A program made the translations under genes and the position numbers. The notes under the pieces were generated by a model. That model worked only from the letters and a program-made list of their open reading frames with translations, was not told the origin of the DNA and made no database searches. Of a stretch of 64,000 nucleotides of DNA, positions 1 through 64,000 are shown in pieces. The DNA comes from an uncultured Acidobacteriaceae bacterium (lineage in GTDB: Bacteria; Acidobacteriota; Terriglobia; Terriglobales; Acidobacteriaceae). The stretch covers positions 118,271 through 182,270 of the forward strand of contig CAZXKO010000038.1 of the NCBI GenBank assembly GCA_964641665.1, read 5' to 3'. How positions within the stretch are numbered: position 1 is the stretch's first letter; each line of letters starts with the position of its first letter.

Positions 1-213
1 CAGGAAGAACTGAAGAGGTTTGAGGCGCTGATCGGCCCGACGTTGGAAGAGTTGGGGTACGCGCTGGCAACCAAAGACTCAGGATTTGCCGGGCGCGCGG
101 ACCTGCAACGGTTTCGGAGCGTATATCGGACCTACTTCAATGGCAAGTTGTGGCTTAAGGCGCATACACCACTGGGCAGGCTGATGGTGACTCGGGACCT
201 TCAGTGGGTATGA
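1..213 (+). CDS. 3' end of a sulfotransferase-like protein (5' part lies outside the window)
   Basis: Frame 1 is open from the window edge to TGA 211-213 (..EELKRFEALIGPTLEELGYALAT..LWLKAHTPLGRLMVTRDLQWV*). The FExxxGxxLxELGY stretch resembles C-terminal regions of bacterial sulfotransferase-family proteins (recollection, not searched). Confidence 0.35.
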   Translation, partial: QEELKRFEALIGPTLEELGYALATKDSGFAGRADLQRFRSVYRTYFNGKLWLKAHTPLGRLMVTRDLQWV

Positions 214-233
214 AGTGCGAGGGGTCGACGGAT

Positions 234-1052
234 TCAATCGGGCGACGCTAAAATCTGCACGTCGCCGGGGATGACTGGGCCGGAAAACTCAAAGGGATGG
301 CCTTGCAAGTCGGTCAGCTTGTATCCGAATTCCGCGAGGATCGCCTGCACACCTAAGGCCGATTTCTCGGAGTGCAGCTCGCAGCAAATTGTCGTTCTGC
401 GCGCCTTCAGGATTGAGCGAGCCCCCTCGAGCACTCTGGCTTCCTCATCTTCCACATCAATCTTCATAAAATCGGGAGGGGGATTGGTGTGGACAAAATC
501 GTCGAGGGTGATGGTGGTGAGATCTACGGTCGGCCACTTCGACTGGCCATCCGCAATGCGCGACCCGTAGGTATTCTCGTTGACGCTGAAACGGACGGTG
601 CGCACCGCGTCGCTAACCGGGCTGGGAACAATCGTGACGTTTTCAAGATGGTTGGCAGCGGCATGTTTGCGAATTTCCGCGGCCGCTTTTTGAGCCGGCT
701 CAAACGCATACACCATCTTTGCCTTGCGGGCCATCAGCAAAGAAAGGTAACCGATACTGGCGCCCAGGTCGTAGCAGATGGATCCCGGCTTTACGAGCCT
801 GTCGATCGCGAGTTGAGTCTCCAATTCATAGGTTCCGCGGATGTGGGCGTGGCTGACGTGTTCGTCCACGACGAGAGTCATCCCCTGCAATGGGCCTGAC
901 TCGATGGACACGGTGGCGCCTTCGAGCCCCACGAAGAAGGAAAACATCTTCCGAAAAAAATGGTAGACGGATGGATTTTTCTGAACCCATCGTTTCACGA
1001 ACTTGGGAGTCAGTTGGGTGGCAGCAATGATTGGCGCCCGCAGTATGGTCAA
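234..1052 (-). CDS. FkbM-family SAM-dependent methyltransferase
   Basis: 272-aa ORF. SAM-binding CYDLGASIGYLSL, FEP motif and FMKIDVEDEEARVLEGA, typical of FkbM-family methyltransferases. Confidence 0.85.
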   Translation of the reverse strand: MTILRAPIIAATQLTPKFVKRWVQKNPSVYHFFRKMFSFFVGLEGATVSIESGPLQGMTLVVDEHVSHAHIRGTYELETQLAIDRLVKPGSICYDLGASIGYLSLLMARKAKMVYAFEPAQKAAAEIRKHAAANHLENVTIVPSPVSDAVRTVRFSVNENTYGSRIADGQSKWPTVDLTTITLDDFVHTNPPPDFMKIDVEDEEARVLEGARSILKARRTTICCELHSEKSALGVQAILAEFGYKLTDLQGHPFEFSGPVIPGDVQILASPD

Positions 1053-1197
1053 GGTCTGATTTTGTGGGAGCGAGGTGCCCCGTTCCTTTTCGGAAAATTC
1101 TCTAAAGAGGCTGAACTTCTCTTGTAGCGATTGTTAACACAACACCCTATCTGACCCTCCACGGGTTTTCAAGAGCGCCGGAACTGGCAAGTCTTGT

Positions 1198-2250
1198 TCA
1201 CGGCCGTTTGAGCAGTTGCTCGTACAGATCACGCACAGCTTGCAGATTGCTTTCGTCAGCCGCGGAGGGCACGCGGCCTGACCGGGAAGTGGGCGCGTTG
1301 AGTTGCTCGTTGATGGCGCGCAGTAGAGCGGGCATGTTCGATTTCGGGATGAGGCGCAAACCTGGGGGCCGCATGCCGTTGTCGGTCGCGATCACGGCGG
1401 TGCCGACGTGCAGAGCCTCGCGTACAGAGACGGCATCGCCGTCGTAAAGAGTGGTGCGCAGCATCAACTGGGATTGGACAATCGCCTGCAGTGTGGCGGA
1501 GTGCGGGACGTCGCCACAGAGCAAAATGTGCTCCGCGTAGGGCTGTGCATCAATCTGGTTGCGGAGGGTGTGTTCCAGGGACCCCGAACCGATCAGGACG
1601 AGGCCGGCGTTTTGAAAGTTCAATCGGACTTGTCCGAGAACCTGGATTTGGGTTGGGAGGTCATACTCGGGCTCCAGCAGTCCGACGGAGATCAGGACTG
1701 GACTGTGCCGTGCGAAGAACGAGTGCAGCGGCTCGGGCAGGGAGCCGGATGAGCCGTCTTCCGCGAGGAAAGCGTGAGGATAGATCAAGCGCGTGTTGTT
1801 CGCAGAAACACCAAGCTTGTGGAAGAAGTGGAGGATCTCGGGATTCACGGCGATCAGGCCGTCGAACCGGCGCAGAACAAACCCCGCCAGAGATTTTGGT
1901 CCCAGGGACTGCGCTTCGGGAGTTGAGGGATAGCCGCCCGAATGAAAGGTCAGGACCGACTTACTGCCGCGCAGAAGGGTACAGGCCAAGCCCAAGGCAA
2001 GGAGCCGGAAGGTGAGCATGCCACCGAGGTGTAGATGCAGGACATCATATTGCAGGCGTCGCAGGAGTCCAATGAGTTGGGCGGCGTTTTCGGGGTAGTA
2101 GACGTCATCCGCCTCTGGCTTGCGGTGCCGGGTGATGTTGATCACCGCGCAAGAATTTCCGTTCTTGCGCAGGAAGGCGCGGATCGCCACCAGGTTGCTT
2201 TGCACTCCGCCGTGAGGAGGAGGGTAGGGACCAAGCTGGAGCACTCTCAT
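1198..2250 (-). CDS. glycosyltransferase (GT4/GT1-like)
   Basis: 350-aa ORF. N-terminus MRVLQLGPYPPPHGGV is typical of GT-B glycosyltransferases. Its start overlaps the stop of the upstream gene by 4 nt. Confidence 0.8.
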   Translation of the reverse strand: MRVLQLGPYPPPHGGVQSNLVAIRAFLRKNGNSCAVINITRHRKPEADDVYYPENAAQLIGLLRRLQYDVLHLHLGGMLTFRLLALGLACTLLRGSKSVLTFHSGGYPSTPEAQSLGPKSLAGFVLRRFDGLIAVNPEILHFFHKLGVSANNTRLIYPHAFLAEDGSSGSLPEPLHSFFARHSPVLISVGLLEPEYDLPTQIQVLGQVRLNFQNAGLVLIGSGSLEHTLRNQIDAQPYAEHILLCGDVPHSATLQAIVQSQLMLRTTLYDGDAVSVREALHVGTAVIATDNGMRPPGLRLIPKSNMPALLRAINEQLNAPTSRSGRVPSAADESNLQAVRDLYEQLLKRP

Positions 2251-4430
2251 GGGGTGCGGGACGCGAGGAAGTTGTCGAGATCGATGGTGCAGGGCACTCG
2301 CTCGCGGGCGGACTGCAGCATGCGCAGGCAGCCGAGGGTGGAGCGGACGCCGTCGCGGACGGTGATGTCGGGGGGGCGGCCCTGTTGCAGGGCGGCGAAG
2401 AAAGCCCGCATTTGAGCCTCGTAGCCCTTTTCGGCGAACCAGCTGGAACGCTTACGAACCGAGTTCGTGCGGACGGAGGATTGCTTGAAATCCTCTGCAA
2501 AGGCGCCCATGCCGGGAGCAAAGATCTCGACGCGCTCGCCGCCCGAGGTGCGGCTTCCGACGGTGCAGTAGGTGAGACTGGCGATGGAACCGTCGGCAAA
2601 ATGGATGCTGGCGACAAGGTTGTTTTCTCCGATCGGATCCTGCTTGCCGATGGGAAGGGAATAGGCGGAAACCTCGAGGGGCTCCGAGTCCAGCAGCCAG
2701 TAGACGAGATCGATGAAGTGGCAGGCTTCGCCGAGGATCGCACCTCCGAGCGCGGGATCGGCCATCCAGTAGGCACCAGAAATGCTGGGGGAGTTGATCC
2801 GGCAATTCAGCACCGCGGGCCCAGAGCGCTTGGCGAGTTGCTCCTTGAGCGCCAGGTACGAGGGCGCATACCGACGATTGAATCCTACGGTCAGTTGCTT
2901 GCTGGTTTCATGGACGGCACTATCGAGGGCCAAGCAATCCTGCTCGGTGAGGGCCAACGGCTTCTCGACAAAAACATTTTTTCCGGCGCGCAGGGCCGCC
3001 AGTGCCTGGGAGGCGTGCTGCTGGTTCCGGCTGACGATGACGACCGTGTCGACGGAAGTATCCTTGAGAATCTCGTCGTAGTCGGAGGCGCAGTACTCGG
3101 CCCCGAAACGCATGGCATAGCTCTTGCCACGTGAGCCATTCGACGACTGCACGGCGCGCAGGCGGATTCCCGGAGTGTTCTTCAGATTGGGCAGGTGGGT
3201 CCAGCGCGCGAGATTGCCTGCACCGACTATGGCTACGCCGATGCTGGAAGTGGAGCCAGAGGGAGTGGTTACCTCGACTCTGCGCTTCGGTTCGAACGCG
3301 GTGACAGGATCGGGGATGTCGGCCGCAGGATACTTGAGCAGCACTGCCAGGCTGGTGACGGCCGGATCCATGATGGTCACGTACGCTTTGGGTGCATCTT
3401 CGAGCGGAAATTGGTGCGTGATGAGGGGAGCGAGCTGCACGCGGGCCTGGGAGGTGAGCCTCAGGAACTCTTCCATGTTGCGATTCTCGGTCCAGCGCAC
3501 GTAGGGCAGGGGATAGTCTTGACCCTGGCGCTCATAGGAAGCGTCATAACTTCCGGGGCCGTAGGCGCGAGCCATGAGGACCTGGATTTCCTTGAGGTAG
3601 GTTTCATACCAGGGGAAGTTGAGCTGGACCGCGCCCACGTCGACGATGCGGCCGCGGTCGCGGCAGATGTCGACGGCGAGGCGGCAGGGGGCGTCGGACT
3701 TGGCGGCGGCCGCGATAATCACGCAGTCCGCGCCAATGCCATTGGTGAGCACCTTGACTTGTGCGGGGAACTGGTCGCCGCCGGCGATTGCGGCATCGGC
3801 TCCAAGTTGGCGGGCGAGCTCCACGCGATCGGGCCTGAGGTCGGTGGCGATGACGTAGCCGCCGTGCAAGCGGGCGAGCTGAGCAATGAGTTGACCCACT
3901 AGGCCGAGTCCGATGACGGCGATTTTCTCCCCCAGGGAGAAATTGGCGATGCGCACGCCATTCAGGGCGATACTACCCAGGGTAGTGAAGCAGGCGTGTT
4001 CGAAGGGTACGTTATCGGGCACTTTGACGACCAGGTTGCGGCCCACCAGGATGCTTTCGCCGTGCCCGGTGCCTTCGCCGCCGTAGGCAACGCGGTCTCC
4101 GAGTTCCAGGTCGCGGACGGTACTGTGCTTGTCGACGACCACTCCGGCACCTGAATATCCGAGCACGGCGTATTCACTGAACTTGGCCTTTACTTCGGCG
4201 AGGGTCCGCAGCGGACCTTGTGACTTCATCACATTGAGAATCTTGCCGATGTAGGACGGGTTATCGGCAACCGCGCGGACCACGCCCTCCTGGTGGATGC
4301 TGGCGGTTTCAGTGCCGCTGCTGATGAGGGAATAGATGGGGCGGACAAGCACGTGATGGGGAGTCACGACGGGGTCGGGAACCTCATCGACGATGATGTG
4401 TTTCAAGCCCTTGCGCAGGAGTTGTTTCAT
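2247..4430 (-). CDS. bi-domain oxidoreductase (Zn-ADH/MDR-like N-terminal half + Gfo/Idh/MocA C-terminal half)
   Basis: 727-aa ORF. N-terminal half has an MDR fold with Rossmann VIGLGLVGQL. C-terminal half has a second Rossmann IVGAGNLARW and an EKP motif (VFVEKPLA) typical of Gfo/Idh/MocA. Confidence 0.85.
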   Translation of the reverse strand: MKQLLRKGLKHIIVDEVPDPVVTPHHVLVRPIYSLISSGTETASIHQEGVVRAVADNPSYIGKILNVMKSQGPLRTLAEVKAKFSEYAVLGYSGAGVVVDKHSTVRDLELGDRVAYGGEGTGHGESILVGRNLVVKVPDNVPFEHACFTTLGSIALNGVRIANFSLGEKIAVIGLGLVGQLIAQLARLHGGYVIATDLRPDRVELARQLGADAAIAGGDQFPAQVKVLTNGIGADCVIIAAAAKSDAPCRLAVDICRDRGRIVDVGAVQLNFPWYETYLKEIQVLMARAYGPGSYDASYERQGQDYPLPYVRWTENRNMEEFLRLTSQARVQLAPLITHQFPLEDAPKAYVTIMDPAVTSLAVLLKYPAADIPDPVTAFEPKRRVEVTTPSGSTSSIGVAIVGAGNLARWTHLPNLKNTPGIRLRAVQSSNGSRGKSYAMRFGAEYCASDYDEILKDTSVDTVVIVSRNQQHASQALAALRAGKNVFVEKPLALTEQDCLALDSAVHETSKQLTVGFNRRYAPSYLALKEQLAKRSGPAVLNCRINSPSISGAYWMADPALGGAILGEACHFIDLVYWLLDSEPLEVSAYSLPIGKQDPIGENNLVASIHFADGSIASLTYCTVGSRTSGGERVEIFAPGMGAFAEDFKQSSVRTNSVRKRSSWFAEKGYEAQMRAFFAALQQGRPPDITVRDGVRSTLGCLRMLQSARERVPCTIDLDNFLASRTP

Positions 4431-4477
4431 CGCATCAATTTTCGGGGCAGAGGCCGTGACGCCTGTGTCCGCGGCGG

Positions 4478-6313
4478 TTACTGGACGCCCAGGGTGGCCT
4501 TGTCGACGCTGTTGATGTCCGCGCCCATATCCTTGCCGTCGGTGGCCGCGCGTTTGAACTTGCTGTTAGCGGCGAGGCGGTAGTCGCCGCCGTTGCCGTT
4601 CTTGAAGTTGACAAAGCCCACGTCGTTTACTTTCTTTACGGTGGCGTTCCCCTTGGGCCAGCCGCCATCGCCAATGATCACGTTGTGGTGGATAGCATAG
4701 GTGCGGAAGCAATCATCAAGAACCTCTGAGACGCTTCTGCTATCGGGCAGGGCGGAGCAATTTTTCTGCGGTCCCCCGCCCGTGGTCATGATCGGCTTAT
4801 CTCCAACCGTGAAAATGCTGTTGGTGATGGAGAGACCGAACATGCGAGGCTCGACACGCGGGCCACCCAGGATGAAGAAGGGTCCGGGAGGGAAGGCGGT
4901 GACGTGATCGATCTGGACGTCGCGGAGAACCGGCGTGTTCGAGACTCCTGGGGTCAGGGAATATTGCGCGAAGACACCGTTACCCTTGAAGAGGCCGGGC
5001 TGGATGTCGTCGACCACAACATCGTGAATGCTATAACGCTCGCCAGCCTTCGGGGCCCCACCATTGTCGGAGATACTATTAGCGATCTGAAAGGCGCTGC
5101 CGACGTGGCTGATGCGGCAGTTGCGAATGGTGAGGTCGCTAACATAGCACTCGGGACAAACGTTGGTGCCGGCCGCTCCGGCCTGGTTCTTGGGAGTAAT
5201 CAGGATTCCGAACCCGCTCTGGCTGAACCCGCCCCAGGTGTTTTCCAGGACGTTGCCGTCAAACAGGACGCGGGTTGCATTCTTGAGTTCGAACAGATTC
5301 TTAACGATGAAAGGCCGACCGTTGGTGGCGCCGACAAATTGCGGGTTGCCGGGCATCCAGGTCAAGGGTTTGAACATGTAGTTGTGCCGGATCTCGATGT
5401 CAGAAGGAGCGAGGGCGGCGAAACCGCCGCCGAAAATGATGGTTTCGGCCGCGCCTTCCATGAAATTGTTGTCGATCTTGTACGGACCCATGGGGTTGCT
5501 GCCCAAGCCCCCGGCGATGGCTTGCGCGTCGACGCAGGCGCCAGTGGCAGCAGTGCAATGGAAGTCGGTGAAGGTCGAGTCCACAATCGCAACGTAGGTG
5601 CTGCCGCCGAGGGAGATGCCTCGGTTGGTCTCGTCCTGCGGAACGCCGTGAAACCAAACCCGGTCAAAGATGATGTGATCCATCACACCGTCTTTTTCAG
5701 GCATGGCAAGGTTGTAGACCACGAAGCCCGGCGTGTCGCGTGTCACTTCGAGGCCGATGAGGCGATAGTGGTTGGCGCCGTTGGCGAAGAACAGTGGTCC
5801 GCTGCCACGCGAGGCGAAGACGACCTTCGCCATCATATTTTTGGGAGCGGCACAGTGGAAATCGGGGCGACCGGGAAGCGAGGCCACGCCCGCATAGCAG
5901 GGTGTGAGCCTCGTACCTTCCGGCGGCAAGGCGCTGTCGGGCGCGCTGGTGCGAACGATCACCCAGTGCTGGTCATCGCACTTCTTTGCCGGCAGGGTGA
6001 ATGTGCCGGTGAAGGTGGCACCAGCCTCAAGCGCGATGGTGTCTCCGCAGTTGGCGCTGCTCAGCGCGGCCCTAAATTCGGCAGCTTGTCTTACGGAGAT
6101 AGTGTGCCCGGGCGCAGGCGAGTCGGCTAAGGAACTCTTCACATAAACGCGGGGCAACTCGGCGGGTCCATCGAAGCCGGGGCGGGAAGGAGCAGGGCCG
6201 ACCCGACCGGCGCCGGGTTTTCTTGGCGACGACATCCCTATGGCCGTTAGAGCAACTGTAATCAATACGATAGAGGTTCCCAGGTGCGACCCCGAAGGTG
6301 CGTGTGCGGCCAT
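4478..6313 (-). CDS. membrane-anchored right-handed beta-helix protein (short paralog, P1)
   Basis: The ORF is open to 6502, but ATG 6313 (MAAHAPSGSHLGTSIVLITVALTAIG) gives an N-terminal TM anchor and removes the overlap with the upstream gene. About 540 aa align with the C-terminal part of 7494-10151. Repetitive beta-helix-like sequence; C-terminal DGKDMGAD. Confidence 0.75.
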   Translation of the reverse strand: MAAHAPSGSHLGTSIVLITVALTAIGMSSPRKPGAGRVGPAPSRPGFDGPAELPRVYVKSSLADSPAPGHTISVRQAAEFRAALSSANCGDTIALEAGATFTGTFTLPAKKCDDQHWVIVRTSAPDSALPPEGTRLTPCYAGVASLPGRPDFHCAAPKNMMAKVVFASRGSGPLFFANGANHYRLIGLEVTRDTPGFVVYNLAMPEKDGVMDHIIFDRVWFHGVPQDETNRGISLGGSTYVAIVDSTFTDFHCTAATGACVDAQAIAGGLGSNPMGPYKIDNNFMEGAAETIIFGGGFAALAPSDIEIRHNYMFKPLTWMPGNPQFVGATNGRPFIVKNLFELKNATRVLFDGNVLENTWGGFSQSGFGILITPKNQAGAAGTNVCPECYVSDLTIRNCRISHVGSAFQIANSISDNGGAPKAGERYSIHDVVVDDIQPGLFKGNGVFAQYSLTPGVSNTPVLRDVQIDHVTAFPPGPFFILGGPRVEPRMFGLSITNSIFTVGDKPIMTTGGGPQKNCSALPDSRSVSEVLDDCFRTYAIHHNVIIGDGGWPKGNATVKKVNDVGFVNFKNGNGGDYRLAANSKFKRAATDGKDMGADINSVDKATLGVQ

Positions 6314-6488
6314 AACTCGTCCGACCCGATGATACCACGCTGATTTGAGGGCGGTTTTTGTGGGAGGCACAGGAGTTGCTGAAGTCGGTGCCTGATTTTT
6401 CCTCAAGTCCTCGCCTTGACTTGCGTGCCGGCGCTGGGGGCAGTTCGCGGCGCAAATTGCCTCTGCGACATCATGCGGGGGTACATTT

Positions 6489-7274
6489 TCAGGGCTGAAC
6501 ATCCGGTGTTCGACTCTGCAGTTTCATTACGACGCAGGTTGCATAGCGTTCCAGGAAAGGCCAGTTCTGGAGGGCCCAATTACTTATACGCCACGGTACC
6601 CGGGTCTGCGAACGGAAGGTTCGACGAACCAGAGGCACGATGGGGAGACGGAAAAGACGAACCCCCTGTGCGACGAAGCCCTGCAAAAGTTCATCGAGTT
6701 CTGGACGAGTCAGAGGGTGCTCGAAGTCGGAGATATCCTCATGCGCGGGCAACAAACTGCGAAGACGAGCGTAGCCCGTTGAAAATCGAATGGGTTCATT
6801 CAGGATGACGGTTCCGTGCGGGGCGAGAATCCTGCGCATCTCCTCGCACACGATGGGGATCTGCAGATGATGGACGAGTGCGATGCAAAAGATGACATCA
6901 ACGGACTTGTCCGGAAGCCCTGTTTCATAGGCGGACCTGACTGCCAGGGACGCCTCCAGGCCTGCGTCGGCCAGACGCTTCTGAGCTAGCGCGATCAGGT
7001 CGGGCGAGATGTCTAAGCCGACCGTGCGGGCTCCTCGCCGGACGAGCGGCACCAGGTTTTCGCCAGAGCCACAGCCAAAATCGAGAACGGTCTTGCCGGC
7101 GACGTCGCCGAGAAGATGGAAGGCGTACTCGAGTGGATAGATGGTGTCTGCGGGTGGGGCCAGGTAGCGCTCGACGTCGGAGATGGGATTCACGACGGTC
7201 TTGCGGGCTTCAGCGGCGCTGCGTTCAATTTCCGACTGTTCCTGCTCAGCGATCTGTACCTTCGAATTGGACAT
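6489..7274 (-). CDS. class I SAM-dependent methyltransferase
   Basis: SAM motif VLDFGCGSGENL. The ORF is open to 7328; ATG 7274 (MSNSKVQ) is the preferred start. Confidence 0.85.
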   Translation of the reverse strand: MSNSKVQIAEQEQSEIERSAAEARKTVVNPISDVERYLAPPADTIYPLEYAFHLLGDVAGKTVLDFGCGSGENLVPLVRRGARTVGLDISPDLIALAQKRLADAGLEASLAVRSAYETGLPDKSVDVIFCIALVHHLQIPIVCEEMRRILAPHGTVILNEPIRFSTGYARLRSLLPAHEDISDFEHPLTRPELDELLQGFVAQGVRLFRLPIVPLVRRTFRSQTRVPWRISNWALQNWPFLERYATCVVMKLQSRTPDVQP

Positions 7275-7493
7275 TCGGTCTCTCCCCGGTTCTCGTCCCG
7301 GGCGAAGAAACTCCCTCGTTAAACTCACACTGCCAGCTGGATTTTACATTGGCCTGTTTTCCTTGGCAAAGTGCAGGACTGGAGCCAGATGCCGCTCCGT
7401 GTTGGGGCAGAGGGACGCGGCTGAGGGGAAGTAGGAAACGGCCTTCGCCGGAGGTGAGAGAACCCGCGAGGTCGGAGCCGAGCAACCAATCAT

Positions 7494-10151
7494 CTATTCG
7501 ATGCCCGCTATGGCAGCGGTGACAGCCGCGACATCCGCACCCAGGTCTTTCCCATCGGTCCCCGCACTAATGAAAGGGCTGGCAGGAAGGAGCTGATAGT
7601 TTCCGTCGATCGGATTGTCGCTGGTGAACAGTATGTTCGCGGAGGTCGCCGGGAACGAGTTGCCGGTGGGCCAAGTGGAAGGAGGGGTGCTCTTGGGAAG
7701 GCCGATGATTGCGTTGTTGCTGAAATGGTAGTTGGAAAAACAAGAGTTCAGAACCGCGCTGGGTGACGACAAACCGTAAACGCAGTCCTGCTTTCCACCA
7801 TCCGCCGTCAGAAAGGGATAAACACCTGCATTGGCGATATTGTTCGTGAAGGTGAAGTCGCTCATCTTGGGGTTTGCCCCGAGGTTGTCGCCCACGACCA
7901 GGAGCGTTCTGAGCGAGAGCGCGGTCACGTGATCGATCTTCACGTGCTGCAGAATGGGCGCGTCACCGCTAGCGGAAACCTGCGCCAGAACACCGGCTCC
8001 ACTATAGGTTGTGCCGTCAAGACCTTCGAAGATCACATCGTGAATGCTATAGCGCTGGCCGTCGAGGGGAGCGCCCTTGTTGTCGGACATGGCATTGGCG
8101 ATCTGCATTCCGGAGGCAGTGTTGCGCACGAGGTTGTAGCGAATGGTGACATCCGTGACCAGGCAGGCAGGACACACGTTGCCGGTGCCGCTAGCCTGGT
8201 TCTTGGGGGTGAGCAGGATGGCAAAGCCGACCTGGGAAAAGCCTCCCCAGGTATTTTCCAAGATGTTGCCCTCAAGGAGGACGCGCTGCGCGTTTTTGAG
8301 TTCAAATAGGTTCTTGACGATGAAAGGATGGCCGTCGCGGCCGCCGACAAAGTTGGGGCTGCCCTTCATCCAGTTCGCCGGTTTGAACATGTGATTGTGA
8401 CGGACTTCGATGTCGGTGGGGGCTACAGTGGCGGCCCCGCCTCCGAAGATGATGGTTTCCGCCGCGCCTTCCATGAAATTGTTGTCGATCTTGTACGGAC
8501 CCATGGGGTTGCTGCCCAAGCCTCCGGCGATGGCTTGCGCGTCGCCACAGGCCCCGCTCGCCGCGACGCAATGGAAATCCGACATGTAGGAATCGACGAT
8601 CGCCGCATAAGTCGTACCCGACAGCATGATGCCGCGCGTCGTCTCGTCCTGCGCGGTTCCATGAATCCAGGAGCGGTCGAAGACGATGTGGTCGGCGGTG
8701 CCATCCTTGTCGTTCAGCACGAGGTTGTAGACGACGGCGCGGGGCGTGTTACGCGTGATTTCGACCCCCAGGAAACGATAGTGGTTGGCGCCGTTGGCAA
8801 AAACGATCGGCCCGCTGCCTTCGCCCGAGAAGACGATCGCTGACAGAACGTTGCGTGGGGAAGGGCACGAATAGGGAGGTCGCCCGGGAAGGGAAGCTAC
8901 TCCCGCGTAGCAAGGCGTGAGCCGGTTTCCTTCGGGAGGCAATGCGCTGTCGGGAGCACTGGTGCGGACGATGATCCAGTGGTTGTCATCGCACTTCTTT
9001 GCCGGCAGGGTGAATGTGCCGGTAAAGGTTGCGCCAGCCTTGAGCGTAATGGTGTCGCCACACTTGGCTGAGTTGAGTGTGGGCTGCAAGCCGGCGCTGG
9101 CGGTCACGGCGTGAGTGACGCCGGGAGCCGGAGTATCGGCCAATGAACTCTTGACGTAGACACGAGGCAGTTCCGCGGAGCCGTCGAAGTCACTGATGTT
9201 AGATGGGGAGACGTTGATCGAGAACTTATGCGAGACGCTTTGGCTGGAAGCGTCACTGACGGAGGCCGTAAAAGACGATATGCCGGCTTGGAGGGCGAGT
9301 CCCTGGATCGTGCCATCGGCAGCGAGTTCGATCCCGGAGGGCAAGGACCCGGAAGCCACTTTCCACTGAAAGGGCGCTTTCCCGCCGGACGCGTGAAGAG
9401 CGACGTTGTATGGAACGCCCTCGGTCGCTTCGGGAAGGCTGGTGCTGCTTACGGCCAGGGTTGAAGAAGACTGGGTGGAAGGGCTGACGGTGATGGTTGC
9501 GGCACCCTGCTTGCTGGGATCGGCTTTACTGGTCGCGGTCAACTGGATCGTGGCGGATGTGTTGGCAATGGGGGCGATGAAAAGGCCCATCGAAGTAATG
9601 GTGCCGGCGCTCACGGACCAAGTGACCGCAGGATTGCTGGCATTCGACACGACGGCCGAAAACTGATGGGCCGCGCCCGGGGCGAGGTTCACGCTAGTGG
9701 GTGAAACTGCCACCTCGACCGAGGGAGTGACGACGGGAGCCTTCACCGTGATCGAAAACCTCTGCGTGCCCGCAGCATTGCCAGCCTGGTCAGCGACGAA
9801 GATCGTGAACTTGTAGGCGCCTGCGGTCTTCGGGGTGCCGGAGATCGATCCAGAGTGGGCGCTCATGGTGAGTCCCGGGGGAAGCTGGCCCATTTTAGTG
9901 GTGAAGTTGTAGGGAGCGGTTCCTCCGCTAACGGCGATCGCGGCGCTGTAGGTGTGGCCAAGGGTGGCTACCGGCAGACTCGCCGAAATGGCGATGGGTT
10001 GCGTCGCGCCGGCCGAGTTCAGCAGGGCACAGCCTGTGTTCGCAATGGAAAAGGCCAGGATCAACCCAAGGCAAAGATAAAAGCTGCAAGGGAACTGAGT
10101 GGTGGGGAAGCTGGGCCGTACTCTGGGTTGGGGGCAAACCAGGGTAAACAT
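7494..10151 (-). CDS. secreted/lipoprotein-like Ig-repeat + right-handed beta-helix protein (long paralog, P2)
   Basis: The ORF is open to 10175. The signal ends in a lipobox-like IANTGC. Three Ig-like modules (SGGTAPYNF..LPPGL..GTP; Big_2-like VSPTSVNLAPG; SGGKAPFQW..LPSGI) precede a beta-helix domain paralogous to 4478-6313. Confidence 0.8.
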   Translation of the reverse strand: MFTLVCPQPRVRPSFPTTQFPCSFYLCLGLILAFSIANTGCALLNSAGATQPIAISASLPVATLGHTYSAAIAVSGGTAPYNFTTKMGQLPPGLTMSAHSGSISGTPKTAGAYKFTIFVADQAGNAAGTQRFSITVKAPVVTPSVEVAVSPTSVNLAPGAAHQFSAVVSNASNPAVTWSVSAGTITSMGLFIAPIANTSATIQLTATSKADPSKQGAATITVSPSTQSSSTLAVSSTSLPEATEGVPYNVALHASGGKAPFQWKVASGSLPSGIELAADGTIQGLALQAGISSFTASVSDASSQSVSHKFSINVSPSNISDFDGSAELPRVYVKSSLADTPAPGVTHAVTASAGLQPTLNSAKCGDTITLKAGATFTGTFTLPAKKCDDNHWIIVRTSAPDSALPPEGNRLTPCYAGVASLPGRPPYSCPSPRNVLSAIVFSGEGSGPIVFANGANHYRFLGVEITRNTPRAVVYNLVLNDKDGTADHIVFDRSWIHGTAQDETTRGIMLSGTTYAAIVDSYMSDFHCVAASGACGDAQAIAGGLGSNPMGPYKIDNNFMEGAAETIIFGGGAATVAPTDIEVRHNHMFKPANWMKGSPNFVGGRDGHPFIVKNLFELKNAQRVLLEGNILENTWGGFSQVGFAILLTPKNQASGTGNVCPACLVTDVTIRYNLVRNTASGMQIANAMSDNKGAPLDGQRYSIHDVIFEGLDGTTYSGAGVLAQVSASGDAPILQHVKIDHVTALSLRTLLVVGDNLGANPKMSDFTFTNNIANAGVYPFLTADGGKQDCVYGLSSPSAVLNSCFSNYHFSNNAIIGLPKSTPPSTWPTGNSFPATSANILFTSDNPIDGNYQLLPASPFISAGTDGKDLGADVAAVTAAIAGIE

Positions 10152-10385
10152 CACACCGTCCTCGAACAGGATCAATCAGGACTCGGTGTTTCGAATCCTA
10201 ATTACAAGACTGTAAACAGTAACGACTTGCGTACATAGATAACTGTAGGGCAATGACCCGTCGAGACACGGAAGTACATTTTTGTGGTTTTTGTCGACTG
10301 GAAGGTAACGACCGAAAAAGGGGCTCGCTCCGAAAACGGCGCTCCGCACGGGGTTTCAGGCGCGTCTGAGAGGGGAAGGGGTCCT

Positions 10386-11033
10386 TTAGCGGCGTTTTCT
10401 CGCGGGAGCTGCCGCCCTGGTTCTGCCCGCGATTTCGCGCGCGTTCTCGATGGTGAAATGCACTTTCTGCAGGGCATCGGGAGCGCTGGCCCCGTTCCGG
10501 GAGCGCTGGATGCGCAGCAGGGCCCGGTCGACCACGCGAGCGAGTTCGGAGCTATAGTCCGGCGTCCGGTCCTGCCGCAAGCGCCGCTTGGCCTTGTCGG
10601 CCGTGAACCAGGTGGGATTGCGATCCGATTCCTGGGGCGGTCCCAGCCACAACACCTCACACAGATGAGCGTTGACGGCGATCTCTGGAGTTGCCGCGTC
10701 TGCGGGGTTACCACGCTTACGCCGCACGTAGCGGGTGAACGAGGCCTCTTCCATCCGGCCATGAACTCCGGCTTCTTCGAAGGCTTCGAGGGCGGCGGCC
10801 TGGGCGTGAGTCAGGCCCGGTTCGGCGCTGCCTTTGGGAAACGTCCAGCGCCCGCCACGCGTCTGCACCAGCAGAAATTCGATGCTGCCTCCGCGAACCC
10901 GGTAGCACACCGCGGCGACCTGCTCGCAGCCGCGCATCCGGCGCAGCTGTGAGGGCGCAATAAACTTGGTGGACGGCTGATAGCTTCGGGGACGGGACCA
11001 GCCGGTGATCAGACGCCATTCTCCAGCGCTCAT
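10386..11033 (-). CDS. NUDIX hydrolase
   Basis: Nudix box GSAEPGLTHAQAAALEAFEEAGV. Alternative start at 10937 (MRGCEQVAAV). Confidence 0.85.
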   Translation of the reverse strand: MSAGEWRLITGWSRPRSYQPSTKFIAPSQLRRMRGCEQVAAVCYRVRGGSIEFLLVQTRGGRWTFPKGSAEPGLTHAQAAALEAFEEAGVHGRMEEASFTRYVRRKRGNPADAATPEIAVNAHLCEVLWLGPPQESDRNPTWFTADKAKRRLRQDRTPDYSSELARVVDRALLRIQRSRNGASAPDALQKVHFTIENAREIAGRTRAAAPARKRR

Positions 11034-11237
11034 AACACTAGAGTGCGGGATACGTCGCGGTTCTGACTAGAGCACAGCTTGGTTCGTGTGTGACTTTCAG
11101 GGGATGATCTCGGGATTAGTGCGCTGCGACCCGAAGCCTACGGGCCACCGAACTAGCTGCGGGAATCCGCGTACATACTTGCGTGTCAATACCGTGAGGA
11201 GACAGTATTTTCAGTGGCCGCAGCCCGGCCGCGAGGG

Positions 11238-11594
11238 ATGGCTCGCTTGGAAAACTGGTATTGTCTGCGCTGCAATCAGGAACTGGAGAGCAAACACAAA
11301 TCGGTGGCGGTCTACATGTTCGCGCAGACTGTGGGCATCAAGCCACGGCAAAAGTCCACCGCCCAGCGAATTTGTTTCTGCCCGCAATGTTCTGTCTCGC
11401 TGGCCATGGGGCCTCCGCCGGAAGGCGCTTTGAACATCGCTGCTTGGAACATGATCCGCGACCTGGTCGGCGCCGACCCGGCTCTGAACCAGGCGGCATG
11501 GGACAGCCTACGGGGAATTGTAGGTTCGTTGCCCAGTGGCGATGCCGACACCGGTCCTCGTCCCGCCGTGGGCGGCGCGTACTTCGAGTTCTGA
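11238..11594 (+). CDS. hypothetical protein with CxxC..CxxC zinc-ribbon-like motif
   Basis: MARLENWYCLRCNQ....CFCPQCS. The ORF is open from 11214. I recognise no family. Confidence 0.4.
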   Translation: MARLENWYCLRCNQELESKHKSVAVYMFAQTVGIKPRQKSTAQRICFCPQCSVSLAMGPPPEGALNIAAWNMIRDLVGADPALNQAAWDSLRGIVGSLPSGDADTGPRPAVGGAYFEF

Positions 11595-11675
11595 TGGAGC
11601 TGTTTGAGAGCCGTCTGACTCGCTAGGACGTTGAAATTTTTCAAGGGCCTGCGGGAAGCGGGCTTCTGGTGCATG

Positions 11676-12926
11676 CTAGGTCCTCGCCGTTGTCGTCAGC
11701 GCGCTGGGAGCAGCTTGTCCGCCGGAGGCTCCGTCGATCACCTTCTGAAGAACCTCCACGAAACGCTCCGTAATGACAGACCAATCGTATTGCCGGGCCG
11801 TTGCCGCTGCCGCTGCTTCGTAACGGCGCCGGAGCTCCGCATCCTGTAACAACTGGATGATCGCAGCGGCGAAAGCCGCAGGTGTGTCTTCGAGCAGGAT
11901 GTCACGACCGTGCTGCACGTCGAGTCCCTCGGCGCCGACGGTAGTGGAAACGGTAGCCTTGCCCATCGCCATGCCTTCATAGATCTTGATGCGGGTACCC
12001 CCGCCGATCCTTAACGGGACCACGACGACCGCGGCTTCGCGCAGGTGCTCGACGATCGACGGCACCGTACCCGTCACCTCCACCGAAGCGGAAGCGAGTT
12101 TCTTCACGCGTGGGTCAGGATCGCGGCCGATGATGCGGAAGCGCGCGGCGGGGATCTGGGCCAGCACCAGGGGCCAGATTTCGTGGCAGAAGAACTCGAC
12201 GCCGTCGATGTTCGGCCTCCAATCCATCGACCCGGTGAAGACCACCAGGGCGCTGGACGGGCGGGCGTTGGGATCGTACCGGTACTTGCTGAGATCGACC
12301 CCGGTGGGAACTACGCTGATGCGGGAGGGATTGACCATGGCGCTCATCGCCTGGCGGTCCGTTTCCGAAACGGCAATTACGTGATGGAAGCGGCGGACCT
12401 GCTCGTGTTCGAAGCGCCGCATCTTGGCGTATTCGACTTTCGCCACGGACCGGTCGAGCCACTTCTCTTCGAATTCCGCCCTGCGCTGCCAGAGAACGCT
12501 CTCCACGTTGTGCTGGAACAGAATGGTAGGGGTGGCCAGGCGATCGGGGAAGTTCAGTGTGCTGGAGAGAAAATCACAGACGGCGACATCGAAGCGCCGC
12601 TGCGGCATCCAGCCGCGCAAGAGTTCTTGGACCTGAGGCGCCGCGAACTGACTGACGGCGTACGGAGCATGCAGAGGCAGACGCCGCAAATAGTCGACAT
12701 AGCGCGCCAGGGGTGACGAAGGTCGCTTCGAGGTGGGAACAGAAACCGTACCGGGCAGATGACCTAGAACTTCGCGCTCGTAGGCCTCATCGCGCTCGCC
12801 GCCGTAGTACGAGAGGTACGTCAGTTCCTGCGTCGCGGTGAGATGGCGCAGGATGTTGTAAGTGCGCAGCTTGCCGCCCGTGTCGAGCGGAAGCAGCTTG
12901 CCGGGCTTGACCCAGAGAATCTTCAC
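11676..12926 (-). CDS. glycosyltransferase family 4
   Basis: 416-aa ORF with GT-B architecture. N-terminus MKILWVKPGKLLPLDTGGKLRTYNILRHL resembles EPS-locus sugar transferases. Confidence 0.85.
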   Translation of the reverse strand: MKILWVKPGKLLPLDTGGKLRTYNILRHLTATQELTYLSYYGGERDEAYEREVLGHLPGTVSVPTSKRPSSPLARYVDYLRRLPLHAPYAVSQFAAPQVQELLRGWMPQRRFDVAVCDFLSSTLNFPDRLATPTILFQHNVESVLWQRRAEFEEKWLDRSVAKVEYAKMRRFEHEQVRRFHHVIAVSETDRQAMSAMVNPSRISVVPTGVDLSKYRYDPNARPSSALVVFTGSMDWRPNIDGVEFFCHEIWPLVLAQIPAARFRIIGRDPDPRVKKLASASVEVTGTVPSIVEHLREAAVVVVPLRIGGGTRIKIYEGMAMGKATVSTTVGAEGLDVQHGRDILLEDTPAAFAAAIIQLLQDAELRRRYEAAAAATARQYDWSVITERFVEVLQKVIDGASGGQAAPSALTTTART

Positions 12927-12932
12927 AGGCGC

Positions 12933-14258
12933 CTACCAGCACATGCCTTCGTAGGGCCCGGTCGTCTCGATGCGGCGGGCTTTCTCAAGGTTGACGAGGT
13001 CGATCACGACTTGGCCGGGCCGGATCTGGCGGCTCAAAGTGGCCCTGTCGATGCCCCTGGTGCCGATCACGACGACCTCCGCTTGCGCCAGCGCAGTCTC
13101 GAGATCCGGGCAGAGCAGTGAGCCGATGTGAGGGATGACCTCCTCGATGTACTGGCGGTTCGAACCGATGAGCTGGCCGAGAGAAACGTTGTCGTCCCAA
13201 ATCTTGAGATCGCGGCCCTCGCCCAGCAGGCGCTTGGCGAGTTGCACCTGGGGACTTTCACGCAAATCGTCGGTGGCGGCTTTGAAGCTCAGCCCGAGCA
13301 GCGCGATTTTCTTCATGCCGGTGCCGAGTACCATTTCGACGGCCCGCTCCAGGTGCTCCTCGTTGCTCGGCATGATCGATTGGAACAGCGGCAGGTTCAA
13401 GTCCAGCTCTTTGGCGCGGTAGTTCAGGGCACGCACATCTTTCGGAAGGCACGAACCGCCGAACGCAAATCCCGGCTTCAGGTAGGTGGGTGAGATATTG
13501 AGCTTGGTGTCGGCAGTGAAGATTTCGACCACCGATTCGGCGTCGACTCCCATCTCTTTCGCCAACGTGCCGATTTCATTGGCGAATGACACTTTCACGG
13601 CGTGCCATGCGTTACAGACATACTTCGTCATCTCCGCGGAGCGGAACGAAGTCTCGAAGATTCGTCCCGGCGCCCACTTGTAGATCGCGCGCAGCAAGCC
13701 GCTGTGGTAGGGGTCGCCGGCGCCGATGATCGTCATCGCGGGCTCTAGGAAGTCGGACACCGCGGTGCCTTCGCGCATGAATTCGGGATTCACACAAACA
13801 CCGAAGTCCTTACCCATTTTCTTCCCGCTGGCTTTTTCCAGCGCGGGGATGACAATTGTCTCGGCCGTACCCGGCAGAACTGTGCTGCGCAGGACGACCA
13901 AATGAAACGCGTCTTTTTTCTTCAGCACCTTGCCAATGGCGTGGCAGACGGGTTCGATGCTCCCCAGGTCGAGTTTGCCGTTGCGCAGGCTGGGCGTGCC
14001 CACGCACAGGAAAGAGATTTCGGAATTCATGACAGCGGTTTCGGAATCGGAAGTGGCGTCCAACCGCTGGGCTTTGTGCGCATCGGAAATGAGGGTGCCC
14101 ACCCGGGGTTCGACGATCGGGCTGCGCCCCGCCGCCATCGCTTCTACCTTAGTGGGACTAAGGTCGACGCCGATAACGTTGTGTCCCATGTGCGCAAGGC
14201 AGGCCGCTGTCACGGTGCCGACATATCCAAGACCGAAGACGCTAATCGAACGGCTCAT
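12933..14258 (-). CDS. nucleotide-sugar 6-dehydrogenase (UDP-glucose/GDP-mannose dehydrogenase family, AlgD-like N-terminus)
   Basis: Rossmann FGLGYVGTVTAACLA; catalytic-Cys motif GGSCLPKD; 441 aa. Confidence 0.9.
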   Translation of the reverse strand: MSRSISVFGLGYVGTVTAACLAHMGHNVIGVDLSPTKVEAMAAGRSPIVEPRVGTLISDAHKAQRLDATSDSETAVMNSEISFLCVGTPSLRNGKLDLGSIEPVCHAIGKVLKKKDAFHLVVLRSTVLPGTAETIVIPALEKASGKKMGKDFGVCVNPEFMREGTAVSDFLEPAMTIIGAGDPYHSGLLRAIYKWAPGRIFETSFRSAEMTKYVCNAWHAVKVSFANEIGTLAKEMGVDAESVVEIFTADTKLNISPTYLKPGFAFGGSCLPKDVRALNYRAKELDLNLPLFQSIMPSNEEHLERAVEMVLGTGMKKIALLGLSFKAATDDLRESPQVQLAKRLLGEGRDLKIWDDNVSLGQLIGSNRQYIEEVIPHIGSLLCPDLETALAQAEVVVIGTRGIDRATLSRQIRPGQVVIDLVNLEKARRIETTGPYEGMCW

Positions 14259-14565
14259 GCGAGTTGGTCGTCCCTTTCAGCAAACGGTAAATGACAATGG
14301 ATTTCAGTTGAATCTCTGAGTCACCCGAGCCTTCACGCCGAAGTGTCCGCGCCCCCCGGCGGGTGTTCGCTTCCCAGGCCTAACATTCGGTGCGTGAATC
14401 ACATACGAGGGCTCTCGCCGACGCCAGTCAGACCCGGGTGATTCCATTCTCTGTGGCCGCAAACATCCGCTACTATTTAACACGCAGGGGGTAAGCTTTG
14501 GAAAGGACATTGCTCCACTCTTTAGTAACTAAGTCGAAGCTTTTCAATAGGATGACATCGGTACA

Positions 14566-15780
14566 ATGGATGGGATGAGGGACGCGCCAGCGGCGGATCT
14601 GGGAACGGCCGAAGAGCTTCGCATGCCTGCGTCCCTCCGCGTGCGCCGCAAAGTTTTCTATCTGCTCGATTCTCTCGAAATTGGCGGAACGGAGACGCAG
14701 GCGGTCGAGTTGGCGTTGCGCCTGCCGGCTCACGAGTACGAGATCACGTTGGGATGTTTGCGACTGCAGGGCCCGCTCCTTGCCCGGTTCCGTGGATCCG
14801 GGGTGAGGGTCCAGGAATTTCATCCCAGGGGCGGGATCGATTCGCCGGCGGGCCTCTATCAACTTTTGCGGCTGGCGGTGTTTCTGCGGCGGCAGAGATT
14901 CGACGTGGTGCACACCCACGATCTTTGGTCGAACGTCATGGGCGTTCCGGCGGCGCGGCTGGCGGGCGTACCGGCCATTATTTCGAGCCGGCGGGATCTG
15001 GCGCACTTCGACTGGTACGAGGGGAAACGGCGGGTGTGGCTGCGGCGGATCCAGAACCTCTCGAACGTGGTGCTCGCGAACGCGACGCCGATCCGCGACG
15101 CCCTGGTTGCGGAAGATGGTTTCGCGCCCGAGAAACTGCGGGTCATTCACAACGGTGTGGACACCGAGAAATTCCAGCGCGGGAAGCGGGATCGGGAGCG
15201 GCTGGTTCCGGGCGCCGGGGACGGGAAGCTGGTAGTGCTGGTCGGAAACATGCACAGCGACGTGAAGGGGCACCCATGGCTGATTGCGGCAGCGCCCGCC
15301 GTGGTGCGGGAGTTCCCCAAGACGCGATTTGTTTTTGCGGGCGATGGAGAATCACGAGGGACGTTCCAGCAACAGGTGGCCGGGTTGGGCTTACAGCAGA
15401 GCTTTGTGTTTCTGGGACGGAGAGACGACATTCCCGACGTACTGGCCAGTTGCGACATCGCACTACTTCCGTCGAAGGCAGAAGGGCTGCCGAATGCAGT
15501 GCTGGAATATATGGCGGCAGGGTTGCCGACGATCGCGAGCCGGGTGGGGGGCAACGCAGAGCTGGTGCAGGATGGGGTGACGGGATTGCTGGTTCCGGCA
15601 CAGGATTCGGAAGCGCTGTCGAATGCTCTACTGTGGTTATTGCGGGATTCGGAGTTGTCGCAAAGGATCGCGTCCGAAGGGCGACGGCTGGCGACCGAGG
15701 GTTTCAGCTTCGAACGACTGGTCCGGGAAACGGACGAACTCTACACGGAACTTCTGGAGCAGCGCGAAGGCAGACGATAG
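14566..15780 (+). CDS. glycosyltransferase family 4
   Basis: 404-aa ORF. VFYLLDSLEIGGTETQ N-terminus and C-terminal EGLPNAVLEYMAAGLP (GT4 E-x7-E region). Confidence 0.85.
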   Translation: MDGMRDAPAADLGTAEELRMPASLRVRRKVFYLLDSLEIGGTETQAVELALRLPAHEYEITLGCLRLQGPLLARFRGSGVRVQEFHPRGGIDSPAGLYQLLRLAVFLRRQRFDVVHTHDLWSNVMGVPAARLAGVPAIISSRRDLAHFDWYEGKRRVWLRRIQNLSNVVLANATPIRDALVAEDGFAPEKLRVIHNGVDTEKFQRGKRDRERLVPGAGDGKLVVLVGNMHSDVKGHPWLIAAAPAVVREFPKTRFVFAGDGESRGTFQQQVAGLGLQQSFVFLGRRDDIPDVLASCDIALLPSKAEGLPNAVLEYMAAGLPTIASRVGGNAELVQDGVTGLLVPAQDSEALSNALLWLLRDSELSQRIASEGRRLATEGFSFERLVRETDELYTELLEQREGRR

Positions 15781-15783
15781 GCG

Positions 15784-18153
15784 ATGGCGAAGACATCCCA
15801 ATGGGCGCGTCGCATGGCTCGGCTGCGGTCGATGAGCGGGGAGGAACTCTTCGATCGGGTGCGGCAGCAGGTTACGGCGCGAATCGATGCGATGCGTTGC
15901 AAGAGGGGACATGACCTTGCCGGAGAACTTCCTGAGAGCTTGGGTGTAGGGGGACGATTTTTCTTCACGCAGTCCGAGGTTGAAGGGCTATGCAAGGTGC
16001 TGAAGCAGCAGTTTCCGGCTGCGGCGGCGGACATCGTGGCGCGGGCGAGGCGGATTTTGCGGCACCGGTTCGATTTATTGGGGTACGAAAATCTGGACTA
16101 TGGCGCAGAGATCGATTGGCACCTGGACCCGGTACATGGCAACCGGGGCCCGACGAAGCCATGGTTCAAGGTCAACTACCTGGACTTCGAGGAAGTGGGG
16201 GACTCGAAGATCACCTGGGAACTGAACCGGCACCAGCATCTGGTGACGCTGGCAAAGGCCTACCGGCTGACGGGGGATGACAGGTTTGCACACGAGCTGG
16301 TTGCGCAGTGGCAACACTGGCAAAAGGCAAATCCATATCCCATCGGGATGAACTGGGCGAGCAGCCTAGAAGTGGCATTCCGGAGTCTGTCGTGGATATG
16401 GGTGTACTTCCTACTGGGAGACAGCCAGGTGATGACGGCCGAATTGCGCCGGCAGTGGATGCGGGCGTTGGTGTTCAGCGGACGGCACGTCGAAGCTTAC
16501 CTTTCAACTTATTTTTCGCCGAACACCCATCTGCTGGGGGAGGCGGTGGCGCTGTTCTTTCTGGGCACGCTATTTCCGCAGTTGCGGAGGGCCGCCCGCT
16601 GGAAGCAGCGGGGATGGGAGATTGTGCTGCACTCGGCGGCGACGCAGGTTCGGGGCGACGGGTTTTATTTCGAGCAGTCGACCTACTATCACGTGTATGC
16701 GTTGGATCTGTTCCTGCATGCGCGCACGCTGGCGGCCGTGAACGATGTTGCCATATCGGCGGCGTTCGACGCGGTGATCCTCAAGATGCTCGATGCCTTG
16801 TGCCTGCTGGGCAGAGGCGGGGTTGTGGCGAGGCTGGGCGACGACGATGGCGGGCGCGTGTTTGACTCCCGGCGCAACCGGGCGGAGCACATGCTGGACC
16901 CGCTCAGTACGGGAGCGGTCTTGTTTGGGCGGGGAGACTACAAGTTCGTTGTGGGAGCACTGCGAGAAGAGACGCTGTGGTTGCTGGGGACGCGAGGACT
17001 GCGCGAGTTCGAAGAACTCAAGAGCAGCGAACCGTCGGTGGCGTCGGCTGCTTTGCGGGAGAGCGGCCTTTACCTGATGGCGGACGCAGAGACCGGGCAG
17101 CAGTTGACCATTGATGCCGGGCCACACGGCCCAGGGCACGGGCACGCGGATGCCTTGAGCCTGAGCCTGGTGCGAAACGGCCGTGTACTGCTCATGGATC
17201 CAGGGACGTATGAGTACGCGGGGCTGGGTGAGGAAAGGGCGCGATATCGTGGAACCGGGGCGCACAACACGATGCGAGTAGATGGGTTGGATCAAGCGGA
17301 AGGTGCAGGCCCGTTTGGCTGGGCGAACCCGCCCAGTGTGTGCGCAGAACGCTGGGTGGCGGCACAACAATTTGATTTGTTGGCCGGCCGTCATGATGGG
17401 TATTCGCGCTTAACGGAACCGGTCGAGCACCAGCGCTGGGTGTTTCATCGCAAGGGGCAGTTCTGGCTGGTGCGGGACGTGGCGACTGGGCAGGGAAAGC
17501 ATCTACTGGAGTTGACGTGGCACCTGGGGCCGGCGCTGTCACCGGTTTCGACCAAAGATAATTTGTTTGCCGACGGGCCGGACACTCTTGGTCTGGTCAC
17601 GGTGGAGGGGCACGGGTGGTGGCAGAGCGGTGACCGGGGCAACTGGTCTCCGGTGTACGGACGCGCGGAGCGCGCGACGGTGCTTACCTTCGGCTCGACG
17701 ACGGGATTGCCTGCCGAGTTTGTAACGCTGCTGGTGCCGGATGCAAGTTTGCACGCGGGGATAGGACGGCTAGAGCGAGTGGCGAGTGGCGCGGCGGTCC
17801 ACGGCTACCGGTACACGCGGGAAGGGCAGGAGCACCAGTTTTTCTTCGCGAACGCAGAAGGTGCATGGAGGCTGGGGAACTGGACGAGTGACGCGCGTTT
17901 TCTCTACTGGTCGTGGGATCGGGGACGAGATTTGCGTGTCCTCGTTCTGTGTGGGGGTGCGTATGCGGAGATCGGAGGCTCGCGGGTGGTCACGAGTGAG
18001 ACAGCGGTGGATTACGCTGAGGTGGTGAGTGCCGCCGGCAAGACAGAATTGTTTTCCTCTGCTCCGGAGCAGGTGACTCTGCGGGAATCGCTGGATCGAG
18101 TGGAGATGGAATTCGCGGCGTTGAACAATGACCTGAAACGGACGGGCATGTAG
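15784..18153 (+). CDS. heparinase II/III-family (alginate-lyase-like) protein
   Basis: 789-aa ORF. WELNRHQHLVTLAKAYRLTGDDRF...NWASSLEVAFRSLSWIW is characteristic of the heparinase II/III family. Starts 3 nt after the upstream GT4. Confidence 0.8.
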   Translation: MAKTSQWARRMARLRSMSGEELFDRVRQQVTARIDAMRCKRGHDLAGELPESLGVGGRFFFTQSEVEGLCKVLKQQFPAAAADIVARARRILRHRFDLLGYENLDYGAEIDWHLDPVHGNRGPTKPWFKVNYLDFEEVGDSKITWELNRHQHLVTLAKAYRLTGDDRFAHELVAQWQHWQKANPYPIGMNWASSLEVAFRSLSWIWVYFLLGDSQVMTAELRRQWMRALVFSGRHVEAYLSTYFSPNTHLLGEAVALFFLGTLFPQLRRAARWKQRGWEIVLHSAATQVRGDGFYFEQSTYYHVYALDLFLHARTLAAVNDVAISAAFDAVILKMLDALCLLGRGGVVARLGDDDGGRVFDSRRNRAEHMLDPLSTGAVLFGRGDYKFVVGALREETLWLLGTRGLREFEELKSSEPSVASAALRESGLYLMADAETGQQLTIDAGPHGPGHGHADALSLSLVRNGRVLLMDPGTYEYAGLGEERARYRGTGAHNTMRVDGLDQAEGAGPFGWANPPSVCAERWVAAQQFDLLAGRHDGYSRLTEPVEHQRWVFHRKGQFWLVRDVATGQGKHLLELTWHLGPALSPVSTKDNLFADGPDTLGLVTVEGHGWWQSGDRGNWSPVYGRAERATVLTFGSTTGLPAEFVTLLVPDASLHAGIGRLERVASGAAVHGYRYTREGQEHQFFFANAEGAWRLGNWTSDARFLYWSWDRGRDLRVLVLCGGAYAEIGGSRVVTSETAVDYAEVVSAAGKTELFSSAPEQVTLRESLDRVEMEFAALNNDLKRTGM

Positions 18154-18155
18154 TC

Positions 18156-20096
18156 ATGTGTGGAATCTGCGGAATCTTTTATATCGACCGGGCGCGGCGG
18201 GTGGAGCGGGAAACGCTGGCGGAGATGAACCAGCGGATCGTACACCGGGGGCCCGATGACGACGGCTTCCTGGTGGAGGGGAATGTCGGGCTGGCGATGC
18301 GCCGCTTGAGCATCATCGACATTCGAACCGGGCACCAGCCGATCGCGAATGAGGATGAGAACCTCTGGATCGTCTATAACGGCGAACTCTACAACCACCA
18401 GGAACTGCGCAAGGATCTGGAGAAGCGGGGGCACCGCTACCGCACCAAGAGCGACACGGAGACGATTGTCCACCTGTACGAGGAGTACGGGCGCGACTGC
18501 GTGAAGTACCTGCGTGGCATGTTCGCGTTTGCGATCTGGGACCGGCCGAAACGGCAGTTGTTCATCGCGCGCGACCGGCTGGGGATTAAGCCTCTTTACT
18601 ACCGCTACGACGGGAAAACACTGCTGTTTGGTTCCGAGATCAAGGCGATTCTCGCCTACCCCGTCGTGAAGGCAGAGTTTAACCGGGGCGCGCTCGCGGA
18701 GTACCTGGCGTTCGGGTACGTCGCAGGGGCAGAGACGATGTACGGCGGGATTCAGAAACTCCTGCCCGGGCACACGCTCGAACTCGATGAACGGAGCGAG
18801 ATGAAGGTGTCGCGCTATTGGGATCTGGAGGTCAGGGGCGACGAGGGGACACAACCCCGCAGTCACTACGTCGAACGGTATCGGGAATTGCTGGAAAGCT
18901 GCGTTTCCAGCCACCTGATGAGCGATGTGCCGCTGGGTGTGTTCCTGAGCGGCGGTCTGGATTCGAGCGTGGTGGCGGCTTTGACGACCAAGATCCGCAA
19001 GGAGCCGATTGAGACCTTCGCGGTCGGGTACGGGGAAGCAGCGTTCAGCGAGCTTCCGTTTGCGCGCGCGGTGGCAAAGCACATTGGGTCGAAGCACCAC
19101 GAAGTGCGGTTGAGCCGTGAAGAATTCTTCCAGACATTGCCGCGTTTAATCTGGCACGAAGATGAGCCGATCGTATGGCCGTCGAGCGTCTCGCTGTATT
19201 TTGTGGCGCGGCTGGCGCGCGAGCGAGTGACGGTGGTGCTGACGGGAGAGGGCAGCGACGAGACCCTGGCAGGCTACACGCGTTACCCGTGGACGTTGCT
19301 CAATTCACGCCTGGACGGGGTTTACCGGGCTGTGACCCCGGACGTGCTACGGCGAATGGTGCGCAGCGGAATACGGGGCGGGCCGTTGCCGGCGGCGTTG
19401 CACCGCAAGCTGGAACACACGTTCTTGGGGCGGGATGGGGCATCCTGGCCATCATTTTATTTCGACAATTTCTATTCGGCCTTTTCAGGGGCGGAGCAGG
19501 ATGAGCTGTTGACGGCGGATGCGAAGCGGCGCGGGGGCGATCCCTATGCGGGATCGATGCAATACTGGAATGCCTCGTCGGGCGATCTGCTGCACCGGCT
19601 GCTCTACACCGACATCAAGACGTATCTGGTGGAGTTGCTGATGAAGCAGGACCAGATGAGCATGGCGGCTTCCATCGAAAGCCGGGTGCCGTTTCTGGAT
19701 CACGAGCTGGTGGAGTTCACGGCCACGATTCCTGCGAGATACGAGGTGGAAGGTCTGGCGGGAAAATTCATTCTGAAATTGGCGGTGGAGGATCTGCTTC
19801 CGCGCGAAATCGTGTACCGGCAGAAGATGGGATTTCCGACACCGTGGGCCTACTGGCTGGCAGGGCCGCAGCTGGAGGCCCTGGAACAATTACTGCTCGA
19901 ACCGCGGACGGTCGAGCGGGGGCACTTCCGCGCGGAGATCGTCAAACGACTTTTTGCGGAGCACCGGGCGGGGCGTCGCGATCACGGGAACCGTATTTGG
20001 CGGCTGCTGAACCTGGAACTCTGGCAACGAGTGTGCCTGGAGGGAGAATCGGTTGACGAAGCTGCGCAACCGCAGAATGCAGTCGCCTTGCGATGA
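18156..20096 (+). CDS. asnB: asparagine synthase (glutamine-hydrolysing)-family amidotransferase
   Basis: N-terminal nucleophile MCGI; PP-loop FLSGGLDSS; 646 aa. Starts 2 nt after the heparinase-like gene. Confidence 0.9.
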   Translation: MCGICGIFYIDRARRVERETLAEMNQRIVHRGPDDDGFLVEGNVGLAMRRLSIIDIRTGHQPIANEDENLWIVYNGELYNHQELRKDLEKRGHRYRTKSDTETIVHLYEEYGRDCVKYLRGMFAFAIWDRPKRQLFIARDRLGIKPLYYRYDGKTLLFGSEIKAILAYPVVKAEFNRGALAEYLAFGYVAGAETMYGGIQKLLPGHTLELDERSEMKVSRYWDLEVRGDEGTQPRSHYVERYRELLESCVSSHLMSDVPLGVFLSGGLDSSVVAALTTKIRKEPIETFAVGYGEAAFSELPFARAVAKHIGSKHHEVRLSREEFFQTLPRLIWHEDEPIVWPSSVSLYFVARLARERVTVVLTGEGSDETLAGYTRYPWTLLNSRLDGVYRAVTPDVLRRMVRSGIRGGPLPAALHRKLEHTFLGRDGASWPSFYFDNFYSAFSGAEQDELLTADAKRRGGDPYAGSMQYWNASSGDLLHRLLYTDIKTYLVELLMKQDQMSMAASIESRVPFLDHELVEFTATIPARYEVEGLAGKFILKLAVEDLLPREIVYRQKMGFPTPWAYWLAGPQLEALEQLLLEPRTVERGHFRAEIVKRLFAEHRAGRRDHGNRIWRLLNLELWQRVCLEGESVDEAAQPQNAVALR

Positions 20097-20135
20097 CGTT
20101 TCCGCTTTTGAACCCATGAGAGTAGGTGGCTGAAA

Positions 20136-21200
20136 TTGTCGATGCTCAGAGGCATCAAACGTACGACTTTGCGCTCGCTGAAGGCTGCCGGCATCTTCGA
20201 GCGGGTCGCCGACAGCCGGTGGAGGCGGGAACGGCTGCTGATCCTTTGCTATCACGGCACCTCGATCGAAGACGAGCATTTGTGGAGGCCGGGGTTATAT
20301 ATCGAGCCCACGGTGCTGGAACAGCGCCTGAAGATTCTAAAGACGGGCGGTTACACGGTGTTGCCGCTGGGGGAAGGGCTGCAGCGACTGCAGGCTGGAA
20401 GCCTGCCGGCACGAAGCGTGGCGCTTACCTTCGATGATGGTCCCTATGATTTTTACAGGCAGGCATACCCGCTTTTGAAGCGCTACGGGTATCCGGTGAC
20501 GGTGTACCAGACGACCTACTACACCGATTACGAGCGGCCGATATTCAATCTGATTTGCTCTTACCTGTTGTGGAAGCGACGGGGAGAAATCATTGCAGAT
20601 GGGCGGGAACTGGGCTTGACGCAGCCGATGGATCTGCGCACGGAGAGTGGGCGTCACCAGGTGGTCGTCAGCTTGCTGGAGCTTTCTGTGCGGCAACAGA
20701 TGACGGGTGCGGAAAAGGATGCGCTAGCGGCGCGGCTGGCAAAATTTCTGGGAATCGATTACGACGCGCTGGTGGCAAAGAGGATCATGCAGCTGATGAA
20801 CGGCCGTGAGGTGAAGGAAATAGCCAGCAAGGGCGTGGACATCCAGCTGCATACGCATCGTCATCGGACGCCCGAGGACGAAAACCTGTTTCGCCGGGAG
20901 ATCCGCGACAACCGGGAGCGGATTCAGGCATTGATTTCGTCGACGCCGGTGCATTTCTGTTATCCGAGCGGGGTGTACCGGCCGGAGTTCTTGCAGTGGC
21001 TGGCCGCGGAGCAAGTGGTGTCGGCGACGACTTGTGATTCCGGGCTAGCGAGCCGACAGAGTGAGAGGCTCCTTATGCCGCGGTTCATCGATAACCAGTA
21101 CCGCACGTCGGTGGATTTCGAGAGCTGGATTTCGGGGGTGGGGTCCTTGCTGGCCGTGCGGCCTGCGGCTACGCAGAGGTATGTGCCGATGGAAGTGTGA
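20136..21200 (+). CDS. polysaccharide deacetylase family protein
   Basis: LILCYHG.., LTFDDGPYDFY and HTHRH motifs (NodB-like). Confidence 0.8.
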   Translation: MSMLRGIKRTTLRSLKAAGIFERVADSRWRRERLLILCYHGTSIEDEHLWRPGLYIEPTVLEQRLKILKTGGYTVLPLGEGLQRLQAGSLPARSVALTFDDGPYDFYRQAYPLLKRYGYPVTVYQTTYYTDYERPIFNLICSYLLWKRRGEIIADGRELGLTQPMDLRTESGRHQVVVSLLELSVRQQMTGAEKDALAARLAKFLGIDYDALVAKRIMQLMNGREVKEIASKGVDIQLHTHRHRTPEDENLFRREIRDNRERIQALISSTPVHFCYPSGVYRPEFLQWLAAEQVVSATTCDSGLASRQSERLLMPRFIDNQYRTSVDFESWISGVGSLLAVRPAATQRYVPMEV

Positions 21201-21333
21201 GGGGCTTGCCGAAGGTAGGGTCGGCCGCTGGCGGTTGGGAGACAAGTCGGCCGAGGGCAAGGATGCCTTCAGGACAGCCGGCAAGACCTTTCGACGTAGC
21301 TCGGGGCAGGTTGCCGGCGCTACAAAAACATGG

Positions 21334-22131
21334 CTACCGTACGGGATGCATGTGGGGGGCGAGCTGGGTTAGCAATTCCTGATGCAGATTCGGGGCGCTG
21401 GCAATCAGGCCGGACAGAAGGGGATTCTGGTTGTTCGCGGCGAAGGGAGTTTTCTCCAGGGTGGCGACGCAGCCACCGGAGCTCAGGACCAGCGCGGCGC
21501 CCGCGGCCACGTCCCACTCGTTCTTGGGAGTCAGCGTGAAAGTTGCGTCGGCGAGGCCAGCAGAAACGAGCGCCAGCTTGTAAGCTACCGAACCCATCGC
21601 CTTGATGTGCATGGGCCCGTTTTCAAACTGCTTCCATTCTCCACGCTTCACTTCGCTGCGGCTGGCGAGGACAACGGCGCCATCCAAGCTGGAGCGCGAG
21701 CTGGCGCGGGCAGGCTCGCCATTGTAGAGCACGCCCACGTCGATGGCCCCGGTGAAAGTTTCACCGCTGGCCGGGTTGCAGATACCGCCTGCAACGGGGC
21801 GGCCGTCTTGCACGAATCCAATGGAAACGCAAAACTCCGGGATCCCTTTTACGAACTCGCGGGTGCCATCCAGCGGGTCGACCACCCACACGTGAGATTT
21901 GGAGAGACGGGAGAGATCATCGACACTCTCCTCGGAGAGCCAGCCTTCGCCGCTGCGCAGCAGGCTCTGGCGGAGGACGGCGTCGATGGCACGGTCGGCT
22001 TCGGTGACGGGGTCGTGGCCAGCCTTGAACTCGGCATCAATCGCGCCGGGGGTAAAGCGACTGAACACGGTACGGGCATCGCCAAGTGCGGCTGCGATTC
22101 GGTCCAAGATGTCAGAGTATGAAGAAGTCAT
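21334..22131 (-). CDS. cysQ: inositol monophosphatase-family protein, CysQ-like 3'(2'),5'-bisphosphate nucleotidase
   Basis: WVVDPLDGTREF and EWDVAAG motifs. Sits beside the sat-cysC fusion. Confidence 0.75.
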   Translation of the reverse strand: MTSSYSDILDRIAAALGDARTVFSRFTPGAIDAEFKAGHDPVTEADRAIDAVLRQSLLRSGEGWLSEESVDDLSRLSKSHVWVVDPLDGTREFVKGIPEFCVSIGFVQDGRPVAGGICNPASGETFTGAIDVGVLYNGEPARASSRSSLDGAVVLASRSEVKRGEWKQFENGPMHIKAMGSVAYKLALVSAGLADATFTLTPKNEWDVAAGAALVLSSGGCVATLEKTPFAANNQNPLLSGLIASAPNLHQELLTQLAPHMHPVR

Positions 22132-22156
22132 TGGTCCTGGATGCTGCCGGGAGAAC

Positions 22157-22927
22157 TTATGCCCAAAGCATTCTTGCCCCTGTGATCAAGAGGACGAAAC
22201 ACAAAATCCGTCGCAGCCAGAGCACGGGCACGCGCGTGCTCAAATGAGAACCAAGCAGTCCGCCGGGGATGGAGCCGATCAGCAAGGCCGCGACCAGTCT
22301 GGGATCCACATTGCCCAGGCGGAAATGAAGGAATCCGGTGACGCCGGTGAGCAGGACGGCGTGGACAATGTCGGTTCCAACATTGACCTTGGGGGGATAA
22401 CTGTAAAAGAGCAGCAGCATCATCATGATGATGCTGCCCGAGCCCACCGAGGTCATGCCGACCAGGAAGCCGGAGCACAGGCCGATGATGGTCATGCCGG
22501 CGAAGGAACTGAGGGTGGGCGGGCGGTTGGCCATGCGCTCTTCGATGCGGGTCTGAAACATCAGCAGCAGCGGAATGCAGACCAGAAGGATACCGATGGC
22601 CAGCTTGATGAGGTGGTTGACACCGTCTCCGTACACGTGGCGGAGATGGGTGAGGTAGGCGACACCGGCGGCGGACCCAGGAACGCTGCCGAAGGCGAGA
22701 GCGAGCACCACCTTGCGGCGCACCGTGCCGCGGTTGAGATGCACGATGCTGGCGGGGATTTTGGTGAAGAAATTGAAGAGCGCATCCGAGCCGACGGCCA
22801 TGATCGCGGGGACTCGGAGGCCGAAGATGAGGATGGGCAGCAGCAGAACGCCGCCGCCCAGGCCGGTCAGGCCGATGAGAGTGCCTACCATAAAGCCAAC
22901 CAGGATTTTGACAGCAATCAAGACCAT
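22157..22927 (-). CDS. TauE/SafE (TSUP) family anion permease
   Basis: 256-aa polytopic membrane protein with GLTGLGGGVLLLP and a repeated half-architecture. Confidence 0.85.
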   Translation of the reverse strand: MVLIAVKILVGFMVGTLIGLTGLGGGVLLLPILIFGLRVPAIMAVGSDALFNFFTKIPASIVHLNRGTVRRKVVLALAFGSVPGSAAGVAYLTHLRHVYGDGVNHLIKLAIGILLVCIPLLLMFQTRIEERMANRPPTLSSFAGMTIIGLCSGFLVGMTSVGSGSIIMMMLLLFYSYPPKVNVGTDIVHAVLLTGVTGFLHFRLGNVDPRLVAALLIGSIPGGLLGSHLSTRVPVLWLRRILCFVLLITGARMLWA

Positions 22928-22986
22928 GGCAAAAGGCGCCGAACTTCGCGCTTACAGAGTGAAGTCTCCCCTGAGATTGATTTCGG

Positions 22987-24804
22987 TTACCCGATGAAGC
23001 CCTGCTGCTCCAGGTGCAAAATGATCTCCTGGGCGGACTCTTCCGGCGACAGTTCGGCTGTGTTGATGACGACTTCCGCGTTCTGCGGGGGCTCGTACGG
23101 ATCGGAGATGCCGGTGAACTCCTTGATGATGCCGGCACGCGCCTTGGCATAGAGGCCCTTGCGGTCGCGCTCTTCGCAGGTCTCGATGGGAGTTGCCACG
23201 TGGACCAGGACGAAACCGCCGAAGGGTTCGACCATCTCGCGAACCTGTTTGCGGACCGCGTCATAGGGAGCGATGGGGGCGCAGATAGCAATGCCACCGT
23301 TCTTCGTGATTTCGGAAGCAACGTAGCCGATGCGGCGAATGTTGATATCGCGATGTTCCTTGGAGAAACCAAGTTCGGACGAGAGATGCTTGCGAACTAG
23401 GTCGCCGTCGAGGATGGTTACCGGACGGCCACCTGTCTCAAGAAACTTGGTGAGCAGGACGTTTGCAATTGTGGACTTGCCGGAGCCGGAGAGGCCGGTG
23501 AAGAAGATGGTCAGGCCCTGCTTGTGACGGGGCGGGTAGCTGCGGCGCAACTCCAGGACGACTTCGGGGTAGGTAAACCAAGCAGGGATGTCGCGGCCGC
23601 CGTTGAGGCGCTCGCGCAGTTCGGTTCCGGAGATATTCAGGACGCAGGAACCGTTCGGGACCTCGTTGTCGGGAACATATTTGTCCTGGTCCTCGAGGTA
23701 GACCATCATGTTGAAGGGGACCATCGTGACGCCGATGTCGGCCTCGTGCTTTTTGAACAGCTCTTGCGCTTCGTAGGGGCCGTAGAAGTTCTTGCCGTCG
23801 GTGTCCTTGCCGGGACCGGCGTGATCACGGCCAACAATGAAGTGGGTGCAGCCATGATTCTTGCGGATGAGGCCATGCCAGATAGCTTCGCGGGGGCCGC
23901 CCATGCGCATGGCGAGGGGGAGCATGGCGAGCTTCACGGTGCCGTGCGGATACTTGGAGAGCAGGAGTTCATAGCAGCGGACGCGGGTGAAGTAGTCGAC
24001 ATCGCCGGGCTTGGTCATACCGACCGAGGGGTGAATGAGGAGATTGGCTTCGACTTGTTTGGCGGCGCGGAAGGTGAGTTCCTGATGGGCGCGGTGCATG
24101 GGATTGCGGGTCTGGAATGCGACCACCCGGCGCCAACCGAGGCGTGAGAATTCGGCGCGCAACTCGGCGGGGGTGAGACGGAGAGCGCGGAAGTCGTAGT
24201 GGGAGGGCAGTTGCAGTCCTTCCAGGGTTCCACCGACGTACCAGGGGTTGGCCCTATTGATGGCGTAATCGGCCCCCGGATGAGCTTTGCTGGTAGTGCC
24301 GAAAACGCTTTTGGCTTCGGCGGCACGATCGGGCTGCCAGACGTCTTCCACGTTAAGCACGGCGAGCATGACACCCTCGGGATCGCGCAGAGCGACTTTG
24401 CTGATGTCGGGCTTGAGAGACTTGGCAAAATTTTCGGAGACGTCGAGGGTAATCGGCATGGGCCAGAGCACACCACTGGCCAGCCGCATGTTGTGACAGA
24501 CACCTTCGTAGTCGGCACGCGTCATGAAGCCGCGCAAGGGAGAGAATCCACCATTCAGTAAGAGCTCGACATCGCAGATCTGGCGCGGGAGGAGATCCCA
24601 GGAGGGCCACTCTTTCGAATGAGCCTTGAGGTCGGCAGCGCGATCAGATGGGGCGATGAGTTGAGTGAGTTCTCCGCCGTGCGGCGGAATCAAATGGCTC
24701 GTCGAAGTCAATTTCTTAGGCCTCCTGGGCTCAAAGTCATTCCTGCTGGGATGAAACGCCGGGATCGAAATCCGGGCGGATGCCTGCGGCAATTTGCTCT
24801 GCAA
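22987..24804 (-). CDS. sat-cysC: bifunctional sulfate adenylyltransferase / adenylyl-sulfate kinase
   Basis: ATP-sulfurylase motifs LIPPHGGEL, QTRNPMHRAHQEL and GCTHFIVGRDHAG. C-terminal APS kinase P-loop GLSGSGKST. The true start may be the TTG near 24711. Confidence 0.9.
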   Translation of the reverse strand: MQSKLPQASARISIPAFHPSRNDFEPRRPKKLTSTSHLIPPHGGELTQLIAPSDRAADLKAHSKEWPSWDLLPRQICDVELLLNGGFSPLRGFMTRADYEGVCHNMRLASGVLWPMPITLDVSENFAKSLKPDISKVALRDPEGVMLAVLNVEDVWQPDRAAEAKSVFGTTSKAHPGADYAINRANPWYVGGTLEGLQLPSHYDFRALRLTPAELRAEFSRLGWRRVVAFQTRNPMHRAHQELTFRAAKQVEANLLIHPSVGMTKPGDVDYFTRVRCYELLLSKYPHGTVKLAMLPLAMRMGGPREAIWHGLIRKNHGCTHFIVGRDHAGPGKDTDGKNFYGPYEAQELFKKHEADIGVTMVPFNMMVYLEDQDKYVPDNEVPNGSCVLNISGTELRERLNGGRDIPAWFTYPEVVLELRRSYPPRHKQGLTIFFTGLSGSGKSTIANVLLTKFLETGGRPVTILDGDLVRKHLSSELGFSKEHRDINIRRIGYVASEITKNGGIAICAPIAPYDAVRKQVREMVEPFGGFVLVHVATPIETCEERDRKGLYAKARAGIIKEFTGISDPYEPPQNAEVVINTAELSPEESAQEIILHLEQQGFIG

Positions 24805-25127
24805 TCCGAATGAACGGGAGCGAAACAGAACAACTTAGATTTAGATCCCAGCTGGGGTGGAAGGTGAGGGCAAAAGTCGTACACCCGGTCCCCGCTGAGG
24901 CTCCCCGCTAAACGATTGATATCTATATGCTTAATATTCTCTGACGTTTGGGCATTCTAGACAAGCGCAAAGCCAAGAATTTTCGCTTGTATTCGATGGT
25001 TCCTGCCCATTTTTCCTTACTTTCCGCTACATATTGATTTTGCTGCAGGGCCCACGGACTCGAAAGGTTACGATGTTTCTTGAGCGGCCCACAGAACGCG
25101 GAATCATGATCAAGAACATGGCGAGGG

Positions 25128-26981
25128 GTGCGTTCGGAAGCCAGTCCTCGGTTGGCCATGGTATATTTCCGGCTTCTCGCCAGAATGCCTGGAAGGGGAC
25201 CGGGCGTCGATCCAATGTCATCGAGAACGAGCGGTACTCCGACGATCTTTTCTGAGATTGGCGGCCCTTTCTACAGAAATTCCGCAAGCGTAATGACGGG
25301 AGCTGGGGCGGCGTTTCTGCTTGCCCTGGGCATTGCTTTGCGCCTAGCCACTTATTTTGCGGACCGGTCACTGTGGGGCGATGAAGTGGCCATCGCGCTC
25401 AATCTGCGCTTTCGAGACTTTACGGGGTTATTGGTGCCTCTGGATTATGAGCAGACCATGCCAATTCCCCTTTTGCTCAACATCAAATCGGTGGCTACGT
25501 TATTTGGATTTTCCGAATACACTCTGCGACTGACTCTGCTGGTGGCCGGGTGCAGTCTGCTGGTCGTAACCTGGCTGGCATTCTCGAGGGAACTGGGTGC
25601 AACGATTGCGCTGATCGGTGTTGGGCTGACGGCCGTTTACAAGCCACTGATCTACTACTCCTCCGAACTGAAGCAATATGGAGTGGATGCTCTGGTTAGC
25701 GCTGTAACCATCTGGCTGGTGCTGAGAGTGCTCAAGGAGCACCAGGATTCTGAGTGGCCGCGGCTGATCATCTGGGGCGTGTTGGGAATATTCCTGTCGC
25801 AACCGGCCATTTTTGTTTTAGCGGCCGTCGGGATAGCGGCTGTCATTGACCGGCGGTTTCGGACCTCGAAGCAGTGGCAAATCTACAACGGGTCGGCGGC
25901 CGTGATTTGGTTGGCTTGTTTCGGGACGCTGTTCTGGTTTTCCTACCGTGTAACTTCTCGCAGCACGTACATGCGGGCATTTTGGGCCGATTCGTTCCTG
26001 CATCCGACAGCGCCGCATTTTCGGCAAGAATTCGCAAAGGCTATTTACGTTCTTTTGGGGGTCGGAAACTTCAGTTCGGTCAGGTTGCTGATCCTGATCG
26101 CACTGTTCGGCATCGGCGCATATGGAGTTCTAAGAAGTCGTGGCGTGCCCGGGTTGGTCTTGGCCGTGGGCCCATTTGTGGCCGTCTTGGCTGCCGCTGC
26201 AGTGCAGGCATATCCAATTGCGGAAAGGCTTTCGCTGTTCTTGAGCCCGTTTCTTTTTTGGATATATGCCTCCGGTGCAGCGATTGTGGCCGGCTGGCTT
26301 CCTCAAAAAGCAAGAACGGCAGGAGTAATCGGGCTGAGTTTGGCATTGTTTGCGCCAACCGGCATAGCGAGCGTTCAATACGCCTGGCGATTCCCCATGC
26401 GGGAAGCGACCCGTCAACTGGTAGCGCGCATGAAGTCAACCGATCGGGACGCTCCGACGTACTTGGTTTTTGGCAAGTACCAGCAATGGGCCTACTACAC
26501 GGGCGACTGGAGCTACCCGGAGACCCTGAAAAGGAGAATCGATTCGGTCGACACTAGTCGCTGTGTGCAACTCATCGAACTCGGAGCCGTTATCAAACCC
26601 GATGAGTGCGCGAAAAAAATAGAAGGGGGCACCGTGAATATGCCCGGCGAGATCGTTGGAACTCCACCGCCCGGATCTTCGGAGGGGGTGCAGACGGAAC
26701 TGCTATGGGCAGGGAGTGAGGCGCAGAGAATCATTGCCGAAACGACGGCTGAGCACAAGGATCGCTTCTGGCTGTTTCTACCTATTTACAACGAGAACGC
26801 GAAGCAGCGCGGACTTTTGGAGAAGCTGACGAACGCCTTGGAAGGAGATGGCGCGGGCCGCCTCGATACGTTCTCCCTCGGGGACAGCGTTGCATTGAGA
26901 TACCGGATCCAGGGGAACGGTCCGCGAGCAATGTCAGGAAGAGTTGTGGATCCTGCCGATCCGTCTTCTGTCCGCAACTAG
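25128..26981 (+). CDS. GT-C-fold membrane glycosyltransferase (ArnT/PMT-like)
   Basis: About 10 TM helices, an early-loop motif RSLWGDE, and a ~200-aa soluble C-terminal domain. The start is ambiguous (ATGs at 25128, 25158, 25185, 25215, 25293). Confidence 0.6.
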   Translation: MRSEASPRLAMVYFRLLARMPGRGPGVDPMSSRTSGTPTIFSEIGGPFYRNSASVMTGAGAAFLLALGIALRLATYFADRSLWGDEVAIALNLRFRDFTGLLVPLDYEQTMPIPLLLNIKSVATLFGFSEYTLRLTLLVAGCSLLVVTWLAFSRELGATIALIGVGLTAVYKPLIYYSSELKQYGVDALVSAVTIWLVLRVLKEHQDSEWPRLIIWGVLGIFLSQPAIFVLAAVGIAAVIDRRFRTSKQWQIYNGSAAVIWLACFGTLFWFSYRVTSRSTYMRAFWADSFLHPTAPHFRQEFAKAIYVLLGVGNFSSVRLLILIALFGIGAYGVLRSRGVPGLVLAVGPFVAVLAAAAVQAYPIAERLSLFLSPFLFWIYASGAAIVAGWLPQKARTAGVIGLSLALFAPTGIASVQYAWRFPMREATRQLVARMKSTDRDAPTYLVFGKYQQWAYYTGDWSYPETLKRRIDSVDTSRCVQLIELGAVIKPDECAKKIEGGTVNMPGEIVGTPPPGSSEGVQTELLWAGSEAQRIIAETTAEHKDRFWLFLPIYNENAKQRGLLEKLTNALEGDGAGRLDTFSLGDSVALRYRIQGNGPRAMSGRVVDPADPSSVRN

Positions 26982-27056
26982 CTTCGCGGCGCAGTAGACC
27001 TGTTCGTTTTCTAGCGCGAAAGTGCGGCGGGCTTCCGGGTCCGTCCGGAGCGGGAG

Positions 27057-28607
27057 CTACTGCTGCTCCTCCTGATAGGTGTCGATCAAGGCGATGGCGA
27101 CCTCGTCCAATTGCCGGCTGGAAAGTTCTCCCACCCGCCAGACGCGCTTGGTTCGGAGGGCCCAGAGTACGCCCAATCCGTAGGGCACCATGCTGATCAG
27201 AATCTGTATCCCAACCTGTACAACCGTACGAGCCAAGAACCAGTGGCGCATCAAGAACAAGGTCAGGACCAGTGGGGCACACAGGAGAAGGGGCAGAACG
27301 TAGGCCTCGCGGAGAAACGTGCCAACGCGAACGCCGAGGAGCCTGCACAGATGGCGAGGCATGAAGAACAGCGTCGTGCAGAGCAAAGGCAGCGCTGTGC
27401 CTGCAGCGTCGCCGAGGAGACCGAAAGGGCGGATCAGGACGACGCTGAGAATAAGGTTGGCCCCGCTCTCCATCAATGTGATCCAGGCATAGGACTGGTG
27501 TTTGGCCATACCGTACAGGATGCGGACCGAGGCGCCCTGAGCAAGAGCGAGCGTGCTGGGGATCAGCAGGACGAGAAGCACGGGGTAACTGATCGCGACG
27601 TAGCGAGCGCCCACCCAGGCGGTAATGACGGATCTCCCCAGAATGAGAAGAATCGCGGTGATGGGGAAGATGATGAGGGCGCAAGCGCGGTTACCGGCAA
27701 CCAAGATCTTTCTCAGCCGATCGATATCGCCTTGGGCGTCGGACTGGCCCGACATGGGAACAAAGATCTGGGCGAGGCTGCTCACGACTTCCGAGGCATA
27801 GTCGACGAGGCGGTCCGCGATGGAGAAGAAGGTAATCGCCGCGACCGGCATAAAGGCGCCAATAACAATCTCGTCGGTCTTGAAGCGCAGCTTGTAGGCG
27901 ATCATGAGGATAAAGCTGACGGCGCTGTAATTCGCGATCTCGCGGAAGGAACTGCGGTCGACGTATTTCCAACTGAGTGAAACGGGCAGGATGCGGAACA
28001 CGATGGCGGCACGGACAAGCGAACCAAGGATCGGCAAGCCGACTGTGATAAGAGCAACGGTGAGCAGGCCGCGGCCGTGATTCAGGGCGATGACGATGAG
28101 CACGGCACGAAGCAGGGTGGACGCGAGATTGGTGGCATTGACCCAATAAAAGCGCTGCAGGCCCTCGAGAATCCCGCCGAAGACGCCCGTGGGAAAGCCG
28201 AGAGCGACCGAGGCGCCGACCATAAGGAAGAGCCAACGGGCGGTGGCGAGGAACTCCAAGGGAATGTGGAACAAAGATTCGATGAACGAAGTGGCGAGCA
28301 GGGTGACGACCATCGTAAAGGCGCCGATCACGGCGTAGCTGAGGAGGCTGGTGTTGATGAGCTTCGCCAGGGCTTCGGTGTTGTTGGTGGCGCAGTAGGT
28401 GGAGACGTAGCGGATGACGGAGGAACGGATTCCTAGATCAAAGAGGCCGTAGTATCCGGTGACCGAGAAAATGAGGACCCAAATGCCGAAGGCGGTGTCG
28501 CCGAGGCGATGCAGGATGAAGGGGGAGAGGAAGATGCCAACCAGGATGTTGACTCCCAGGCTGAACCAACTGGAGCCGACATTCTTGACGATCTCAGTAT
28601 GGCGCAT
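27057..28607 (-). CDS. oligosaccharide/polysaccharide flippase (Wzx / MOP superfamily)
   Basis: 516 aa, 12 or more TM segments. N-terminus KNVGSSWFSLGVNILVGIFLSPFILHRLG is typical of polysaccharide biosynthesis flippases. Confidence 0.85.
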   Translation of the reverse strand: MRHTEIVKNVGSSWFSLGVNILVGIFLSPFILHRLGDTAFGIWVLIFSVTGYYGLFDLGIRSSVIRYVSTYCATNNTEALAKLINTSLLSYAVIGAFTMVVTLLATSFIESLFHIPLEFLATARWLFLMVGASVALGFPTGVFGGILEGLQRFYWVNATNLASTLLRAVLIVIALNHGRGLLTVALITVGLPILGSLVRAAIVFRILPVSLSWKYVDRSSFREIANYSAVSFILMIAYKLRFKTDEIVIGAFMPVAAITFFSIADRLVDYASEVVSSLAQIFVPMSGQSDAQGDIDRLRKILVAGNRACALIIFPITAILLILGRSVITAWVGARYVAISYPVLLVLLIPSTLALAQGASVRILYGMAKHQSYAWITLMESGANLILSVVLIRPFGLLGDAAGTALPLLCTTLFFMPRHLCRLLGVRVGTFLREAYVLPLLLCAPLVLTLFLMRHWFLARTVVQVGIQILISMVPYGLGVLWALRTKRVWRVGELSSRQLDEVAIALIDTYQEEQQ

Positions 28608-28658
28608 CGCTAGCGAAGCCTCGCAGCGGAAGTCGCGGTTGGCGGTGCGGTGCGGAAA

Positions 28659-29738
28659 TCAAACAGTCCTCGGCCCGGCGGGGGTATTCAGGTTGAGGGT
28701 CTCGGTGCTGAGTCCGAGGTCGTTCAGTAAGCGCGCTCCCTGTTCGCGTTTCCGGCGGGCCACGCGCTGGAGGTGGGAGCGATAATAACGTTGCAGCAAG
28801 CCCGGGAAAAGGCGAAGTGCGAGTTGGACGGCGAGTAGTCTCCAGTCATGGACGGCGGAGGTAGCCTTGCGAGCGGCGCGTCCGGCCTCGTCAAATTGCC
28901 CAGCTAGTAGCGACTGCCGCACGACGTCGAGTTGGATTTCCGCCTCAGTCTGCGAGATCTTGCCGCGGGCCATGAGGGCCTGCCTTTCCGTGAGCGGCTG
29001 CGTCGACGAGATCTTCCTGTAGACCTCAATGCGGGCCTGTCTCATGAGATCGCGGTTCCCGGCGAGTCCATTACCGAGCCGGTGGTACATCTGAATCTCG
29101 CGGGTGAAAGTCATTTTTACCCCATTGCGTGCCATTCGCAGCCACAGATCGTAGTCTTCACAGCGAATGAAGCGCTCATCGAACAGCCCGGCTTCGACGA
29201 GTGCCTGCCGTGAGGCCATGGTGGAGGAGGTGCTCACTGCGCATTCCTCGAGCAGGAGGTTTTCGAAGTCTACGGGCAGGGACTGGGGAGTGACCTCGAA
29301 GTCAATCGAGACCGGGTGGCTGCCCTCGAGCAGCACAGCGTTCGAATAGATGAGTCCGATAGAGGGATCCTTCTGGAGAGCCTCCACGTGTTTTGCCAAA
29401 TGATGAGGGAACCAAAGATCATCACTATCGAGGAATGCGATGTACTTTCCGCGCGCCTCCCGGATGCCCACGTTCCGGGCACTGCTGGGGCCGCGATTGT
29501 CCTGACGGAGGTAGCGAATCTTCGCAAGATACGGCTGCAAGGCTTGTTCGAGTGCCGGTGTGTCGGGCGAACCGTCATTGATAACGATGATTTCGTAGTT
29601 AGCGAGAGTCTGGGCCAGCACAGAATTCAAGGTCAACGCAATATAGGGGGCCGCGTTGTAGGCAGGGATGACGACGCTGACGAGCGGGCCAGGCGCCGAT
29701 GGGGGCTGCTGAGGAATGTCGGTCTGAGTCGAATTCAT
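28659..29738 (-). CDS. glycosyltransferase family 2
   Basis: VSVVIPAYNAAPYI, INDGSPD and DSDD motifs. Confidence 0.9.
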   Translation of the reverse strand: MNSTQTDIPQQPPSAPGPLVSVVIPAYNAAPYIALTLNSVLAQTLANYEIIVINDGSPDTPALEQALQPYLAKIRYLRQDNRGPSSARNVGIREARGKYIAFLDSDDLWFPHHLAKHVEALQKDPSIGLIYSNAVLLEGSHPVSIDFEVTPQSLPVDFENLLLEECAVSTSSTMASRQALVEAGLFDERFIRCEDYDLWLRMARNGVKMTFTREIQMYHRLGNGLAGNRDLMRQARIEVYRKISSTQPLTERQALMARGKISQTEAEIQLDVVRQSLLAGQFDEAGRAARKATSAVHDWRLLAVQLALRLFPGLLQRYYRSHLQRVARRKREQGARLLNDLGLSTETLNLNTPAGPRTV

Positions 29739-30055
29739 GCTCGGCTGCGGGTCAGGCCAGAACGCGCGATTTCAGTCGTCTGGGGACCGAACTCCAGAGT
29801 TTCGGCACTCTCCCAAATAATACGTTTCTCCAGTGCAGATTGCACGGTGGTTTCAGGCTCATGACAGAGGCGAGTTAGGTACCTCGTTCCACGTGGAAAT
29901 CGCCGCGCAAGGTCGTCAGGCGGCACAGAGATTACAGAGTGGCAAGGGCACCCATTCGGGGCGGGACGCGGCTCTGCCCTCTCGTGCCACCGGCGAAGGC
30001 TGCACGCGATTGATTTTTCTCATGAGGACGACGGCACTGGCGTCTGACACACGAC

Positions 30056-31195
30056 TCACGACGACTCCAGGGTCAGGTCTGCCCAGATGGTGGAGGGGGC
30101 CGGTGTCCTTGCGGGCGGTGCCTCCGCCGCGGACTGTCGCCAAGCGGCGTCCAGCACGGCTTGGACGGCGGGCATGTTGTCCAGGGTGGCGGCTTCGATG
30201 GTGAGGGAAATGTTCATCAAATCGGCGAATTCTCGAATCTTGCGATCGTAAGGCATGAGGATGACGGGACGGCCGCAAGATAAGGCCAGGACCGCCGCGT
30301 GCAGCCGCATGGCGACGACAAAGCGCGCAGCGCGTATCCAGCGACAGACTTCGTTCAAGTCGGCGGTCCAGGGGCGCAACTGTACTTGATCGGTGTGGCT
30401 CATGACCTGCGCAACGCGTTCGTGCAATTGAGCATCCCCATGCCCACTAGCCGGATTGGCTTGAAACGGGATGAAGATTACCTTGACCTGGTGGCGCTCG
30501 ATCAAGTCGTCCAAGCTGGCAGCCAGCGTCTGGATTCGAGTTCCGGTCATCTCATAAAGCCGGAAAACGTGCGGATCGTTCCGGAGACAGACCACCACGC
30601 AAGGTCGAGTCGCGGGCATTTCTGACAATAGGACTGAACGCTTGGCCAACAGGTCGGGCAAGCAGAGAACGATATCGGGGGCAAGTATAGTCTTCGCGCT
30701 GGCGTCGAGCTGGTGGCAGATTTTCTCGGATCGGTGGTCGCGCACAATGATGCGGCGGCTCCGGCGGAACACCCACCGTAAGAGGACGCGTCCGTAGCGG
30801 GTTGAAGGTTCCCCGACGCCTGCATTGACCAAGTAGACCTTTTTGCCGAGGAGAATAGCGACGATCATTTTCTCTATCGTGTAGAAGAACGTCCGCCACC
30901 CCAAATCATCACGAATGAGGTCGCCTCCGCCAACAATCAACGCGTCACTGTGGCGGATGGTGCGGAGCACGCGCAGGGCCCCGCCTTTGAACCACGCGGT
31001 GCGCCAGGCCCATTCTCCTAATAGAGGGCAATTCTCGACGGCGGGGAGTTGGTGGCTGCGCGTGACCTCAGCGGGCCGCTCCGACAAAACCGTCAGCTGG
31101 AAGTTCTGCCGCTCGAGCCAGGGTCGGAGACAGAACAGCATCATTTCGTCGCCCAGGTTTCCCATTCCGTAGTAGCCCATTAGCAGTGCTTTCAT
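30056..31195 (-). CDS. polysaccharide pyruvyl transferase family protein
   Basis: N-terminal GYYGMGNLGDEMM, as in CsaB/WcaK-type pyruvyl transferases; 379 aa. Confidence 0.8.
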   Translation of the reverse strand: MKALLMGYYGMGNLGDEMMLFCLRPWLERQNFQLTVLSERPAEVTRSHQLPAVENCPLLGEWAWRTAWFKGGALRVLRTIRHSDALIVGGGDLIRDDLGWRTFFYTIEKMIVAILLGKKVYLVNAGVGEPSTRYGRVLLRWVFRRSRRIIVRDHRSEKICHQLDASAKTILAPDIVLCLPDLLAKRSVLLSEMPATRPCVVVCLRNDPHVFRLYEMTGTRIQTLAASLDDLIERHQVKVIFIPFQANPASGHGDAQLHERVAQVMSHTDQVQLRPWTADLNEVCRWIRAARFVVAMRLHAAVLALSCGRPVILMPYDRKIREFADLMNISLTIEAATLDNMPAVQAVLDAAWRQSAAEAPPARTPAPSTIWADLTLESS

Positions 31196-31539
31196 TGAAG
31201 GCGCGTTGTTGTGAGATTCTCCCGGATCGAAGCAGTGACGCTGGTTTTGAAATCCGTGATTCGAGTGTAACCGACGTGCAAAGAACTGCTCGTGACCTGA
31301 TCCCCGCGATCTTGGTCATTCTGGCAGGGGGCCGATGTCGAGAAGCCGAAATCGTACGTCAGTCGGCCTTCTTCACGGGGGCAGCTGATTTCGTAACGAG
31401 GCGCACGAGCCTTGTTCGGGGAAATGACTACGGGACATCCGGACGGACGGAGCGGGGAAAGCGGCTCTCTTGCCGCGCCGGACGCGGGTTTTGGGCCAAG
31501 TTTTTTACTGGCCATACTCGTGTAATTGGTTCCACTCAT
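31192..31539 (-). CDS. hypothetical small protein, possibly translationally coupled to the pyruvyl transferase
   Basis: 115-aa ORF whose TGA overlaps the downstream ATG (ATGA at 31192-31195). No recognisable domain and no clear SD sequence. Confidence 0.3.
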   Translation of the reverse strand: MSGTNYTSMASKKLGPKPASGAAREPLSPLRPSGCPVVISPNKARAPRYEISCPREEGRLTYDFGFSTSAPCQNDQDRGDQVTSSSLHVGYTRITDFKTSVTASIRENLTTTRLQ

Positions 31540-31930
31540 TGGGACCGGACTGGCACTTTTGTCCTAATGTGTTTACCCTAGTCATTTCTAAGGACCTGAG
31601 GTCGCCCTGGTGTTCACGTCCCAGCGCAAGAAGCCAAGGTTGCGGGGGCCTAGCCCCCCGAATTGCAGCTGAGTTGAACCGTCCATTCGAAGGCGCCTCC
31701 TGCCCAAGCCCGTGCTGCGACCTCCGGCTGCCCGATAACTGATTTATTAACAATGCTTTACAAATCTCGTCGTGCCCGATTCAGGGCCCTAACACCTCAC
31801 CTGAATCTGGAGTTCATCTTGGTAACAGCCGAGGGCTTCGCGCTCAAGTTAACCGATCCCCTGTGGAAAACCAGGCCGAAGGCCCGTAGCAAAAAAATGC
31901 AGAAAGTTGGAACTGTGAGTGCTATGAGAT

Positions 31931-31954
31931 TTGGTAAGAACGTTGGTAAGAACG
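31931..31954. promoter_or_regulatory. perfect 12-bp tandem direct repeat (TTGGTAAGAACG x2) in a divergent promoter region
   Basis: Read directly: ttggtaagaacgttggtaagaacg. It lies about 120 nt upstream of LuxR A1. The regulatory role is inferred only. Confidence 0.45.
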
Positions 31955-32072
31955 CTCGTTTCAATCAATTGCAGTGGACGGACTGGCGGGGTAGCGGTGG
32001 GGCTTACGCGCTGAGCGCACCGCCGGCCAGAATCGCTCACTTTACAAAAAACATTCAGTTAGGGGGTATTGA

Positions 32073-32588
32073 ATGAGCGAAAGACCTGTCCGTCTGGGGC
32101 AGCGCGAACAACAGATCGTCGAACTGCTCTTGCAAGGTTGCGACAACGACGAAATCGCTCGACAACTCAATATGGCTCGTCGAACGGTGAAGGCCCATTT
32201 CAACCGTTTGTTCCTGCGATTCGGAATCACCAGCGGCATCAAGCGAGTAAAACTCGCGACACTCTTGTACCGGAGGCAGTTATGTTTGGAGGCGAACGCT
32301 ACGGAAAACGGATACCCAGTGAACGAGAGAGTAGAGTTATTGAACTTGTTGCCCAGGGACTCAAGAACAAAGAAGTCGCCGACGAAATCGGAACCACTGA
32401 ACACGTCGTCAAGAACTATCTCCGAGTCATCTACGACAAACTCGGACTCTGGAATCGGGTCGAACTCGCCCTCTGGTACGAAGCCCGCAGATTTGAGCAA
32501 ATCGCCAGAGCTTGAACCACTGGAGGCTTGGGAACACAGCGTCCTGGGCCTAAGCCCGGCTTCTCCTTCGGGGACACCACACCGGTAG
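32073..32588 (+). CDS. LuxR/GerE-type HTH mini-protein A1 (the ORF continues about 100 aa past the domain, out of frame through B1)
   Basis: GGGGG-type RBS upstream. The first ~70 aa, REQQIVELLLQGCDNDEIARQLNMARRTVKAHFNRLFLRFGITSGIKRVKLATLLY, form a GerE HTH. There is no stop until TAG 32586-32588. Confidence 0.7.
   Translation: MSERPVRLGQREQQIVELLLQGCDNDEIARQLNMARRTVKAHFNRLFLRFGITSGIKRVKLATLLYRRQLCLEANATENGYPVNERVELLNLLPRDSRTKKSPTKSEPLNTSSRTISESSTTNSDSGIGSNSPSGTKPADLSKSPELEPLEAWEHSVLGLSPASPSGTPHR
32282..32515 (+). CDS. LuxR/GerE-type HTH mini-protein B1
   Basis: GGAGG lies 5 nt upstream of the ATG. 77 aa: ERESRVIELVAQGLKNKEVADEIGTTEHVVKNYLRVIYDKLGLWNRVELALW. Confidence 0.8.
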   Translation: MFGGERYGKRIPSERESRVIELVAQGLKNKEVADEIGTTEHVVKNYLRVIYDKLGLWNRVELALWYEARRFEQIARA

Positions 32589-32616
32589 GTAAAACAAATC
32601 AGATCAGCGTTTTGAC

Positions 32617-32653
32617 GGCTGCCCGGTAGTCTTACGGGCAGCCTGATGTTTTA
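32617..32653 (+). terminator. rho-independent terminator candidate after LuxR pair 1
   Basis: 9-bp stem ggctgcccg / cgggcagcc, 9-nt loop, followed by tgatgtttt. The right arm overlaps the last codons of the convergent gene. Confidence 0.55.
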
Positions 32654-33795
32654 AGCTCCCGGAGCCGCGTGACCGCTTCCGGGATCTGCTTGCGCGCGGC
32701 CGCCATCAACAATATCCGGGCCTGATCGCAATTCTTGGGCACGCCGTCCCCCGCCAGATACAACTCCGACAGCAAGAGCACGGCGGTGGTGTTTTCCTTC
32801 CGCACCGCTGCCCACAAAAAAGTGGCCGCTGCCGCACTGTCACGTGGCCGTTTCTTGCCCGTCAGGTAATCCTGCGCGGTTGCCAGTTCAACCGACCCGC
32901 TCGCTGTCGCGGGAATCGCGGGCGAGGGCAGAGGCGTTTCTGGTTTGCGAGGAACCGCCGTTACAACCACGCTGTTTGGGCGTGATGCGGTGACCCCTGG
33001 ACGAGGTGATGTGGCCGCGGGCGGATCTGTTGCCACGACCACTGAACTCGGCATCGGCTGAGAGGGAACTGGCGCCGGCGCGGGATCTGGTGCCGACACC
33101 CGAGCAGGCTTTTCTGCGACGACGCTGGCGGCCGGAACAGTTTGAGGCGTCGGCTGGCTCGCGTTCGAACGTCGCGAATTGGCGTAATAGAGAAGCGCCA
33201 GGAACACCACGCCCACCAATGCGACTCCGTACTTGGCCGGGTTCCACCGACGCGAGGCTGCCTTGAGAGCGAGATTCCTGTCGCGCAACCACTGGATTTC
33301 AGTAGTGCCGTTGCCGTTGGACGGCCGCGACGGCGTTTCCTCAAGTACCTCCGCGAACAGCGAAAGCGTGGGGAAAACGGGCTCGGGAACATTCTCGGCC
33401 GGACCGGCCTCTGTGGTGAACGGAGGCACTTCGGCATAGGCGGTGCCGCTTTGTTGCTCAGACAGCAGAGGCGATCCGCACATCCCGCAAAAGCGTTGGC
33501 CCGGGCTACTTGGATGTCCGCACTCCGTGCAGTCGCCGGGCTCGACTGCGACTGGCCTCTTCGGAACCTCGTAAATCGCCGCGGATGCCGGCGAAGGCGG
33601 GAGGGGTCCAGCCTCTGCCTCGAGTTCGCGCAGTAATTCGACGACAGCCTGCTCGCGCTTTTCCGGGGGAGTGGTGAAATAGACCTGTGCCCAGCGGCCC
33701 AGATTGCGGCCCAAGGTGGGGTTCTGCATGGGGTTCAACTCAGGATTGGGCAGGTCGGTGAGGCGATCGGGACTCTTTTCCTGAGGCTGCGCCAA
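32632..33795 (-). CDS. zinc-ribbon, single-pass membrane protein with C-terminal Sel1-like repeat
   Basis: CTECGHPSSPGQRFCGMCG; TM segment YGVALVGVVFLALLYY; Pro-rich linker; C-terminal LSELYLAGDGVPKNCDQARILLMAAA (Sel1/TPR-like). Confidence 0.75.
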   Translation of the reverse strand: MAQPQEKSPDRLTDLPNPELNPMQNPTLGRNLGRWAQVYFTTPPEKREQAVVELLRELEAEAGPLPPSPASAAIYEVPKRPVAVEPGDCTECGHPSSPGQRFCGMCGSPLLSEQQSGTAYAEVPPFTTEAGPAENVPEPVFPTLSLFAEVLEETPSRPSNGNGTTEIQWLRDRNLALKAASRRWNPAKYGVALVGVVFLALLYYANSRRSNASQPTPQTVPAASVVAEKPARVSAPDPAPAPVPSQPMPSSVVVATDPPAATSPRPGVTASRPNSVVVTAVPRKPETPLPSPAIPATASGSVELATAQDYLTGKKRPRDSAAAATFLWAAVRKENTTAVLLLSELYLAGDGVPKNCDQARILLMAAARKQIPEAVTRLRELKTSGCP

Positions 33796-33907
33796 TGATA
33801 GTTTCTCCGAAGCGGGGCTTCAATTATTGCACTCCCAAGGCCGCTGGTTGTCAATCGGGAGAAAGGTGGAAAACCAGCTCCTCCCGAGGGTTTTCGCTTC
33901 GCAGGTC

Positions 33908-35599
33908 TCAGTCGCAAACCTTGTGCTGCGCGGGTTCGAACTGATCCAACTGCGCATCATGCTGGCTGGCGATTCTCCCGTGCGGGGTTTTTCCGTACTG
34001 TTCGGAACCCGGGCAGTAGTACTGGGCAGTATGTACATCCACCCACACGGGAATGTTTGGATTTCCAGTGTAGGCCGGAGCTGGGGGTGGCTCGGCCAGA
34101 CCGATACTTACCATGAACTGCTCAAACATGCTCAGTTGCGGCGCGGGTGGTGGAGCCGGCTTGCGCTTTGATTTCGCGGGAGCGTTCGCGGCGGCAGCGG
34201 GGTTGGTGGCCGCCTGGGGACTTCCCGTGTTCGCTGAAGTGGTGGGGCGGTTGGATGAGACGGCCCAGATGATCGTGATCACGAACAGGATTCCGGCCGC
34301 GATCAGCGCCACATCGCCCGGGTGCTTGCGCAGAAGACCGCGTTGTTTCTCGAGGAATCCCTTGAGCTGCACGGCGGGCGGCGACACCGCGATCGAACGA
34401 AACCAGACCCGCGGCTCAGGGTTTTTCTCTGCGACCGGAATCGGTTCCGGTGGTTCTTCCACGGGATCGACGTCAAGCTCCTCCCGAGGCATAGGGGCGG
34501 CGAAATTCGTGTCCGGCTCGGGAAGTGCCGCCCGCTCGAAGGGCGCGGGCGGAGGATTCATGGCAGCCGGCTTCTCGGGAAGAATGAAGCTATCTGACTC
34601 CGCACTTGGCGGCGCAGGAGAGTCGACAGCCTTGATCACGGACTCAGCCAGGTCCTGCTCATCTTCGGACGCGCTCAACTGACTGCCGATCTTCTTGAGG
34701 TTCCAGAGTGTCGCCCACTTACTCTGGAGATCGCTCCTGAGAGTGGCGCTGCGCGAGGTGCCGCAATCTCCACAAAAGACTTCTCCGGCCGCCAGTTCGT
34801 GTCCGCAGTGCTGGCAATACGAGGCCTCCAGCGGAGTTTCAGCCGTGCTGTCGGGCGAAGCCCCCGCACTCGGTTCCTGCGCCAGACGCGCCAGTTGCGG
34901 CTTGATTTGCTCGAGCACCTGCAGCATGGAGGCCCGCTCTGCGGCGACTCCTTTGCGCCACTCTTCTTCCGCCGCATGCGTGAGAGCTTCCGTAACCAAT
35001 CCGGCCATGAGCTGGCAGGTGCGTACGTCGTTCTCATGGAAGGCGTTGGGCTTGGCAAAGACCAACTCGAGCGTGCCCGACGTCTTGCCATCGTGGAACA
35101 CAGGCACGGCGATCAGGGAACCGATCCCGAGTCTTCGAGTGATCTCGGGATTGACGAGGAAGTCGGTGTCCGCGTCGGTGCAGCGCAGGATGGCGTTGTG
35201 CACCAGCGTGGCCGCCGAAAGAGTAGCCTCGGCCCTAAGGGTGGCGCCGGCCTGCGGAGAAAGGGAACCGCTTGCGGCGCGATAGACGATCTTGTCCTGG
35301 TCGAGAATCCCGATCGCGGCGCCCTGTGCACCGGTGATCTTGCGAAGGCGCTCGACCACCAGATTCATGGCGCCTGCCAGGTCGAGGTGACTGCTGTGAA
35401 TCTGATGCTGAGTTTCGACGATCTCGGCGAGCGTGTTGGCGGAGTCGGAGTCGGTGCCCGGTTGGGATCCTGGGGCGGAGGACGGCTCACCGTCGTGGCG
35501 ATCCTGATGCTTCTGGACGACGTAGGCCGCGGCCAGCAACTTCTGGAAAGTTACCTCGTCCAGGACGGGCGCGCCCTCTTTGTCGGGAGATGAGCTCAT
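33908..35599 (-). CDS. GAF-domain, zinc-ribbon, single-pass membrane protein
   Basis: N-terminal GAF-like region (..GAAIGILDQDKIVYRAASG..LIAVPVFHDGKTSGTLELVF..); CQHCGHELAAGEVFCGDCG; TM segment VALIAAGILFVITIIWAV; short Cys-containing extracytoplasmic tail. Confidence 0.8.
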   Translation of the reverse strand: MSSSPDKEGAPVLDEVTFQKLLAAAYVVQKHQDRHDGEPSSAPGSQPGTDSDSANTLAEIVETQHQIHSSHLDLAGAMNLVVERLRKITGAQGAAIGILDQDKIVYRAASGSLSPQAGATLRAEATLSAATLVHNAILRCTDADTDFLVNPEITRRLGIGSLIAVPVFHDGKTSGTLELVFAKPNAFHENDVRTCQLMAGLVTEALTHAAEEEWRKGVAAERASMLQVLEQIKPQLARLAQEPSAGASPDSTAETPLEASYCQHCGHELAAGEVFCGDCGTSRSATLRSDLQSKWATLWNLKKIGSQLSASEDEQDLAESVIKAVDSPAPPSAESDSFILPEKPAAMNPPPAPFERAALPEPDTNFAAPMPREELDVDPVEEPPEPIPVAEKNPEPRVWFRSIAVSPPAVQLKGFLEKQRGLLRKHPGDVALIAAGILFVITIIWAVSSNRPTTSANTGSPQAATNPAAAANAPAKSKRKPAPPPAPQLSMFEQFMVSIGLAEPPPAPAYTGNPNIPVWVDVHTAQYYCPGSEQYGKTPHGRIASQHDAQLDQFEPAQHKVCD

Positions 35600-36056
35600 T
35601 GCGCTTACACCGAACCCCTTCCCGGGGATGAAGGGGCGATTCCCGCTTATTGTAGTGCAATTGCTACGCCAAAGCAGTCAACCGTCGTGAGCCTCCGCTC
35701 CTCAGGAGACCCTTCGGTGGTCGAAGCCGGGCGATTCGACTGCGTCCCTGGGAGGGCTGAGAGCCGGCGACCTAATCTGAATTGATTAGCTCAGGGATAA
35801 CAAAGCGCGCTAGAACGCTCCAGGACGCGTCGCGCGCGATCGGACGACCCCAAAAACCCCTCGACCCGACCCCCAAACGTTTCTCTTCGGGCTCCTGTAC
35901 GCAATTGACAGGCACTCTACGCGACATCGTGACCCCCACTCGCGGCCTGAAAAGCCGTTTTACGAGTTTTCAACGACTTAGCTTGTAGTGAACAAAATCT
36001 TGGTACTCGACGGCACGGCTTTGGAAACGGCAGTGCTGTCCCGGAGGGTGAGAACA

Positions 36057-36170
36057 GCGCTTAACCGCAGAGGTCGCAGAGAACACCCGCGGAGGTCGCA
36101 AAGAGAACCTGCCACTTCTAGGTTCCCTCCGCGATCTTTGCGCCGCTTGGCGAACTCTGCGGTTAAGAGC
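36057..36170. repeat. MITE/REP-like element bounded by 16-bp inverted repeats
   Basis: gcgcttaaccgcagag (36057-36072) against ctctgcggttaagagc (36155-36170), 15/16 complementary. Contains an internal direct repeat aggtcgcagagaac / aggtcgcaaagagaac. Confidence 0.6.
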
Positions 36171-36245
36171 TTTTTCCTGCCTCCAGGGTGACGCGTCTGG
36201 GTAGCCTGCATTCTGCGCGTCAGCCAGTTGGATGGAGCGTGGTTC

Positions 36246-39200
36246 CTATCGGTGGGAGGCTTGCGGGGTGGGGATGAGTTCTTCCCGCTCCACAGTTTCG
36301 CGACTCAGGTAGTAGTGCACCGCGGGGGTGATGATCAGCGACAGCACCATCGAGATCAGGATGCCGCCGATGACCGCGATGGCGAGCGGTTGCAACATCT
36401 GCGAACCGGCGCCGATGGCGAAGGCCAGCGGCAACATGCCGGCCATGGTCGCGAGAGCGGTCATGACGATGGGGCGAAGCCGGCGGCGTGCCGACTGCAG
36501 CATGGCGTCGTTTGCGGCCATGCCCAGGCGCCGGAACTTCTGATCAGCGTCGAGCAGCAGGATGCCGTTCTTGGCGACGATGCCTACGACCATGATCATG
36601 CCCATGAACGACGACACGTTGAACGTGGTGCGGGTGACCAGCAGGGCGATGAAGACTCCGGATGTCGAGAGCAGCGCCGAGGCGAGGATGGCCACGGGCG
36701 CCGCGAAAGTTCCGAATTCGAACAGCAGAACGATGAACACCAGCAGGATGGCGAGGATGAACACCATCACCAGGTCGTGAAACGACTTCTGCTGCTCTTC
36801 GTAGCGGCCGCCGTATTCCACACGAATGCCAGCCGGCAAGTGCAGCTGGGTAACGGTCTTTTGCACGGCGTCCATGGCGCTGCCCAGATCGACGCCTTCG
36901 AGGCGGGCGGTCACGGCGACGTCGCGCTGCAGGTTCTCGCGGCGGATTTCGTTTTGTCCAGGAAGTTCGGTGACGGTGGCGAGCGCGCCCAGCGTCGCGG
37001 TGTGCGCGGTGCTGCTGGTGAGCAGCGTGTCGCGCATGGCTTCGAGCGAGGCGCGATTGCTTTGCGGAAAACGCACGCGCAGGGTGTAGGCGCGGTCGTT
37101 GGCTACGACCGGTGTCGGCGCGGGTTCGCCTTCCAGGATGGCGGCCGCGTCGGTGGCGACTTCCTCAGCGGAGAATCCGGCGCGCGCGGCCACGCTCGGG
37201 TCCACCTGAAAAACTACTGCCGGCCCGCTGACCGTGTTGTCGATGCCGTTCAGCACATCGACGACGCCCTGAATTTTCGAGATGTTGTCGGCGACCTTCG
37301 GCGCCCACTCCGCCAGAACGTTGGGGTCCGGGGAAAAGAGTTTGATTTGAATGGGCTCGGGTGCGCTGGTGAGGTCGTCGATCATGTCCTGCAGCACCTG
37401 GGTGAATTCAACGTCGACGGCCGGTTCTTTCGCTTTGATTTCGGCGCGGACGTCAGCGATGACGTCATCGATGGCGCGGTCGCGTTTGTCCTTGAGCTTG
37501 ACGGAAATATCGCCGGTGTTGGCTTCGGTGACGGCGGCCAGGCCCAACTGCATGCCCGTCCGCCGCGAAGTGCTTTCGACCTCAGGGATCTCGTGCAGCA
37601 TCTGCTCGATGTGGCTGATGACGCGGTTGGTTTCGGCGAGCGAACTGCCTGCGGGCATGATGTAGTCGACGACGAAACCACCCTCATCCATCTCGGGCAG
37701 GAGATCGGAACCGGAGAAGCGATAGCAGATGTAGGACACTGCGATCAGGACCACGCTCAGAATTGCCAGCCACACCGGGCCGGCGACGGCGCGGCGCAAC
37801 CAGCGTTCGTGGAATGAGACGATGCGCTGGAAAAAGCCGCTCAGGTGCGCGTCTTCGGCGGCCAGCAGGCGGGAGATGGATTCTTCTTCGGGTTCTGTAG
37901 AGGCCTCGTCCGTGTCCTTCTTGCGCTTCCCGATGAAGTAGAGGCTCAGGTTCGGCGTCCAGGTCAGGGCCAGCGCAAGCGAGGTCAGCAGAGACACGGT
38001 CATGGTGATGGCCAGCGCGCGGAAGAAGGTGCCGGTTACACCCGTGATCGAAATCAGGGGGAGGAAAACCACGACTGGGGTGATCGTGGAACCGATCAGG
38101 GGAACGGTGATTTCCTGCAGCGCGCTATGGATGGCCTGGGTACGATTTTGCCCGGCGTCACGGTGCAGAACGATATTTTCGACGACCACGATGGCGTCGT
38201 CGATGACCAGACCGACCGCGGCCGCCAGACCGCCCAGGGTCATCAGGTCGAAGCTTTCGCCGAGGACCTTCAGCGCGATGAAGGTCACCAGAACCGTGAC
38301 CGGGATGACGAGTCCGGCGACGATCGAGGTGCCCCAGTCTCGCAGGAAGACGACCAGGATGATCGAGGCGAGGATCAGACCGAGCAGGATGGCGTCGCGC
38401 ACGCTCCGGATCGATTGCCCGACGATGATGGATTGATCGTAGAACGGGCGCAGTTCGATGCCCGGGGGCAAAGATTGCTGGATGCGCGCGACTTCTGCGT
38501 GCACCTCGTCGGCGACCTGCACCGTGTTGCTGTCGGGCTGGCGGTTGATGTTCAGCAGAATTGCCGGTTTGCCGTTGGCGTTGACGATGGTGTAAACGGG
38601 CTTGACGCCGTGCGTGACGCTGGCGATATCGCCGATACGGACCGGGATGCCCGCCGGAGTGGTCTTGATGACGGTGGCGGCGATCTGCTCGGGCGTGCGT
38701 ACCTGGGCGTTGATGAGGCCTAGCACCAACTGGTGGTTGCGCTCGATCAGGCCGGGCGAGTCGACGAGATTGGTGCGGCGGACGGCCTCGAGAATGTCAG
38801 GCACGGTGATCCCGGCGAGCTGGAGTCGTGCCGGGTCGGGAGTGATGTAGAACTCCGGCTCCTGGCCTCCCTGCACGAGAACGGTAGACACACCGTCCAG
38901 ACGATTGAGACGCGGCTTGATTTCATAAGTCGCCATCTCCCACAGCCTGGTCGGCGGCATGTTTTCGGACGTCAGGCTGTAGCCAAGGATGGGAAAGCTG
39001 GCGAAGGTCATGCGATGGGCTTCGATCTTCGCGGTGGCGGGGAGTTCGGGCTGGACGCGGGAGATCGCCGCATTCACGTATTGCAGCGTCTGGAACATGT
39101 CGATGTCCCAGCGGAAGAACAGGTCAACTTCAGCGGAGCCTCGGCTCGTAATGGAGCGGACCTGGAGCAGGCCGGGAACGCTATTGACGGTTTCTTCAAT

Positions 39201-39410
39201 GGGGCGGGTGATGGTGACCATCATCTGGTCGATGGGCATCACGCCGTTGTCGACCGCGATCAGGATGCGGGGAAAGTTCGTCGACGGAAACACGGATACC
39301 GGAATCGTGAAGGCGAGGTAGGCCCCCAGCAGGGCGAGCGTCAGGATCAGGAAGATCACCGAGCGGGAGTGCTTGGCGAACCAGTACGAGTTGTCGGTGT
39401 GATTCGACAC
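36246..39410 (-). CDS. efflux RND transporter permease subunit
   Basis: 1054 aa, 12-TM AcrB/CzcA-type architecture with two large periplasmic loops. Confidence 0.95.
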   Translation of the reverse strand: MSNHTDNSYWFAKHSRSVIFLILTLALLGAYLAFTIPVSVFPSTNFPRILIAVDNGVMPIDQMMVTITRPIEETVNSVPGLLQVRSITSRGSAEVDLFFRWDIDMFQTLQYVNAAISRVQPELPATAKIEAHRMTFASFPILGYSLTSENMPPTRLWEMATYEIKPRLNRLDGVSTVLVQGGQEPEFYITPDPARLQLAGITVPDILEAVRRTNLVDSPGLIERNHQLVLGLINAQVRTPEQIAATVIKTTPAGIPVRIGDIASVTHGVKPVYTIVNANGKPAILLNINRQPDSNTVQVADEVHAEVARIQQSLPPGIELRPFYDQSIIVGQSIRSVRDAILLGLILASIILVVFLRDWGTSIVAGLVIPVTVLVTFIALKVLGESFDLMTLGGLAAAVGLVIDDAIVVVENIVLHRDAGQNRTQAIHSALQEITVPLIGSTITPVVVFLPLISITGVTGTFFRALAITMTVSLLTSLALALTWTPNLSLYFIGKRKKDTDEASTEPEEESISRLLAAEDAHLSGFFQRIVSFHERWLRRAVAGPVWLAILSVVLIAVSYICYRFSGSDLLPEMDEGGFVVDYIMPAGSSLAETNRVISHIEQMLHEIPEVESTSRRTGMQLGLAAVTEANTGDISVKLKDKRDRAIDDVIADVRAEIKAKEPAVDVEFTQVLQDMIDDLTSAPEPIQIKLFSPDPNVLAEWAPKVADNISKIQGVVDVLNGIDNTVSGPAVVFQVDPSVAARAGFSAEEVATDAAAILEGEPAPTPVVANDRAYTLRVRFPQSNRASLEAMRDTLLTSSTAHTATLGALATVTELPGQNEIRRENLQRDVAVTARLEGVDLGSAMDAVQKTVTQLHLPAGIRVEYGGRYEEQQKSFHDLVMVFILAILLVFIVLLFEFGTFAAPVAILASALLSTSGVFIALLVTRTTFNVSSFMGMIMVVGIVAKNGILLLDADQKFRRLGMAANDAMLQSARRRLRPIVMTALATMAGMLPLAFAIGAGSQMLQPLAIAVIGGILISMVLSLIITPAVHYYLSRETVEREELIPTPQASHR

Positions 39411-39415
39411 GAGTT

Positions 39416-40915
39416 CTATTTGTCGTCCTTCTTGTCGTCTTTTGCGTCCGGATTGTCTTTCGCGTCGGAAGCGCCGGGTTTCTTCTCACCGGACGCGGCG
39501 GGCGCCTCGATGGTCACCTTGGTGTTGTCGGGCAGGCCGTAAGCGCCCGAGGTAATGACGCGATCTCCGGCGTGAATGCCGTCGGCAATCTGAACGCGAT
39601 CCCCATCGTGGATACCCGTCTTCACGGTTGTCTGGTGGGCGTGATTGTCCGTGCCGACGATCATCACGGTCGTTATGCCATCCTGCGCGATAAGTACCGA
39701 GGCGGCCGGCACAGCGACCGCGTCTTTCACGGTTTGCGCCAGCATGGAAACTTGCACGCTGGTGCCGGGCTTTAAACGCTGCTTGGGATTTGCCGCCTGC
39801 ACCCAGACTTCGACGGTGGTGCTGTTGGGATCGAGGGCCGGGCTGATGACAGTGACCTTGCCCTCGACGGGGTCGTCTTCTCCGGGGGCGGCGAGAGTGG
39901 CGGGGTCGCCGAGTTTCAGCAGGGCGGCGTCGGGCTGGGGGATGTGGGCCTTGGCGATGACGTGCGAAATGTCCATGACGGTGATGAGAGGAGTGCCGGC
40001 GGCGGCCATCTCACCGGGGTAGAGCGGGCGATCGGTGACGAAGCCGTCGATGGGGCTGCGGATCTCGGAGTAGCTGAGCTGCGCTTCGGCTCCCATGGAC
40101 TTGCCCTTGGCGGCCTGCAGTTGGCCGGCTGCGGACTTGAGTTCTTGCTGTTTGCCGATGGCCTGGAGAGCGTCGAAGTGCTTCTTCGCAAGCTCGTACT
40201 GGTTGCGGGCCTGGGTGAGGTCGACGCCGGCCTGGTCGAGTTCCTTGCGGGGCAGGGCGCCCTGTTGGAAGAGCTCTTCGCGGCTGTGGAAGACCTTCTC
40301 CTGGGCGTCGAGGAGTTTCTTGGCCGCCTCGGTGTCGAACTGCGCTTTCTGCATTTCTTCGGGAAGGCTGGCGGCGGTGGTGGTTTCGTAGGCTGCTTGA
40401 GCCTGGGCGAGGTTGCCTTTGTTCTCTTCGGTCGAGGCAGTCAGGTCGCGGTTCTCGAGGACGGCGAGGAGTTGGTCCTTGTGCACTCGGTTGCCGCGGT
40501 TGACGTAGAAGGTGCGGACGGGGGCGCTGATCTTGGGTGTGATCGCGGCTTGCTGCAGGGGGAAGAGAATGGCCTGCGCGGTGATGGTCTGGTGGAGGGT
40601 GGCTTTCTCGGCGGCGACCGCTTGCACGGAGACAGCGGCTTCTTCCTTGGTTTCCTTGGAGCAGGCGGAGGAGAAGAGCAAGGCGGCGAGGGCGAGATAG
40701 ATCGTGTAGGCCCAGACGCCCTCGTCTGGGCGGCCGGGCGGCTGCCCGGCATTTTGTTTGCGGGCGTGCGCGGTATGTTCGCAGCGAAAACCGGCGGAGC
40801 TGCGCTCCGGTGGGCAGACGAGGGCGTCTGCGCCTACGCGAGCCGGAGCGTCTGCCCCTACGCGGGTTGGGGCGTTTGTCCCGATGCGGGTTGTGGCGCG
40901 GCGGACGAGATTCAT
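39416..40915 (-). CDS. efflux RND transporter periplasmic adaptor (MFP) with an unusual ~70-aa N-terminal extension
   Basis: Lipoprotein-like LALAALLFSSAC, coiled-coil hairpin and beta-barrel regions. The ATG overlaps the TolC stop by 1 nt (TAATG). K/D-rich C-terminal tail. Confidence 0.9.
   Translation of the reverse strand: MNLVRRATTRIGTNAPTRVGADAPARVGADALVCPPERSSAGFRCEHTAHARKQNAGQPPGRPDEGVWAYTIYLALAALLFSSACSKETKEEAAVSVQAVAAEKATLHQTITAQAILFPLQQAAITPKISAPVRTFYVNRGNRVHKDQLLAVLENRDLTASTEENKGNLAQAQAAYETTTAASLPEEMQKAQFDTEAAKKLLDAQEKVFHSREELFQQGALPRKELDQAGVDLTQARNQYELAKKHFDALQAIGKQQELKSAAGQLQAAKGKSMGAEAQLSYSEIRSPIDGFVTDRPLYPGEMAAAGTPLITVMDISHVIAKAHIPQPDAALLKLGDPATLAAPGEDDPVEGKVTVISPALDPNSTTVEVWVQAANPKQRLKPGTSVQVSMLAQTVKDAVAVPAASVLIAQDGITTVMIVGTDNHAHQTTVKTGIHDGDRVQIADGIHAGDRVITSGAYGLPDNTKVTIEAPAASGEKKPGASDAKDNPDAKDDKKDDK
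40824..40895. repeat. 24-nt tandem repeat x3 inside the 5' end of the MFP gene
   Basis: gcgtctgcgcctacgcgagccgga / gcgtctgcccctacgcgggttggg / gcgtttgtcccgatgcgggttgtg. Encodes RIGTNAPT-RVGADAPA-RVGADALV on the minus strand. Confidence 0.8.
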
Positions 40916-42327
40916 TAGAAGCTCCCCGTCAGGGTTTGCAATGTGGCAATCGACAGGCGGTAGCGGGCCTGGCCGTCAGCATACGCGTTGCGGGCCTGGG
41001 TGCGCGTGTTCTGCGCGTCGACGACTTCGAGGACCGTCGACTCGCCGGCCTGGTAGCGCATGGTGGTGAGGCGCAGACTGTCGTCGGCGAGTTCGGCGGA
41101 CTGGCTGAGCGAATCGAGTTCGGCGCGCGAGGTTTCGGCCTCGGCGTAGAAGGCGCGCAGGTTGCTGATCGCCTGACGCTGGGCAAAGCTTAACTCGACG
41201 CGGGCCTGGTTGCGGCGCAGGTCGGCCTGCTTCAGCTTGCTGATGTTGGCGCCCCAGCTCCAGAGGGGGATCTGAATGCTGGCCACGATGGAGGATCCCA
41301 GATTATTTACGAATTGATTCGCGACGGGATCGAACTGGCGGGTGGCGAAGTGGCTGGAGTCGATGCCATAGAAGTAGTCGACGCTGGCCGAGGGGAGCAA
41401 GCCGCTCCAGGCGCTGGTGACGTCGTGCTTGGCGACCTGGAGGGCAGCCACGGCTGCGCGCAGTTCCGGATTCTTTTGCGCGGCCATGGCCTGCACTTCA
41501 GGGTACTGGGGGAGGGACACGGGCATCTGCAGATCGTCGACCACGTTGAAATTCTCGTTGAAATCGGGAAAGAGCAGGACGGCGAGTTCGAGGCGGCTTT
41601 TTCCCATGCCGAGTCGGGATTCCTGCAGGTCGCGCTGCTGCTGCTCGAACTGGAGGCGCGCCTTGATTACGTCGGAGTGCGCGACCTCGCCGCCTTTTTC
41701 GAGTTTCTGACTGATGTCGAGGAATTTTCTGGCTTCTTCGGCGGCGAGTTGTTCAGTTCCGTACTTGCGCTGGGCGACGACCAGTCCGTAGTACGACTGA
41801 ACAATTGTGACGACCAGGCCGCGAGCGGCGATCTCGGCGCGGGCTTTCGCCAGAGCTTCGGCGGCGGCGGCGCGGCGATAGTCGCCGTATGCGGCGAGCG
41901 AGAATACCTGGTGAACGTTGCCTTGGCTGAGGTATTCGTGGACGCCGTTGTTGGCGATGTAGGCCGCGGTGTTGGAGCGGGTGCCGTTACCCTGCGAGTA
42001 AATGAAGTCGGTGTTGTAGTTGACGTTGGGAAGAAGTCCGGCACGGCCCTGCACGCGGTCTTCGTGGGCGAGGCCAAGCTCGGTGAGCGCGGCACGAAAG
42101 TCGGGGCTGTTGGCCTGGGCGCGTTGGAGCGCGTCCTGAAGGGTGAGGGTGACAGGGGCGGCTGCGGACTGTGCGTTGGGACCTGTGGCTGGCGGGGCCG
42201 GTTCATTCTGGGCGAGCGCGGTGAGGCCGAGGGCCAGCGTCGCAAGAAGCAGGGGCCAAAGTTTGAGTTCGAATGATGCGCCCGAGGCGCGAGCGATTTT
42301 CATGTCCACCCTCACGATTTCAGTCAC
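40915..42327 (-). CDS. TolC-family outer membrane efflux protein
   Basis: 470-aa ORF with two-repeat TolC architecture. The likely start is ATG 42303 (MKIARAS..LLLATLALGLTALAQ signal). Confidence 0.9.
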   Translation of the reverse strand: MTEIVRVDMKIARASGASFELKLWPLLLATLALGLTALAQNEPAPPATGPNAQSAAAPVTLTLQDALQRAQANSPDFRAALTELGLAHEDRVQGRAGLLPNVNYNTDFIYSQGNGTRSNTAAYIANNGVHEYLSQGNVHQVFSLAAYGDYRRAAAAEALAKARAEIAARGLVVTIVQSYYGLVVAQRKYGTEQLAAEEARKFLDISQKLEKGGEVAHSDVIKARLQFEQQQRDLQESRLGMGKSRLELAVLLFPDFNENFNVVDDLQMPVSLPQYPEVQAMAAQKNPELRAAVAALQVAKHDVTSAWSGLLPSASVDYFYGIDSSHFATRQFDPVANQFVNNLGSSIVASIQIPLWSWGANISKLKQADLRRNQARVELSFAQRQAISNLRAFYAEAETSRAELDSLSQSAELADDSLRLTTMRYQAGESTVLEVVDAQNTRTQARNAYADGQARYRLSIATLQTLTGSF

Positions 42328-42600
42328 TTAGCATACCGAATCGAACATTAAGAAAAGCTGAAAGCTTGGGCCGCGAGTTCGGAGGGTTAGGGCGGATTAA
42401 TGGGCGCGGTTTCATTCCGGATTTCGAGGGCAGGAATGCAGCCCGAAATGAATTCTCTCGCAGCCATCGTTCGAAGAGGTCCGAGGACGCAAACGCTGGC
42501 ATCCATTGGTCTTTGTCCAATCGAGCGGAGGAGCGAAGGTTTGGCGAAGGGTGTGCATCCAGGGGAGGCGTTCGGAACGAAATCAGGAGCGGTAATAAAC

Positions 42601-42843
42601 ATGATCAATCTGGAAGCCATCAAAATTACTCCCCGGGACGAGGAAGTCTTGCGGCTGCTTGCGCAAGGATGCAGCAACAAGGAAATCGCCGGACATCTCA
42701 ACATCAGCCCACGCACCGTGAAGCAACACCTGCGCACGCTGTTCCTGCGCGCCGGGATCACCGAGGGGCGCAAACGAGTGAAGTTGGCCACCGCCATGTA
42801 CGTCAAAGAGGAGATGGAATCATGCAGCCCTGCGATCAGCTAA
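42601..42843 (+). CDS. LuxR/GerE-type HTH mini-protein A2
   Basis: AGGAG RBS; 80 aa: [56 protein letters not shown]. The ORF is open from 42400, but the upstream part looks non-coding. Confidence 0.8.
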
Positions 42844-43103
42844 CACGAAAAGAAATTCAGGTTGCCACGCTCGTCTGGGAAGGTCTGACGAACCGGGACA
42901 TCGCGAAAATTATCGGGACCACGGAGCAGGTGGTGAAGAACTACTTGCGGACTGCGTTCGACAAGCTGGGAGTTTGGAGCCGGCTGGAATTGGCGCTCTA
43001 TATTGCCAGCCACGGGGGCGTGAACTGGGTAACGGAACTCGGGCTGGACGTGGAACCGGCGGCCGAGCACGAGTTGAGCCGGGTGGCTTACGCGGGGAGG
43101 TAG
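42822..43103 (+). CDS. LuxR/GerE-type HTH mini-protein B2
   Basis: GAGGAG RBS; the ATG lies 22 nt before the A2 stop. 93 aa: [52 protein letters not shown]. Confidence 0.8.
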
Positions 43104-43184
43104 AAGCTCGCCGAGCCCGACGCGAGAGCGGTGTTGGTGGGGCTCGGGCGGCTGCTGAAACCATTGATTTGAATCTCGGAACTT

Positions 43185-43525
43185 CAGCGGCTTAAAGCCG
43201 CGTTCAAGACTCGGAGCTGACAGCCCCGCTTGAAGCCAGGCCCCTCATGAAACCGAGCAGCGTCGAGGCTCTGCCCCAGGGCTGTATTCGGAGACTCGCT
43301 TGAATCCCGGAGCGCACCTCAGCGGCTAAAGCCGCCCTCAAAACCGAGCGCTTACGGCCCGGCTGAAGCCGGGCCCTTTCAAGACCAGGTGAGCTCGGAG
43401 TCTTACCGCGGGCTGGTAAAGGCGCGATCTGGCAGTCCCATTCTTCCGAGAGCGGTGCGGGGCAGCGGCCGAAGCCGGTCAATTTTCGTGCGGTTGCGGT
43501 GCGTCTGAAGACGCGCCCTGATACG
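43185..43525. repeat. array of degenerate REP-like hairpins (stem-YTRAA-stem followed by TTCAAGAC-like tail)
   Basis: cagcggcttaaagccgcgttcaagac (43185), cagcggctaaagccgccctcaaaac (43320), cggcccggctgaagccgggccctttcaagac (43355), gcgtctgaagacgc (43501), plus weaker copies at 43221 and 43463. Paired units recur about every 135-143 nt. Confidence 0.65.
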
Positions 43526-43566
43526 AACCCGGATACGAGGCCTGCGCGTTTTTCGGCAGCACCCTG

Positions 43567-44220
43567 CTAGGGGCGGGCGCTGGCTAGGGTATCGAGATAG
43601 CGCTTCAGCTGCTCGCGGTCGTCGGTCTTGATTTCTTCGAATTGGATGCCGACGCCGGAGCCGGGGCGGGCGGCGGCGACTCTGCCGACAGCCCAGACCT
43701 TCTTGTCTTGGATCCACAGGGCGAGCCGAACTTTCGTTCCCTCTTTCAGGGTGCTCGACATTTCGACGAAGCAGCCGCCCAGGCTGATGTCAGAGACGCG
43801 TCCCCAGATCCGGCTTTCCTGACTGGCGGGGTGGATTTCGACCGAGAGCGAGCAGCGGCGGCGAGGGTGCTGGCGGCGCTCATTGAGAGAACGGGCGCGG
43901 ACGAGATCTTCAGTGGTGGCCGGGAGGGGGAAATCCCAGATGATTTCCTCGGATTTAACGCTCTGCAAGCCGGCGAGATTTTGCTGCGGAGTGGCGGGGG
44001 TGCCGATCCAGCGGACTTCGTAGCGGCTCTTGGACTTCCCGTAGACGATGCCGATGACCTCGCCCACCTTGAGCTGGGTCCTGACCTCGATGACCATGGC
44101 TCCGGCGCGGCTGACGTTTACGGTGAAGACATTTTCGTTGAAGGTTTTTCCGGCGGCGTCGGTTCCGAAGATTCGGACGGGGACCCGGATGTCCTTGCGC
44201 GGCTCCCGGCGGCTAACCAT
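43567..44220 (-). CDS. PilZ domain protein (degenerate N-terminal + canonical C-terminal PilZ)
   Basis: C-terminal RRQHPRRR ... DISLGGCFV (RxxxR / DxSxxG). The N-terminal domain has RKDIRVPV but NVSRAG. Confidence 0.8.
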   Translation of the reverse strand: MVSRREPRKDIRVPVRIFGTDAAGKTFNENVFTVNVSRAGAMVIEVRTQLKVGEVIGIVYGKSKSRYEVRWIGTPATPQQNLAGLQSVKSEEIIWDFPLPATTEDLVRARSLNERRQHPRRRCSLSVEIHPASQESRIWGRVSDISLGGCFVEMSSTLKEGTKVRLALWIQDKKVWAVGRVAAARPGSGVGIQFEEIKTDDREQLKRYLDTLASARP

Positions 44221-44537
44221 GACAGAAACGGCGATCCTCCTGGGCCGGGCTTGGAATGGATGAGTGCGGCCCGGTCTGCCTGAAATGTTAGTCCAAGGCA
44301 GGCGATGTGCCTAGTAGCGAGGCGCGTAACCGCAGAGCGATCCCGGTTCTGGGAACAATCTGCAAATTGTTGCATTTCAGGTTGCTTGGTGAGATCAGAA
44401 ACAGAGCGAAGTTTCTTTCCCGGCAATCGTTTTGCGAAGTTTGGGAGAGGTCATACAATTGCACAATCAGGATCGACGTCTGTCGACTTGTTCTTCCCAG
44501 GGCGAGTCGAGACCTAGACCTGAGGCGAGGTAGGCAA

Positions 44538-44960
44538 ATGGCGTACAAGGAAACTTTCTGGATGGCTTGCGACTCGACCGAGCAGTTGCGGGCTGAATTC
44601 GGACCCTTCCATACCCGCGTGGAGGCTGAGTCGGAAGCCAGAAAGCTGGGCTTTGGTTACCTCCTGCGTTACGAACACATGATCGGTCCGAACGAAGAAA
44701 TCGAGGAAGTCCGGTGCATTTTCATTGAGCTACCGGATGGACCCAAACAGGCCCCGAGCGCCCAGACCAAGCTTCGGACCCAGCTCCATACGCGCTGCGC
44801 CACCTGCGGGGAGTCGGCGGTCCACGACGAACCTTGGCAGGCGGAAGTCTGGGCGGACATCCACGAGTTCGAACACTCGCGACACATGGTCCGGCTTTTC
44901 GAGCACACGTTCGGGGATGGGATGAAGGAAATCGCGGACTGGCGGGGAAGCGCGGCGTAG
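44538..44960 (+). CDS. hypothetical protein
   Basis: 140 aa starting at MAYKETFWMACD, followed by a strong terminator. No family recognised. The ORF is open from 44307. Confidence 0.5.
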   Translation: MAYKETFWMACDSTEQLRAEFGPFHTRVEAESEARKLGFGYLLRYEHMIGPNEEIEEVRCIFIELPDGPKQAPSAQTKLRTQLHTRCATCGESAVHDEPWQAEVWADIHEFEHSRHMVRLFEHTFGDGMKEIADWRGSAA

Positions 44961-44987
44961 CCAGGCCGGAGTTTCAGATTTGATTCT

Positions 44988-45024
44988 CGAAGGCCCCGAC
45001 CAAGATCGGGGCCTTCGTGTTTTT
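44988..45024 (+). terminator. rho-independent terminator
   Basis: Perfect 12-bp stem cgaaggccccga / tcggggccttcg, 6-nt loop, then tgttttt. Confidence 0.8.
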
Positions 45025-45127
45025 GGGAGTTCTTGAGGCATGGGCAGGATCGTGCGGCTGCCGCCGGGCTACCCATGGCTGAGATACCCAGGTTAGGGCC
45101 CAAATGCTTAAGCTTTGCAAAAAAACC

Positions 45128-45149
45128 GGGGTACGTCCCGTCTGTCCCC
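45128..45149 (+). repeat. short repeat copy 1 (core CCGTCTGTCCC)
   Basis: gggtacgtcccgtctgtcccc. The core is shared with the copies at 46117-46138 (inverted) and 46161-46180. Confidence 0.7.
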
Positions 45150-45153
45150 ATGT

Positions 45154-45768
45154 TTACATGTTTATCTTTCTCCAGTTGTCAGTTCTCAGTAAATGGAGGC
45201 CCCGCTCTTCGGAGCGGGGCTTTTCTTGATTGGTCGATAGTCGTCGGTCGTTAGCAGGGCCGGAGGGTCTGTGACCGACGGACCGATGCTGGGTACCGCA
45301 GGCAACGTCGTGACCCCACTCAATCGCACAGAACGCGATTGAATGGGCCACCCCGAGCTTACGTGGGCCACCCGCCAGAAAAGGATTGGCCATCCCGCTG
45401 CCCGCCCTTCCCCTTGTGCCGGTTCGGCCGAGAAAGAATTCGCTGCAGACAATCAGAACCATGTATGCCCAGAAGAGTGTGACAGTTTGATGAACGACTA
45501 ATTGGCGAAGGTCCGAATCTACTCCTTGCCGCGTAGCCATCTTGCTCGCGAGCCCCAAGCCTCGAAGACAATAACCCCAAGGCAAGAAAACTAGAATTGG
45601 CACGCAGTATTGCATCAAGCTGCGTTGGGAATGGCTCTCGCGCACCGACCAAAAGTGTTTACCGTATGAGACCTCAAGAGCCACGAGGATGATGGTGGAA
45701 ATAAGAAGGCAAAATAGGGCGAGAAGCGGAAGAGTACGAAGGAATCCTTTTTGCGCGGCTGTCTGCAT
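45154..45768 (-). CDS. doubtful hypothetical membrane protein
   Basis: The N-terminal ~115 aa look like 3-4 TM helices. The C-terminal ~90 aa are translated through a hairpin repeat (45315-47) and a terminator hairpin (45199-45220). Confidence 0.3.
   Translation of the reverse strand: MQTAAQKGFLRTLPLLALFCLLISTIILVALEVSYGKHFWSVRESHSQRSLMQYCVPILVFLPWGYCLRGLGLASKMATRQGVDSDLRQLVVHQTVTLFWAYMVLIVCSEFFLGRTGTRGRAGSGMANPFLAGGPRKLGVAHSIAFCAIEWGHDVACGTQHRSVGHRPSGPANDRRLSTNQEKPRSEERGLHLLRTDNWRKINM
45199..45227 (+). terminator. rho-independent terminator-like hairpin
   Basis: gccccgctc-ttcg-gagcggggc followed by ttttctt. Confidence 0.6.
45315..45347. repeat. hairpin repeat, 7-nt A-rich loop family (copy 1)
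   Basis: cccactcaatcgc-acagaac-gcgattgaatggg (13-bp stem, 1 mismatch). Confidence 0.65.
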
Positions 45769-46116
45769 TCGCTCCGTCCTTCGGCTGCTCGGCCATGATC
45801 GTTCGTGCCTACGCTAAATCATTTCTTAGAGGCTAGACTTTGTGGACAGTTCACTGTCTCGCGAACTCTGCCTATTCCGTAAACAACTTGCGCCCAGCCC
45901 ACCGGCGACAACGCCTGGTGCCGCGCCAATACCCCCTTCTGGGAGCCCGACTGCCGCTAGAAACGCCCCCGTAGCCATGACTTCGTTACCCGTTACGATC
46001 ATTTGCTTTGAGTCTTCACATGGATCCAACCCTACGCTGGCAAAGCCATCTGGCCTTGCTGACCCATTATATTGATGACAGTTTGGGCAGGGCTGGGAAA
46101 AAGTGGGCGAAAAAGT

Positions 46117-46138
46117 GGGGACAGACGGAACGTTCCCC
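46117..46138 (-). repeat. short repeat copy 2 (inverted; core GGGACAGACGG)
   Basis: ggggacagacggaacgttcccc. Its reverse complement carries ccgtctgtcccc. Forms an inverted pair with 46161-46180. Confidence 0.7.
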
Positions 46139-46160
46139 ATTTTCGTGAAGAATTAAAATA

Positions 46161-46180
46161 GGGTATGCCCCGTCTGTCCC
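46161..46180 (+). repeat. short repeat copy 3 (core CCGTCTGTCCC)
   Basis: gggtatgccccgtctgtccc, 18/20 identical to copy 1. Confidence 0.7.
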
Positions 46181-46263
46181 ATAGTGTCTCCTGTCCCCAT
46201 ATGTGTCTCCACACCCCGGTCCGTTTTCAAGTATCCGAACCATCGATTCACTGATTCACAGTT

Positions 46264-46292
46264 CCCACCCTTGCAAAATACGCAAGGGTGGG
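46264..46292. repeat. hairpin repeat, 7-nt A-rich loop family (copy 2)
   Basis: cccacccttgc-aaaatac-gcaagggtggg (perfect 11-bp stem). Confidence 0.7.
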
Positions 46293-46320
46293 GCAACCAT
46301 ACTGGAGCATGGAGCGCCAT

Positions 46321-46340
46321 AAAAGGTGGGCCAGCCCACC
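46321..46340 (-). terminator. terminator candidate after the metallo-beta-lactamase gene
   Basis: The minus strand reads ggtggg-ctgg-cccacc followed by ttttat, 10 nt after the stop codon. Confidence 0.5.
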
Positions 46341-46349
46341 GGAAATCTC

Positions 46350-47225
46350 TCATGGGGCGGCAAGTTTTTGTTTTGACAATTCAGTACGGAACGCTTGTTC
46401 TTTTTCGGCTACAAACTGCTTGTAGCCGTTGGGATCGACGAATGCGTTCGCACCCCTCCCTTTCATGAGAGGGTATTTGGCTTCCAGTCCGAAGTAGTCG
46501 CCGTGGGCGCCGAGGAAGATGGCGCATGGCAGGGACTTCAGAACACCCCACATGCGCTCGTAGTCCTCAGCAATCTGGGGATAAGCCTTATTGTTCACGA
46601 GTTGGTAGCCGGGGTTCACGTTGGGGCTGCCGACGATGACCACGTCGTCGGTCCCACCGGCCTCTGACACCTGCATCGTCCAAGTGGTGCAACCCTTGGT
46701 GTGGCCGGGGGTGAGGTGCGCGATCAGCCTGGTACCGCCAAGTTCTACCGCATCGCCGTCGTGCAGCACGCGGTCCACTTTGGTCGGCCGATAAAGGTTA
46801 GCGGGAGTATTGCCGTACTGGAAGTCGGACTTGCCGCCCGATTCGACGACGGAAACGTCAGCATCCATCACCATGTAGGCGGCGCCGGTGAGCTCCTTGA
46901 TCATCGCGCTGCCGGCGGCGTGGTCCCAGTGCGCGTGACTGATCAAGAGAATTTTTGTGTCCTTGAAGTGGAATCCCAGCTTCTCGATACTCGCTTCGAT
47001 CATCGGCACATTGGCCTCGAGATCGCTATTGATGAGGATGTTGCCTTGCGGTGTGGTGATCAGATAATTCGCAAGCCCCTTACTTCCCACGTAATACAAG
47101 TTGCCGGCAATGTGGAACGGTGGGAAAGGCTCGGTCCAGTCTGAACCGGCCTGCGCCAGAGTGGCGCTGGCAATAGCGAGGGTGAGAACTAATGCTCGGG
47201 AAGTGATCGTGATGCTTCGCGACAT
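46350..47225 (-). CDS. subclass B3 metallo-beta-lactamase-like hydrolase (secreted)
   Basis: Signal peptide. HAHWDH (HxHxDH), HLTPGHTKGCTTW and GAHGDYF zinc-ligand motifs in B3 spacing. EPFPPFHIAGNLYYVGSKGLANYLITT resembles L1/GOB-type enzymes. Confidence 0.85.
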   Translation of the reverse strand: MSRSITITSRALVLTLAIASATLAQAGSDWTEPFPPFHIAGNLYYVGSKGLANYLITTPQGNILINSDLEANVPMIEASIEKLGFHFKDTKILLISHAHWDHAAGSAMIKELTGAAYMVMDADVSVVESGGKSDFQYGNTPANLYRPTKVDRVLHDGDAVELGGTRLIAHLTPGHTKGCTTWTMQVSEAGGTDDVVIVGSPNVNPGYQLVNNKAYPQIAEDYERMWGVLKSLPCAIFLGAHGDYFGLEAKYPLMKGRGANAFVDPNGYKQFVAEKEQAFRTELSKQKLAAP

Positions 47226-47287
47226 ATTCGTCGTAGATCAGAACCTCTGGAAAAAAGTTTGGCCGCAGAGGAGTACAAGCTTGGTGC

Positions 47288-47324
47288 CCCAGGTTCGCGC
47301 CCTGGTCTTGGGCGCTAACCTGGG
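47288..47324. repeat. REP-like hairpin
   Basis: cccaggttcgcgcc-ctggtcttg-ggcgctaacctggg (14-bp stem, 1 mismatch). Confidence 0.6.
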
Positions 47325-47494
47325 ATTGTACTTCGAGGAGGGGAACGGGGGCGCTCTCTCCATGTCGCGCTCTGCAACGTTCCTTCGGTCGAAACGGCTG
47401 TGCGGGAACGATGGAGCGGAATCGACTCCGAGCGGGGCGCAACCGAGTGAACAGGCGACCGAAGGCGTCCCGAGGAAGTAGTTTGCCTGCCCAG

Positions 47495-47521
47495 GTTAGC
47501 GTCCAAAGAACGGACGCTAAC
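47495..47521. repeat. hairpin repeat, 7-nt A-rich loop family (copy 3)
   Basis: gttagcgtcc-aaagaac-ggacgctaac (perfect 10-bp stem), preceded by ccagg as in the 47288 element. Confidence 0.65.
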
Positions 47522-47820
47522 TGCCAACACCAGATCGCCCTCGGATGATTGGATAACCTTAGAGAGGCTGCCGGCGGTACCCCGCGTCGGTTCGTCGGTC
47601 GTAGACCACCGAGTCGATCGAGGAGGGGTGGCATCATTCGTTGGCGTCCGCGCCGGACCGCCCGGGTCTGTGGTAGAAAAAGCAGACAGGTTTTAGGTCC
47701 CCGCCAACGACCACGGGGTCCCTTCGGCTACGCTCAGGGCAAGCTCTTCGACTCGTTCGGCTGTCGCCTCACTCCGCTCAGGATGACATTGTCGAAATGG
47801 TCCAGCTTGACCCGTCGACG

Positions 47821-48573
47821 CTAGGATTGTTTCGATAACGCCGACGCGGCAGCCTGATCGACCAGCCAGACCAGATCGCCGTTCGTGGGGTGAACCAGCT
47901 TGGAAGGGTAGAGGTCTGGGGGCTGGGTGCCTTCCAACACTTCTTTCAGGGCTTCCGCCTTGTCCTGCCCGCTGACAACCAACATCACAGCGGCCGCCTG
48001 ATTAAGGACCGGCAAGGTCAGGGTGATGCGGTCGGTTTTGAACTTCTCCACCCAGTTTGCTACTACCAGGCGGGTCTTTTCCCGCAAAGCCTTCGTCTGC
48101 GGGAAGAGGGACGCCGTATGCCCGTCGGGGCCCATGCCGAGCAGGATCAGATCGAAGCGCGGGAAGGTTCCGGCGGGGGGCCGGAAGAAATCGCGCAGGG
48201 TTTGTTCGTAGGACTCGGCGGCGCGGCTGGCGTCGGGATTTTCGGCGGGGATTCGGAAGACGTTGCCAGCAGGCACGTGTACTTTCGAGAGCAGCGACTC
48301 GAAGGCCATGTGGTAGTTGCTTTCCGGATGGTCGGGCGGGACGTGGCGTTCGTCTCCCCAGAAGAAAAACATTTTGTTCCAGGGGAGACGGTCATGATCG
48401 TTTTTCGCCAGGAGGCCGAAAAACGACTTCGGGGTGGAGCCTCCGGAGAGCGCGACGGTGAAGCGGCGCGCGGTCTTGACGCTTGCCATCGCGCGCGAGG
48501 CGAATTCGCCAGCCGCAGCTTGAAACAGAGCGGGTGGGTCGGCGACGATTCGGAGATCGAGGGGCTTAGGCAT
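47821..48573 (-). CDS. pgl: 6-phosphogluconolactonase
   Basis: 250 aa. LSGGSTPK motif and GMGPDGHTASLFP. Confidence 0.9.
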   Translation of the reverse strand: MPKPLDLRIVADPPALFQAAAGEFASRAMASVKTARRFTVALSGGSTPKSFFGLLAKNDHDRLPWNKMFFFWGDERHVPPDHPESNYHMAFESLLSKVHVPAGNVFRIPAENPDASRAAESYEQTLRDFFRPPAGTFPRFDLILLGMGPDGHTASLFPQTKALREKTRLVVANWVEKFKTDRITLTLPVLNQAAAVMLVVSGQDKAEALKEVLEGTQPPDLYPSKLVHPTNGDLVWLVDQAAASALSKQS

Positions 48574-48579
48574 ACTCGA

Positions 48580-49569
48580 TTAGCTTGTGACTGCCTCTTT
48601 CGCAGCCGCGTAGCGAGCCGCGCCGAACAAGGCGATCTTGTCGTTGACGATGACTCTTACTGGGATGGATTCCAGCAGGGCTTGCATGCGTCCTTTATTG
48701 AGAAACGCCTGCATAAACAAAGGGCCCGCGAGTTTGGAGACGAGCTTGGGGGCGATGCCCCCGCCCAGGTAGATGCCGCCGGTGGCCATGAGCTTCAAGG
48801 CGAGGTTGCCGGCTTCGGCGCCATAGATGGAAATCCAGAGATCAAGCGCGTGCTCTGCGAGAGGACTCTTACCGCTGATGGCAGCGCGCGAGATGGTGGC
48901 CCCGGCGTCGCTGTGGGCGAATTCTTCGGTGAGCCAGGCGGGTTCATCGCCGCGATGGGTGTCGCGGAAGAAGCGGTAGACGTTTACGAGGCCCGGGCCG
49001 GAAACGATGCGTTCGTAACTGACATGGCCGAAACGGGCCGCCAGGTAGCGAAACAAGTCGATTTCCAGTTCGTTGCGGGGAGCGAAGTCACAGTGGCCGC
49101 CTTCGGAGGCGAAGACGTCGTAGTTCTTGCCGTCCCAGTAGAGGCCAGCTTCCCCGAGTCCGGTTCCGGCGGAGATGACACCCTGGTTGCCGACCGGCGT
49201 GCCCTTCACGCGGTTGAGGGAAACCAAGTCTTTTTCTTCAAGACTGGCAATGCCCCAGGCATTGGCTTCGAGGTCGTTGATCAGGTAGACGGAGGGAAGC
49301 GCGAGTTCGCTGGCCAGGCGCGACGCCTCGACGGTCCAGGGCAGATTCGACGTCTCGACCTTGCCGTTGCGGACGGGACCGGCGACACCGAAACAGGCGA
49401 TGCCAGGTCCGGTGCCCTGGGATTTCACGAACTGGGCGACGATTTCGTCCAGGCCACGATGCTCGCGGCTGGGAAAGACTCCTTCGGCGGCGACGGTGAG
49501 GTGTCCGTTCCGTGATTGGAAGTAGGCGAGTCGCGCATTGGTGCCGCCAATGTCGCCGGCGAGAATCAT
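48580..49569 (-). CDS. glk: glucokinase
   Basis: [16 protein letters not shown] start at ATG 49569, which overlaps the zwf stop (ATGA). The upstream part of the ORF (to 49713) lies within the zwf coding region, in a different reading frame. Confidence 0.9.
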
Positions 49570-51107
49570 TTTTCGAAGTTCCTCCAGCGGCGGCCATCGC
49601 GTTCGAGTAACTCGTCGGCGTCCTTGGGCCCCCAGGTACCGGAGGCGTAGTTGGGGAAGGTCCTGGGAGGCAAGGCGCGCCACACGTCCAGCACCGGGCT
49701 GACCACGCACCACCCGGCTTCGACCATGTCAGCGCGCTGGAAGAGAGTAGCGTCACCGATCATGCAATCGTGGAGCAGGCGTTCGTAGCCGGTGCTCGGT
49801 TGGACGCCGAAGTAGTCGGCGTATTCGAAACTCATATCCACGCTGCCGAGGCGCATCTGGGCTCCGGGAGCTTTCGCGGCGAAGCGCAGCGAGATGCCTT
49901 CCTCGGGCTGGATGTGCAGCACGAGCTGGTTGGGCATGAGGTTCTCGACCGAGGTGTCGCGGAAGAGCACGAACGGGGCGCGGCGGAACTGGATGACGAT
50001 ATGGGTATTGCGGGCAGGCATGCGTTTGCCGGTGCGGAGGTAGAAAGGGACGTCAGCCCAGCGCCAGTTGTCGATCAAAAGCTTCATGGCGACGAAGGTT
50101 TCGGTGCGCGAATCGGGTGGGACACCCGGCTCGGCGCGGTAGGCGGGGACGCGCTGGCCGTTCATCACGCCTTCGCCGTATTGGCCACGCACGGTGCGGG
50201 TGAGCACTTCCTCCGAACTGAGGGGCTGGATTGCGTGCAGAATCTTCGACTGCTCGTCGCGCACGGCGTCGGCCCGGAAGGAAACCGGTGGCTCCATCGC
50301 GGTCAAGGTGATGAGCTGCATGATGTGGTTGGGCACCATGTCGCGCAGAGCACCCGCGGTGTCGTAGTAGCCTCCGCGCTTCTCGACGCCGACGGTTTCC
50401 GCCACTGAAATCTGTATGTGGTCGATGTAACGCCGGTTCCAGATGGGCTCGAAGATTCCGTTCGCAAAACGCAAGGCCAGGATGTTCTGAACCGTTTCTT
50501 TCCCGAGGTAGTGATCGATGCGATAGATCTGCTTCTCGGAAGCGACCTTGAGGAGTTGTTGATTCAGGGCGCGGGCGCTCTCGATGTCGTGCCCGAAAGG
50601 CTTTTCGATGATGACGCGGCGCCAATGATCGTTGCTTTGGTCCATCAGGCCGTCGGCGGCGAGACTTTCTACGATGGGGCCGAACGCGTCGGGCGCGGTG
50701 GCCAGGTAGTAGAAGTAGTTGCCGTGGGTAGAGTGATCCTTGTCGATCTTCTCGAGGAGTTGCTTGAGCTTGGGGTAGGTCGCGGTGTCGTCGAAGTTGC
50801 CGGAGAGGTAGTGCATCCGGCGGACGAACCATTCCCAGAGATCGGGATTTATATCTCCGGTCGCAAACTGCTTCATGTCTTCGGAGACTTTCTTGCGGTA
50901 GTCTTCGGTCGACATGGGGCTACGCGCGATGCCGACGACGGCAAACTCACGCGAAAGCAGCTGAGCACGCGCCAGGTTATAGAGCGCGGGGATCAACTTG
51001 CGCCGCGTGAGATCACCCGAGGCGCCGAAGATGACCATCACGCACGGGTCTGCGGGTTTTCCCACGGGCTGTGTTGTGGTGACGGGCGGGGTGGCGGTCT
51101 GGACCAT
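49566..51107 (-). CDS. zwf: glucose-6-phosphate dehydrogenase
   Basis: [20 protein letters not shown] and RIDHYLGKE signature. Confidence 0.95.
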
Positions 51108-51164
51108 GGATGCCTACCTGATCTTGGTTTTTCGGTTGCGGGAAGCCGGCTGCGGCTGAGAAAG

Positions 51165-52157
51165 CTATGCCGGTTTCCCGGCCGCTTTCGGCTCCACGTG
51201 GCCACCGAACTTTTGCCGCATGGCGGAGAGCATCTTCTCCGCGAAAGTATGTTCCTGGCGCGAACGGAAGCGAACGAAGAGAGCAGCCGATAGCACGTCG
51301 ACGGGAACGGCCTCGTCGATGGCAGCCTGGATCGTCCAGCGGCCTTCGCCGGAATCCTGCACGAAGCCGCTGTATTCGGCCAGGGTGGGATTTTCGGTGA
51401 GCGCCATCGCGGTCAGGTCGAGCAGCCAGGAACTGACGACGCTGCCGCGCCGCCAAACTTCTGCGATGTCGGGCAGGTTGAGGTTGTAGCGCAGATCTTC
51501 AGGGAGTTCTTTGCTGGTGGCGTTCTTGAAAATATCGAAGCCTTCGGCGTAAGCCTGCATGATCCCGTATTCGATGCCGTTGTGGACCATCTTGACGAAG
51601 TGGCCGGAGCCGGAGGGGCCGCAGTGAATGTAGCCTTCCTCGGCGGTGCCGCCGAGTTTCTCGCGGCCCGGGGTGCGGGGAATGTCGCCGATGCCGGGAG
51701 CGAGGGTCTTGAAGATCGGATCGAGCCGCTGCACGGCTTCTTTCGGACCGCCAAGCATCATGCAGTAACCGCGATCGATGCCCCAGACGCCGCCGCTGGT
51801 GCCGACGTCGACGTAGTGAATGCCTTTTTCCTTGAGAGCCTTGGAGCGGCGGACGTCATCTTTGAAGTAGGAGTTGCCGCCGTCGATGATGGTGTCGCCA
51901 GCTTCGAGGTGCTGGGCGAGAGTTTGCACGGTTTGTTCGGTGGGACCGCCGGCCGGAACCATGATCCAGACGGCGCGGGGCGCTTTGAGCTTGCTGACCA
52001 GATCCTGCAGCGAGGCGGATGCGACGGCGCCCTCGCCCGCGAGTCCTTTGACGGCGTCGGGGCTCAGGTCGGAGACGACGATCTGGTGTCCACCGCGCAT
52101 CATGCGGCGCGTCATGTTCGCGCCCATGCGGCCCAGCCCAACCATTCCCATTTGCAT
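51165..52157 (-). CDS. gnd: 6-phosphogluconate dehydrogenase (decarboxylating), short ~330-aa form
   Basis: [13 protein letters not shown] Rossmann motif; GTSGGVWG; [13 protein letters not shown]. Confidence 0.9.
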
Positions 52158-52257
52158 TGAATGTTCTCCTCACGAGGCGCAAGCGCCCCGGGCAATGCGA
52201 CGGCTTATCGTCCATCGCGGTGCGATGCGGGACTTCTGTCTGTATCCGGTGGTGAAC

Positions 52258-55146
52258 TTACCCCAAGGCCTCTTTGACTGCTGCCAGCAACGTGTTCAGC
52301 CCAGTATGGAGATCGGCGCCGAGATGCACACGCAGGGCGCGGCGGCCGCGCTCGGCCAGAACCTGGAAATCACCGCGAGCCTGTGCGGCCTTCACGGTGC
52401 CGAACGTGTACTTCTGTCCGGGCACGGGCAGGTCGTTGGCGTCGTCGCACGTCAACTGCAGGAACACACCGGAATTGGGGCCGCCTTTGTAGGCCTGTCC
52501 AGTGGAGTGCAAAAAGCGCGGACCAAAGCCGAGGCAGGTGGCGACGTGCTTCTTGTCGCGCACGGCGTGCCGGATCGCCTGCAGTTGCTGCTCGTGCTGG
52601 TCGTTCATCTGGATGTAGCCGAGCAGCGCGAAGTAGTCACCGGGTTGCAGGCGGCCGAGATGGGCTTTCAGATAGCCAACCAGAGAGTTGGACGCGGTTG
52701 CCTTCGCGAGTGCGCCGGCGTTCTTGTCGTCGGTGAAGAGCTTTACCCCTTTGTCTTCGAGAACGGGCTTCTCGGCTGGAAGGGAGCCGCTCTTCTCGTA
52801 TTCGGACGTCAGGCTCTTCGTGGCGATCTTGCTGGCCTCGACGTCGGGCTGGTTGAAGGCGTTGATGCCGATGACCGAGCCAGCGACGGCGGTGGCGATT
52901 TCCCAGCGGAAGAATTCTTGGCCGAGGTCGTAGGTGTCGGCGAGTGAGATGCGAACCACGGGATGGCCAGCCTTCTCCAGGATGGCGACTTTGGCGTCCT
53001 GATCGGCGTCGGGTGCGGATTCGAGCCGGAGGTAGGCGAAGACGCGGTCGGTGCCGTAGACCTCAGTCGCGCCGGTGGTCTCACGGTCGACGGGGATGAT
53101 GCCTTTGCCTTGCTTGCCGGTCGATTCGGCGAGCAACTGCTCGAGCCAGGCGCCGAGATCAGAGATTCCCGGCGAGGTGATGATGGTAACTTTGTCGCGG
53201 CCAGACTTGGCGGCGGTGCCGAGGATCAGGCCTAGAACTACGCCCGGATTCTCTTCGACCGGAACGCAGGAGGCGCAGGCTTGCACCATTTCATCGGTGC
53301 GGTCGAGGAATTTCTTCGTGTCGAGGCCCATGACCGCGGCGGGCACCATGCCGAAGTTGGACAGCGCTGAGTAGCGACCGCCGATGCTGGGGAGCCCAAA
53401 GAAGACGTGGCGGAACTTGTCGGCTTCGGCGACCTGCTGCATTTTGGATCCGGGATCGGTGATGGCGATGAAGCGGCTGCCAGCCTTGTCGGCGCCGAGA
53501 GTCTGCTTTACGCGCTCAAAGAAATACTGCTTGAAGATGTTCGGCTCGAGGGTGCTGCCGGACTTGCTGGAAACGATGAACAGGGTCTTCACCAAGTCGA
53601 TCTTGTTTTCGAAAGACTTGATCTGCGCCGGGTCGGTGGAGTCGAGCACATGCAGTTCGGGGAATCCGGCAATCTTGCCGTAGGTCAAGCGAAGGACTTC
53701 GGGACAGAGGCTGGAGCCGCCCATGCCGAGCAGCAAAATGTGCTCGAAGCCACCCGATTTCGCGTCTTCCGAAACCTTGCGCAGGTTATCGTTATGCGAG
53801 ATCTCATCGTCTGCAATGCCCAGCCAGCCCAACCAATTGGCTTCGTCGGTACCGGTCCAGAGCGCGGCGTCGCGCTGCCATAAACGGCGGACTTTTCCGT
53901 TGGCGCGCCAATCGTCGATGGCCGTCTTGACGGAGGCCGACAATTGCGGGGGAAGCGTATAGGTTTGGCGGCTGACACGCGGTGTGATCGCGGACTTGCT
54001 CGACTTCTCCACCGCGGCCAACAACTGATCGAAGGCATCCGCGAACAGCTTCACGCCGTCGTTGGTCAGCTTGTCGGTAACTTCTTTCATCGAGATGCCG
54101 ACTTTTGGCAAGGTATCCATGGTTGCTTTCGCGGCGGCGATGTCTTCGGTCAGGCTGTTGCGCAACTTGCCGTGATCGCGGAAGGCGTCGAGGGTGGCGG
54201 GAGGAATCGTGTTGACGGTGTCTTTGCCGATCAACTCCTCGACGTACAAGACGTCGCGATAGTTTGGATTCTTGGTGCTGGTGCTGGCCCAGAGCACGCG
54301 CTGGGTCTGCGCACCTTTTTTGGCAAGAGCCTCCCAACGCGGTCCGCTGAAGATGGCGAGGTAGCGCTGGTAGGTGAGCTTTCCATTGGCGATGGCGACC
54401 TTTCCGAAGACTGTCTTGAGCAGCGCCTGCTGGGCGGGATCACTCGTGTTCTTGAGCTTTTCTCCCACGATGGAATCGATGAGGGTGTCGATGCGGCTGA
54501 TGAAGAAGCTGGCGACGCTCGCGACCCGGCGGAGATCGCCGCCGCTGGAGGCCAATTGTTCCAAGCCGGCGATGTAGGCGTCGGCTACTTGTTCGTAGAC
54601 CGGTTGCGCAAAGAGCAGGGTGACGTTGATGTTGATGCCTTCGCTGATCAGCTGTTTGATCGCCGGGATTCCTTCGGCCGTTCCGGGCACCTTGATCATC
54701 ACATTTTCGCGACCGACGGCTTTCCACAGGCGACGCGCCTCTTGAATGGTGGCGTCGGTTTCGCGGGCGAGATACGGCGAGACTTCCAGGCTTACGAAGC
54801 CGTCCTTACGCTGCGCGCTGTCGTAGACCGGGCGCATCAGATCGGTGGCGTCCTGGATGTCGCGAATGGCGAGCAGTTCGTAGCGCGCCTTGGCGTCGAG
54901 ATCGGTTCTGGATTTCAGCGAATTCAGGAAATCGGTGTAATCGGTGCTGCCGGCGATGGCTTTTTCAAAGATGGACGGGTTTGATGTCATGCCACGCAGG
55001 CCGTCTTCCTCGATCAGACGCTTGAGTTCGCCGCTGGTGATCAGGTTGCGCCGAATGTAATCCAGCCACACCGACTGGCCATACTTCAGGAGATCCTTGA
55101 GGGGGTTGACGGCCTTGGCGGTTTCAAGAGTGCCAGTCGGATTCAT
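52258..55146 (-). CDS. bifunctional transaldolase / glucose-6-phosphate isomerase
   Basis: 962 aa. N-terminal transaldolase (QSVWLDYIRR..GMTSNPSIFEKAI) and C-terminal PGI (FIVSSKSGSTLEPN, GGRYSALS). Confidence 0.9.
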   Translation of the reverse strand: MNPTGTLETAKAVNPLKDLLKYGQSVWLDYIRRNLITSGELKRLIEEDGLRGMTSNPSIFEKAIAGSTDYTDFLNSLKSRTDLDAKARYELLAIRDIQDATDLMRPVYDSAQRKDGFVSLEVSPYLARETDATIQEARRLWKAVGRENVMIKVPGTAEGIPAIKQLISEGININVTLLFAQPVYEQVADAYIAGLEQLASSGGDLRRVASVASFFISRIDTLIDSIVGEKLKNTSDPAQQALLKTVFGKVAIANGKLTYQRYLAIFSGPRWEALAKKGAQTQRVLWASTSTKNPNYRDVLYVEELIGKDTVNTIPPATLDAFRDHGKLRNSLTEDIAAAKATMDTLPKVGISMKEVTDKLTNDGVKLFADAFDQLLAAVEKSSKSAITPRVSRQTYTLPPQLSASVKTAIDDWRANGKVRRLWQRDAALWTGTDEANWLGWLGIADDEISHNDNLRKVSEDAKSGGFEHILLLGMGGSSLCPEVLRLTYGKIAGFPELHVLDSTDPAQIKSFENKIDLVKTLFIVSSKSGSTLEPNIFKQYFFERVKQTLGADKAGSRFIAITDPGSKMQQVAEADKFRHVFFGLPSIGGRYSALSNFGMVPAAVMGLDTKKFLDRTDEMVQACASCVPVEENPGVVLGLILGTAAKSGRDKVTIITSPGISDLGAWLEQLLAESTGKQGKGIIPVDRETTGATEVYGTDRVFAYLRLESAPDADQDAKVAILEKAGHPVVRISLADTYDLGQEFFRWEIATAVAGSVIGINAFNQPDVEASKIATKSLTSEYEKSGSLPAEKPVLEDKGVKLFTDDKNAGALAKATASNSLVGYLKAHLGRLQPGDYFALLGYIQMNDQHEQQLQAIRHAVRDKKHVATCLGFGPRFLHSTGQAYKGGPNSGVFLQLTCDDANDLPVPGQKYTFGTVKAAQARGDFQVLAERGRRALRVHLGADLHTGLNTLLAAVKEALG

Positions 55147-55209
55147 TGCGATCCTCCAAATAGAAAGCTAAGAGCCACGAGCTTCGAGCGTCGAGCCATT
55201 GCGGTGAAG

Positions 55210-57291
55210 CTACTTCGCTGCTATCACCCGGCGAGCGGCCGCCACAACGGCGTCGGCGCTGAAGCCGAATTTTTTCAGCAGGTCCTTCAATGGGGCCGAG
55301 GCGCCGAAGCTGTGCATGCCGATCATCTGTCCCTTGGGGCCGACGTAACGCTCCCAGCCGAGGGTGGCGGCCATTTCGACGGAGACGCGTGCAGTAACGT
55401 TCGGCGGAAGAACGCTGTTCTTGTACGCTTGGTCCTGCTGCTCGAACACTTCCCACGATGGCATGCTTACGACCCTGGCGTTGATGCCTTCGGCCTTCAG
55501 GCGCTCGTAAGCATCGACGCAGAGGGAGAGTTCGCTACCGGTTCCCATCAGGATGACGTCGGGCTTGCCGCCGGGAGCGTCGGCGAGCACGTAGGCGCCC
55601 TTGGCAACGCCGGAGGCGGAAGCGTACTTCGATCGGTCGAGCGTGGGCATCGCCTGGCGCGAGAGCACCAATAGAGACGGGCCATGCTGAATCTGCATGA
55701 CGACTTTCCACGCCTCCACCACCTCGTTCGCATCGCCCGGACGGAAGATGGTTGTGTTCGGGACGGCGCGAAGCGAAGCCAGTTGCTCGATGGGCTGATG
55801 AGTGGGTCCATCTTCGCCTAGACCGATCGAGTCGTGCGTAAAAACCTGGATGACGGGAATCTCCATCAGCGCGGCCAGGCGGATTGTGGGGCGCAGGTAG
55901 TCGCTGAAATTGAAGAATGTCGCGCCGAACGGGCGGAGCTTCGAGACCGCCATACCGTTCACAGCCGCGCCCATCGCATGTTCGCGCACCCCGAAATGAA
56001 GGTTCCGTCCGCCATAGGAGCCAGCAGCGAAATCGCCAGCGCCTTCGAATTTGAGCGTGGTCTTGTTGGAGTTGCCGAGGTCAGCCGAGCCGCCGATCAG
56101 CCAGGGAATGTTCTGGGCTAGAACGTTCAGAACTTTTCCGGAGCTTTCGCGAGTTGCGACACCTTTGGGGTCTGCAGGAAAGGTGGGGAGGTTCTTGTCC
56201 CAGCCATCGGGAAGGGCGCGGCGCTGCATGCGATCGATCTGGTCGGCGAGTTGCGGGTATTGTTTCGCGTAGTCAGCGAACCTCTTCTCCCATTGCTTGC
56301 TCAGATCGTGGCCGCGTCTGCCGATGCCTTCGCGGAAGTGCTCGAGCACTCCTTCGGGAACCAGGAATTTCGCGTCCTCGGGCCAGCCGTAGTTCTTCTT
56401 GGTGAGCCGAACTTCTTCTTCGCCCAAGGGCTCGCCGTGGGCCTCGCTGCTGTCGTGTTTGTGGGGAGAGCCGTAGCCGATGTGGCTGTCGACCACGATG
56501 AGCGTCGGCCGGTCGGTCGTTTCGTGGAAGGTCTGGTAGGCACGGGCCAGCATGCCAACGTCGTTGGCGTCGCTCACGCGAGTGACGTTCCATCCGTAGC
56601 CGACGAAACGGGTCATCACATCTTCGCTGAAGGACCACGAGGCCGGACCGTCGAGGGTGACCCGGTTGTTGTCGTAAATCCAGCAGAGATTCGATAGCTT
56701 TAGGTGGCCCGCAAGGGAGGCAGCTTCGCTGGCGACCCCTTCCATGAGATCGCCGTCGCCGCAAACCGTGTACACGTTGTAGTTGAAGATTTCGAAGCCG
56801 GGGCGATTGTAGTTGGCTGCCAGCCAACGCTCGCTGATGGCCATGCCAACGCTGTTTCCCGTGCCCTGGCCGAGGGGCCCGGTGGTAGTTTCCACGCCGG
56901 CGGTGAGGTGCGACTCGGGATGTCCGGGAGTCCGGCTTTCGAGCTGGCGGAAGCGCTTGATCTGGTCCAAGGAAACGGAGAGCTCTCTGGTGACTTCGCC
57001 CGCCGCGTTGACGAGACGCACACCCGTCAAATAGAGGGTGGCGTAAAGGAGCATCGAAGCGTGCCCCGCGGAAAGGACAAAGCGGTCGCGGTTGGGCCAG
57101 ATGGGATTCTCGGGGTCATAGCGAAGGACGTTCTGCCAGAGAGAGTAAGCGACGGGGGCCAAGCCCATGGGTGCGCCAGGATGACCGGAGTTGGCTTGCT
57201 GGACGGCATCGATCGCCAAAGTGCGGATGGTGTTGATGCATAGCAGGTCCAGCTGTTTGCCGGTCACGACGGTCTGCTCACTGGCGACCAT
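55210..57291 (-). CDS. tkt: transketolase
   Basis: 693 aa. ANSGHPGAPMG, GDGDLMEG (ThDP motif) and EDGPTHQPIEQ. Confidence 0.95.
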   Translation of the reverse strand: MVASEQTVVTGKQLDLLCINTIRTLAIDAVQQANSGHPGAPMGLAPVAYSLWQNVLRYDPENPIWPNRDRFVLSAGHASMLLYATLYLTGVRLVNAAGEVTRELSVSLDQIKRFRQLESRTPGHPESHLTAGVETTTGPLGQGTGNSVGMAISERWLAANYNRPGFEIFNYNVYTVCGDGDLMEGVASEAASLAGHLKLSNLCWIYDNNRVTLDGPASWSFSEDVMTRFVGYGWNVTRVSDANDVGMLARAYQTFHETTDRPTLIVVDSHIGYGSPHKHDSSEAHGEPLGEEEVRLTKKNYGWPEDAKFLVPEGVLEHFREGIGRRGHDLSKQWEKRFADYAKQYPQLADQIDRMQRRALPDGWDKNLPTFPADPKGVATRESSGKVLNVLAQNIPWLIGGSADLGNSNKTTLKFEGAGDFAAGSYGGRNLHFGVREHAMGAAVNGMAVSKLRPFGATFFNFSDYLRPTIRLAALMEIPVIQVFTHDSIGLGEDGPTHQPIEQLASLRAVPNTTIFRPGDANEVVEAWKVVMQIQHGPSLLVLSRQAMPTLDRSKYASASGVAKGAYVLADAPGGKPDVILMGTGSELSLCVDAYERLKAEGINARVVSMPSWEVFEQQDQAYKNSVLPPNVTARVSVEMAATLGWERYVGPKGQMIGMHSFGASAPLKDLLKKFGFSADAVVAAARRVIAAK

Positions 57292-57540
57292 GAAGGTACT
57301 CCTCCTCTGGGGGACGGCGACGAGCCGTCGGTATCAGCGCTTGAGAGTGTTCTACCGAATTCGATTGCGAATGGGTAACAGAGGTTTCAATCCAAATAAT
57401 GCATAGAGTGTACCAATTTCCCGCACATCTGTGGGCTGGCGGCTTGCCTGGAGAGAGGGTGGTTTGTGAATTCTCTGTGAATATGGCAGGAACTTCTATC
57501 GCTAAACCGGAGGTAAGGCAAAACTTGAAGGGAATGCGGG

Positions 57541-58194
57541 TTACTTCTGCAGCTTTTGCAGATAACTGTACTCGCTGCTCTGGGCGCGAGTGCTGGTTTC
57601 GACGAACTTGAGGAATTGTTTCAAGGGCTCACGTTGCACCGACTCCAGGTCGAAGCGCACGCGGACACCGAAGCAGGGGTTGCTCTTGATCACGATGCCG
57701 TTGAGGATCAGGCCCTTTACCCAGACCTTGCCATTGGCGACCCAGAGGCCGATTTGCACGTCGGCTCCGCTCTTTACGGGAGTGACGGTCTCGACGTAGC
57801 AGCCGCCCATGCTGGTGTTCGACAGGTTGCCCCAGACGGGTGTTTCGGCTCCATCGACTTTCAATTCCACGGCCACAAAACACTTGATCCGAGGATAGCG
57901 GCGGCGGTCCTGTCCCCAGGAAGGCGTGAAAATGTCGGGCTCAAACGGGGGGGTAGCCGAAGCCGTGACCGGTACCGGCGCCTGAACGGGAACTGGGGCG
58001 GCACCAGAGTTCGCGGCCCCGGTCGGCTGGCTCTTGATTTCGCGCATGGCCGCGAGCAGAGCTTCTTCCCGCTTCTCCGGGGCGGCTTCGCGGTAGGTTT
58101 GCAGCAGTTGACCGAGGTGTCCCACGAGATCGGGGTCGGCGAGCAGGCGAGTCCAATCTGTGCCTGGGGTAGTGGGCGTTTTGGAATCGCTCAT
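57541..58194 (-). CDS. PilZ domain protein
   Basis: C-terminal RRRYPRIK ... NTSMGGCYVE. Paralogous to the C-terminal domain of 43567-44220. Confidence 0.75.
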   Translation of the reverse strand: MSDSKTPTTPGTDWTRLLADPDLVGHLGQLLQTYREAAPEKREEALLAAMREIKSQPTGAANSGAAPVPVQAPVPVTASATPPFEPDIFTPSWGQDRRRYPRIKCFVAVELKVDGAETPVWGNLSNTSMGGCYVETVTPVKSGADVQIGLWVANGKVWVKGLILNGIVIKSNPCFGVRVRFDLESVQREPLKQFLKFVETSTRAQSSEYSYLQKLQK

Positions 58195-58361
58195 ACTTAG
58201 CTCAAGGTCCGCAAACAGAGAATCGAACTCAGCGGTTTCAGTGCAACGGTCAGGTTATAGGTTGAGGCAGGAACGGCTCCCAAACAAGATGACCGAAGTT
58301 ACGGGTGTAAGGTAACCACCGGGGCGGTTACCCAGAGTTTGCCAGGGCGCCTGGGGTTCTT

Positions 58362-58730
58362 TTAGTCGGATGGTTCCAAGCCGCCGCAGAAGGTGTTGAT
58401 GGCCATCTGCTGTTCGTCGGAAAGGCCCAGAAATTCTAGGCCGTGTACAAAGCCATTCTGGTAGCGAACAATGGCCCGAACCGCCAGCGATTTGAGGGAC
58501 GAAGGGAGATGCAATTCGAGGGAAACGACTTCCCCCGGCGGCACTGCTCCATTCAGGACGGTGCCGATGCCGCCCAGTCCGATGTCGCTACACCGGCCCT
58601 GGATCTCGGCGTAGCCGTCGTCACGAAGGGCCGTGGCTTTCAACGGGAAGTCAGCACGATAGCGAGGGTGGCGACGGCGCCAGCTTTTCTGCTTGAGGCG
58701 CCGAACCTTCTCTAATAAGGGAGTACTCAT
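58362..58730 (-). CDS. single-domain PilZ protein
   Basis: 122 aa. RRRHPRYR ... SDIGLGGIG (the second motif is variant, with G in place of S). Confidence 0.75.
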   Translation of the reverse strand: MSTPLLEKVRRLKQKSWRRRHPRYRADFPLKATALRDDGYAEIQGRCSDIGLGGIGTVLNGAVPPGEVVSLELHLPSSLKSLAVRAIVRYQNGFVHGLEFLGLSDEQQMAINTFCGGLEPSD

Positions 58731-59046
58731 GCCGTCGCCATCTCTTGAGCCAAGGTCCAGCCTACTCGCCCGCGACGCTGGAGAAAAAGTATCGAAGGTA
58801 ATAGATTTCTACAGGTCCGGAATCGTGGAGCCTGGATGGACCATTGATGAACGATTCACAAGCCCAGTTTTTGGGTTGCGGCTGAGGAGGTTCGCAGCGC
58901 GCGCTTTGAAGCACATGCAGACGTGATGATCAACCTTTTTGCATCGCAGGTGAATGTAAGTGAATCAGAATACGAGTGTTGTGTCGGGTTTAGCGGCGCC
59001 CGGGGCGCGCGTCTGCTCCTTTAAGAGCAGGTTTCTTCAAGAGATC

Positions 59047-60495
59047 ATGCCGACCAAGTTTCCCAGGAGTTTTGTCTTTGTTTTGTGCTGCGTCCTTTCG
59101 GGTCTTCGTCCCGAGTTGGGGTGGACGCAAACCAGCGCGGGGCCGACGGGTTCGTCGGTGCAGGTGACCATCCCACCTTCCGTCTCGCAGAATGGCTTTA
59201 CGGGCAGCGTGCCTGAGAGCAAGGCCACCTCTGAAGTTCTGGCAATTTCGTTTCTGGACGCGATCGATCGAGGGCTGAAACAGAACCTGGGATTGTTGCT
59301 TTCGAGCGACAACACGCTGGCGGCGCGGGGAGAGAGGTGGAAGGAACTCAGCAACCTGCTTCCGAACCTGGAGGCGAAGGGCCAGGAGACCGCGCAGGAG
59401 ACGAGTGCAGCCGCCTTGGGCTTTCGTCTTCCCCAGATTCCGCGGGTCATCGGACCATTTAACTATTTTGACGCCAGGGTGTTTTGGAACCAGTCCGTCT
59501 TCAACTGGAATTACATCCAGAAAGAACGGGCGGCAGCGGAAAGTGTGAAAGCCGCGGAATACTCTTATAAAGATGCCCGTGAACTGGTGGTGCTGGTCGC
59601 CGGGAATGCCTACCTGCAGGCGATCGCCGGTGCGGCGCGTGTAGAGACAGCCGAGGCGCAGCTGAAGACTGCGCAGGCCCTGTACGACCGGGCTGTAGAT
59701 CAACAGAGGGCCGGAGTGAGTCCCGCCATTGACGCGCTGAGATCGCAGGTTGAACTGCAGAGCCGGAAACAGCAATTGATCGCAGCCCGCAACGATTTCG
59801 CGAAGCAGAAGCTGTCGTTGTCGCGCATCATCGGGCTTGCGCTGGGGCAGGAGTTCACCCTTTCGGACAAAGCACCGTACGAGATCTTTGTTGCCCCCAG
59901 CCTGGAAGAAAGCTTGCAGCGTGCGTACGCGTCGCGGCCCGATTACCAGGCAGCGTTGGCGCAAGTGCGGGCAGCAGAATTGTCGCGGCGGGCGGCGACC
60001 GCAGAACACTATCCTACGTTTGATATCGAGGGCGACTACGGCGATGTGGGGGTGACGCCCGCGACTTCGAACGGCACGTTTCATGTTGCCGGAACGGTCA
60101 CAGTGCCGATTTTTCGGGGAGGGAAGGCACACGCCGACGTCCTTGAGGCGGAAGCGACTCTGCGCCAAGCCAAGGCACGACTGGAGGACCTGCGTGGTCA
60201 GATCGACAACGATATTCGGAGTGCCTTGCTCGACCTGAACGCGGCAGCCGATCAGGTTGAGGTGGCGAGAAGTTCGGTGGATCTGGCAGAACAGACTCTC
60301 ACGCAAGCGCAAGATCGTTTTACCGCGGGCGTGACCGACAATCTCGAAGTGGTGCAGGCGCAGGAATCGGTGGCCAGCGCGCACGAAAACTATATCTCCA
60401 GCCTTTACGCTCACAATCTGGCCAAGGTGGAACTGGCCCGTTCTCTAGGGAACGCCGAGCAAGGCGTAAAGCAATATTTAAGCAAAGGCAAATAG
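59047..60495 (+). CDS. TolC-family outer membrane efflux protein
   Basis: Start at MPTKFPRSFVFVLCCVL (the ORF is open from 58960). Two-repeat TolC architecture. Confidence 0.85.
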   Translation: MPTKFPRSFVFVLCCVLSGLRPELGWTQTSAGPTGSSVQVTIPPSVSQNGFTGSVPESKATSEVLAISFLDAIDRGLKQNLGLLLSSDNTLAARGERWKELSNLLPNLEAKGQETAQETSAAALGFRLPQIPRVIGPFNYFDARVFWNQSVFNWNYIQKERAAAESVKAAEYSYKDARELVVLVAGNAYLQAIAGAARVETAEAQLKTAQALYDRAVDQQRAGVSPAIDALRSQVELQSRKQQLIAARNDFAKQKLSLSRIIGLALGQEFTLSDKAPYEIFVAPSLEESLQRAYASRPDYQAALAQVRAAELSRRAATAEHYPTFDIEGDYGDVGVTPATSNGTFHVAGTVTVPIFRGGKAHADVLEAEATLRQAKARLEDLRGQIDNDIRSALLDLNAAADQVEVARSSVDLAEQTLTQAQDRFTAGVTDNLEVVQAQESVASAHENYISSLYAHNLAKVELARSLGNAEQGVKQYLSKGK

Positions 60496-60497
60496 AC

Positions 60498-61778
60498 ATG
60501 GAACCTACGACGAAAACCATGCCGGAACACCCGCCGCAGGCGAGCTCCTCAGCACCGGCTGCAGCGCCGCTACCGGCCTCGGAAAAAGATCTTCACGCGC
60601 ACCTTTCACGGCGCAACGACCCACGTTTTCGGATGTTTCTCATCCTCGGATTGATTGTGCTGGCAGTGGTGGGCGTTTTTCTGTGGCGCTACTTCTCGAG
60701 CTACGAATCTACCGATGATGCTCAGATCGACGGTCATGTCAACTCGGTCAGTGCTCGCGTGGCGGGCCACATCCTGAAGTTGAACGTGCAAGACAACCAG
60801 TATGCCGAAGCGGGAACGGTGTTGGCCGAAATTGATCCCACCGACTACCAGGTGGCGGTCGAACGGGCGCAGGCGGACTACAACGATGCGAAAGCGACGG
60901 GGGACGCGGCGTCGGTAAATGTGCCCATCATTTCAGTGGATACCACCAGTCAACTATCATCCGCCGATGCGGACGTCCTAGGAACGCAGGCTGGAATCAA
61001 GGCTGCGCGTCAGCAGTTTGAGGCGGCCAAGGCCAACCTTCAGGAGGCGGAAGCCAATAACGTAAAAGCTCAGAACGACCTGGCGCGATACAAACAGCTG
61101 GTCGATAAGCAGGAGATTTCCCAGCAGCAGTATGACCAGGCAGTAGCGGCAGCGAAAGCCAGTGCCGCGGCGGTGGAGGGCGCGCGTGCGAATGCCGACG
61201 CCGCGCAGGCGCAGGTGGCTCAGGCCGAGAGCCGGTTCGTGCAGGCGCAGGCCAACCGGCGCTCGGCGGCCACTGGTCCGAAGCAGTTGGCGATGACGCA
61301 GGCACGGGCGGAGTCGGCACAAGCGGCCGCGCAGCGCAAGAAAGCGGACCTTGACCAGGCGATGCTGAATCTCAAGTACGCCAAAATTACCGCGCCAGTT
61401 GCGGGGATCGTCAGCAACCGCACCGTCGAGGTTGGGCAAAATGTTCAGGTGGGACAAGAACTGCTCAGCATCATTTCACTGGACGACATTTGGGTGACGG
61501 CGGATTTCAAGGAGACGCAGCTTCGTGACATGAAGAGAGGCCAGAAGGCCACGATTTACGTGGATGGCACCGACAAGAAGTACAACGGGCACGTCGATAG
61601 CTTCGCCGGCGCCAGCGGAGCACGCTTCAGTCTCCTACCGCCAGAGAATGCGACCGGAAACTATGTAAAGGTGGTGCAGCGCATTCCGGTCAAGATTGTG
61701 TTTGAACCCGGAGAGACGAAAGAGCACAAGCTGCGGCCAGGAATGTCGGTCGAGCCCAAGGTCTGGATTCGGGAATGA
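60498..61778 (+). CDS. HlyD-family secretion protein (EmrA-like adaptor)
   Basis: N-terminal TM anchor, long Ala/Gln-rich coiled coil, and C-terminal barrel with NYVKVVQRIPVKI, as in EmrA. Confidence 0.9.
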   Translation: MEPTTKTMPEHPPQASSSAPAAAPLPASEKDLHAHLSRRNDPRFRMFLILGLIVLAVVGVFLWRYFSSYESTDDAQIDGHVNSVSARVAGHILKLNVQDNQYAEAGTVLAEIDPTDYQVAVERAQADYNDAKATGDAASVNVPIISVDTTSQLSSADADVLGTQAGIKAARQQFEAAKANLQEAEANNVKAQNDLARYKQLVDKQEISQQQYDQAVAAAKASAAAVEGARANADAAQAQVAQAESRFVQAQANRRSAATGPKQLAMTQARAESAQAAAQRKKADLDQAMLNLKYAKITAPVAGIVSNRTVEVGQNVQVGQELLSIISLDDIWVTADFKETQLRDMKRGQKATIYVDGTDKKYNGHVDSFAGASGARFSLLPPENATGNYVKVVQRIPVKIVFEPGETKEHKLRPGMSVEPKVWIRE

Positions 61779-63364
61779 GTGCTGCGGCCATCCCGATGAA
61801 CCAAGCGGAGGCGTGGCGTCCGGCGGTCAATCCCTGGATCATTGCCCTCGCGGTCACCTTGGCAACCTTCATGGAGGTGCTCGACACCAGCATCGCCAAC
61901 GTCGCGTTGCCGCATATCGCGGGGAGTCTTTCGGCGGGGCAGGATGAAAGCACCTGGGTGCTGACGTCGTACCTGGTTTCGAACGCAATCGTTCTTCCCC
62001 TTAGCGGGTGGCTGTCTTCGATCGTGGGACGCAAGCGCTTCTACATGGGCTGCGTCTTCCTGTTCACGGTGAGTTCTTTCCTGTGCGGATTCGCTCCGAA
62101 TCTTCCAGCGCTGATCATTTTCCGGATTCTCCAGGGCGCGGGCGGAGGTGGCTTGCAACCGAGTGAACAGGCGATTCTAGCGGACACATTCCCGCCGGCA
62201 AAGCGCGGGATGGCGTTCGCCGTCTATGGGATCGCGGTGGTCATGGCGCCGGCGATCGGTCCCACCCTGGGTGGATGGATTACCGACAACTACAGCTGGC
62301 GCTGGATTTTCTTCGTGAACATTCCCGTCGGGATTCTGTCGCTGTTGTTGACTTCACGACTGATCCAGGATCCTCCGTATTTCCGGCGGCGCAAACTAAG
62401 TGAGACCAAGATTGACTATGTCGGCCTGGGCTTCGTGGCGCTGGGGTTGGGAGCTCTGCAGATCGTGCTCGACAAGGGCCAGCGCGACGACTGGTTCGAG
62501 TCCCACTTCATCCTGATACTCTCCGCAGTTTCGGCCGTATCGCTGTTGTTCGTGATCTGGTGGGAGTGGAGGCACAAGGATCCGATCATCGATCTGCATC
62601 TGTTTAAGGAACGTACGTTTGCGGTTTCGAATCTGCTGATGTTCATGCTGGGTTTTGCACTGCTGGGCAGCACGTTGCTGCTGCCGTTGTTCCTGCAGAC
62701 GCTGATGGGGTATACGGCGCAGCTTTCGGGGATGGCACTGTCGCCGGGCGGATTCGTCATCATGTTGATGATGCCGCTGGTGGGGTTTCTACTCTCGCGG
62801 TATGACGGCCGGTATCTGCTTTTGTTCGGACTGTCGATGTTGTCATTTTCGCTGTTCCACATGACGCGGTTTACGCTGGGTATCGATTTCAAGACGGCGG
62901 TGTACGCGCGCATGCTGCAGGCCGTCGGCCTGGCGTTTTTGTTTGTTCCCATCAATACCGCGGCGTATGCGTATCTGCCGCGGGAGAAAAATAACGCCGC
63001 GTCGGGCCTGATGAATCTGGCGCGGAATATCGGCGGAAGTGTCGGGATCTCGTTTGTGACGACCATGCTGGACCGCCGAACGCAAAAACACCTGAGCGAC
63101 CTGATGACCCAATTGACTGGCGCGAATGCGCACTTTCAGGCGGTGCTGCGGGGGATCGCGGGGTCGCTGGTGGCGCACGGTACGAGTCCGGCCGATGCTC
63201 AAAGGCAAGCCTATGGGGTGCTATACAACGTGGCGCAACGGCAGGCCACGCTGCTGGCCTATGTGGATGACTTCTACATTCTGGGCTTCGCGATTCTGGC
63301 CATGATTCCCATGGTCTTTCTTATGAAGCGAACGAAATCAGGCGGGGAAATGGCGGTACACTAA
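61775..63364 (+). CDS. DHA2-family MFS efflux transporter (EmrB/QacA-like, 14 TM)
   Basis: 529 aa. LDTSIANVALPHI and GRKRFYM motifs. 4-nt overlap with the upstream gene. Confidence 0.9.
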   Translation: MSAAAIPMNQAEAWRPAVNPWIIALAVTLATFMEVLDTSIANVALPHIAGSLSAGQDESTWVLTSYLVSNAIVLPLSGWLSSIVGRKRFYMGCVFLFTVSSFLCGFAPNLPALIIFRILQGAGGGGLQPSEQAILADTFPPAKRGMAFAVYGIAVVMAPAIGPTLGGWITDNYSWRWIFFVNIPVGILSLLLTSRLIQDPPYFRRRKLSETKIDYVGLGFVALGLGALQIVLDKGQRDDWFESHFILILSAVSAVSLLFVIWWEWRHKDPIIDLHLFKERTFAVSNLLMFMLGFALLGSTLLLPLFLQTLMGYTAQLSGMALSPGGFVIMLMMPLVGFLLSRYDGRYLLLFGLSMLSFSLFHMTRFTLGIDFKTAVYARMLQAVGLAFLFVPINTAAYAYLPREKNNAASGLMNLARNIGGSVGISFVTTMLDRRTQKHLSDLMTQLTGANAHFQAVLRGIAGSLVAHGTSPADAQRQAYGVLYNVAQRQATLLAYVDDFYILGFAILAMIPMVFLMKRTKSGGEMAVH

Positions 63365-63378
63365 TATCGGAGGGCGAT

Positions 63379-64000
63379 ATGTTCCGGATCGTCACACTTG
63401 AACGTGAGTACGGGTGCGGGTGCGCCGGAATTGCAGCCGAACTAGCCGGCCGTCTGCGCTGGAAGCTCTGGGATCATTTGCTTACGGAAGAAATCGCGAA
63501 ACAGGCCAACGTGGACTGCGGAACCGTCGAGCGGCGCGAAGAAAAAGTCGATGGCACGTTTTACCGGCTGGCTAAAACCTTCTGGCGCGGTAGCTACGAG
63601 CGCAGCATGCCGATCGCCGAGTCGGAGACCTTCGATGCCGACTGCATGGTGGCGATGATGGAGGGGATCACTGCGCGGATTGCCGAGGAAGGCAATGCCG
63701 TGGTGGTTGGCCGGGGGGCGCCCTATTTCCTGCGCGAACGCCAGGATACCTTCCGAGTGTTTCTGTACGCGCCTCGAGAAGAAAAAATCCGTCGCCTGCT
63801 GGCCGCGGGAACGAGTCAATCAGAAGCCGACGAGCTGGTCGACACGGTTGATCGTGAACGCATTGCCTTCATCAAGCATTATTTCGATGCGGACTGGCCC
63901 ACCCGGGCGCTGTATCACCTCATGATCAATACATCGATCGGAGATGAGAAAGTCATCGCGACGATTTTGGACACGATGCGCCTGGTTGAAGAAAAGACCG
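63379..64000 (+). CDS. cytidylate-kinase-like family protein (3' end outside window)
   Basis: GGAGGG RBS. MFRIVTLEREYGCGCAGIA..VVVGRGAPYFL..ERIAFIKHYF. The frame is open to the window edge and so is absent from the ORF track. Confidence 0.65.
   Translation, partial: MFRIVTLEREYGCGCAGIAAELAGRLRWKLWDHLLTEEIAKQANVDCGTVERREEKVDGTFYRLAKTFWRGSYERSMPIAESETFDADCMVAMMEGITARIAEEGNAVVVGRGAPYFLRERQDTFRVFLYAPREEKIRRLLAAGTSQSEADELVDTVDRERIAFIKHYFDADWPTRALYHLMINTSIGDEKVIATILDTMRLVEEKT

Follow-up and report, generated by a model that had tools for sequence, protein, structure and literature searches.

Paired right-handed beta-helix proteins of an uncharacterised secreted family in acidobacterial exopolysaccharide loci

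Two genes in a 64,000-nucleotide stretch of DNA from an uncultured Acidobacteriaceae bacterium (hereafter, the window) encode paralogues, P1 and P2, which belong to a very large, uncharacterised family of secreted right-handed beta-helix proteins and recur as a pair in related exopolysaccharide (EPS) loci. We propose, with a probability of roughly one half, that P1 and P2 are envelope enzymes that cleave the EPS of their own locus.

Few soil bacteria are as abundant as the Acidobacteria, whose slime influences how soil aggregates and retains water; to our knowledge, the ways in which they make and remodel this slime are almost entirely undescribed. A nameless family of thousands of sequence clusters can now be seen as a regular component of acidobacterial EPS loci, and it has gained a fold, candidate catalytic residues, a two-paralogue architecture, and an idea of where specificity may sit. 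If its members are enzymes, they would constitute a new CAZy-type family and could serve structural studies as reagents that cut acidobacterial polysaccharides, which are possibly sulfated and uronamide-containing.

The two genes, their export signals and their age

The open reading frames (ORFs) of P1 and P2 span 674 aa (4478-6502) and 893 aa (7494-10175) on the minus strand, and the start codons adopted here (Table 1) agree with the N-termini of orthologues. Shine-Dalgarno-like sequences precede both, namely, GGACGAG ahead of the P1 ATG at 6313 and GAGGA 8 nt upstream of the P2 ATG at 10151. In a BLASTP comparison, residues 110-674 of the P1 ORF and 330-893 of the P2 ORF align end to end, from FDGxAELPRVYVKSSLAD to DGKD(M/L)GAD, with 337 of 572 positions identical (59%, E=0). 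The identity is uneven along the domain, with 77% over domain residues 1-110, 72% over 111-330, and 41% over 331-565. No further copies of the family are found in the whole 5.5-Mb genome.

The orthologues and their tree argue against a recent local duplication. In 56 of 78 related acidobacterial loci, a short form with a Sec signal (~600 aa) is accompanied by a long form (about 790-1090 aa) that bears a lipoprotein signal and Ig-like modules as a stalk, and the tree parts short from long forms with 6 label changes, as against 43 when the labels are shuffled. The duplication is ancient and widely conserved; the paralogy reported in a preliminary description of this DNA, with its end-to-end alignment and well over half of the residues identical, is confirmed.

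The signal of P2 ends in ...AFSIANTG-C49, where the Asn at position -3 is atypical for a lipobox. A lipobox-like motif is present in 43 of 55 long orthologues, which carry a Cys preceded by [AST][GAS] at the homologous position (e.g., TTGC, SSCG, or TGCA), versus 15 of 73 short forms, and P2 is accordingly classed as a lipoprotein-type protein whose lipidation is predicted from the lipobox. The N-terminus of P1 (MAAHAPSGSHLGTSIVLITVALTAIG|MS) comprises a 17-aa hydrophobic stretch and a possible A-I-G|M site, without a basic n-region. Because short orthologues start with canonical Sec signal peptides and AxA-type cleavage sites, we infer that P1 is cleaved as well; its N-terminus is more likely to be a Sec signal that is removed than the transmembrane (TM) anchor that had been suggested at first.

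The stalk of P2 contains two stretches of He_PIG (Pfam, E 1.9e-21), and the Big_2 and PKD matches between them (residues 155-213) are weak and below threshold. The three Ig-like modules seen initially are retained, with the middle one less well defined, and so is the lipobox-like signal. Relatives have Big_2, He_PIG, fn3, or ASH-type arrays at the same position. The beta-helix family possesses 10-11 conserved cysteines, which would fit an oxidising compartment. No PEP-CTERM signal is present in P1 or P2, that is, there is no PEP in the last 40 aa; in both, a tail of about 15 polar residues comes after the final ...DGKD(M/L)GAD.

Table 1. Features discussed in the text, with their positions in the window
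Feature	Positions	Strand	Description or basis
P1, short paralogue	4478-6313	(-)	611 aa from ATG 6313; N-terminal Sec-type signal, short linker, beta-helix domain; ORF
P1 hydrophobic N-terminus: probable signal peptide, possibly signal anchor	6227-6313	(-)	Read from sequence
P1 beta-helix domain	4481-6175	(-)	565 aa, modelled unit; AlphaFold2 and Foldseek
P1 conserved central coils with candidate active-site residues	5216-5788	(-)	Domain residues ~130-320; each candidate kept in >=90% of the 236 members analysed
P1 variable C-terminal third of beta-helix domain	4481-5185	(-)	41% identity to P2 here versus 72-77% upstream
P2, long paralogue	7494-10151	(-)	885 aa from ATG 10151; lipoprotein signal, three Ig-like modules, beta-helix domain; ORF
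P2 putative signal peptide ending in lipobox-like I-A-N-T-G-C	10029-10151	(-)	Read from sequence; Cys codon 10029-10031
P2 Ig-like stalk	9210-9998	(-)	He_PIG (residues 60-144), Big_2/PKD-like (about 155-232), He_PIG (about 240-322); Pfam
P2 beta-helix domain	7497-9188	(-)	Residues 330-893 of the 893-aa ORF; 59% identity to P1
P2 variable C-terminal third of beta-helix domain	7497-8198	(-)	Synteny break versus L070 inside the gene
SAM-dependent methyltransferase, class I, between the paralogues	6489-7328	(-)	Methyltransf_11/25, E 2e-20
Co-directional downstream cassette, variable part of the locus	234-4430	(-)	Pfam
Fused Zn-ADH/GFO-IDH-MocA oxidoreductase	2247-4430	(-)	Pfam
GT4 glycosyltransferase	1198-2250	(-)	Pfam
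FkbM methyltransferase	234-1052	(-)	Pfam
Conserved EPS core adjoining the pair	10386-21200		Pfam and NCBIfam

Fold, family and conserved residues

AlphaFold2, run on a 103-sequence alignment, models the P1 domain as a right-handed beta-helix with about 40 short strands in register (pLDDT 93.8, pTM 0.94); the single-sequence model (pLDDT 34.9) was unusable. Foldseek gives a probability of 1.00 to many solved beta-helices. The PDB yields 58 matches at E<=1e-3, and the best 50 of these 58 are all carbohydrate-active beta-helix enzymes (GH136 LnbX, PL31, PL9, PL6, GH28, the HK620 tailspike, the RbmB lyase, and the AlgE4 epimerase). Matches in a viral fold library are tailspikes and depolymerases, none closer than the PDB neighbours. 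At about 10% identity and a TM of about 0.5, all of these matches are generic and do not reveal which type of chemistry applies. The model and its neighbours do confirm the fold class that had been proposed on inspection of the letters.

A surface beta-helix on an Ig-like stalk also resembles the architecture of adhesins, and one might ask whether P1 and P2 act at the surface as adhesins, or in the manner of autotransporter passengers, and have nothing to do with carbohydrates. This is hardly credible, since Pfam detects no autotransporter barrel or other translocator domain in either protein, both of which end at the helix cap, and the short form most likely has no anchor. The preliminary description had named a match solely to passengers or adhesins as one result that would count against its own reading; neither Pfam nor the best 50 PDB matches gave one.

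None of the characterised families covers the core in Pfam, NCBIfam, or PDB sequence searches, as had been surmised from the outset. NCBIfam returns zero matches for P1 and one weak, sub-threshold repeat-domain match for P2. In Pfam, P1 scores 16.6 bits (E 0.006) against PF13229 (Beta_helix), for which the gathering cut-off is 25.9, and P2 does not match this model; some distant homologues have a precomputed PF13229 match. Neither P1 alone nor a 17-sequence profile has a significant sequence match in the PDB. The 103-sequence family profile matches the N-terminal cap motif of PL6 (E 3.6e-5) and PL31 (E 5.7e-5), as well as the C-terminal motif of PL6. The PL6 model PF14592 (Chondroitinas_B) is not matched by P1 or P2 at E<=0.1, nor anywhere in the window's genome at E<=1e-10, and PL6 is represented by only one split gene among 151 genomes of the phylum. 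The family amounts to 7,983 clusters at 50% identity, nearly all members being without a name, and a literature search covering Acidobacteria, exosortase, EPS, and beta-helix turned up none that deals with it.

Conservation was assessed over 236 family members, down to about 38% identity. Forty residues are conserved at 90% or above, and because all 40 are present in both P1 and P2, both copies are probably active. The candidate active-site residues of the central coils are, in P1 domain numbering, R138, E143, D171, H176, K233, N237, E240, E244, D259, and E261, together with N265, K269, K292, N293, E296, K298, R302, N308, and Q319. These alternate on predicted strands 258-263 and 295-297 and may well cluster in space.

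Twelve polar residues are kept in at least 95% of the 236 sequences, concentrated in eight central coils and including paired acids and bases (D259/E261/R263 and E296/K298). Such a pattern is typical of a catalytic site and, with the best 50 of 58 structural neighbours all enzymes, it speaks against P1 and P2 being non-catalytic EPS-binding or scaffold "lectins", one soluble and one tethered, that would hold or arrange the polymer, or else PEP-CTERM proteins, on the surface of the cell. An Ig stalk with a lipid anchor does resemble a display device, the variable C-terminal third could be a region of binding specificity, and beta-helices also act as glycan binders, according to a review cited in PMC12993940. 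On balance, we consider the scaffold role unlikely.

The surrounding locus and the variable C-terminal third

The EPS core that adjoins the pair runs from a NUDIX gene through an stp1-like GT4 and a UDP-glucose dehydrogenase (UGDH), and continues divergently with an stp2-like GT4, a heparinase II/III-like gene, an AsnB-type amidotransferase, and a polysaccharide deacetylase. Farther upstream on this contig, the locus includes exosortase EpsH at a distance of 19 kb (PF09721, E 6.5e-80), and also Wza, Wzz, a priming transferase, and Wzy_C, with Poly_export, Wzz/GNVR, Bac_transf, and Wzy_C matches. The stp1, stp2, and eps_aminotran_1 matches lie below the NCBIfam equivalog cut-offs. Judged by its gene complement, this is an exosortase-type EPS locus of the XrtA/PEP-CTERM-like, Wzx/Wzy kind, and the biosynthetic setting attributed to the pair from the start is upheld by the UGDH, GT4, AsnB, and deacetylase genes around it. 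Two frames of locus L092, 17046-17870(-) and 18093-19646(-), seem to be conserved in 60 and 35 of the 78 loci, respectively; they are antisense shadows of a second AsnB gene and were discarded.

EPS genes lie within 10 kb of the beta-helix gene in all 78 related loci, the counts within this distance being 59 for AsnB, 54 for GT4_b, 44 for UGDH, and 33 for the heparinase-like gene. Linkage to biosynthetic genes extends to the two distant operons examined, in which the beta-helix gene is spaced 6 nt from the deacetylase gene; in Blastocatellia, homologues of 38-40% identity are found in an operon of the order GT4-GT4-AsnB-GT4-deacetylase-beta-helix. An exosortase is present in 11 of 16 genomes with the beta-helix family versus 28 of 185 without it (odds ratio 12). 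Within the taxonomic family to which the window belongs, however, 8 of 11 genomes with an exosortase have no beta-helix protein of this kind, and an exosortase is missing from 5 of the 16 genomes that do carry the beta-helix family; this link is therefore accessory and not obligate.

Acidobacteria are rich in secreted glycanases, and P1 and P2 could in principle be directed at foreign polysaccharides (food or the matrix of competitors), with their position in an EPS locus being due to linkage only. One distant homologue, whose short flanks show no EPS gene, adjoins a frame judged by eye to encode a glycosidase of GH95 type, and the add-ons of family members vary (Ig, fn3, cohesin), as they do in degradative enzymes. 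The linkage to biosynthetic genes in all 78 close loci and in both distant operons makes this very unlikely, as do the absence of transporter or sugar-catabolic genes adjoining the pair and the co-variation of the C-terminal third with the locus's own glycosyltransferase cassette, described below.

The methyltransferase that P1 and P2 flank has a homologue in only 5 of the 78 related loci, at varying positions and on varying strands; the idea of a functional tie to the pair was rejected on this ground, and the gene is an accessory one, incidental to P1 and P2. The downstream cassette keeps a recognisable order, and short beta-helix, ADH-GFO, and GT4_a follow one another in L014, L015, L017, L020, L024, and L032 also.

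The C-terminal third of the beta-helix domain behaves differently from the remainder. Synteny with the close relative L070 (86% nucleotide identity) stops at position 8200 of the window, within P2, and the protein identity of P2 to the long form of L070, which is 60-95%, drops to 28-45% past residue ~660. Identity over the N-terminal 330 aa rises with that of UGDH, both among short forms (rho 0.47) and among long forms (rho 0.68), whereas identity over the C-terminal 235 aa does not (rho 0.05 and -0.01, respectively). C-terminal identity to orthologues with and without a neighbouring GT4_a cassette has medians of 62% and 44% (p 3e-8, a statistic taken, like the correlations and the exosortase odds ratio, across related genomes, which overstates independence), whereas N-terminal identity is 65% in both groups. 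The N-terminal 330 aa thus track the relatedness of the organisms, and the C-terminal 235 aa track the neighbouring variable glycosyltransferase cassette.

Proposed activity and comparison with known systems

Under our preferred reading, P1 and P2 would work in the extracytoplasmic space, with the product of their own EPS locus as substrate. The likeliest chemistry would be chain cleavage, with beta-elimination at a uronic acid ranked ahead of hydrolysis. P1 would be freed into the periplasm or the medium by way of its Sec signal, and P2 would be lipid-anchored and spaced from the membrane by its three Ig-like modules. The cap and the central coils, that is, the N-terminal two thirds, would provide the presumed catalytic groove with its invariant acidic and basic residues, and the C-terminal third, swapped or diverging with the variable glycosyltransferase cassette, may fit the enzyme to the local polymer structure. 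The paralogy, the fold, the export signals, the recurrence of the pair, its linkage to the locus, and the mosaic pattern are observations; catalysis, substrate, kind of chemistry, final location, and any division of labour between P1 and P2 belong to the proposal.

A more far-reaching version of this proposal is tentative. It holds that the family is a new CAZy-type lyase or hydrolase family specific to acidobacterial exosortase-type EPS, which works at two stations (a periplasmic or released enzyme and a surface lipoprotein on an Ig stalk), and that its C-terminal third is a swappable specificity cassette travelling with the glycosyltransferases that set the polymer structure, in a way comparable to the receptor-binding modules of phage depolymerases.

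Alginate epimerases and lyases have a common beta-helix fold and a common first chemical step; one should also consider that P1 and P2 modify the polymer after export instead of cleaving it, as a uronate C5-epimerase (AlgG/AlgE-like) or a carbohydrate esterase (CE8-like). The UGDH of the locus implies a uronic acid, the beta-helix genes are conserved inside biosynthetic operons, as algG is, and AlgE4 is among the fold matches. It ranks only 45th, however, with TM 0.31/0.44, worse than the GH136 or PL6 matches, and the DPH[DE] motif is not found in P1 or P2. Epimerase-type chemistry might also come from the cytoplasmic heparinase II/III-like protein encoded nearby in the locus, and no CE8 entry occurs among the best 50 PDB matches. 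Modification without cleavage is, in our judgement, rather unlikely.

Processing of the locus's own polymer would have precedents. Dedicated glycanases, lyases, and epimerases of other EPS systems include AlgL and AlgG for alginate, PslG, PelA, BcsZ, PgaB, and ExoK/ExsH; AlgG is also a beta-helix, and the colanic acid cluster of E. coli encodes the beta-helix protein WcaM, whose role is not known. As with P1 and P2, the EPS locus encodes its own extracytoplasmic polymer processor. In NCBIfam, none of these proteins has a sequence relationship to P1 and P2, and none is known to occur as a conserved soluble and lipoprotein pair with a swappable C-terminal third. The XrtA/PEP-CTERM EPS loci (Haft 2006 families; zooglan/methanolan-type) resemble the window's locus in EpsH, Wza, Wzz/kinase, priming transferase, Wzy_C, stp1- and stp2-like GT4s, eps_aminotran_1-like AsnB, and deacetylase, whereas the C-terminal PEP motif, TM helix, and basic tail of their sorted proteins are not found in P1 or P2. 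No beta-helix component of such loci is described in the epsSMASH preprint (10.64898/2025.12.21.693542) or NCBIfam.

GH136 lacto-N-biosidase LnbX (PDB 5gqc, 7v6i, 7v6m) is the top Foldseek match (E 6e-8, TM 0.51/0.50) and is similar in overall length, but it has 12% identity to the P1 model with an rmsd of >10 Å, and even the 103-sequence profile gives no PDB sequence match to 5gqc or 7v6i at E<=10. Gut bacteria use GH136 enzymes to hydrolyse glycans of milk and mucin, and these enzymes depend on a partner chaperone gene; the P1/P2 locus has no such partner or context.

Among the matches, the best core superposition is with the PL6 lyases (chondroitinase B and the alginate lyases Pedsa0632, AlyGC, and BcAlyPL6; target TM 0.59-0.64, rmsd 5.6-5.9). 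The P1/P2 domain exceeds the length of single-domain PL6 enzymes by about 150 aa and does not match their PF14592 profile, but the two groups have in common a cap motif, L..A...A.pGD.I.L..G.y.G, and a C-terminal g.y.L...S......kDlG (E 3.6e-5). The conserved acids and Lys/Arg of the P1/P2 family may form the cluster expected of a Ca2+-assisted lyase; putative counterparts of the PL6 Ca2+ site (Asn, Glu, Glu) and Lys/Arg pair in P1 are N237/E240/E244 and K269, K298, and R302.

In biological setting, a precedent is RbmB of V. cholerae, a periplasmic beta-helix lyase encoded among matrix genes, which uses a Lys base and Ca2+ on an amide-modified uronic-acid polymer (PMC12993940, PMC11637428). RbmB (PDB 9ozl/9ozd), which has a K227/Ca2+ site, appears in the Foldseek list with E 1.2e-4 and a target TM of 0.56. 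It differs from P1 and P2 in being a single 360-aa protein of the vps locus without a lipoprotein/Ig paralogue, rather than a pair in an exosortase-type locus; identity is about 10% with no sequence-profile match. Like P1 and P2, it is a secreted/periplasmic right-handed beta-helix among its own matrix polysaccharide genes, and where its substrate is a uronic acid with an amide-linked modification, the P1/P2 locus possesses UGDH and two AsnB-type amidotransferases.

Gene starts and export signals of the two paralogues

Two beta-helix genes, the short P1 and the long P2, flank a class I SAM methyltransferase gene (MT; Methyltransf_11/25, E 2e-20) and are the only copies of their family in the whole 5.5-Mb genome. 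By BLASTP, residues 110-674 of the longest P1 frame align end to end with residues 330-893 of that of P2 (337/572 identical, 59%; E = 0), which confirms the paralogy proposed in the preliminary description for P1 and the C-terminal part of P2. The Ig-like modules described there are also recovered: Pfam places two He_PIG domains, flanking a weaker Big_2/PKD-like module, in the extra N-terminal 320 residues of P2.

The start codons deserve manual inspection. The longest P1 frame overlaps the MT gene, and its extra 63 residues are hydrophilic. The ATG at 6313 is preceded by GGACGAG and opens a protein beginning MAAHAPSGSHLGTSIVLITVALTAIG|MS, which matches the position of the orthologues' signal peptides; we favour this start because of those N-termini. 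The public gene call (P0004, 585 aa) begins at the next Met (window 6233-6235, Met90 of the 674-aa frame) and is probably too short, since that start would cut off the signal region. Short orthologues possess canonical Sec signals (e.g., ...LALAASAWA|RG and ...PTAAQ|SSS), then a short linker and the invariant FDGPAELPRV, and it is because of these signals that the hydrophobic N-terminus of P1, which lacks a basic n-region, is more likely cleavable than the TM anchor originally suggested. P2 starts at ATG 10151, preceded by GAGGA, and its hydrophobic stretch terminates in I-A-N-T-G-C49, where long orthologues have TTGC, SSCG, or TGCA. The lipobox-like motif, already noticed in P2, occurs in 43 of 55 long forms versus 15 of 73 short forms, and P2 is best read as a lipoprotein.

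Coordinates of the features discussed (MT, methyltransferase; EPS, exopolysaccharide; UGDH, UDP-glucose dehydrogenase)
Feature	Sequence	Position	Strand	Remark
P1, longest frame	window	4478-6502	-	674 aa
P2, longest frame	window	7494-10175	-	893 aa
MT	window	6489-7328		between P1 and P2
Heparinase II/III-like gene	window	15784-18153	+	
High-identity P1/P2 islands	window	5436-5531 vs 8449-8544; 5972-6010 vs 8985-9023		P1-domain residues ~46-75 and ~211-240
Collinearity break	window; L070 (relative closest by flanking genes)	8198-8200; 14256-21670		left of the break, P2 3' end, MT, P1, oxidoreductase, GT4, FkbM are replaced in L070
20 kb upstream, same contig	L092	G000:C38:98271-118270		
Upstream continuation of EPS locus	L092	5007-5972 and neighbours	-	
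Genes downstream of beta-helix gene	L095 (Blastocatellia)	11802-18520		luciferase-like, AMP-ligase, formyltransferase, ACP, SxtJ-like, carbamoyltransferase
Genes downstream of beta-helix gene	L096 (Blastocatellia)	14438-21009		as in L095
Distant homologue and putative GH95-type frame	L006	1-1209; 1486-3165	+; -	

Fold, fold neighbours, and conserved residues

Sequence searches agree with the earlier remark that no characterised family is recognisable, there being no above-threshold core match in Pfam or NCBIfam. For P1, Pfam returned only a sub-threshold Beta_helix match (16.6 bits vs a cut-off of 25.9), NCBIfam returned nothing for P1 and a single weak, sub-threshold repeat-domain match for P2, and a PDB sequence search with P1 alone found no match. 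AlphaFold2, supplied with an alignment of 103 sequences from both family branches (A2), modelled the domain as a right-handed beta-helix in which short strands are piled into a long column (pLDDT 93.8, pTM 0.94). On this model, and with Foldseek neighbours that are themselves beta-helices, we regard the proposed fold class as established, but not that the domain belongs to any known CAZy family.

Foldseek gave 58 PDB matches at E<=1e-3, and all 50 listed are carbohydrate-active beta-helices at ~10% sequence identity. They include GH136 LnbX (E 6e-8, TM 0.51/0.50), PL6 alginate lyase and chondroitinase B (target TM 0.59-0.64, rmsd 5.6-5.9 Å), PL31 alginate lyase, PL9 Pel9A, GH28, the HK620 tailspike, RbmB, and AlgE4, while the viral fold library yielded tailspikes and depolymerases only. 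No autotransporter passenger or adhesin appears among the 50 PDB matches listed or the viral matches; the proposed carbohydrate role is thus not contradicted, and we consider an adhesin highly improbable. With the A2 profile, significant matches are limited to the motif of the N-terminal cap in PL6 (E 3.6e-5) and PL31 (E 5.7e-5) lyases and to a C-terminal motif of PL6; PF14592 (PL6) does not match P1 or P2 in Pfam.

Conservation was assessed over 236 aligned members (A2 plus the 150 best representatives), numbered by the P1 domain (+109 gives the 674-aa frame). Polar residues conserved at >=95% are R138, D171, H176, N265, K269, N293, E296, K298, N308, Q319, and N498, and those at 90-95% are R89, E143, S200, K233, N237, E240, E244, D259, E261, K292, R302, and H424. 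Most fall on consecutive coils within domain residues 135-320. D259/E261/R263 and E296/K298 alternate along predicted strands of the model, and therefore each set should face one way. This cluster of acids with Lys/Arg resembles that of Ca2+-assisted lyases (PL1, PL6, PL9, RbmB), but a hydrolase could equally use two carboxylates. Lyase chemistry is somewhat favoured because of the neighbouring UGDH gene, the acid/Lys/Arg pattern, and the cap motifs shared with PL6 and PL31. The enzymes might instead modify the polymer, as an epimerase or esterase would, though the DPH(D/E) epimerase motif is absent from both and we judge this unlikely; a non-catalytic binder or scaffold seems slightly less likely again. 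Neither protein looks like a dead copy, since both keep all 40 conserved positions. The 11 cysteines conserved in the Terriglobales branch fit an extracytoplasmic protein.

An exopolysaccharide locus and its relatives

Near P1 and P2, the window encodes an FkbM methyltransferase, a GT4, a fused Zn-ADH/GFO-IDH-MocA oxidoreductase, a NUDIX protein, stp1-like and stp2-like GT4s, UGDH, an AsnB amidotransferase (best NCBIfam match: XrtA/PEP-CTERM amidotransferase, below cut-off), a polysaccharide deacetylase, a PAPS-making module, a GT-C-like protein, Wzx, a GT2, and a pyruvyl transferase; past ~32 kb, efflux pumps and pentose-phosphate genes take over. The locus continues upstream (L092) with a TPR protein, exosortase EpsH (E 6.5e-80), Wza, Wzz/GNVR, AAA_22 and AAA_31 ATPases, a priming transferase, a GT2, Wzy_C, and a second AsnB. 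Because of these genes, the pair is placed by gene content within an exosortase-type Wzx/Wzy EPS locus, in keeping with the biosynthetic operon first described.

Three details of the locus should be kept in mind. The heparinase II/III-like gene is tightly packed between GT4 and AsnB, and its role (lyase or epimerase-like) bears on the work remaining for the pair. A 484-aa protein without a Pfam match lies among the upstream EPS genes. Two upstream frames of L092, 17046-17870 (-) and 18093-19646 (-), recur in 60 and 35 of the 78 loci, but we rejected them as genes, as they are antisense shadows of the second AsnB.

The family is very large. Within a 90%-clustered database, more than 4,600 of 8,000 candidates scored belong at E<=1e-3, and among the 120 members listed those with a name are all "hypothetical protein" and those with a named source come from Terriglobales MAGs. 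Scanning all 1.84 billion representatives with an HMM returned 7,983 clusters at E<=1e-3, 2,669 of them at E<=1e-30, often with long He_PIG, Big_2, ASH/Cep192-type, or fn3 arrays N-terminal of the domain. Our literature search found no paper on the family.

A one-genome-per-species scan gave at least 550 loci with a relative, of which 78 were kept with 10-kb flanks; most of these belong to MAGs of Terriglobales, Acidobacteriaceae, and Ca. Sulfotelmatobacter, and a few bear the label Eremiobacterota or Solibacter. By tblastn with window proteins, EPS genes adjoin the beta-helix gene in all 78: AsnB in 59, stp1-like GT4 in 54, UGDH in 44, and heparinase-like and stp2-like GT4 genes in 33 each; MT is matched in only five. 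Two beta-helix genes lie within 10 kb in 56 loci, almost always a short form (~600 aa) with a long form (790-1090 aa) bearing the Ig extension. Mapping the short/long label onto a tree of 133 domains takes six changes versus ~43 when shuffled, and the nearest relatives of P1 and of P2 both come from one other genome (L014); the duplication is old, with both forms retained.

Complete pairs (51-55% identity) also sit in the same kind of locus in MAGs whose labels put them in another phylum, Eremiobacterota (Ca. Elarobacter, L060; Ca. Aquilonibacter, L072), and in Ca. Solibacter (L077), which points either to whole-locus transfer or to binning/label errors. A distant homologue (L006, 40% identity) lies beside a frame judged by eye to be a GH95-type glycosidase; no EPS gene is visible in its short flanks, a context unlike all others examined.

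Blastocatellia hold a second branch (38-40% identity, almost all "hypothetical"), some members carrying a C-terminal TIGR03437 domain. Two lie in an operon of GT4-GT4-AsnB-GT4-deacetylase-beta-helix, because of which the link to EPS biosynthesis extends across classes. These operons continue with luciferase-like, acyl-ligase, formyltransferase, ACP, and carbamoyltransferase genes, a hint of an acylated or carbamoylated polymer.

The family is present in 16 genomes of a 201-genome phylum sample. Exosortase occurs in 11 of these 16 vs 28 of the 185 without the family (odds ratio 12; Fisher p 9e-6, generous as the genomes are related), at most 30 kb away in at least four. Many exosortase-positive genomes are without the family, which is therefore an accessory module.

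A mosaic domain and the proposed role

Within the domain, P1 and P2 are 77% identical at residues 1-110, 72% at 111-330, and 41% at 331-565. Judged by its flanking genes, L070 is the closest relative (UGDH 95%, stp1-like GT4 92%), and it aligns collinearly with window positions 15608 to 8200 at 86% nucleotide identity. Collinearity breaks at 8198-8200, inside P2, where the conserved first 330 aa of the domain give way to the variable C-terminal third; at the protein level, identity between P2 and its L070 counterpart falls from 60-95% up to residue ~660 to 28-45% beyond. Across all loci, identity of the N-terminal 330 aa tracks UGDH identity (Spearman 0.47 for short, 0.68 for long forms), a relation not seen for the C-terminal 235 aa (0.05 and -0.01). 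Compared with P1, the C-terminal third of short forms has a median identity of 62% in the 14 loci with the variable GT4 cassette found beside P1 vs 44% in the other 59 (Mann-Whitney p 3e-8), and the N-terminal part has 65% with or without it.

P1 and P2 also share two islands of 0.84-0.93 nucleotide identity, with the same codon for 70-89% of identical amino acids vs ~50% elsewhere, which suggests gene conversion or very strong constraint.

In our reading, the C-terminal third is the portion fitted to the variable, structure-determining part of the locus, an indirect sign that the protein's partner is the polymer of its own locus; a glycanase for foreign glycans seems improbable. We propose that P1 and P2 are extracytoplasmic enzymes acting on their cognate EPS, one soluble and the other lipid-anchored on an Ig stalk, and would function like the dedicated lyases or hydrolases of other EPS systems. 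That they cleave their own polymer has, in our estimate, a probability of about 0.5; catalysis, substrate, final location, and division of labour are what we infer from this evidence.

The nearest analogue is RbmB, a periplasmic lyase with a beta-helix fold that is encoded in the V. cholerae matrix cluster; it acts with a Lys base and Ca2+, and its substrate polymer contains an amide-modified uronic acid (PMC12993940; PMC11637428). A beta-helix processing protein encoded by its own EPS locus is an already known theme. What appears new is the conserved pair of soluble and lipoprotein paralogues, the size of a family without a Pfam, NCBIfam, or PDB-sequence home, its placement in acidobacterial exosortase-type loci, and a C-terminal third that seems to travel with the glycosyltransferase cassette.

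Follow-up and report, generated by a model that had tools for sequence, protein, structure and literature searches.

Within the window (the whole stretch of 64,000 nucleotides analysed here, from an uncultured Acidobacteriaceae bacterium), three co-directional minus-strand genes, encoding a Sat-CysC fusion, a TauE/TSUP-family permease and an IMPase-family phosphatase, all lie between positions 21334 and 24804 and are embedded in a glycan locus of approximately 31 kb. We put at about 70% the probability that these genes constitute one operon and that it supplies activated sulfate to the surrounding Wzx/Wzy-type polysaccharide pathway. Given that such a PAPS operon sits in a polysaccharide cluster with a sulfotransferase, this soil acidobacterium probably makes a sulfated surface polysaccharide, judging from its gene content.

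The neighbourhood is as a preceding sequence-only reading of this DNA had described it, with the three genes placed between that for the deacetylase and those for the GT-C enzyme and the flippase, and Pfam also upheld its calls of sat-cysC and TauE/TSUP (Table 1). The gaps within the trio, 59 and 25 bp, are operon-like. In the divergent region upstream (24712..25127), no Rfam element is present, and a search for sigma-70 promoters gave no convincing match.

Table 1. Features of the glycan locus and the embedded trio (window coordinates)
Feature	Position	Strand	Evidence and remarks
Sulfotransfer_3-family sulfotransferase, C-terminal 70 codons plus stop, truncated by window edge	1..213	+	Alignment to orthologues
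FkbM methyltransferase, left arm	234-1052	-	Pfam
GT4, left arm	1198-2250	-	Pfam
Bi-domain ADH/GFO oxidoreductase, left arm	2247-4430	-	Pfam
UDP-glucose/GDP-mannose dehydrogenase, uronic acid supply	12933..14258	-	Pfam UDPG_MGDP_dh N, central and C domains
GT4 glycosyltransferase, conserved core	14566..15780	+	Pfam; 91% identical in L005
Heparinase II/III-like protein, conserved core	15784..18153	+	Pfam Hepar_II_III_N and Hepar_II_III_C; syntenic in L001, L005, L009, L010
AsnB-type glutamine amidotransferase	18156..20096	+	Pfam Asn_synthase 3e-101
Polysaccharide deacetylase, convergent with operon, conserved core	20136..21200	+	PF01522 9.7e-20; 79% identical in L005
IMPase-superfamily phosphatase, 265 aa, putative PAP (3'-phosphoadenosine 5'-phosphate) phosphatase	21334..22131	-	Pfam Inositol_P 3.1e-48
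TauE/TSUP-family membrane permease, 256 aa, putative sulfate importer	22157..22927	-	Pfam PF01925 1.8e-46, full-length
Sat-CysC fusion, 574 aa, PUA_2 + ATP sulfurylase + APS kinase	22987..24711	-	Pfam, NF004040, motifs
Divergent intergenic region Sat-CysC/GT-C, 416 bp, presumed operon promoter region	24712..25127	.	Sequence
PMT_2-type GT-C membrane glycosyltransferase	25128..26981	+	PF13231 1.8e-09; 8 hydrophobic segments
Wzx-type polysaccharide flippase	27057..28607	-	Pfam Polysacc_synt, Polysacc_synt_3; 76-77% identical in relatives
GT2 glycosyltransferase	28659..29738	-	Pfam; 52% identical to L001 GT2
Polysaccharide pyruvyl transferase, right-hand end of glycan locus	30056..31195	-	PF04230 1e-34

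The open reading frame 22987-24804 carries PUA_2 (1.4e-51), ATP-sulfurylase (4.8e-86) and APS_kinase (2e-58) domains; because a TTG start at 24711 follows an AGGAGG ribosome-binding site, the gene is taken as 22987-24711 and positions 24712-24804 as upstream leader. The protein scores 933 bits (cut-off 669) against the bifunctional NCBIfam equivalog NF004040, and both catalytic domains look active from their motifs, which include QTRNPMHRAH at residue 200 and GRDHAG at 294, identical in active yeast and fungal Sat, as well as the P-loop GLSGSGKST at 406 and LDGD at 434. Over its full length, it matches the enzyme of P. chrysogenum best among PDB entries, the C-domain of which we take to be regulatory. 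The domain order, PUA-like/ATP sulfurylase/APS kinase, is shared with the Aquifex aeolicus bifunctional enzyme (Sat/APS kinase, PDB 2GKS; 612 bits), whereas active Sat from fungi and yeast is the nearer match for the N-domain (473 bits), as is the APS kinase domain of T. denitrificans 3CR8 for the C-domain (278 bits, ~76% identical). The title of the 3CR8 publication describes that C-domain as an active APS kinase; the 3CR8 N-domain, which matches poorly here (255 bits), is inactive according to the publication.

The permease has approximately eight hydrophobic segments and is 92% identical in the relative L005. Sulfate uptake by TauE-family members has been demonstrated experimentally, as TK06_RS10770 complements E. 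coli cysA (PMC11535334). This protein and Ac3H11_578, both assimilatory transporters, share with the permease a Pfam family and a location beside sulfate-activation genes, a likeness at the family level (PMC11535334). As for the phosphatase, previously labelled CysQ-like, its membership in the IMPase superfamily stands, but the label fits less well at the level of curated families: CysQ (TIGR01331) scores best at 116 bits, below its cut-off of 228.8, with HisN nearly tied and SuhB/IMPase about as high. Because of this shortfall, the CysQ role is assigned from linkage, which joins the phosphatase to Sat-CysC down to ~67-70% identity; the DPxDGT and WD motifs are invariant among 33 orthologues.

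These ambiguities would also accommodate a locus with no PAPS pathway at all, in which the C-domain is an allosteric regulator as in fungi, TauE, a name derived from the export of sulfite or sulfoacetate (PMC11535334), exports sulfite or sulfonate, and the phosphatase, with its high SuhB/IMPase and HisN scores, acts on inositol or histidinol phosphate. The full-length match to the P. chrysogenum enzyme would agree with this, but the kinase domain here retains the P-loop and DGD motif that are lost from the fungal regulatory domain (GYMNSGKD and LLGD instead), and the kinship with the 3CR8 kinase domain, the equivalog score and the linkage of the trio across dozens of lineages make it highly improbable.

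PAPS supply for glycan sulfation draws support from relatives. Among Sat-CysC homologues of at least ~81% identity with enough downstream DNA, close relatives of Sulfotelmatobacter-like type within Terriglobales, the co-directional trio is kept in 33 of 35 loci, and the arrangement is therefore not a matter of chance. Of 16 relatives with non-redundant, well-flanked loci, 10 have one to three sulfotransferase genes, of the Sulfotransfer_1 and Sulfotransfer_3 types, at most 10 kb from the trio, some merely 0.1-2.7 kb away, and their position directly beside it independently supports the production of PAPS for glycan sulfation; L005 and L006, the closest by Sat-CysC identity (93%), have none within 10 kb. 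It is this combination of an intact trio and nearby sulfotransferases that makes PAPS supply the best reading, and, with the sulfotransferase at the window edge and the lack of reductive genes, it sustains the glycan-sulfation module first proposed from the letters.

Four relatives (L015, L018, L028 and L036), however, carry the trio with neither glycan nor sulfotransferase genes within 10 kb, where shared backbone genes (GAF, Zn-ribbon and efflux) and regulators flank it, so that its upkeep is independent of the glycan locus. Within Sulfotelmatobacter-like Terriglobales, the trio is thus part of the conserved backbone of the chromosomal region and not a locus-specific cassette, and it may also serve cysteine synthesis; the glycan genes that surround it vary in the manner of serotype cassettes. 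In addition, conservation in the region is highest for Sat-CysC (93%) and TauE (92%), with the flippase, deacetylase and heparinase-like protein at 77-79%, a pattern that would suit a housekeeping role. On such an account, the trio takes up and activates sulfate for cysteine via a PAPS reductase encoded elsewhere, and either lies in the glycan locus by coincidence or has both functions. The full-length Sat-CysC and its N-domain are indeed closest to fungal assimilatory ATP sulfurylases, the known TauE-family sulfate importers are assimilatory (PMC11535334), and cysH and a TauE-like gene occur in the vicinity of a distant homologue (locus L080, 71% identity). Nevertheless, this account appears unlikely, given that sulfotransferase genes are strongly enriched beside the trio, and that bacteria reducing APS directly, of which there are many, can do without an APS kinase and a PAP phosphatase. 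Moreover, the earlier observation that no cysH or sulfite reductase genes accompany the module was corroborated by Pfam scans of all large ORFs in the 64 kb and by CysH and CysD probes, none of which matched; cysH, cysD and sulfite reductase were likewise not found beside the trio in any close relative, and cysH/cysD occurred in only one distant locus among 92 other related loci (1.16 Mb, window included).

The fragment at 1-213, previously judged to be the C-terminus of a sulfotransferase, proved to be one: although Pfam gave no match to it alone, its alignment with full-length Sulfotransfer_3 proteins runs end-to-end over their last 70 residues (71%, 59% and 55% identity). The highest value (50/70) refers to a 340-aa syntenic orthologue (L013:14198-15220; PF13469 at 8.5e-27; motifs GCGRSGTT and RDARDVALS), and the gene order beside Sulfotransfer_3 in L013, L011 and L007 is the same as in the left arm (234..4430). 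The expectation of sulfotransferase domains in or left of the locus held at this edge, ~21-23 kb from the operon, but not nearer: no other sulfotransferase-like sequence was found in the 64-kb window, and thus none within 20 kb of the operon, where two slots used by relatives are empty or hold the GT-C gene, a variable position occupied in relatives by deacetylase, ATP-grasp, sulfotransferase or LMWPc genes. All genes from the fragment to the operon are glycan-related according to Pfam.

It is conceivable, albeit improbable, that the polysaccharide remains unsulfated and that PAPS feeds a sulfotransferase with a different acceptor, such as a small metabolite, a lipid or a tyrosine of a peptide or protein. 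Enzymes for lipids, peptides and small molecules exist in both sulfotransferase families, the Sulfotransfer_1 proteins of relatives are closest to cytosolic phenol/steroid SULTs and glycopeptide sulfotransferases, and the matches of the Sulfotransfer_3 orthologue are weak throughout, consisting of 2ZQ5 (entered in the database as uncharacterised, presumably a mycobacterial sulfotransferase) and a chain entered there as a polyketide synthase. Against this, in every locus examined the sulfotransferase genes are surrounded by those for glycosyltransferases, flippase, Wzy and priming transferase, and the window has no genes of lipid or peptide biosynthesis beside its sulfotransferase.

If the operon supplies the glycan pathway, the permease would import sulfate, from which the Sat domain would form APS at the expense of ATP, and phosphorylation of APS to PAPS by the CysC domain fused to it would draw the unfavourable Sat step forward; both domains are recognized by their identity and catalytic motifs. 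Locus-encoded cytoplasmic PAPS-dependent sulfotransferases, putatively the Sulfotransfer_3 protein cut at the left edge in this genome and the adjoining one to three Sulfotransfer_1 or Sulfotransfer_3 proteins in relatives, may sulfate the lipid-linked repeat unit before its export by the flippase, and the phosphatase, in view of its conserved linkage, would turn inhibitory PAP into AMP. The predicted product is an acidic polysaccharide with uronic acid and sulfate esters, for which amidation, pyruvylation, methylation and partial N-deacetylation are probable as well. The amidotransferase resembles the XrtA/PEP-CTERM-associated type (TIGR03108, 579 bits, under its cut-off).

In rhizobia (nodPQ with nodH), Xanthomonas (raxPQ with raxST) and Mycobacterium (cysDNC with stf), PAPS-synthesis genes supply sulfotransferases whose acceptors are secreted or lie on the surface, namely a lipo-chitooligosaccharide, a peptide and a glycolipid, respectively. 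To our knowledge, all of these systems use CysDN-type sulfurylases, and none has a linked TauE permease. A PAPS module in a glycan cluster is a known design, not yet reported for Acidobacteriota, and the rarity first ascribed to sulfated bacterial exopolysaccharides was overstated, as such modules have been published inside the sulfated-polymer capsule clusters of Cobetia (PMC11766843) and Vibrio (PMC11641403). In Cobetia marina KMM 1449, the capsule of which is chemically proven to be sulfated, region 2 of the cluster contains cysN/cysC, cysD, cysQ and a sulfate permease (PMC11766843); as here, permease, ATP sulfurylase, APS kinase and PAP phosphatase form one operon in a surface-polysaccharide cluster with a sulfotransferase. 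The components differ, however, with a GTPase-coupled CysDN fused to CysC, an unspecified sulfate permease, a canonical CysQ and an ABC transporter (Kps) in Cobetia versus a homo-oligomeric Sat fused to CysC, a TauE/TSUP permease, a divergent IMPase-family protein and Wzx/Wzy-type export here; the former belongs to Gammaproteobacteria with demonstrated polymer chemistry, the latter to Acidobacteriota, with a predicted polymer. The cluster of Vibrio sp. KMM 8419 likewise combines PAPS-synthesis genes, as second copies of cysD, cysN and cysC, with sulfotransferases, a combination its authors consider a hallmark of sulfated polysaccharide synthesis (PMC11641403), whereas its enzyme types differ from those here and no CysQ or permease is reported. 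Exopolysaccharide clusters with PAPS-type sulfotransferases are also tied to sulfated polymers in Synechocystis, where xss makes synechan (PMC8205485), and in Pontiella, which forms glycosaminoglycan-like exopolymers (PMC7356697, the main text of which mentions neither PAPS, adenylyltransferase nor cysQ); both represent other phyla from aquatic or marine habitats, in contrast to the soil origin here.

The three sulfate-activation genes of the window lie co-directionally on the minus strand with gaps of 59 and 25 bp, which fit with a single operon, and a divergent region of 416 bp, without an Rfam element or a convincing promoter match, separates them from the next gene. The regulatory scan gave no Rfam matches, and its promoter and terminator signals were at or below shuffle expectation. 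The best-supported reading, to which we assign a probability of about 0.7, is that this trio supplies PAPS, the sulfate donor, for polysaccharide sulfation: genes for the sulfurylase, APS kinase, phosphatase, and permease are found inside a glycan cluster with a sulfotransferase at the locus edge, and in relatives sulfotransferases adjoin the trio.

Features of the window discussed in the text, with coordinates, strand, and domain content
Feature	Position	Strand	Description
Sulfotransferase fragment	1-213	+	C-terminal 70 codons and stop of a Sulfotransfer_3 protein
Bi-domain oxidoreductase	2247-4430	-	zinc-type alcohol dehydrogenase domain fused to GFO/IDH/MocA oxidoreductase, 727 aa
Large paralogous protein	4478-6502	-	inside glycan locus
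Large paralogous protein	7494-10175	-	inside glycan locus
Unannotated ORF	10284-10952		
Unannotated ORF	11214-11594		
Conserved glycan block	15784-21200	+	heparinase II/III-like protein, AsnB-type amidotransferase, polysaccharide deacetylase
IMPase-superfamily phosphatase	21334-22131	-	Pfam Inositol_P 3.1e-48
TauE/TSUP permease	22157-22927	-	Pfam TauE PF01925, 1.8e-46, full-length
Sat-CysC	22987-24711	-	Pfam PUA_2 1.4e-51, ATP-sulfurylase 4.8e-86, APS_kinase 2e-58; ORF as called 22987-24804
Variable slot, Sat-CysC to flippase	24712-28607		PMT_2 GT-C
PilZ-domain protein	43567-44220	-	
ORF of odd composition	47890-49515	+	541 aa
Transaldolase-phosphoglucose isomerase fusion	52258-55146	-	962 aa
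PilZ-domain protein	57541-58194	-	
PilZ-domain protein	58362-58730	-	

The sequence-only reading had extended the trio to 24804; its three genes stand, and its right edge lies 93 bases too far, since a TTG start at 24711 is preceded by AGGAGG and the fusion is 574 aa long in the database. Its call of a sat-cysC fusion is borne out by NCBIfam NF004040 (bifunctional sulfate adenylyltransferase/adenylylsulfate kinase), which the protein matches with 933.1 bits against an equivalog cut-off of 669 and essentially end to end (residues 7-573 on profile positions 5-570 of 572), and by the presence of both catalytic motif sets. The ATP sulfurylase motifs QTRNPMHRAH (200-209) and GRDHAG (294) agree with the expected QxRNPxHxxH and GRDHAG and are the same as in the aligned yeast and Penicillium chrysogenum enzymes. 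The APS kinase domain carries the P-loop (Walker A) GLSGSGKST at 406 and LDGD at 434, unlike the C-domain of P. chrysogenum, which is regulatory and in which GYMNSGKD and LLGD align with these motifs. The N-domain scores highest (~473 bits) with the active ATP sulfurylases of yeast and Penicillium and aligns poorly (255 bits) with that of the Thiobacillus denitrificans protein 3CR8, an N-domain described as inactive in the title of the corresponding article; the C-domain is ~76% identical to the 3CR8 kinase domain (278 bits). Given these affinities and the retained catalytic motifs, P-loop, and LDGD, both ATP sulfurylase and APS kinase activities are predicted for the fusion.

The TauE/TSUP assignment of the permease likewise holds, with 159 bits to PF01925 against a gathering score of 32.6, coverage of profile positions 2-237 of 237, and a multi-pass topology of about eight hydrophobic segments. 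The TauE family was originally named for sulfite and sulfoacetate export, and two members, of the TK06_RS10770 type, have since been shown to import sulfate by E. coli cysA complementation and by co-fitness with sulfate adenylyltransferase (PMC11535334). For the permease of the window, the gene context suggests that sulfate is the substrate and that it is imported.

Of the three assignments, that of the phosphatase is the weakest. Its place in the IMPase superfamily is well marked by sequence, with 165 bits to PF00459 against a gathering score of 27 and with E67, E68, D85, P86, D88, G89, T90, W206, and D207, which belong to the metal-binding EE, DPxDGT, and WDxAAG motifs, invariant in 33 orthologues. 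The narrower description as a CysQ-like PAP phosphatase fares less well: CysQ TIGR01331 is the best curated family, yet its 116 bits fall below the cut-off of 228.8 and are nearly level with the 113.8 bits of HisN, and the score to CysQ NF008182 (73 bits) is below the cut-off of 379. A firm CysQ assignment was also sought with the set of 33 orthologues and given up. Against NCBIfam, CysQ has the lowest E-value of any family (1.9e-41), and against the PDB the profile scores 125 bits to SuhB, 111 to Bacteroides CysQ, and 83 to M. tuberculosis CysQ, so that the outcome is ambiguous among SuhB/IMPase, CysQ, and HisN. The adjacency of the phosphatase and Sat-CysC is kept even in distant homologues without TauE, and it is this gene linkage that points to a role in PAP removal.

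Glycan genes, as judged by Pfam, fill the window from 1 to ~31200. From the left, the sulfotransferase fragment is followed by an FkbM methyltransferase, a GT4, the bi-domain oxidoreductase, two large paralogous, possibly secreted proteins, another methyltransferase, a GT4, a UDP-sugar dehydrogenase, and a further GT4; then come the heparinase II/III-like protein, the AsnB-type amidotransferase, the polysaccharide deacetylase, and the trio, and the right end is formed by a PMT_2 GT-C, a Wzx flippase, a GT2, and a pyruvyl transferase. The window holds the flippase and lacks Wzy_C, Bac_transf, and CbiA/AAA_31 genes, which in the syntenic L013 and L011 come directly after the sulfotransferase gene. 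In L013, beyond the same gene order, a second AsnB paralogue, Wzy_C, a GT2, a priming Bac_transf, and a Wzc-like ATPase follow, and the glycan locus of the window therefore almost certainly continues leftwards and is probably of the Wzx/Wzy type, as judged from this synteny.

Several components of the locus deserve description in their own right. The bi-domain oxidoreductase, which probably modifies a sugar nucleotide, is conserved in over 100 protein clusters at 74-85% identity, always with an adjoining GT4; several of the clusters bear the name Candidatus Sulfotelmatobacter. One of the two large paralogues contains He_PIG Ig-like domains and the other just a weak right-handed beta-helix signal, and a single protein of the related locus L007 shares ~41% identity with each of them. 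Secreted enzymes that modify or degrade glycans are one possible identity for the pair. The heparinase-like, amidotransferase, and deacetylase genes form a block that is conserved beside the PAPS operon in most relatives and that, together with the UDP-sugar dehydrogenase, resembles glycosaminoglycan modification logic, that is, N-deacetylation followed by sulfation.

The fragment at the left edge gives no Pfam match by itself, and a direct protein search with it found as sole relative another truncated piece; it was identified through a genome scan and through the neighbours of the bi-domain oxidoreductase. The scan returned a 339-aa acidobacterial protein (Sulfotransfer_3, 4.6e-29) that matches the fragment at 59% identity over its final 70 residues. 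The oxidoreductase neighbours led to two longer contigs, including L013, which has the exact gene order of the window: oxidoreductase, GT4, FkbM methyltransferase, and then a 340-aa Sulfotransfer_3 gene on the opposite strand. The fragment is 71% (50/70), 55%, and 59% identical to the tails of the syntenic orthologues in L013, L011, and L007, respectively, all of which pass PF13469 (8.5e-27 to 4.6e-29) and carry the PAPS-binding motifs GCGRSGTT and RD(G/A)RDVALS (GCGRSGTT and RDARDVALS in L013). It comprises the last 70 residues, beyond the Pfam Sulfotransfer_3 domain, and the 5'-PSB and 3'-PB motifs are those seen in the orthologues. What had looked, from the sequence alone, like the C-terminus of a sulfotransferase is thus identified as such by its identity to the tail of the syntenic L013 protein. 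A search of all six frames of the window for hidden sulfotransferases, by tblastn, by phmmer, and with a three-sequence sulfotransferase HMM, recovered the edge fragment and nothing besides it in the 64 kb; the three unannotated ORFs at 4478-6502, 10284-10952, and 11214-11594 gave no sulfotransferase signal.

Sat-CysC recurs at ~90% identity in hundreds of proteins from soil metagenomes, the named examples of which are from Terriglobales, and the neighbours of the left arm carry the name Candidatus Sulfotelmatobacter. Loci of GCA_037024635, GCA_046728215, and a JGI contig share with the window a core of dehydrogenase, GT4, heparinase-like protein, AsnB, and trio, to which two of them add the deacetylase. 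After this core come one or two Sulfotransfer_1 genes, whose products have the canonical motifs YPRSGNTW and RDPRDVA. For a broader view, 80 metagenome loci at 67-90% Sat-CysC identity were scored with local probes. The co-directional trio is kept in 33 of the 35 close homologue loci with enough downstream DNA; among distant homologues, it is present in four, whereas three keep the phosphatase alone and nine have only Sat-CysC. At least one sulfotransferase lies within 10 kb in 10 of 16 non-redundant trio loci (those whose upstream and downstream flanks span at least 5 and 7 kb, respectively), against a chance expectation of a few per cent, a rough, uncomputed estimate that assumes a handful of such genes in a genome of this size. 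In L005 and L006, relatives at 93% identity, no sulfotransferase was found within 10 kb; L005 encodes at 3673-4674 (+), between regulators and flippase, where other relatives carry a Sulfotransfer_1 gene, a 333-aa protein with no Pfam match.

The same comparison bears on the main rival, in which the trio serves cysteine synthesis, as a housekeeping function or in a dual role. Four loci (L015, L018, L028, and L036) retain the trio without sulfotransferases or glycan markers. The backbone genes around it are again those for GAF, Zn-ribbon, and efflux proteins; a small GT2 or phosphopantetheinyl transferase is present as well, and so is a TPR protein together with sigma-54 two-component genes. 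Because it is kept there without glycan genes, the trio is a stable backbone element amid variable glycan genes, which, from their distribution, seem to be gained or lost around it. It is also the most conserved part of the region, with 93% identity for Sat-CysC and 92% for TauE versus 77-79% for flippase, deacetylase, and heparinase-like protein. Both persistence and conservation speak for the rival. Within the variable part, the slot between Sat-CysC and the flippase, which has conserved flanks, is occupied by the PMT_2 GT-C in the window, is empty in L009, and holds deacetylase, ATP-grasp, sulfotransferase, and LMWPc genes in L001 and L010 and the same set minus the sulfotransferase in L005, a pattern that looks like serotype-style diversification of the glycan.

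Genes for the later steps of cysteine synthesis were also looked for. The observation that no cysH or sulfite reductase accompanies the trio extends to the entire 64-kb window, in which neither Pfam (PAPS_reduct and NIR_SIR domains) nor CysH and CysD probes revealed cysH, cysD, sulfite reductase, or cysteine synthase. Over the window and 92 related loci (1.16 Mb), these probes located a reductase gene at the distant L080 only. The E. coli CysH probe was confirmed by 555 bits to PDB 2O8V and the B. subtilis CysH probe indirectly, by its concordant match in L080; the negative for CysD is provisional. L080, whose Sat-CysC is 71% identical, has a B. subtilis-type cysH (238 bits) at 1267-2031 (-); cysH and a TauE-like gene lie ~8 kb upstream of Sat-CysC, and two phosphodiesterase-family genes and an IMPase-like gene are also present. 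This context looks assimilatory, unlike that of close relatives, and it too counts in favour of cysteine synthesis. The literature search returned nothing usable on acidobacterial sulfate assimilation. Overall, we consider a housekeeping or dual role unlikely.

If the trio supplies PAPS for polysaccharide sulfation, the permease would import sulfate and the Sat-CysC fusion would convert it to PAPS; cytoplasmic sulfotransferases would then sulfate an acceptor, putatively the lipid-linked repeat unit before flipping, and the phosphatase would remove the resulting PAP. The closest functional precedent is the capsule cluster of Cobetia marina, a bacterium with a chemically sulfated capsule; the cluster includes an operon made up of cysN/cysC, cysD, cysQ, and a sulfate permease gene (PMC11766843). 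In Vibrio KMM 8419, the capsule cluster carries cysD, cysN, and cysC as second copies (PMC11641403). The window differs in having a fused sulfurylase of the Sat type rather than CysDN, a permease of the TauE type, and a divergent phosphatase. A PAPS module in a capsule cluster is already documented in marine Gammaproteobacteria; the lineage of the window is also new. A literature search found no report of sulfated (exo)polysaccharide in Acidobacteria, and an acidobacterial review, a comparative genomics paper, and a Sulfotelmatobacter paper make no mention of sulfated polysaccharide.

Should the prediction hold, Terriglobales make sulfated extracellular polysaccharides. Sat-CysC has at least 8000 homologues at E <= 1e-50, and a metagenome scan added at least 595 more matches. 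In soil, organic forms, namely sulfate esters and sulfonates, account for about 95% of the sulfur (PMC9694294). Abundant bacteria that produce polysaccharide sulfate esters would matter for the origin of the soil ester-sulfate pool, and likewise for matrix charge, for the binding of metals, and for how soil retains water. Large surveys of Acidobacteriota genomes score sat as a marker of sulfate reduction; sat of the window type, being joined to cysC in one gene and found together with sulfotransferases, should not be scored as a dissimilatory marker.

A more speculative extension concerns the nature of the polymer. The core (UDP-sugar dehydrogenase, GT4, heparinase II/III-like protein, amidotransferase, polysaccharide N-deacetylase, and PAPS operon) and the sulfotransferases might build a polymer of uronic acid and hexosamine in which N-deacetylation precedes N- and/or O-sulfation, a heparan-sulfate-like glycosaminoglycan. 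Some of the most abundant soil bacteria would then be a direct microbial source of soil ester-sulfate, and many Acidobacteria sat matches would represent PAPS synthases for matrix sulfation, not dissimilatory sulfate reduction. This reading is improbable, more so than a role of the trio in cysteine synthesis. Sulfotransferases of the glycosaminoglycan type were considered and rejected: the relatives' enzymes resemble cytosolic SULTs, not heparan-sulfate sulfotransferases, and their sequences gave no evidence of that type.

To the right of ~31200, the window encodes LuxR-type regulators, Zn-ribbon and GAF proteins, RND efflux, pentose-phosphate genes, and PilZ proteins. The transaldolase-phosphoglucose isomerase fusion shares its operon with transketolase, 6-phosphogluconate dehydrogenase, and glucose-6-phosphate dehydrogenase. 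The three PilZ-domain proteins, all in the right half, hint at c-di-GMP control, possibly of polysaccharide production. The ORF at 47890-49515 has no Pfam match, its composition is odd (first-position GC 0.76), and it resembles an antisense artefact more than a real gene. Finally, GC skew is positive in every 2-kb bin of 1-64000 regardless of gene strand, so that all of the window probably belongs to a single replication arm.

Follow-up and report, generated by a model that had tools for sequence, protein, structure and literature searches.

In a 64,000-nucleotide stretch of DNA from an uncultured Acidobacteriaceae bacterium (the window), two gene pairs, A1-B1 and A2-B2, code for proteins of the LuxR/GerE type (Table 1). 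We conclude, with a probability of roughly 60%, that A and B together make up one asymmetric transcription factor with two helix-turn-helix (HTH) domains, which occurs either split into two chains or fused into one and which has been duplicated as a unit. Sensor-less GerE-type proteins and presumed heterodimers of the LuxR family are kinds already known. The fused A-B proteins, and the one-nucleotide difference between split and fused genes, are new here, and our literature search found no description of a paired or fused A-B GerE module. The module is present in hundreds of genomes of the Terriglobia, usually in two copies and adjoining polysaccharide or envelope genes; these are abundant soil bacteria in which gene regulation is almost without experimental knowledge.

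Table 1. Location of the A-B genes, the candidate promoter elements and the neighbouring genes in the window.
Feature	Position	Strand	Basis or remark
Flippase, GT2 and pyruvyl-transferase genes	27057..31195	-	Pfam; divergent from A1
Candidate sigma-54-type element TGGAACTGTGAGTGCT	31908..31923	+	Read from the sequence; weaker evidence
A1 ORF, 171 aa	32073..32588	+	A-type GerE HTH, residues 1 to ~72; Pfam GerE over residues 8-55
B1, 77 aa, B-type GerE HTH domain	32282..32515	+	Pfam GerE; Shine-Dalgarno (SD) GGAGG at 32272-32276
Membrane protein: N-terminal zinc ribbon, hydrophobic segment, Pro-rich spacer, C-terminal Sel1-like repeat	32632..33795	-	Pfam Zn_Ribbon_1, DZR
GAF domain, zinc ribbon, hydrophobic segment, conserved Cys-containing C-terminal domain of ~75 aa	33908..35599	-	Pfam GAF_2, Zn_Ribbon_1
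TolC-like OEP, MFP and RND efflux operon	36246..42327	-	Pfam; divergent from A2
Conserved sigma-54-type -24/-12 promoter-like element TGGCGAAGGGTGTGCA	42533..42557	+	Footprint across 80 loci
A2, 80 aa, A-type GerE HTH domain	42601..42843	+	Pfam GerE; ATG start
B2, 93 aa, B-type GerE HTH domain	42822..43103	+	Pfam GerE; ATG start
PilZ-domain protein	43567..44220	-	Pfam PilZ, 78 bits; convergent with B2

Domain content and fold of the A and B proteins

An earlier note on this DNA had described the four products as GerE-type HTH proteins devoid of a sensor, and the domain searches agree with that description. All four exceed the gathering cut-off of the Pfam GerE family (PF00196, 23.5 bits), with scores of 46.2 (A1), 49.1 (B1), 52.2 (A2) and 45.8 bits (B2). 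Only matches of the HTH clan were obtained in Pfam and NCBIfam, neither of which detected a receiver, an autoinducer-binding domain, an ATPase or any further domain in them; the tail of A1 (residues ~73-171) gave no domain match. As Pfam finds no Response_reg match in any of the four proteins (77-93 aa), they are not NarL/FixJ response regulators, and the label 'NarL/FixJ response regulator' that they carry at JGI is an over-annotation. The Pfam search for the autoinducer-binding domain PF03472 was likewise negative for the four proteins, which are therefore neither quorum-sensing LuxR proteins nor LuxR solos. NCBIfam assigned no specific family, its matches to PedR, MalT, CsgD, NarL and EpsA all being below threshold; the similarity to PedR is weak (33 bits vs an equivalog cut-off of 120).

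The fold was checked on a fused A-B orthologue, P0299, standing in for the window proteins. Its AF2 model contains two well-folded four-helix domains (pLDDT 85-93). Upon submitting each domain to Foldseek, matches to 1ZLK, 1JE8, 4WT0, 7VE5 and 1FSE were obtained (target TM 0.74-0.89, rmsd 0.5-2.5 Å), which are DNA-binding domains of NarL, DosR, LiaR and GerE; both domains of P0299 match this group at TM 0.8-0.89. No chain with two GerE stretches was found in the PDB.

A1 and A2 also surpass the Pfam cut-off for Sigma70_r4_2 (28.4 and 33.6 vs 25.7 bits), and the neighbours conserved best around the pairs are zinc-ribbon membrane proteins whose N-terminus is cytoplasmic. On these grounds A and B could, instead of being classical factors that bind operators, resemble sigma region 4, acting on RNA polymerase or being sequestered by the membrane proteins in the style of anti-sigma factors. 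We consider this very improbable: both A proteins score higher with GerE, a sigma region 2 partner is missing, the structures match the NarL, DosR and GerE DNA-binding domains, and the argument for sequestration is one of gene neighbourhood only.

A and B classes and their duplication

A1 and A2 are 52% identical (33/64 residues) and B1 and B2 57% (30/53), with ~30% identity between A and B, and the motifs that the earlier note had quoted as shared within each class are found in the sequences. The A type carries a three-residue insertion (GIT.G.KR) ahead of the last helix. The recognition helix reads RTVK.H in A and E..VKNYLR in B, and the C-terminal helix is basic in A (G.KRVKLA) and acidic in B (W.R.ELAL); the class-specific signatures of both helices are consistent over all 80 domains analysed. 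In a tree of these GerE domains (40 A and 40 B), a check that had been proposed together with the motifs, the A and B domains each group in a clade of their own; the arrangement of types 1 and 2 in one clade mirrors that in the other, and the fused forms are scattered among the split ones. The clean A and B clades and the mirrored types bear out the proposal that the A-B unit, rather than a single gene, was duplicated.

Conservation of the A-B pairing

Persistence of the A-B adjacency beyond this genome had been set beforehand as a refutation test of the pairing, and the adjacency is kept well beyond it. An 80-aa A2 with an ATG start, followed by B2, also with an ATG start and overlapping A2 by exactly 22 nt, is present in 79/79 complete loci from other Terriglobales species (the set comprises 80 loci, one of which is cut by a contig end), a recurrence far beyond chance. 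Type-1 pairs were found in further Terriglobales genomes, and no A-type gene without B was seen among ~95 occurrences. A2 has a mean amino-acid identity of 0.84 vs a difference of 0.55 at 4-fold sites, and B2 of 0.81 vs 0.63; purifying selection is strong on both A2 and B2.

A and B might nonetheless be independent GerE-like regulators that form their own homodimers and are merely co-transcribed, one of them perhaps antagonising the other through inactive mixed dimers or competition for sites. GerE and NarL-type output domains do act as homodimers, and the AF2 model of the fused P0299, from which DNA is absent, does not pack its two domains together with confidence (pTM 0.47). In locus L031, the B-type HTH also serves as output domain in a conventional response regulator of the NarL type, which indicates that B is not intrinsically dependent on the pair. 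Independent regulators would not be expected, however, to show strict 1:1 co-occurrence, an invariant overlap, mirrored co-duplication and repeated fusion, nor does any lone A-type gene turn up among the occurrences collected; we therefore regard this explanation as unlikely, though deserving attention.

Split and fused forms

In many relatives, A and B are found as a single protein of 145-155 aa with two GerE domains, and the full-length fused proteins form dozens of 90%-identity clusters from JGI, ENA and NCBI assemblies. A part of the fused or frameshifted entries derives from long-read MAGs, in which indel errors may be present; fused forms are also present in JGI short-read assemblies. 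The distant fused forms are all metagenome proteins. Locus L102, which is syntenic with the window, carries a fused type 1 beside a split type 2, and L101 has the same combination. Since fused orthologues occupy the syntenic position, A and B can be regarded as halves of one regulator, and the sequences give strong indirect support to their working as one unit. The naturally fused versions, moreover, offer single chains ready for use in structural studies and DNA-binding assays.

In two separate clades, the fused and the split forms are set apart by single-nucleotide indels; the split in the second clade is an independent one. A1-B1 is a single nucleotide apart from the fused gene of L102, owing to a 1-nt indel at 32282/32283 that creates the ATG of B1 and shifts the frame, so that the A1 frame overruns B1 as far as 32588. 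The ATG made in this way stands 5 nt after GGAGG. The coding sequence of RRQL(W/C/L) already holds an SD sequence and a near-ATG, and a one-nucleotide indel can consequently switch between one chain and two, as this family of regulators shows.

A1 starts at ATG 32073, with a GGGGG SD sequence 5' of it. B1 lies wholly within the A1 ORF, in the -1 frame; no stop interrupts the A1 frame before 32588, and the A1 stop comes 73 nt past that of B1. Residues 1-78 of A1 are identical across six related contigs, the tail being variable yet still open. The tail (residues ~73-171) is out-of-frame read-through covering all of B1, and the A1/B1 overlap is the scar of a 1-nt frameshift. At the type-2 locus, B2 overlaps A2 in the -1 frame as well, and an SD-like GAGGAG for B2 is situated inside A2. 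The observation made earlier that B starts upstream of the A stop thus holds at both loci, in two different ways. The coupled synthesis deduced from it can apply to A2-B2, where the 22-nt overlap would permit termination-reinitiation; it fails for A1-B1, to which this coupling is inapplicable because the A1 stop is located beyond that of B1.

Selection holding the A1 frame open over B1 was considered and rejected. The simulated chance of an absence of stops is 0.05, and 11% of the stop-free runs in real genes are equally long or longer. NTG codons for Leu and Val are avoided in the A1-B1 clade (0-2 of 14-16, vs 5-9 in the sister clade), though most of these codons would be unable to give rise to stops. 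Divergence at 4-fold sites of B1 is not lowered. Stop avoidance is at most suggestive, and we conclude that the tail is a by-product without constraint.

Gene callers leave A1 uncalled, an annotation error to which type-1 A genes that overlap B are subject. This omission, the single indel that separates the window from the fused L102, and an A1 tail whose amino acids are constrained only through B1 would all fit the view that the split state, especially that of A1-B1, is an artefact of assembly or a frameshifted pseudogene in decay, derived from a fused gene, only type 2 being functional. Such decay or error is very unlikely. The same split A1-B1 sequence recurs in many independent short-read assemblies, and strong purifying selection acts on both halves: at least 23 contigs share the B1 protein at 100% identity, B1 is 87-100% identical overall despite a 4-fold-site divergence of up to ~0.4, and A1 is 90-100% identical, with a 4-fold-site divergence of 0.25-0.4 for A1/B1. 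Against decay or error there also stand the ATG that the indel places behind an SD sequence and the independent split in the second clade.

The two chains could also be joined from the split genes by a programmed -1 ribosomal frameshift or by transcriptional slippage, considering that at both loci B occupies the -1 frame with respect to A and the B frame stays open throughout A, and that relatives usually make fused proteins. At 60% GC, however, long open frames at -1 are to be expected; both B genes possess their own conserved SD sequence and ATG, no X XXY YYZ slippery heptamer occurs in 42822-42843 or 32265-32300, and homopolymer runs are missing from the A2/B2 overlap and from the surroundings of 32270-32290. 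We hold joining by a change of frame to be extremely improbable.

Upstream regulatory sequences

Sigma-54 promoters consist of a -24 GG and a -12 GC element at fixed spacing (TGGCAC-N5-TTGCW). A conserved element of this type is located ~45-60 nt upstream of the A2 ATG, its GG and GC being invariant and canonically spaced, and the pattern TGGCGAA-N4-(T/G)TGC(T/A) occurs in 78/80 orthologous A2 upstream regions vs 4.7% of control windows. A conserved GCGAA before the element results in a direct repeat, GCGAA-N6-GCGAA. Elsewhere in the window this repeat shows no enrichment (15 one-mismatch matches vs 10 expected), and no repeated operator motif was found in the window beyond the single site at the A2 promoter. 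Judging from the conserved element, we infer that transcription of A2-B2 is sigma-54-dependent; neither rpoN nor a gene for an enhancer-binding protein is present within the window.

The candidate element of type 1 lies ~150 nt upstream of A1 and is conserved in the close clade; in a distant clade, TGGCCGCGTGAATGCA is found upstream of A1 with the same GG-N10-GC spacing as in TGGAACTGTGAGTGCT. A further sigma-54-like sequence, TGGCGTAGCAATTGC, is located at 35657-35671 (minus strand), at the GAF/zinc-ribbon gene. No sigma-70 consensus promoters were detected upstream of A1-B1 or A2-B2, and Rfam returned no RNA family anywhere in the window, including the 880-nt region upstream of A1.

Neighbouring genes

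The divergent neighbours are those described before: polysaccharide genes, which form the end of a ~30-kb polysaccharide biosynthesis region, for A1, and the OEP/MFP/RND genes for A2. The association with an envelope operon that had been drawn from them is not conserved at locus 2, as the TolC-MFP-RND operon is present in a minority of loci only (L013, L015, L017, L018 and L078 among the 80 genome loci) and is absent in the syntenic L102. The efflux operon is an insertion specific to certain lineages, situated between A2-B2 and the GAF/zinc-ribbon gene.

In most species, A2 is divergent from a gene for a zinc-ribbon membrane protein, with or without a GAF domain. What is conserved upstream of A2 of the GAF protein in the window is its C-terminal segment 480-563, in at least 47 loci; no Pfam match was obtained for its C-terminal domain even at E = 5. 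The second zinc-ribbon gene, whose Sel1 match is below threshold, is syntenic between the two pairs in L007-L012, L014, L016, L019, L041, L077 and L102. The PilZ gene recurs in L001-L005, L013, L074, L077 and L102.

Proposed mode of action

If A and B are one asymmetric regulator, the tandem-GerE unit would be produced as a single fused polypeptide or, in the window, from two overlapping genes. Taking into account the differing recognition and C-terminal helices of the two classes, A and B would be expected to associate as a 1:1 pseudo-dimer that reads an asymmetric bipartite operator. A natural LuxR/GerE-type factor with two different heads should indeed read asymmetric operators, as opposed to the palindromes of homodimers. 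The physical A-B complex, its binding to DNA and its target genes are predictions drawn from the sequences; the fused protein could self-dimerise, and split A and B could form homodimers as well. An ancient duplication of the whole unit gave rise to types 1 and 2, whose copies flank the two zinc-ribbon membrane-protein genes, and in this genome type 1 is split owing to the indel at 32282/32283. As A and B have no sensor domain, control is probably exerted on their synthesis. The sigma-54-type promoter of A2-B2 would require an enhancer-binding protein, and further control may come from the GAF/zinc-ribbon membrane proteins encoded alongside and from the PilZ protein.

These elements can be combined into a broader proposal, which we find unlikely: the A-B unit would be the output of a signalling scheme of a kind so far undescribed. 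The sensor-less, asymmetric GerE pseudo-dimer, of two chains or one, would be retained or released by the zinc-ribbon (with or without GAF) membrane proteins, which, with a cytoplasmic zinc ribbon and an extracytoplasmic domain, would behave in an anti-sigma-like manner towards a LuxR-type factor. It would receive sigma-54 and c-di-GMP (PilZ) inputs and would control exopolysaccharide or envelope genes across the Terriglobia, its stoichiometry being tuned by frequent single-nucleotide indels that switch it between the fused and split states.

Comparison with known systems

GerE resembles A and B in being a stand-alone four-helix HTH protein of the LuxR/FixJ type, of ~75-90 aa and with no sensor, the activity of which is set mainly by expression (PMC4783005). 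Its structure (1FSE) matches the P0299 domains with a TM of 0.74-0.82. GerE differs in being a single gene whose product forms a homodimer, whereas A and B are always encoded together, overlapping or fused, and the A type has in addition the three-residue insertion and the basic last helix.

Closer in gene arrangement are VisN and VisR of the Rhizobiaceae, which are adjacent, co-transcribed LuxR-family genes presumed to yield a heterodimeric activator (PMC9812332); A and B are likewise two adjacent, co-oriented genes of this family. VisN and VisR are, however, proteins of ~245 aa with N-terminal domains of the ligand-binding kind, unlike the bare HTH domains of A and B, and the NCBIfam model TransRegVisN gives 15.3 bits vs a cut-off of 250. 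To our knowledge, neither fused single-chain forms nor a paired duplication exist for VisNR.

Heterodimers of FixJ/NarL-type HTH proteins that act on asymmetric sites are formed by RcsB with RcsA, BglJ or GadE and by BldM-WhiI of Streptomyces, and RcsA-RcsB controls capsule and exopolysaccharide genes. The likeness to A and B lies in the pairing of two different HTH proteins of this type. In these systems the partners are larger proteins or complete response regulators, whose genes usually lie apart and which function as homodimers too; they show no obligatory gene pairing, overlap or fusion.

Several GerE domains per chain are found as well in uncharacterised repeat proteins with two or at least four such domains, which have no solved structure and are not close to the A and B clades. 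P0168, P0178 and P0196 contain four GerE domains each, of two alternating types.

Four Sensor-Less GerE Genes in Two Pairs

The products of A1, B1, A2 and B2 all exceed the Pfam GerE gathering score and carry no other domain, in agreement with their earlier description as sensor-less GerE proteins. Source annotations name such proteins "NarL/FixJ response regulators", which is contradicted by the absence of a receiver domain. A1 and A2 are 52% identical and B1 and B2 57%, against about 30% between A and B. As no stop interrupts the A1 frame, B1 lies wholly within the nominal A1 ORF; the overlap differs at locus 2, where B2 starts 22 nt before the A2 end. The G+C content of the window is 60%, and proteins identical to those of the window are encoded by soil metagenomes and by a Terriglobales/Acidobacteriota MAG.

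Features of the two A–B loci and their surroundings (window positions)
Feature	Position	Strand	Remarks
A1	32073–32588		ATG at 32073, GGGGG SD in front; frame open to 32588 (nominal 171 aa)
B1	32282–32515		ATG at 32282 (GGAGG 5 nt before), stop at 32515; −1 frame relative to A1
A2	42601–42843
B2	42822–43103
Predicted sigma-54-type element	42542–42557		Upstream of A2; window version TGGCGAAGGGTGTGCA
Sigma-54-like element	35657–35671	minus	TGGCGTAGCAATTGC; good −24/−12 match, ~58 nt upstream of GAF/zinc-ribbon start
Candidate sigma-54-like element	31908–31923		Upstream of A1; less convincing match
C-terminal domain of GAF/zinc-ribbon protein	33908–34150	minus	~75 aa, extracytoplasmic; residues ~488–563
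TolC-MFP-RND efflux operon	36246–42327		Insertion between GAF/zinc-ribbon gene and A2-B2

Conservation and Duplication of the A–B Unit

With one genome scanned for each species, at least 577 A-type relatives were found, and the loci of the best 80 of these (77–90% identical to A2) were examined; locus number 80 is interrupted by a contig end and was left out of the count. All 79 complete loci have an A2 of 80 aa with an ATG start and, behind it, the B2 orthologue, whose ATG precedes the A2 stop by exactly 22 nt and has AAGGAG in front. A–B adjacency is thus conserved in other species. A2 and B2 have amino-acid identities of 0.84 and 0.81 to their window counterparts, and 55–63% of the 4-fold degenerate sites differ; strong purifying selection acts on both genes.

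Type-1 pairs are also found in further genomes, where the A gene is missed in public annotation because gene callers call B1 alone. In the window's clade the A1 frame runs without a stop across B1; in a second clade (loci L050, L060 and L093) A1 is 91 aa long and shares about 67 nt with B1. No member of the window's clade has a stop in the A1 frame between window positions 32288 and 32588, although 4-fold sites have diverged by about 40%. CTG, GTG and TTG account for 0–2 of the 14–16 Leu/Val codons of B1 in this clade and for 5–9 in the sister clade. The probability of the A1 frame being open by chance is about 0.05; the long tail that it encodes may be tolerated, used or under selection to remain open.

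When 40 A and 40 B domains from split pairs and fused proteins of both types were placed in a neighbour-joining tree, built without outgroups, every A domain was separated from every B domain, as the check proposed in the earlier note had asked. Each half mirrors the other in its type-1 and type-2 clades, with split and fused members intermixed, which bears out the claim that the A–B unit, and not a single gene, was duplicated. Across the 80 domains, the A type is marked by QGC.N.EIA, a recognition helix RTVK.H and a last helix G.KRVKLA preceded by a three-residue insertion, and the B type by G(T/S).E..VKNYLR and DKLG.W.R.ELAL. An ordinary NarL-type regulator of the same genomes has an output domain similar to the B-type HTH, and A is the divergent partner of the two. 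The Cys of the QGC motif (A2 Cys24, 42670–42672; A1 Cys23, 32139–32141) is near-invariant in A domains, and the equivalent residue is Leu or another hydrophobic one in B domains and in canonical LuxR-type HTH domains; by analogy with the small LuxR-type protein PedR, a redox role is conceivable.

Single-Chain Forms

Among 1.84 billion representative proteins, a profile search picked out many of 130–250 aa with two matched stretches, the sequences of which contain an A domain, a linker of 15–25 residues and a B domain in one chain; such fusions exist for both types. Using one fused protein as query, a homologue search gave dozens of clusters of full-length fused proteins (145–155 aa, two GerE matches, 44–100% identical to the query) from JGI, ENA and NCBI assemblies.

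Fusions at the orthologous position were found at two loci, L102 and L101. L102 shows the window's synteny but lacks the efflux operon, its order being flippase, fused type 1, zinc-ribbon/Sel1, GAF/zinc-ribbon, split A2-B2, PilZ and pentose-phosphate operon; in L101, fused type 1 lies about 6.6 kb from split A2-B2. The L102 fused protein is 97% identical to A1 in its A part and 94% to B1 in its B part, and a single base separates the two states, with CAGTTACTGTTTGG in the fused form and CAGTTA-TGTTTGG in the window and its clade. Loss of that C creates the ATG of B1 (TT ATG TTT) and shifts the frame, and the 95-residue Ser/Thr/Pro-rich tail of A1 arises because A1 continues out of frame past the shift. 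That B starts upstream of the A stop, as previously stated, holds at both loci, but the overlap in A1 is better explained as a frameshift scar of 1 nt relative to L102. An independent second 1-nt indel, in the linker, distinguishes fused L101 from split L050, L060 and L093. Since split forms are present in short-read assemblies (L060 and many contigs of the window's clade) and fused forms also in JGI data, neither state is merely a long-read artefact, although this may apply to individual database entries. Both the SD and the near-ATG are embedded in the coding sequence of a conserved RRQL(W/C/L) motif, so the fused gene is pre-adapted to survive splitting.

AF2 modeling of the fused orthologue P0299, from an alignment of 43 sequences, gave two well-folded four-helix domains (pLDDT 85–93) joined by a low-confidence linker; as pTM is only 0.47, the domain-to-domain orientation is not predicted. 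Each domain superposes on the DNA-binding domains of NarL, DosR, LiaR, VraR or GerE (target TM 0.74–0.89). No PDB chain has two GerE stretches. Between 4 and 22 GerE-like HTH domains stand in tandem in unrelated metagenome proteins (P0121–P0128, P0168, P0178 and P0196), and some of these alternate two domain types, so multi-GerE arrays exist as an uncharacterised architecture.

The best-supported reading of these sequences is that A and B are the halves of one two-headed GerE-type transcription factor, because pairing is invariant, the genes were duplicated together, split and single-chain forms have interconverted repeatedly and the last helices are complementary by class, basic in A and acidic in B. 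The earlier idea of the pair as a unit is strengthened on the same grounds. Less likely readings are independent A and B homodimers or antagonism between the two, a pseudogene, programmed frameshifting and a sigma-region-4-like role. We infer a physical A–B complex, its DNA binding, its sigma-54 dependence and its targets; the different recognition helices of A and B would imply an asymmetric operator.

RcsB-RcsA and BldM-WhiI are known heterodimers of the LuxR/GerE-type HTH fold. GerE typifies an established subfamily of LuxR-type proteins that have no sensor (PMC4783005), and VisN/VisR are encoded by adjacent LuxR genes and presumed to form a heterodimer (PMC9812332). The A–B module differs from these in several respects: its two heads are bare and belong to distinct types, their genes are obligatorily paired and overlap by a fixed length, single-chain versions exist in nature, the unit was duplicated whole, and it has a conserved place between zinc-ribbon membrane proteins, behind a predicted sigma-54-type promoter. 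No description of such a paired module was found in the literature searched.

A Predicted Sigma-54-Type Promoter

Phylogenetic footprinting of the 80 A2 upstream regions revealed one sharply conserved block, GCGAA-N-ATTTGGCGAA-N4-TTGCT, containing the −24 GG and −12 GC of sigma-54 promoters at canonical spacing. It is present in 78 of the 80 regions versus 4.7% of control windows. The similar element upstream of the GAF/zinc-ribbon gene suggests that the module genes may share sigma-54 control. No sigma-70 consensus promoter was found upstream of either pair, and no rpoN or enhancer-binding protein gene within the window. As a sensor domain is absent, input is most simply placed at synthesis: the sigma-54-type promoter would set A–B production and, judging from gene neighbourhood, further input may come from PilZ and the conserved zinc-ribbon/GAF membrane proteins.

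A direct repeat, GCGAA-N6-GCGAA (42533–42548), overlaps the −24 element of the predicted A2 promoter; each copy is near-invariant across 78 loci, the repeat was not found elsewhere in the window, and its role could be autoregulatory or enhancer-related. P0264, a distant fused A–B protein of 243 aa, has an N-terminal segment resembling the Fis-type HTH that ends sigma-54 enhancer-binding proteins, and the organism concerned may have a gene for such a protein immediately upstream. At 877 nt, the intergenic region before A1 (31196–32072) is unusually long, with about 200 nt kept in close relatives and neither an Rfam match nor a sigma-70 consensus promoter in it; a 107-aa ORF (31753–32076) overlaps it, and a gene is called at the equivalent place in contig L011.

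Conserved and Variable Neighbours

The proposed link to envelope operons is weakened. In the window the divergent neighbours are as described, but the efflux operon occurs in only 5 of the 80 genome loci (L013, L015, L017, L018 and L078), as well as in L096–L098, and is absent from syntenic L102. The conserved order is type-1 unit, zinc-ribbon/Sel1-like membrane protein, GAF/zinc-ribbon membrane protein, type-2 unit and PilZ. In distant Terriglobales the gene upstream of A2 encodes a zinc ribbon plus the Cys-containing C-terminal domain of the window's GAF protein, and on a Candidatus Acidiferrales contig a fused A–B gene is followed by one for a GAF + TonB_C protein. This C-terminal domain (VWVD.HT..YYCPG...YGKT..G......A..D.FEPA....C) has no Pfam match; across Terriglobales, no other part of the gene upstream of A2 is as well conserved, and this holds even for versions that lack GAF.

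A polysaccharide region spanning about 30 kb precedes locus 1, with a flippase, GT2 and GT4 glycosyltransferases, pyruvyl transferase, UDP-glucose dehydrogenase and a deacetylase. It also includes a heparinase II/III-like protein and an AsnB-like amidotransferase (15784–20096) and a bifunctional ATP sulfurylase/APS kinase with a CysQ-like phosphatase (21334–24804), genes which together suggest that the exopolysaccharide may be sulfated or amidated. The window has two genes for PilZ-domain proteins, both 217 aa long (43567–44220 and 57541–58194), the second adjoining another efflux operon, of OEP-MFP-MFS type (58960–63364).
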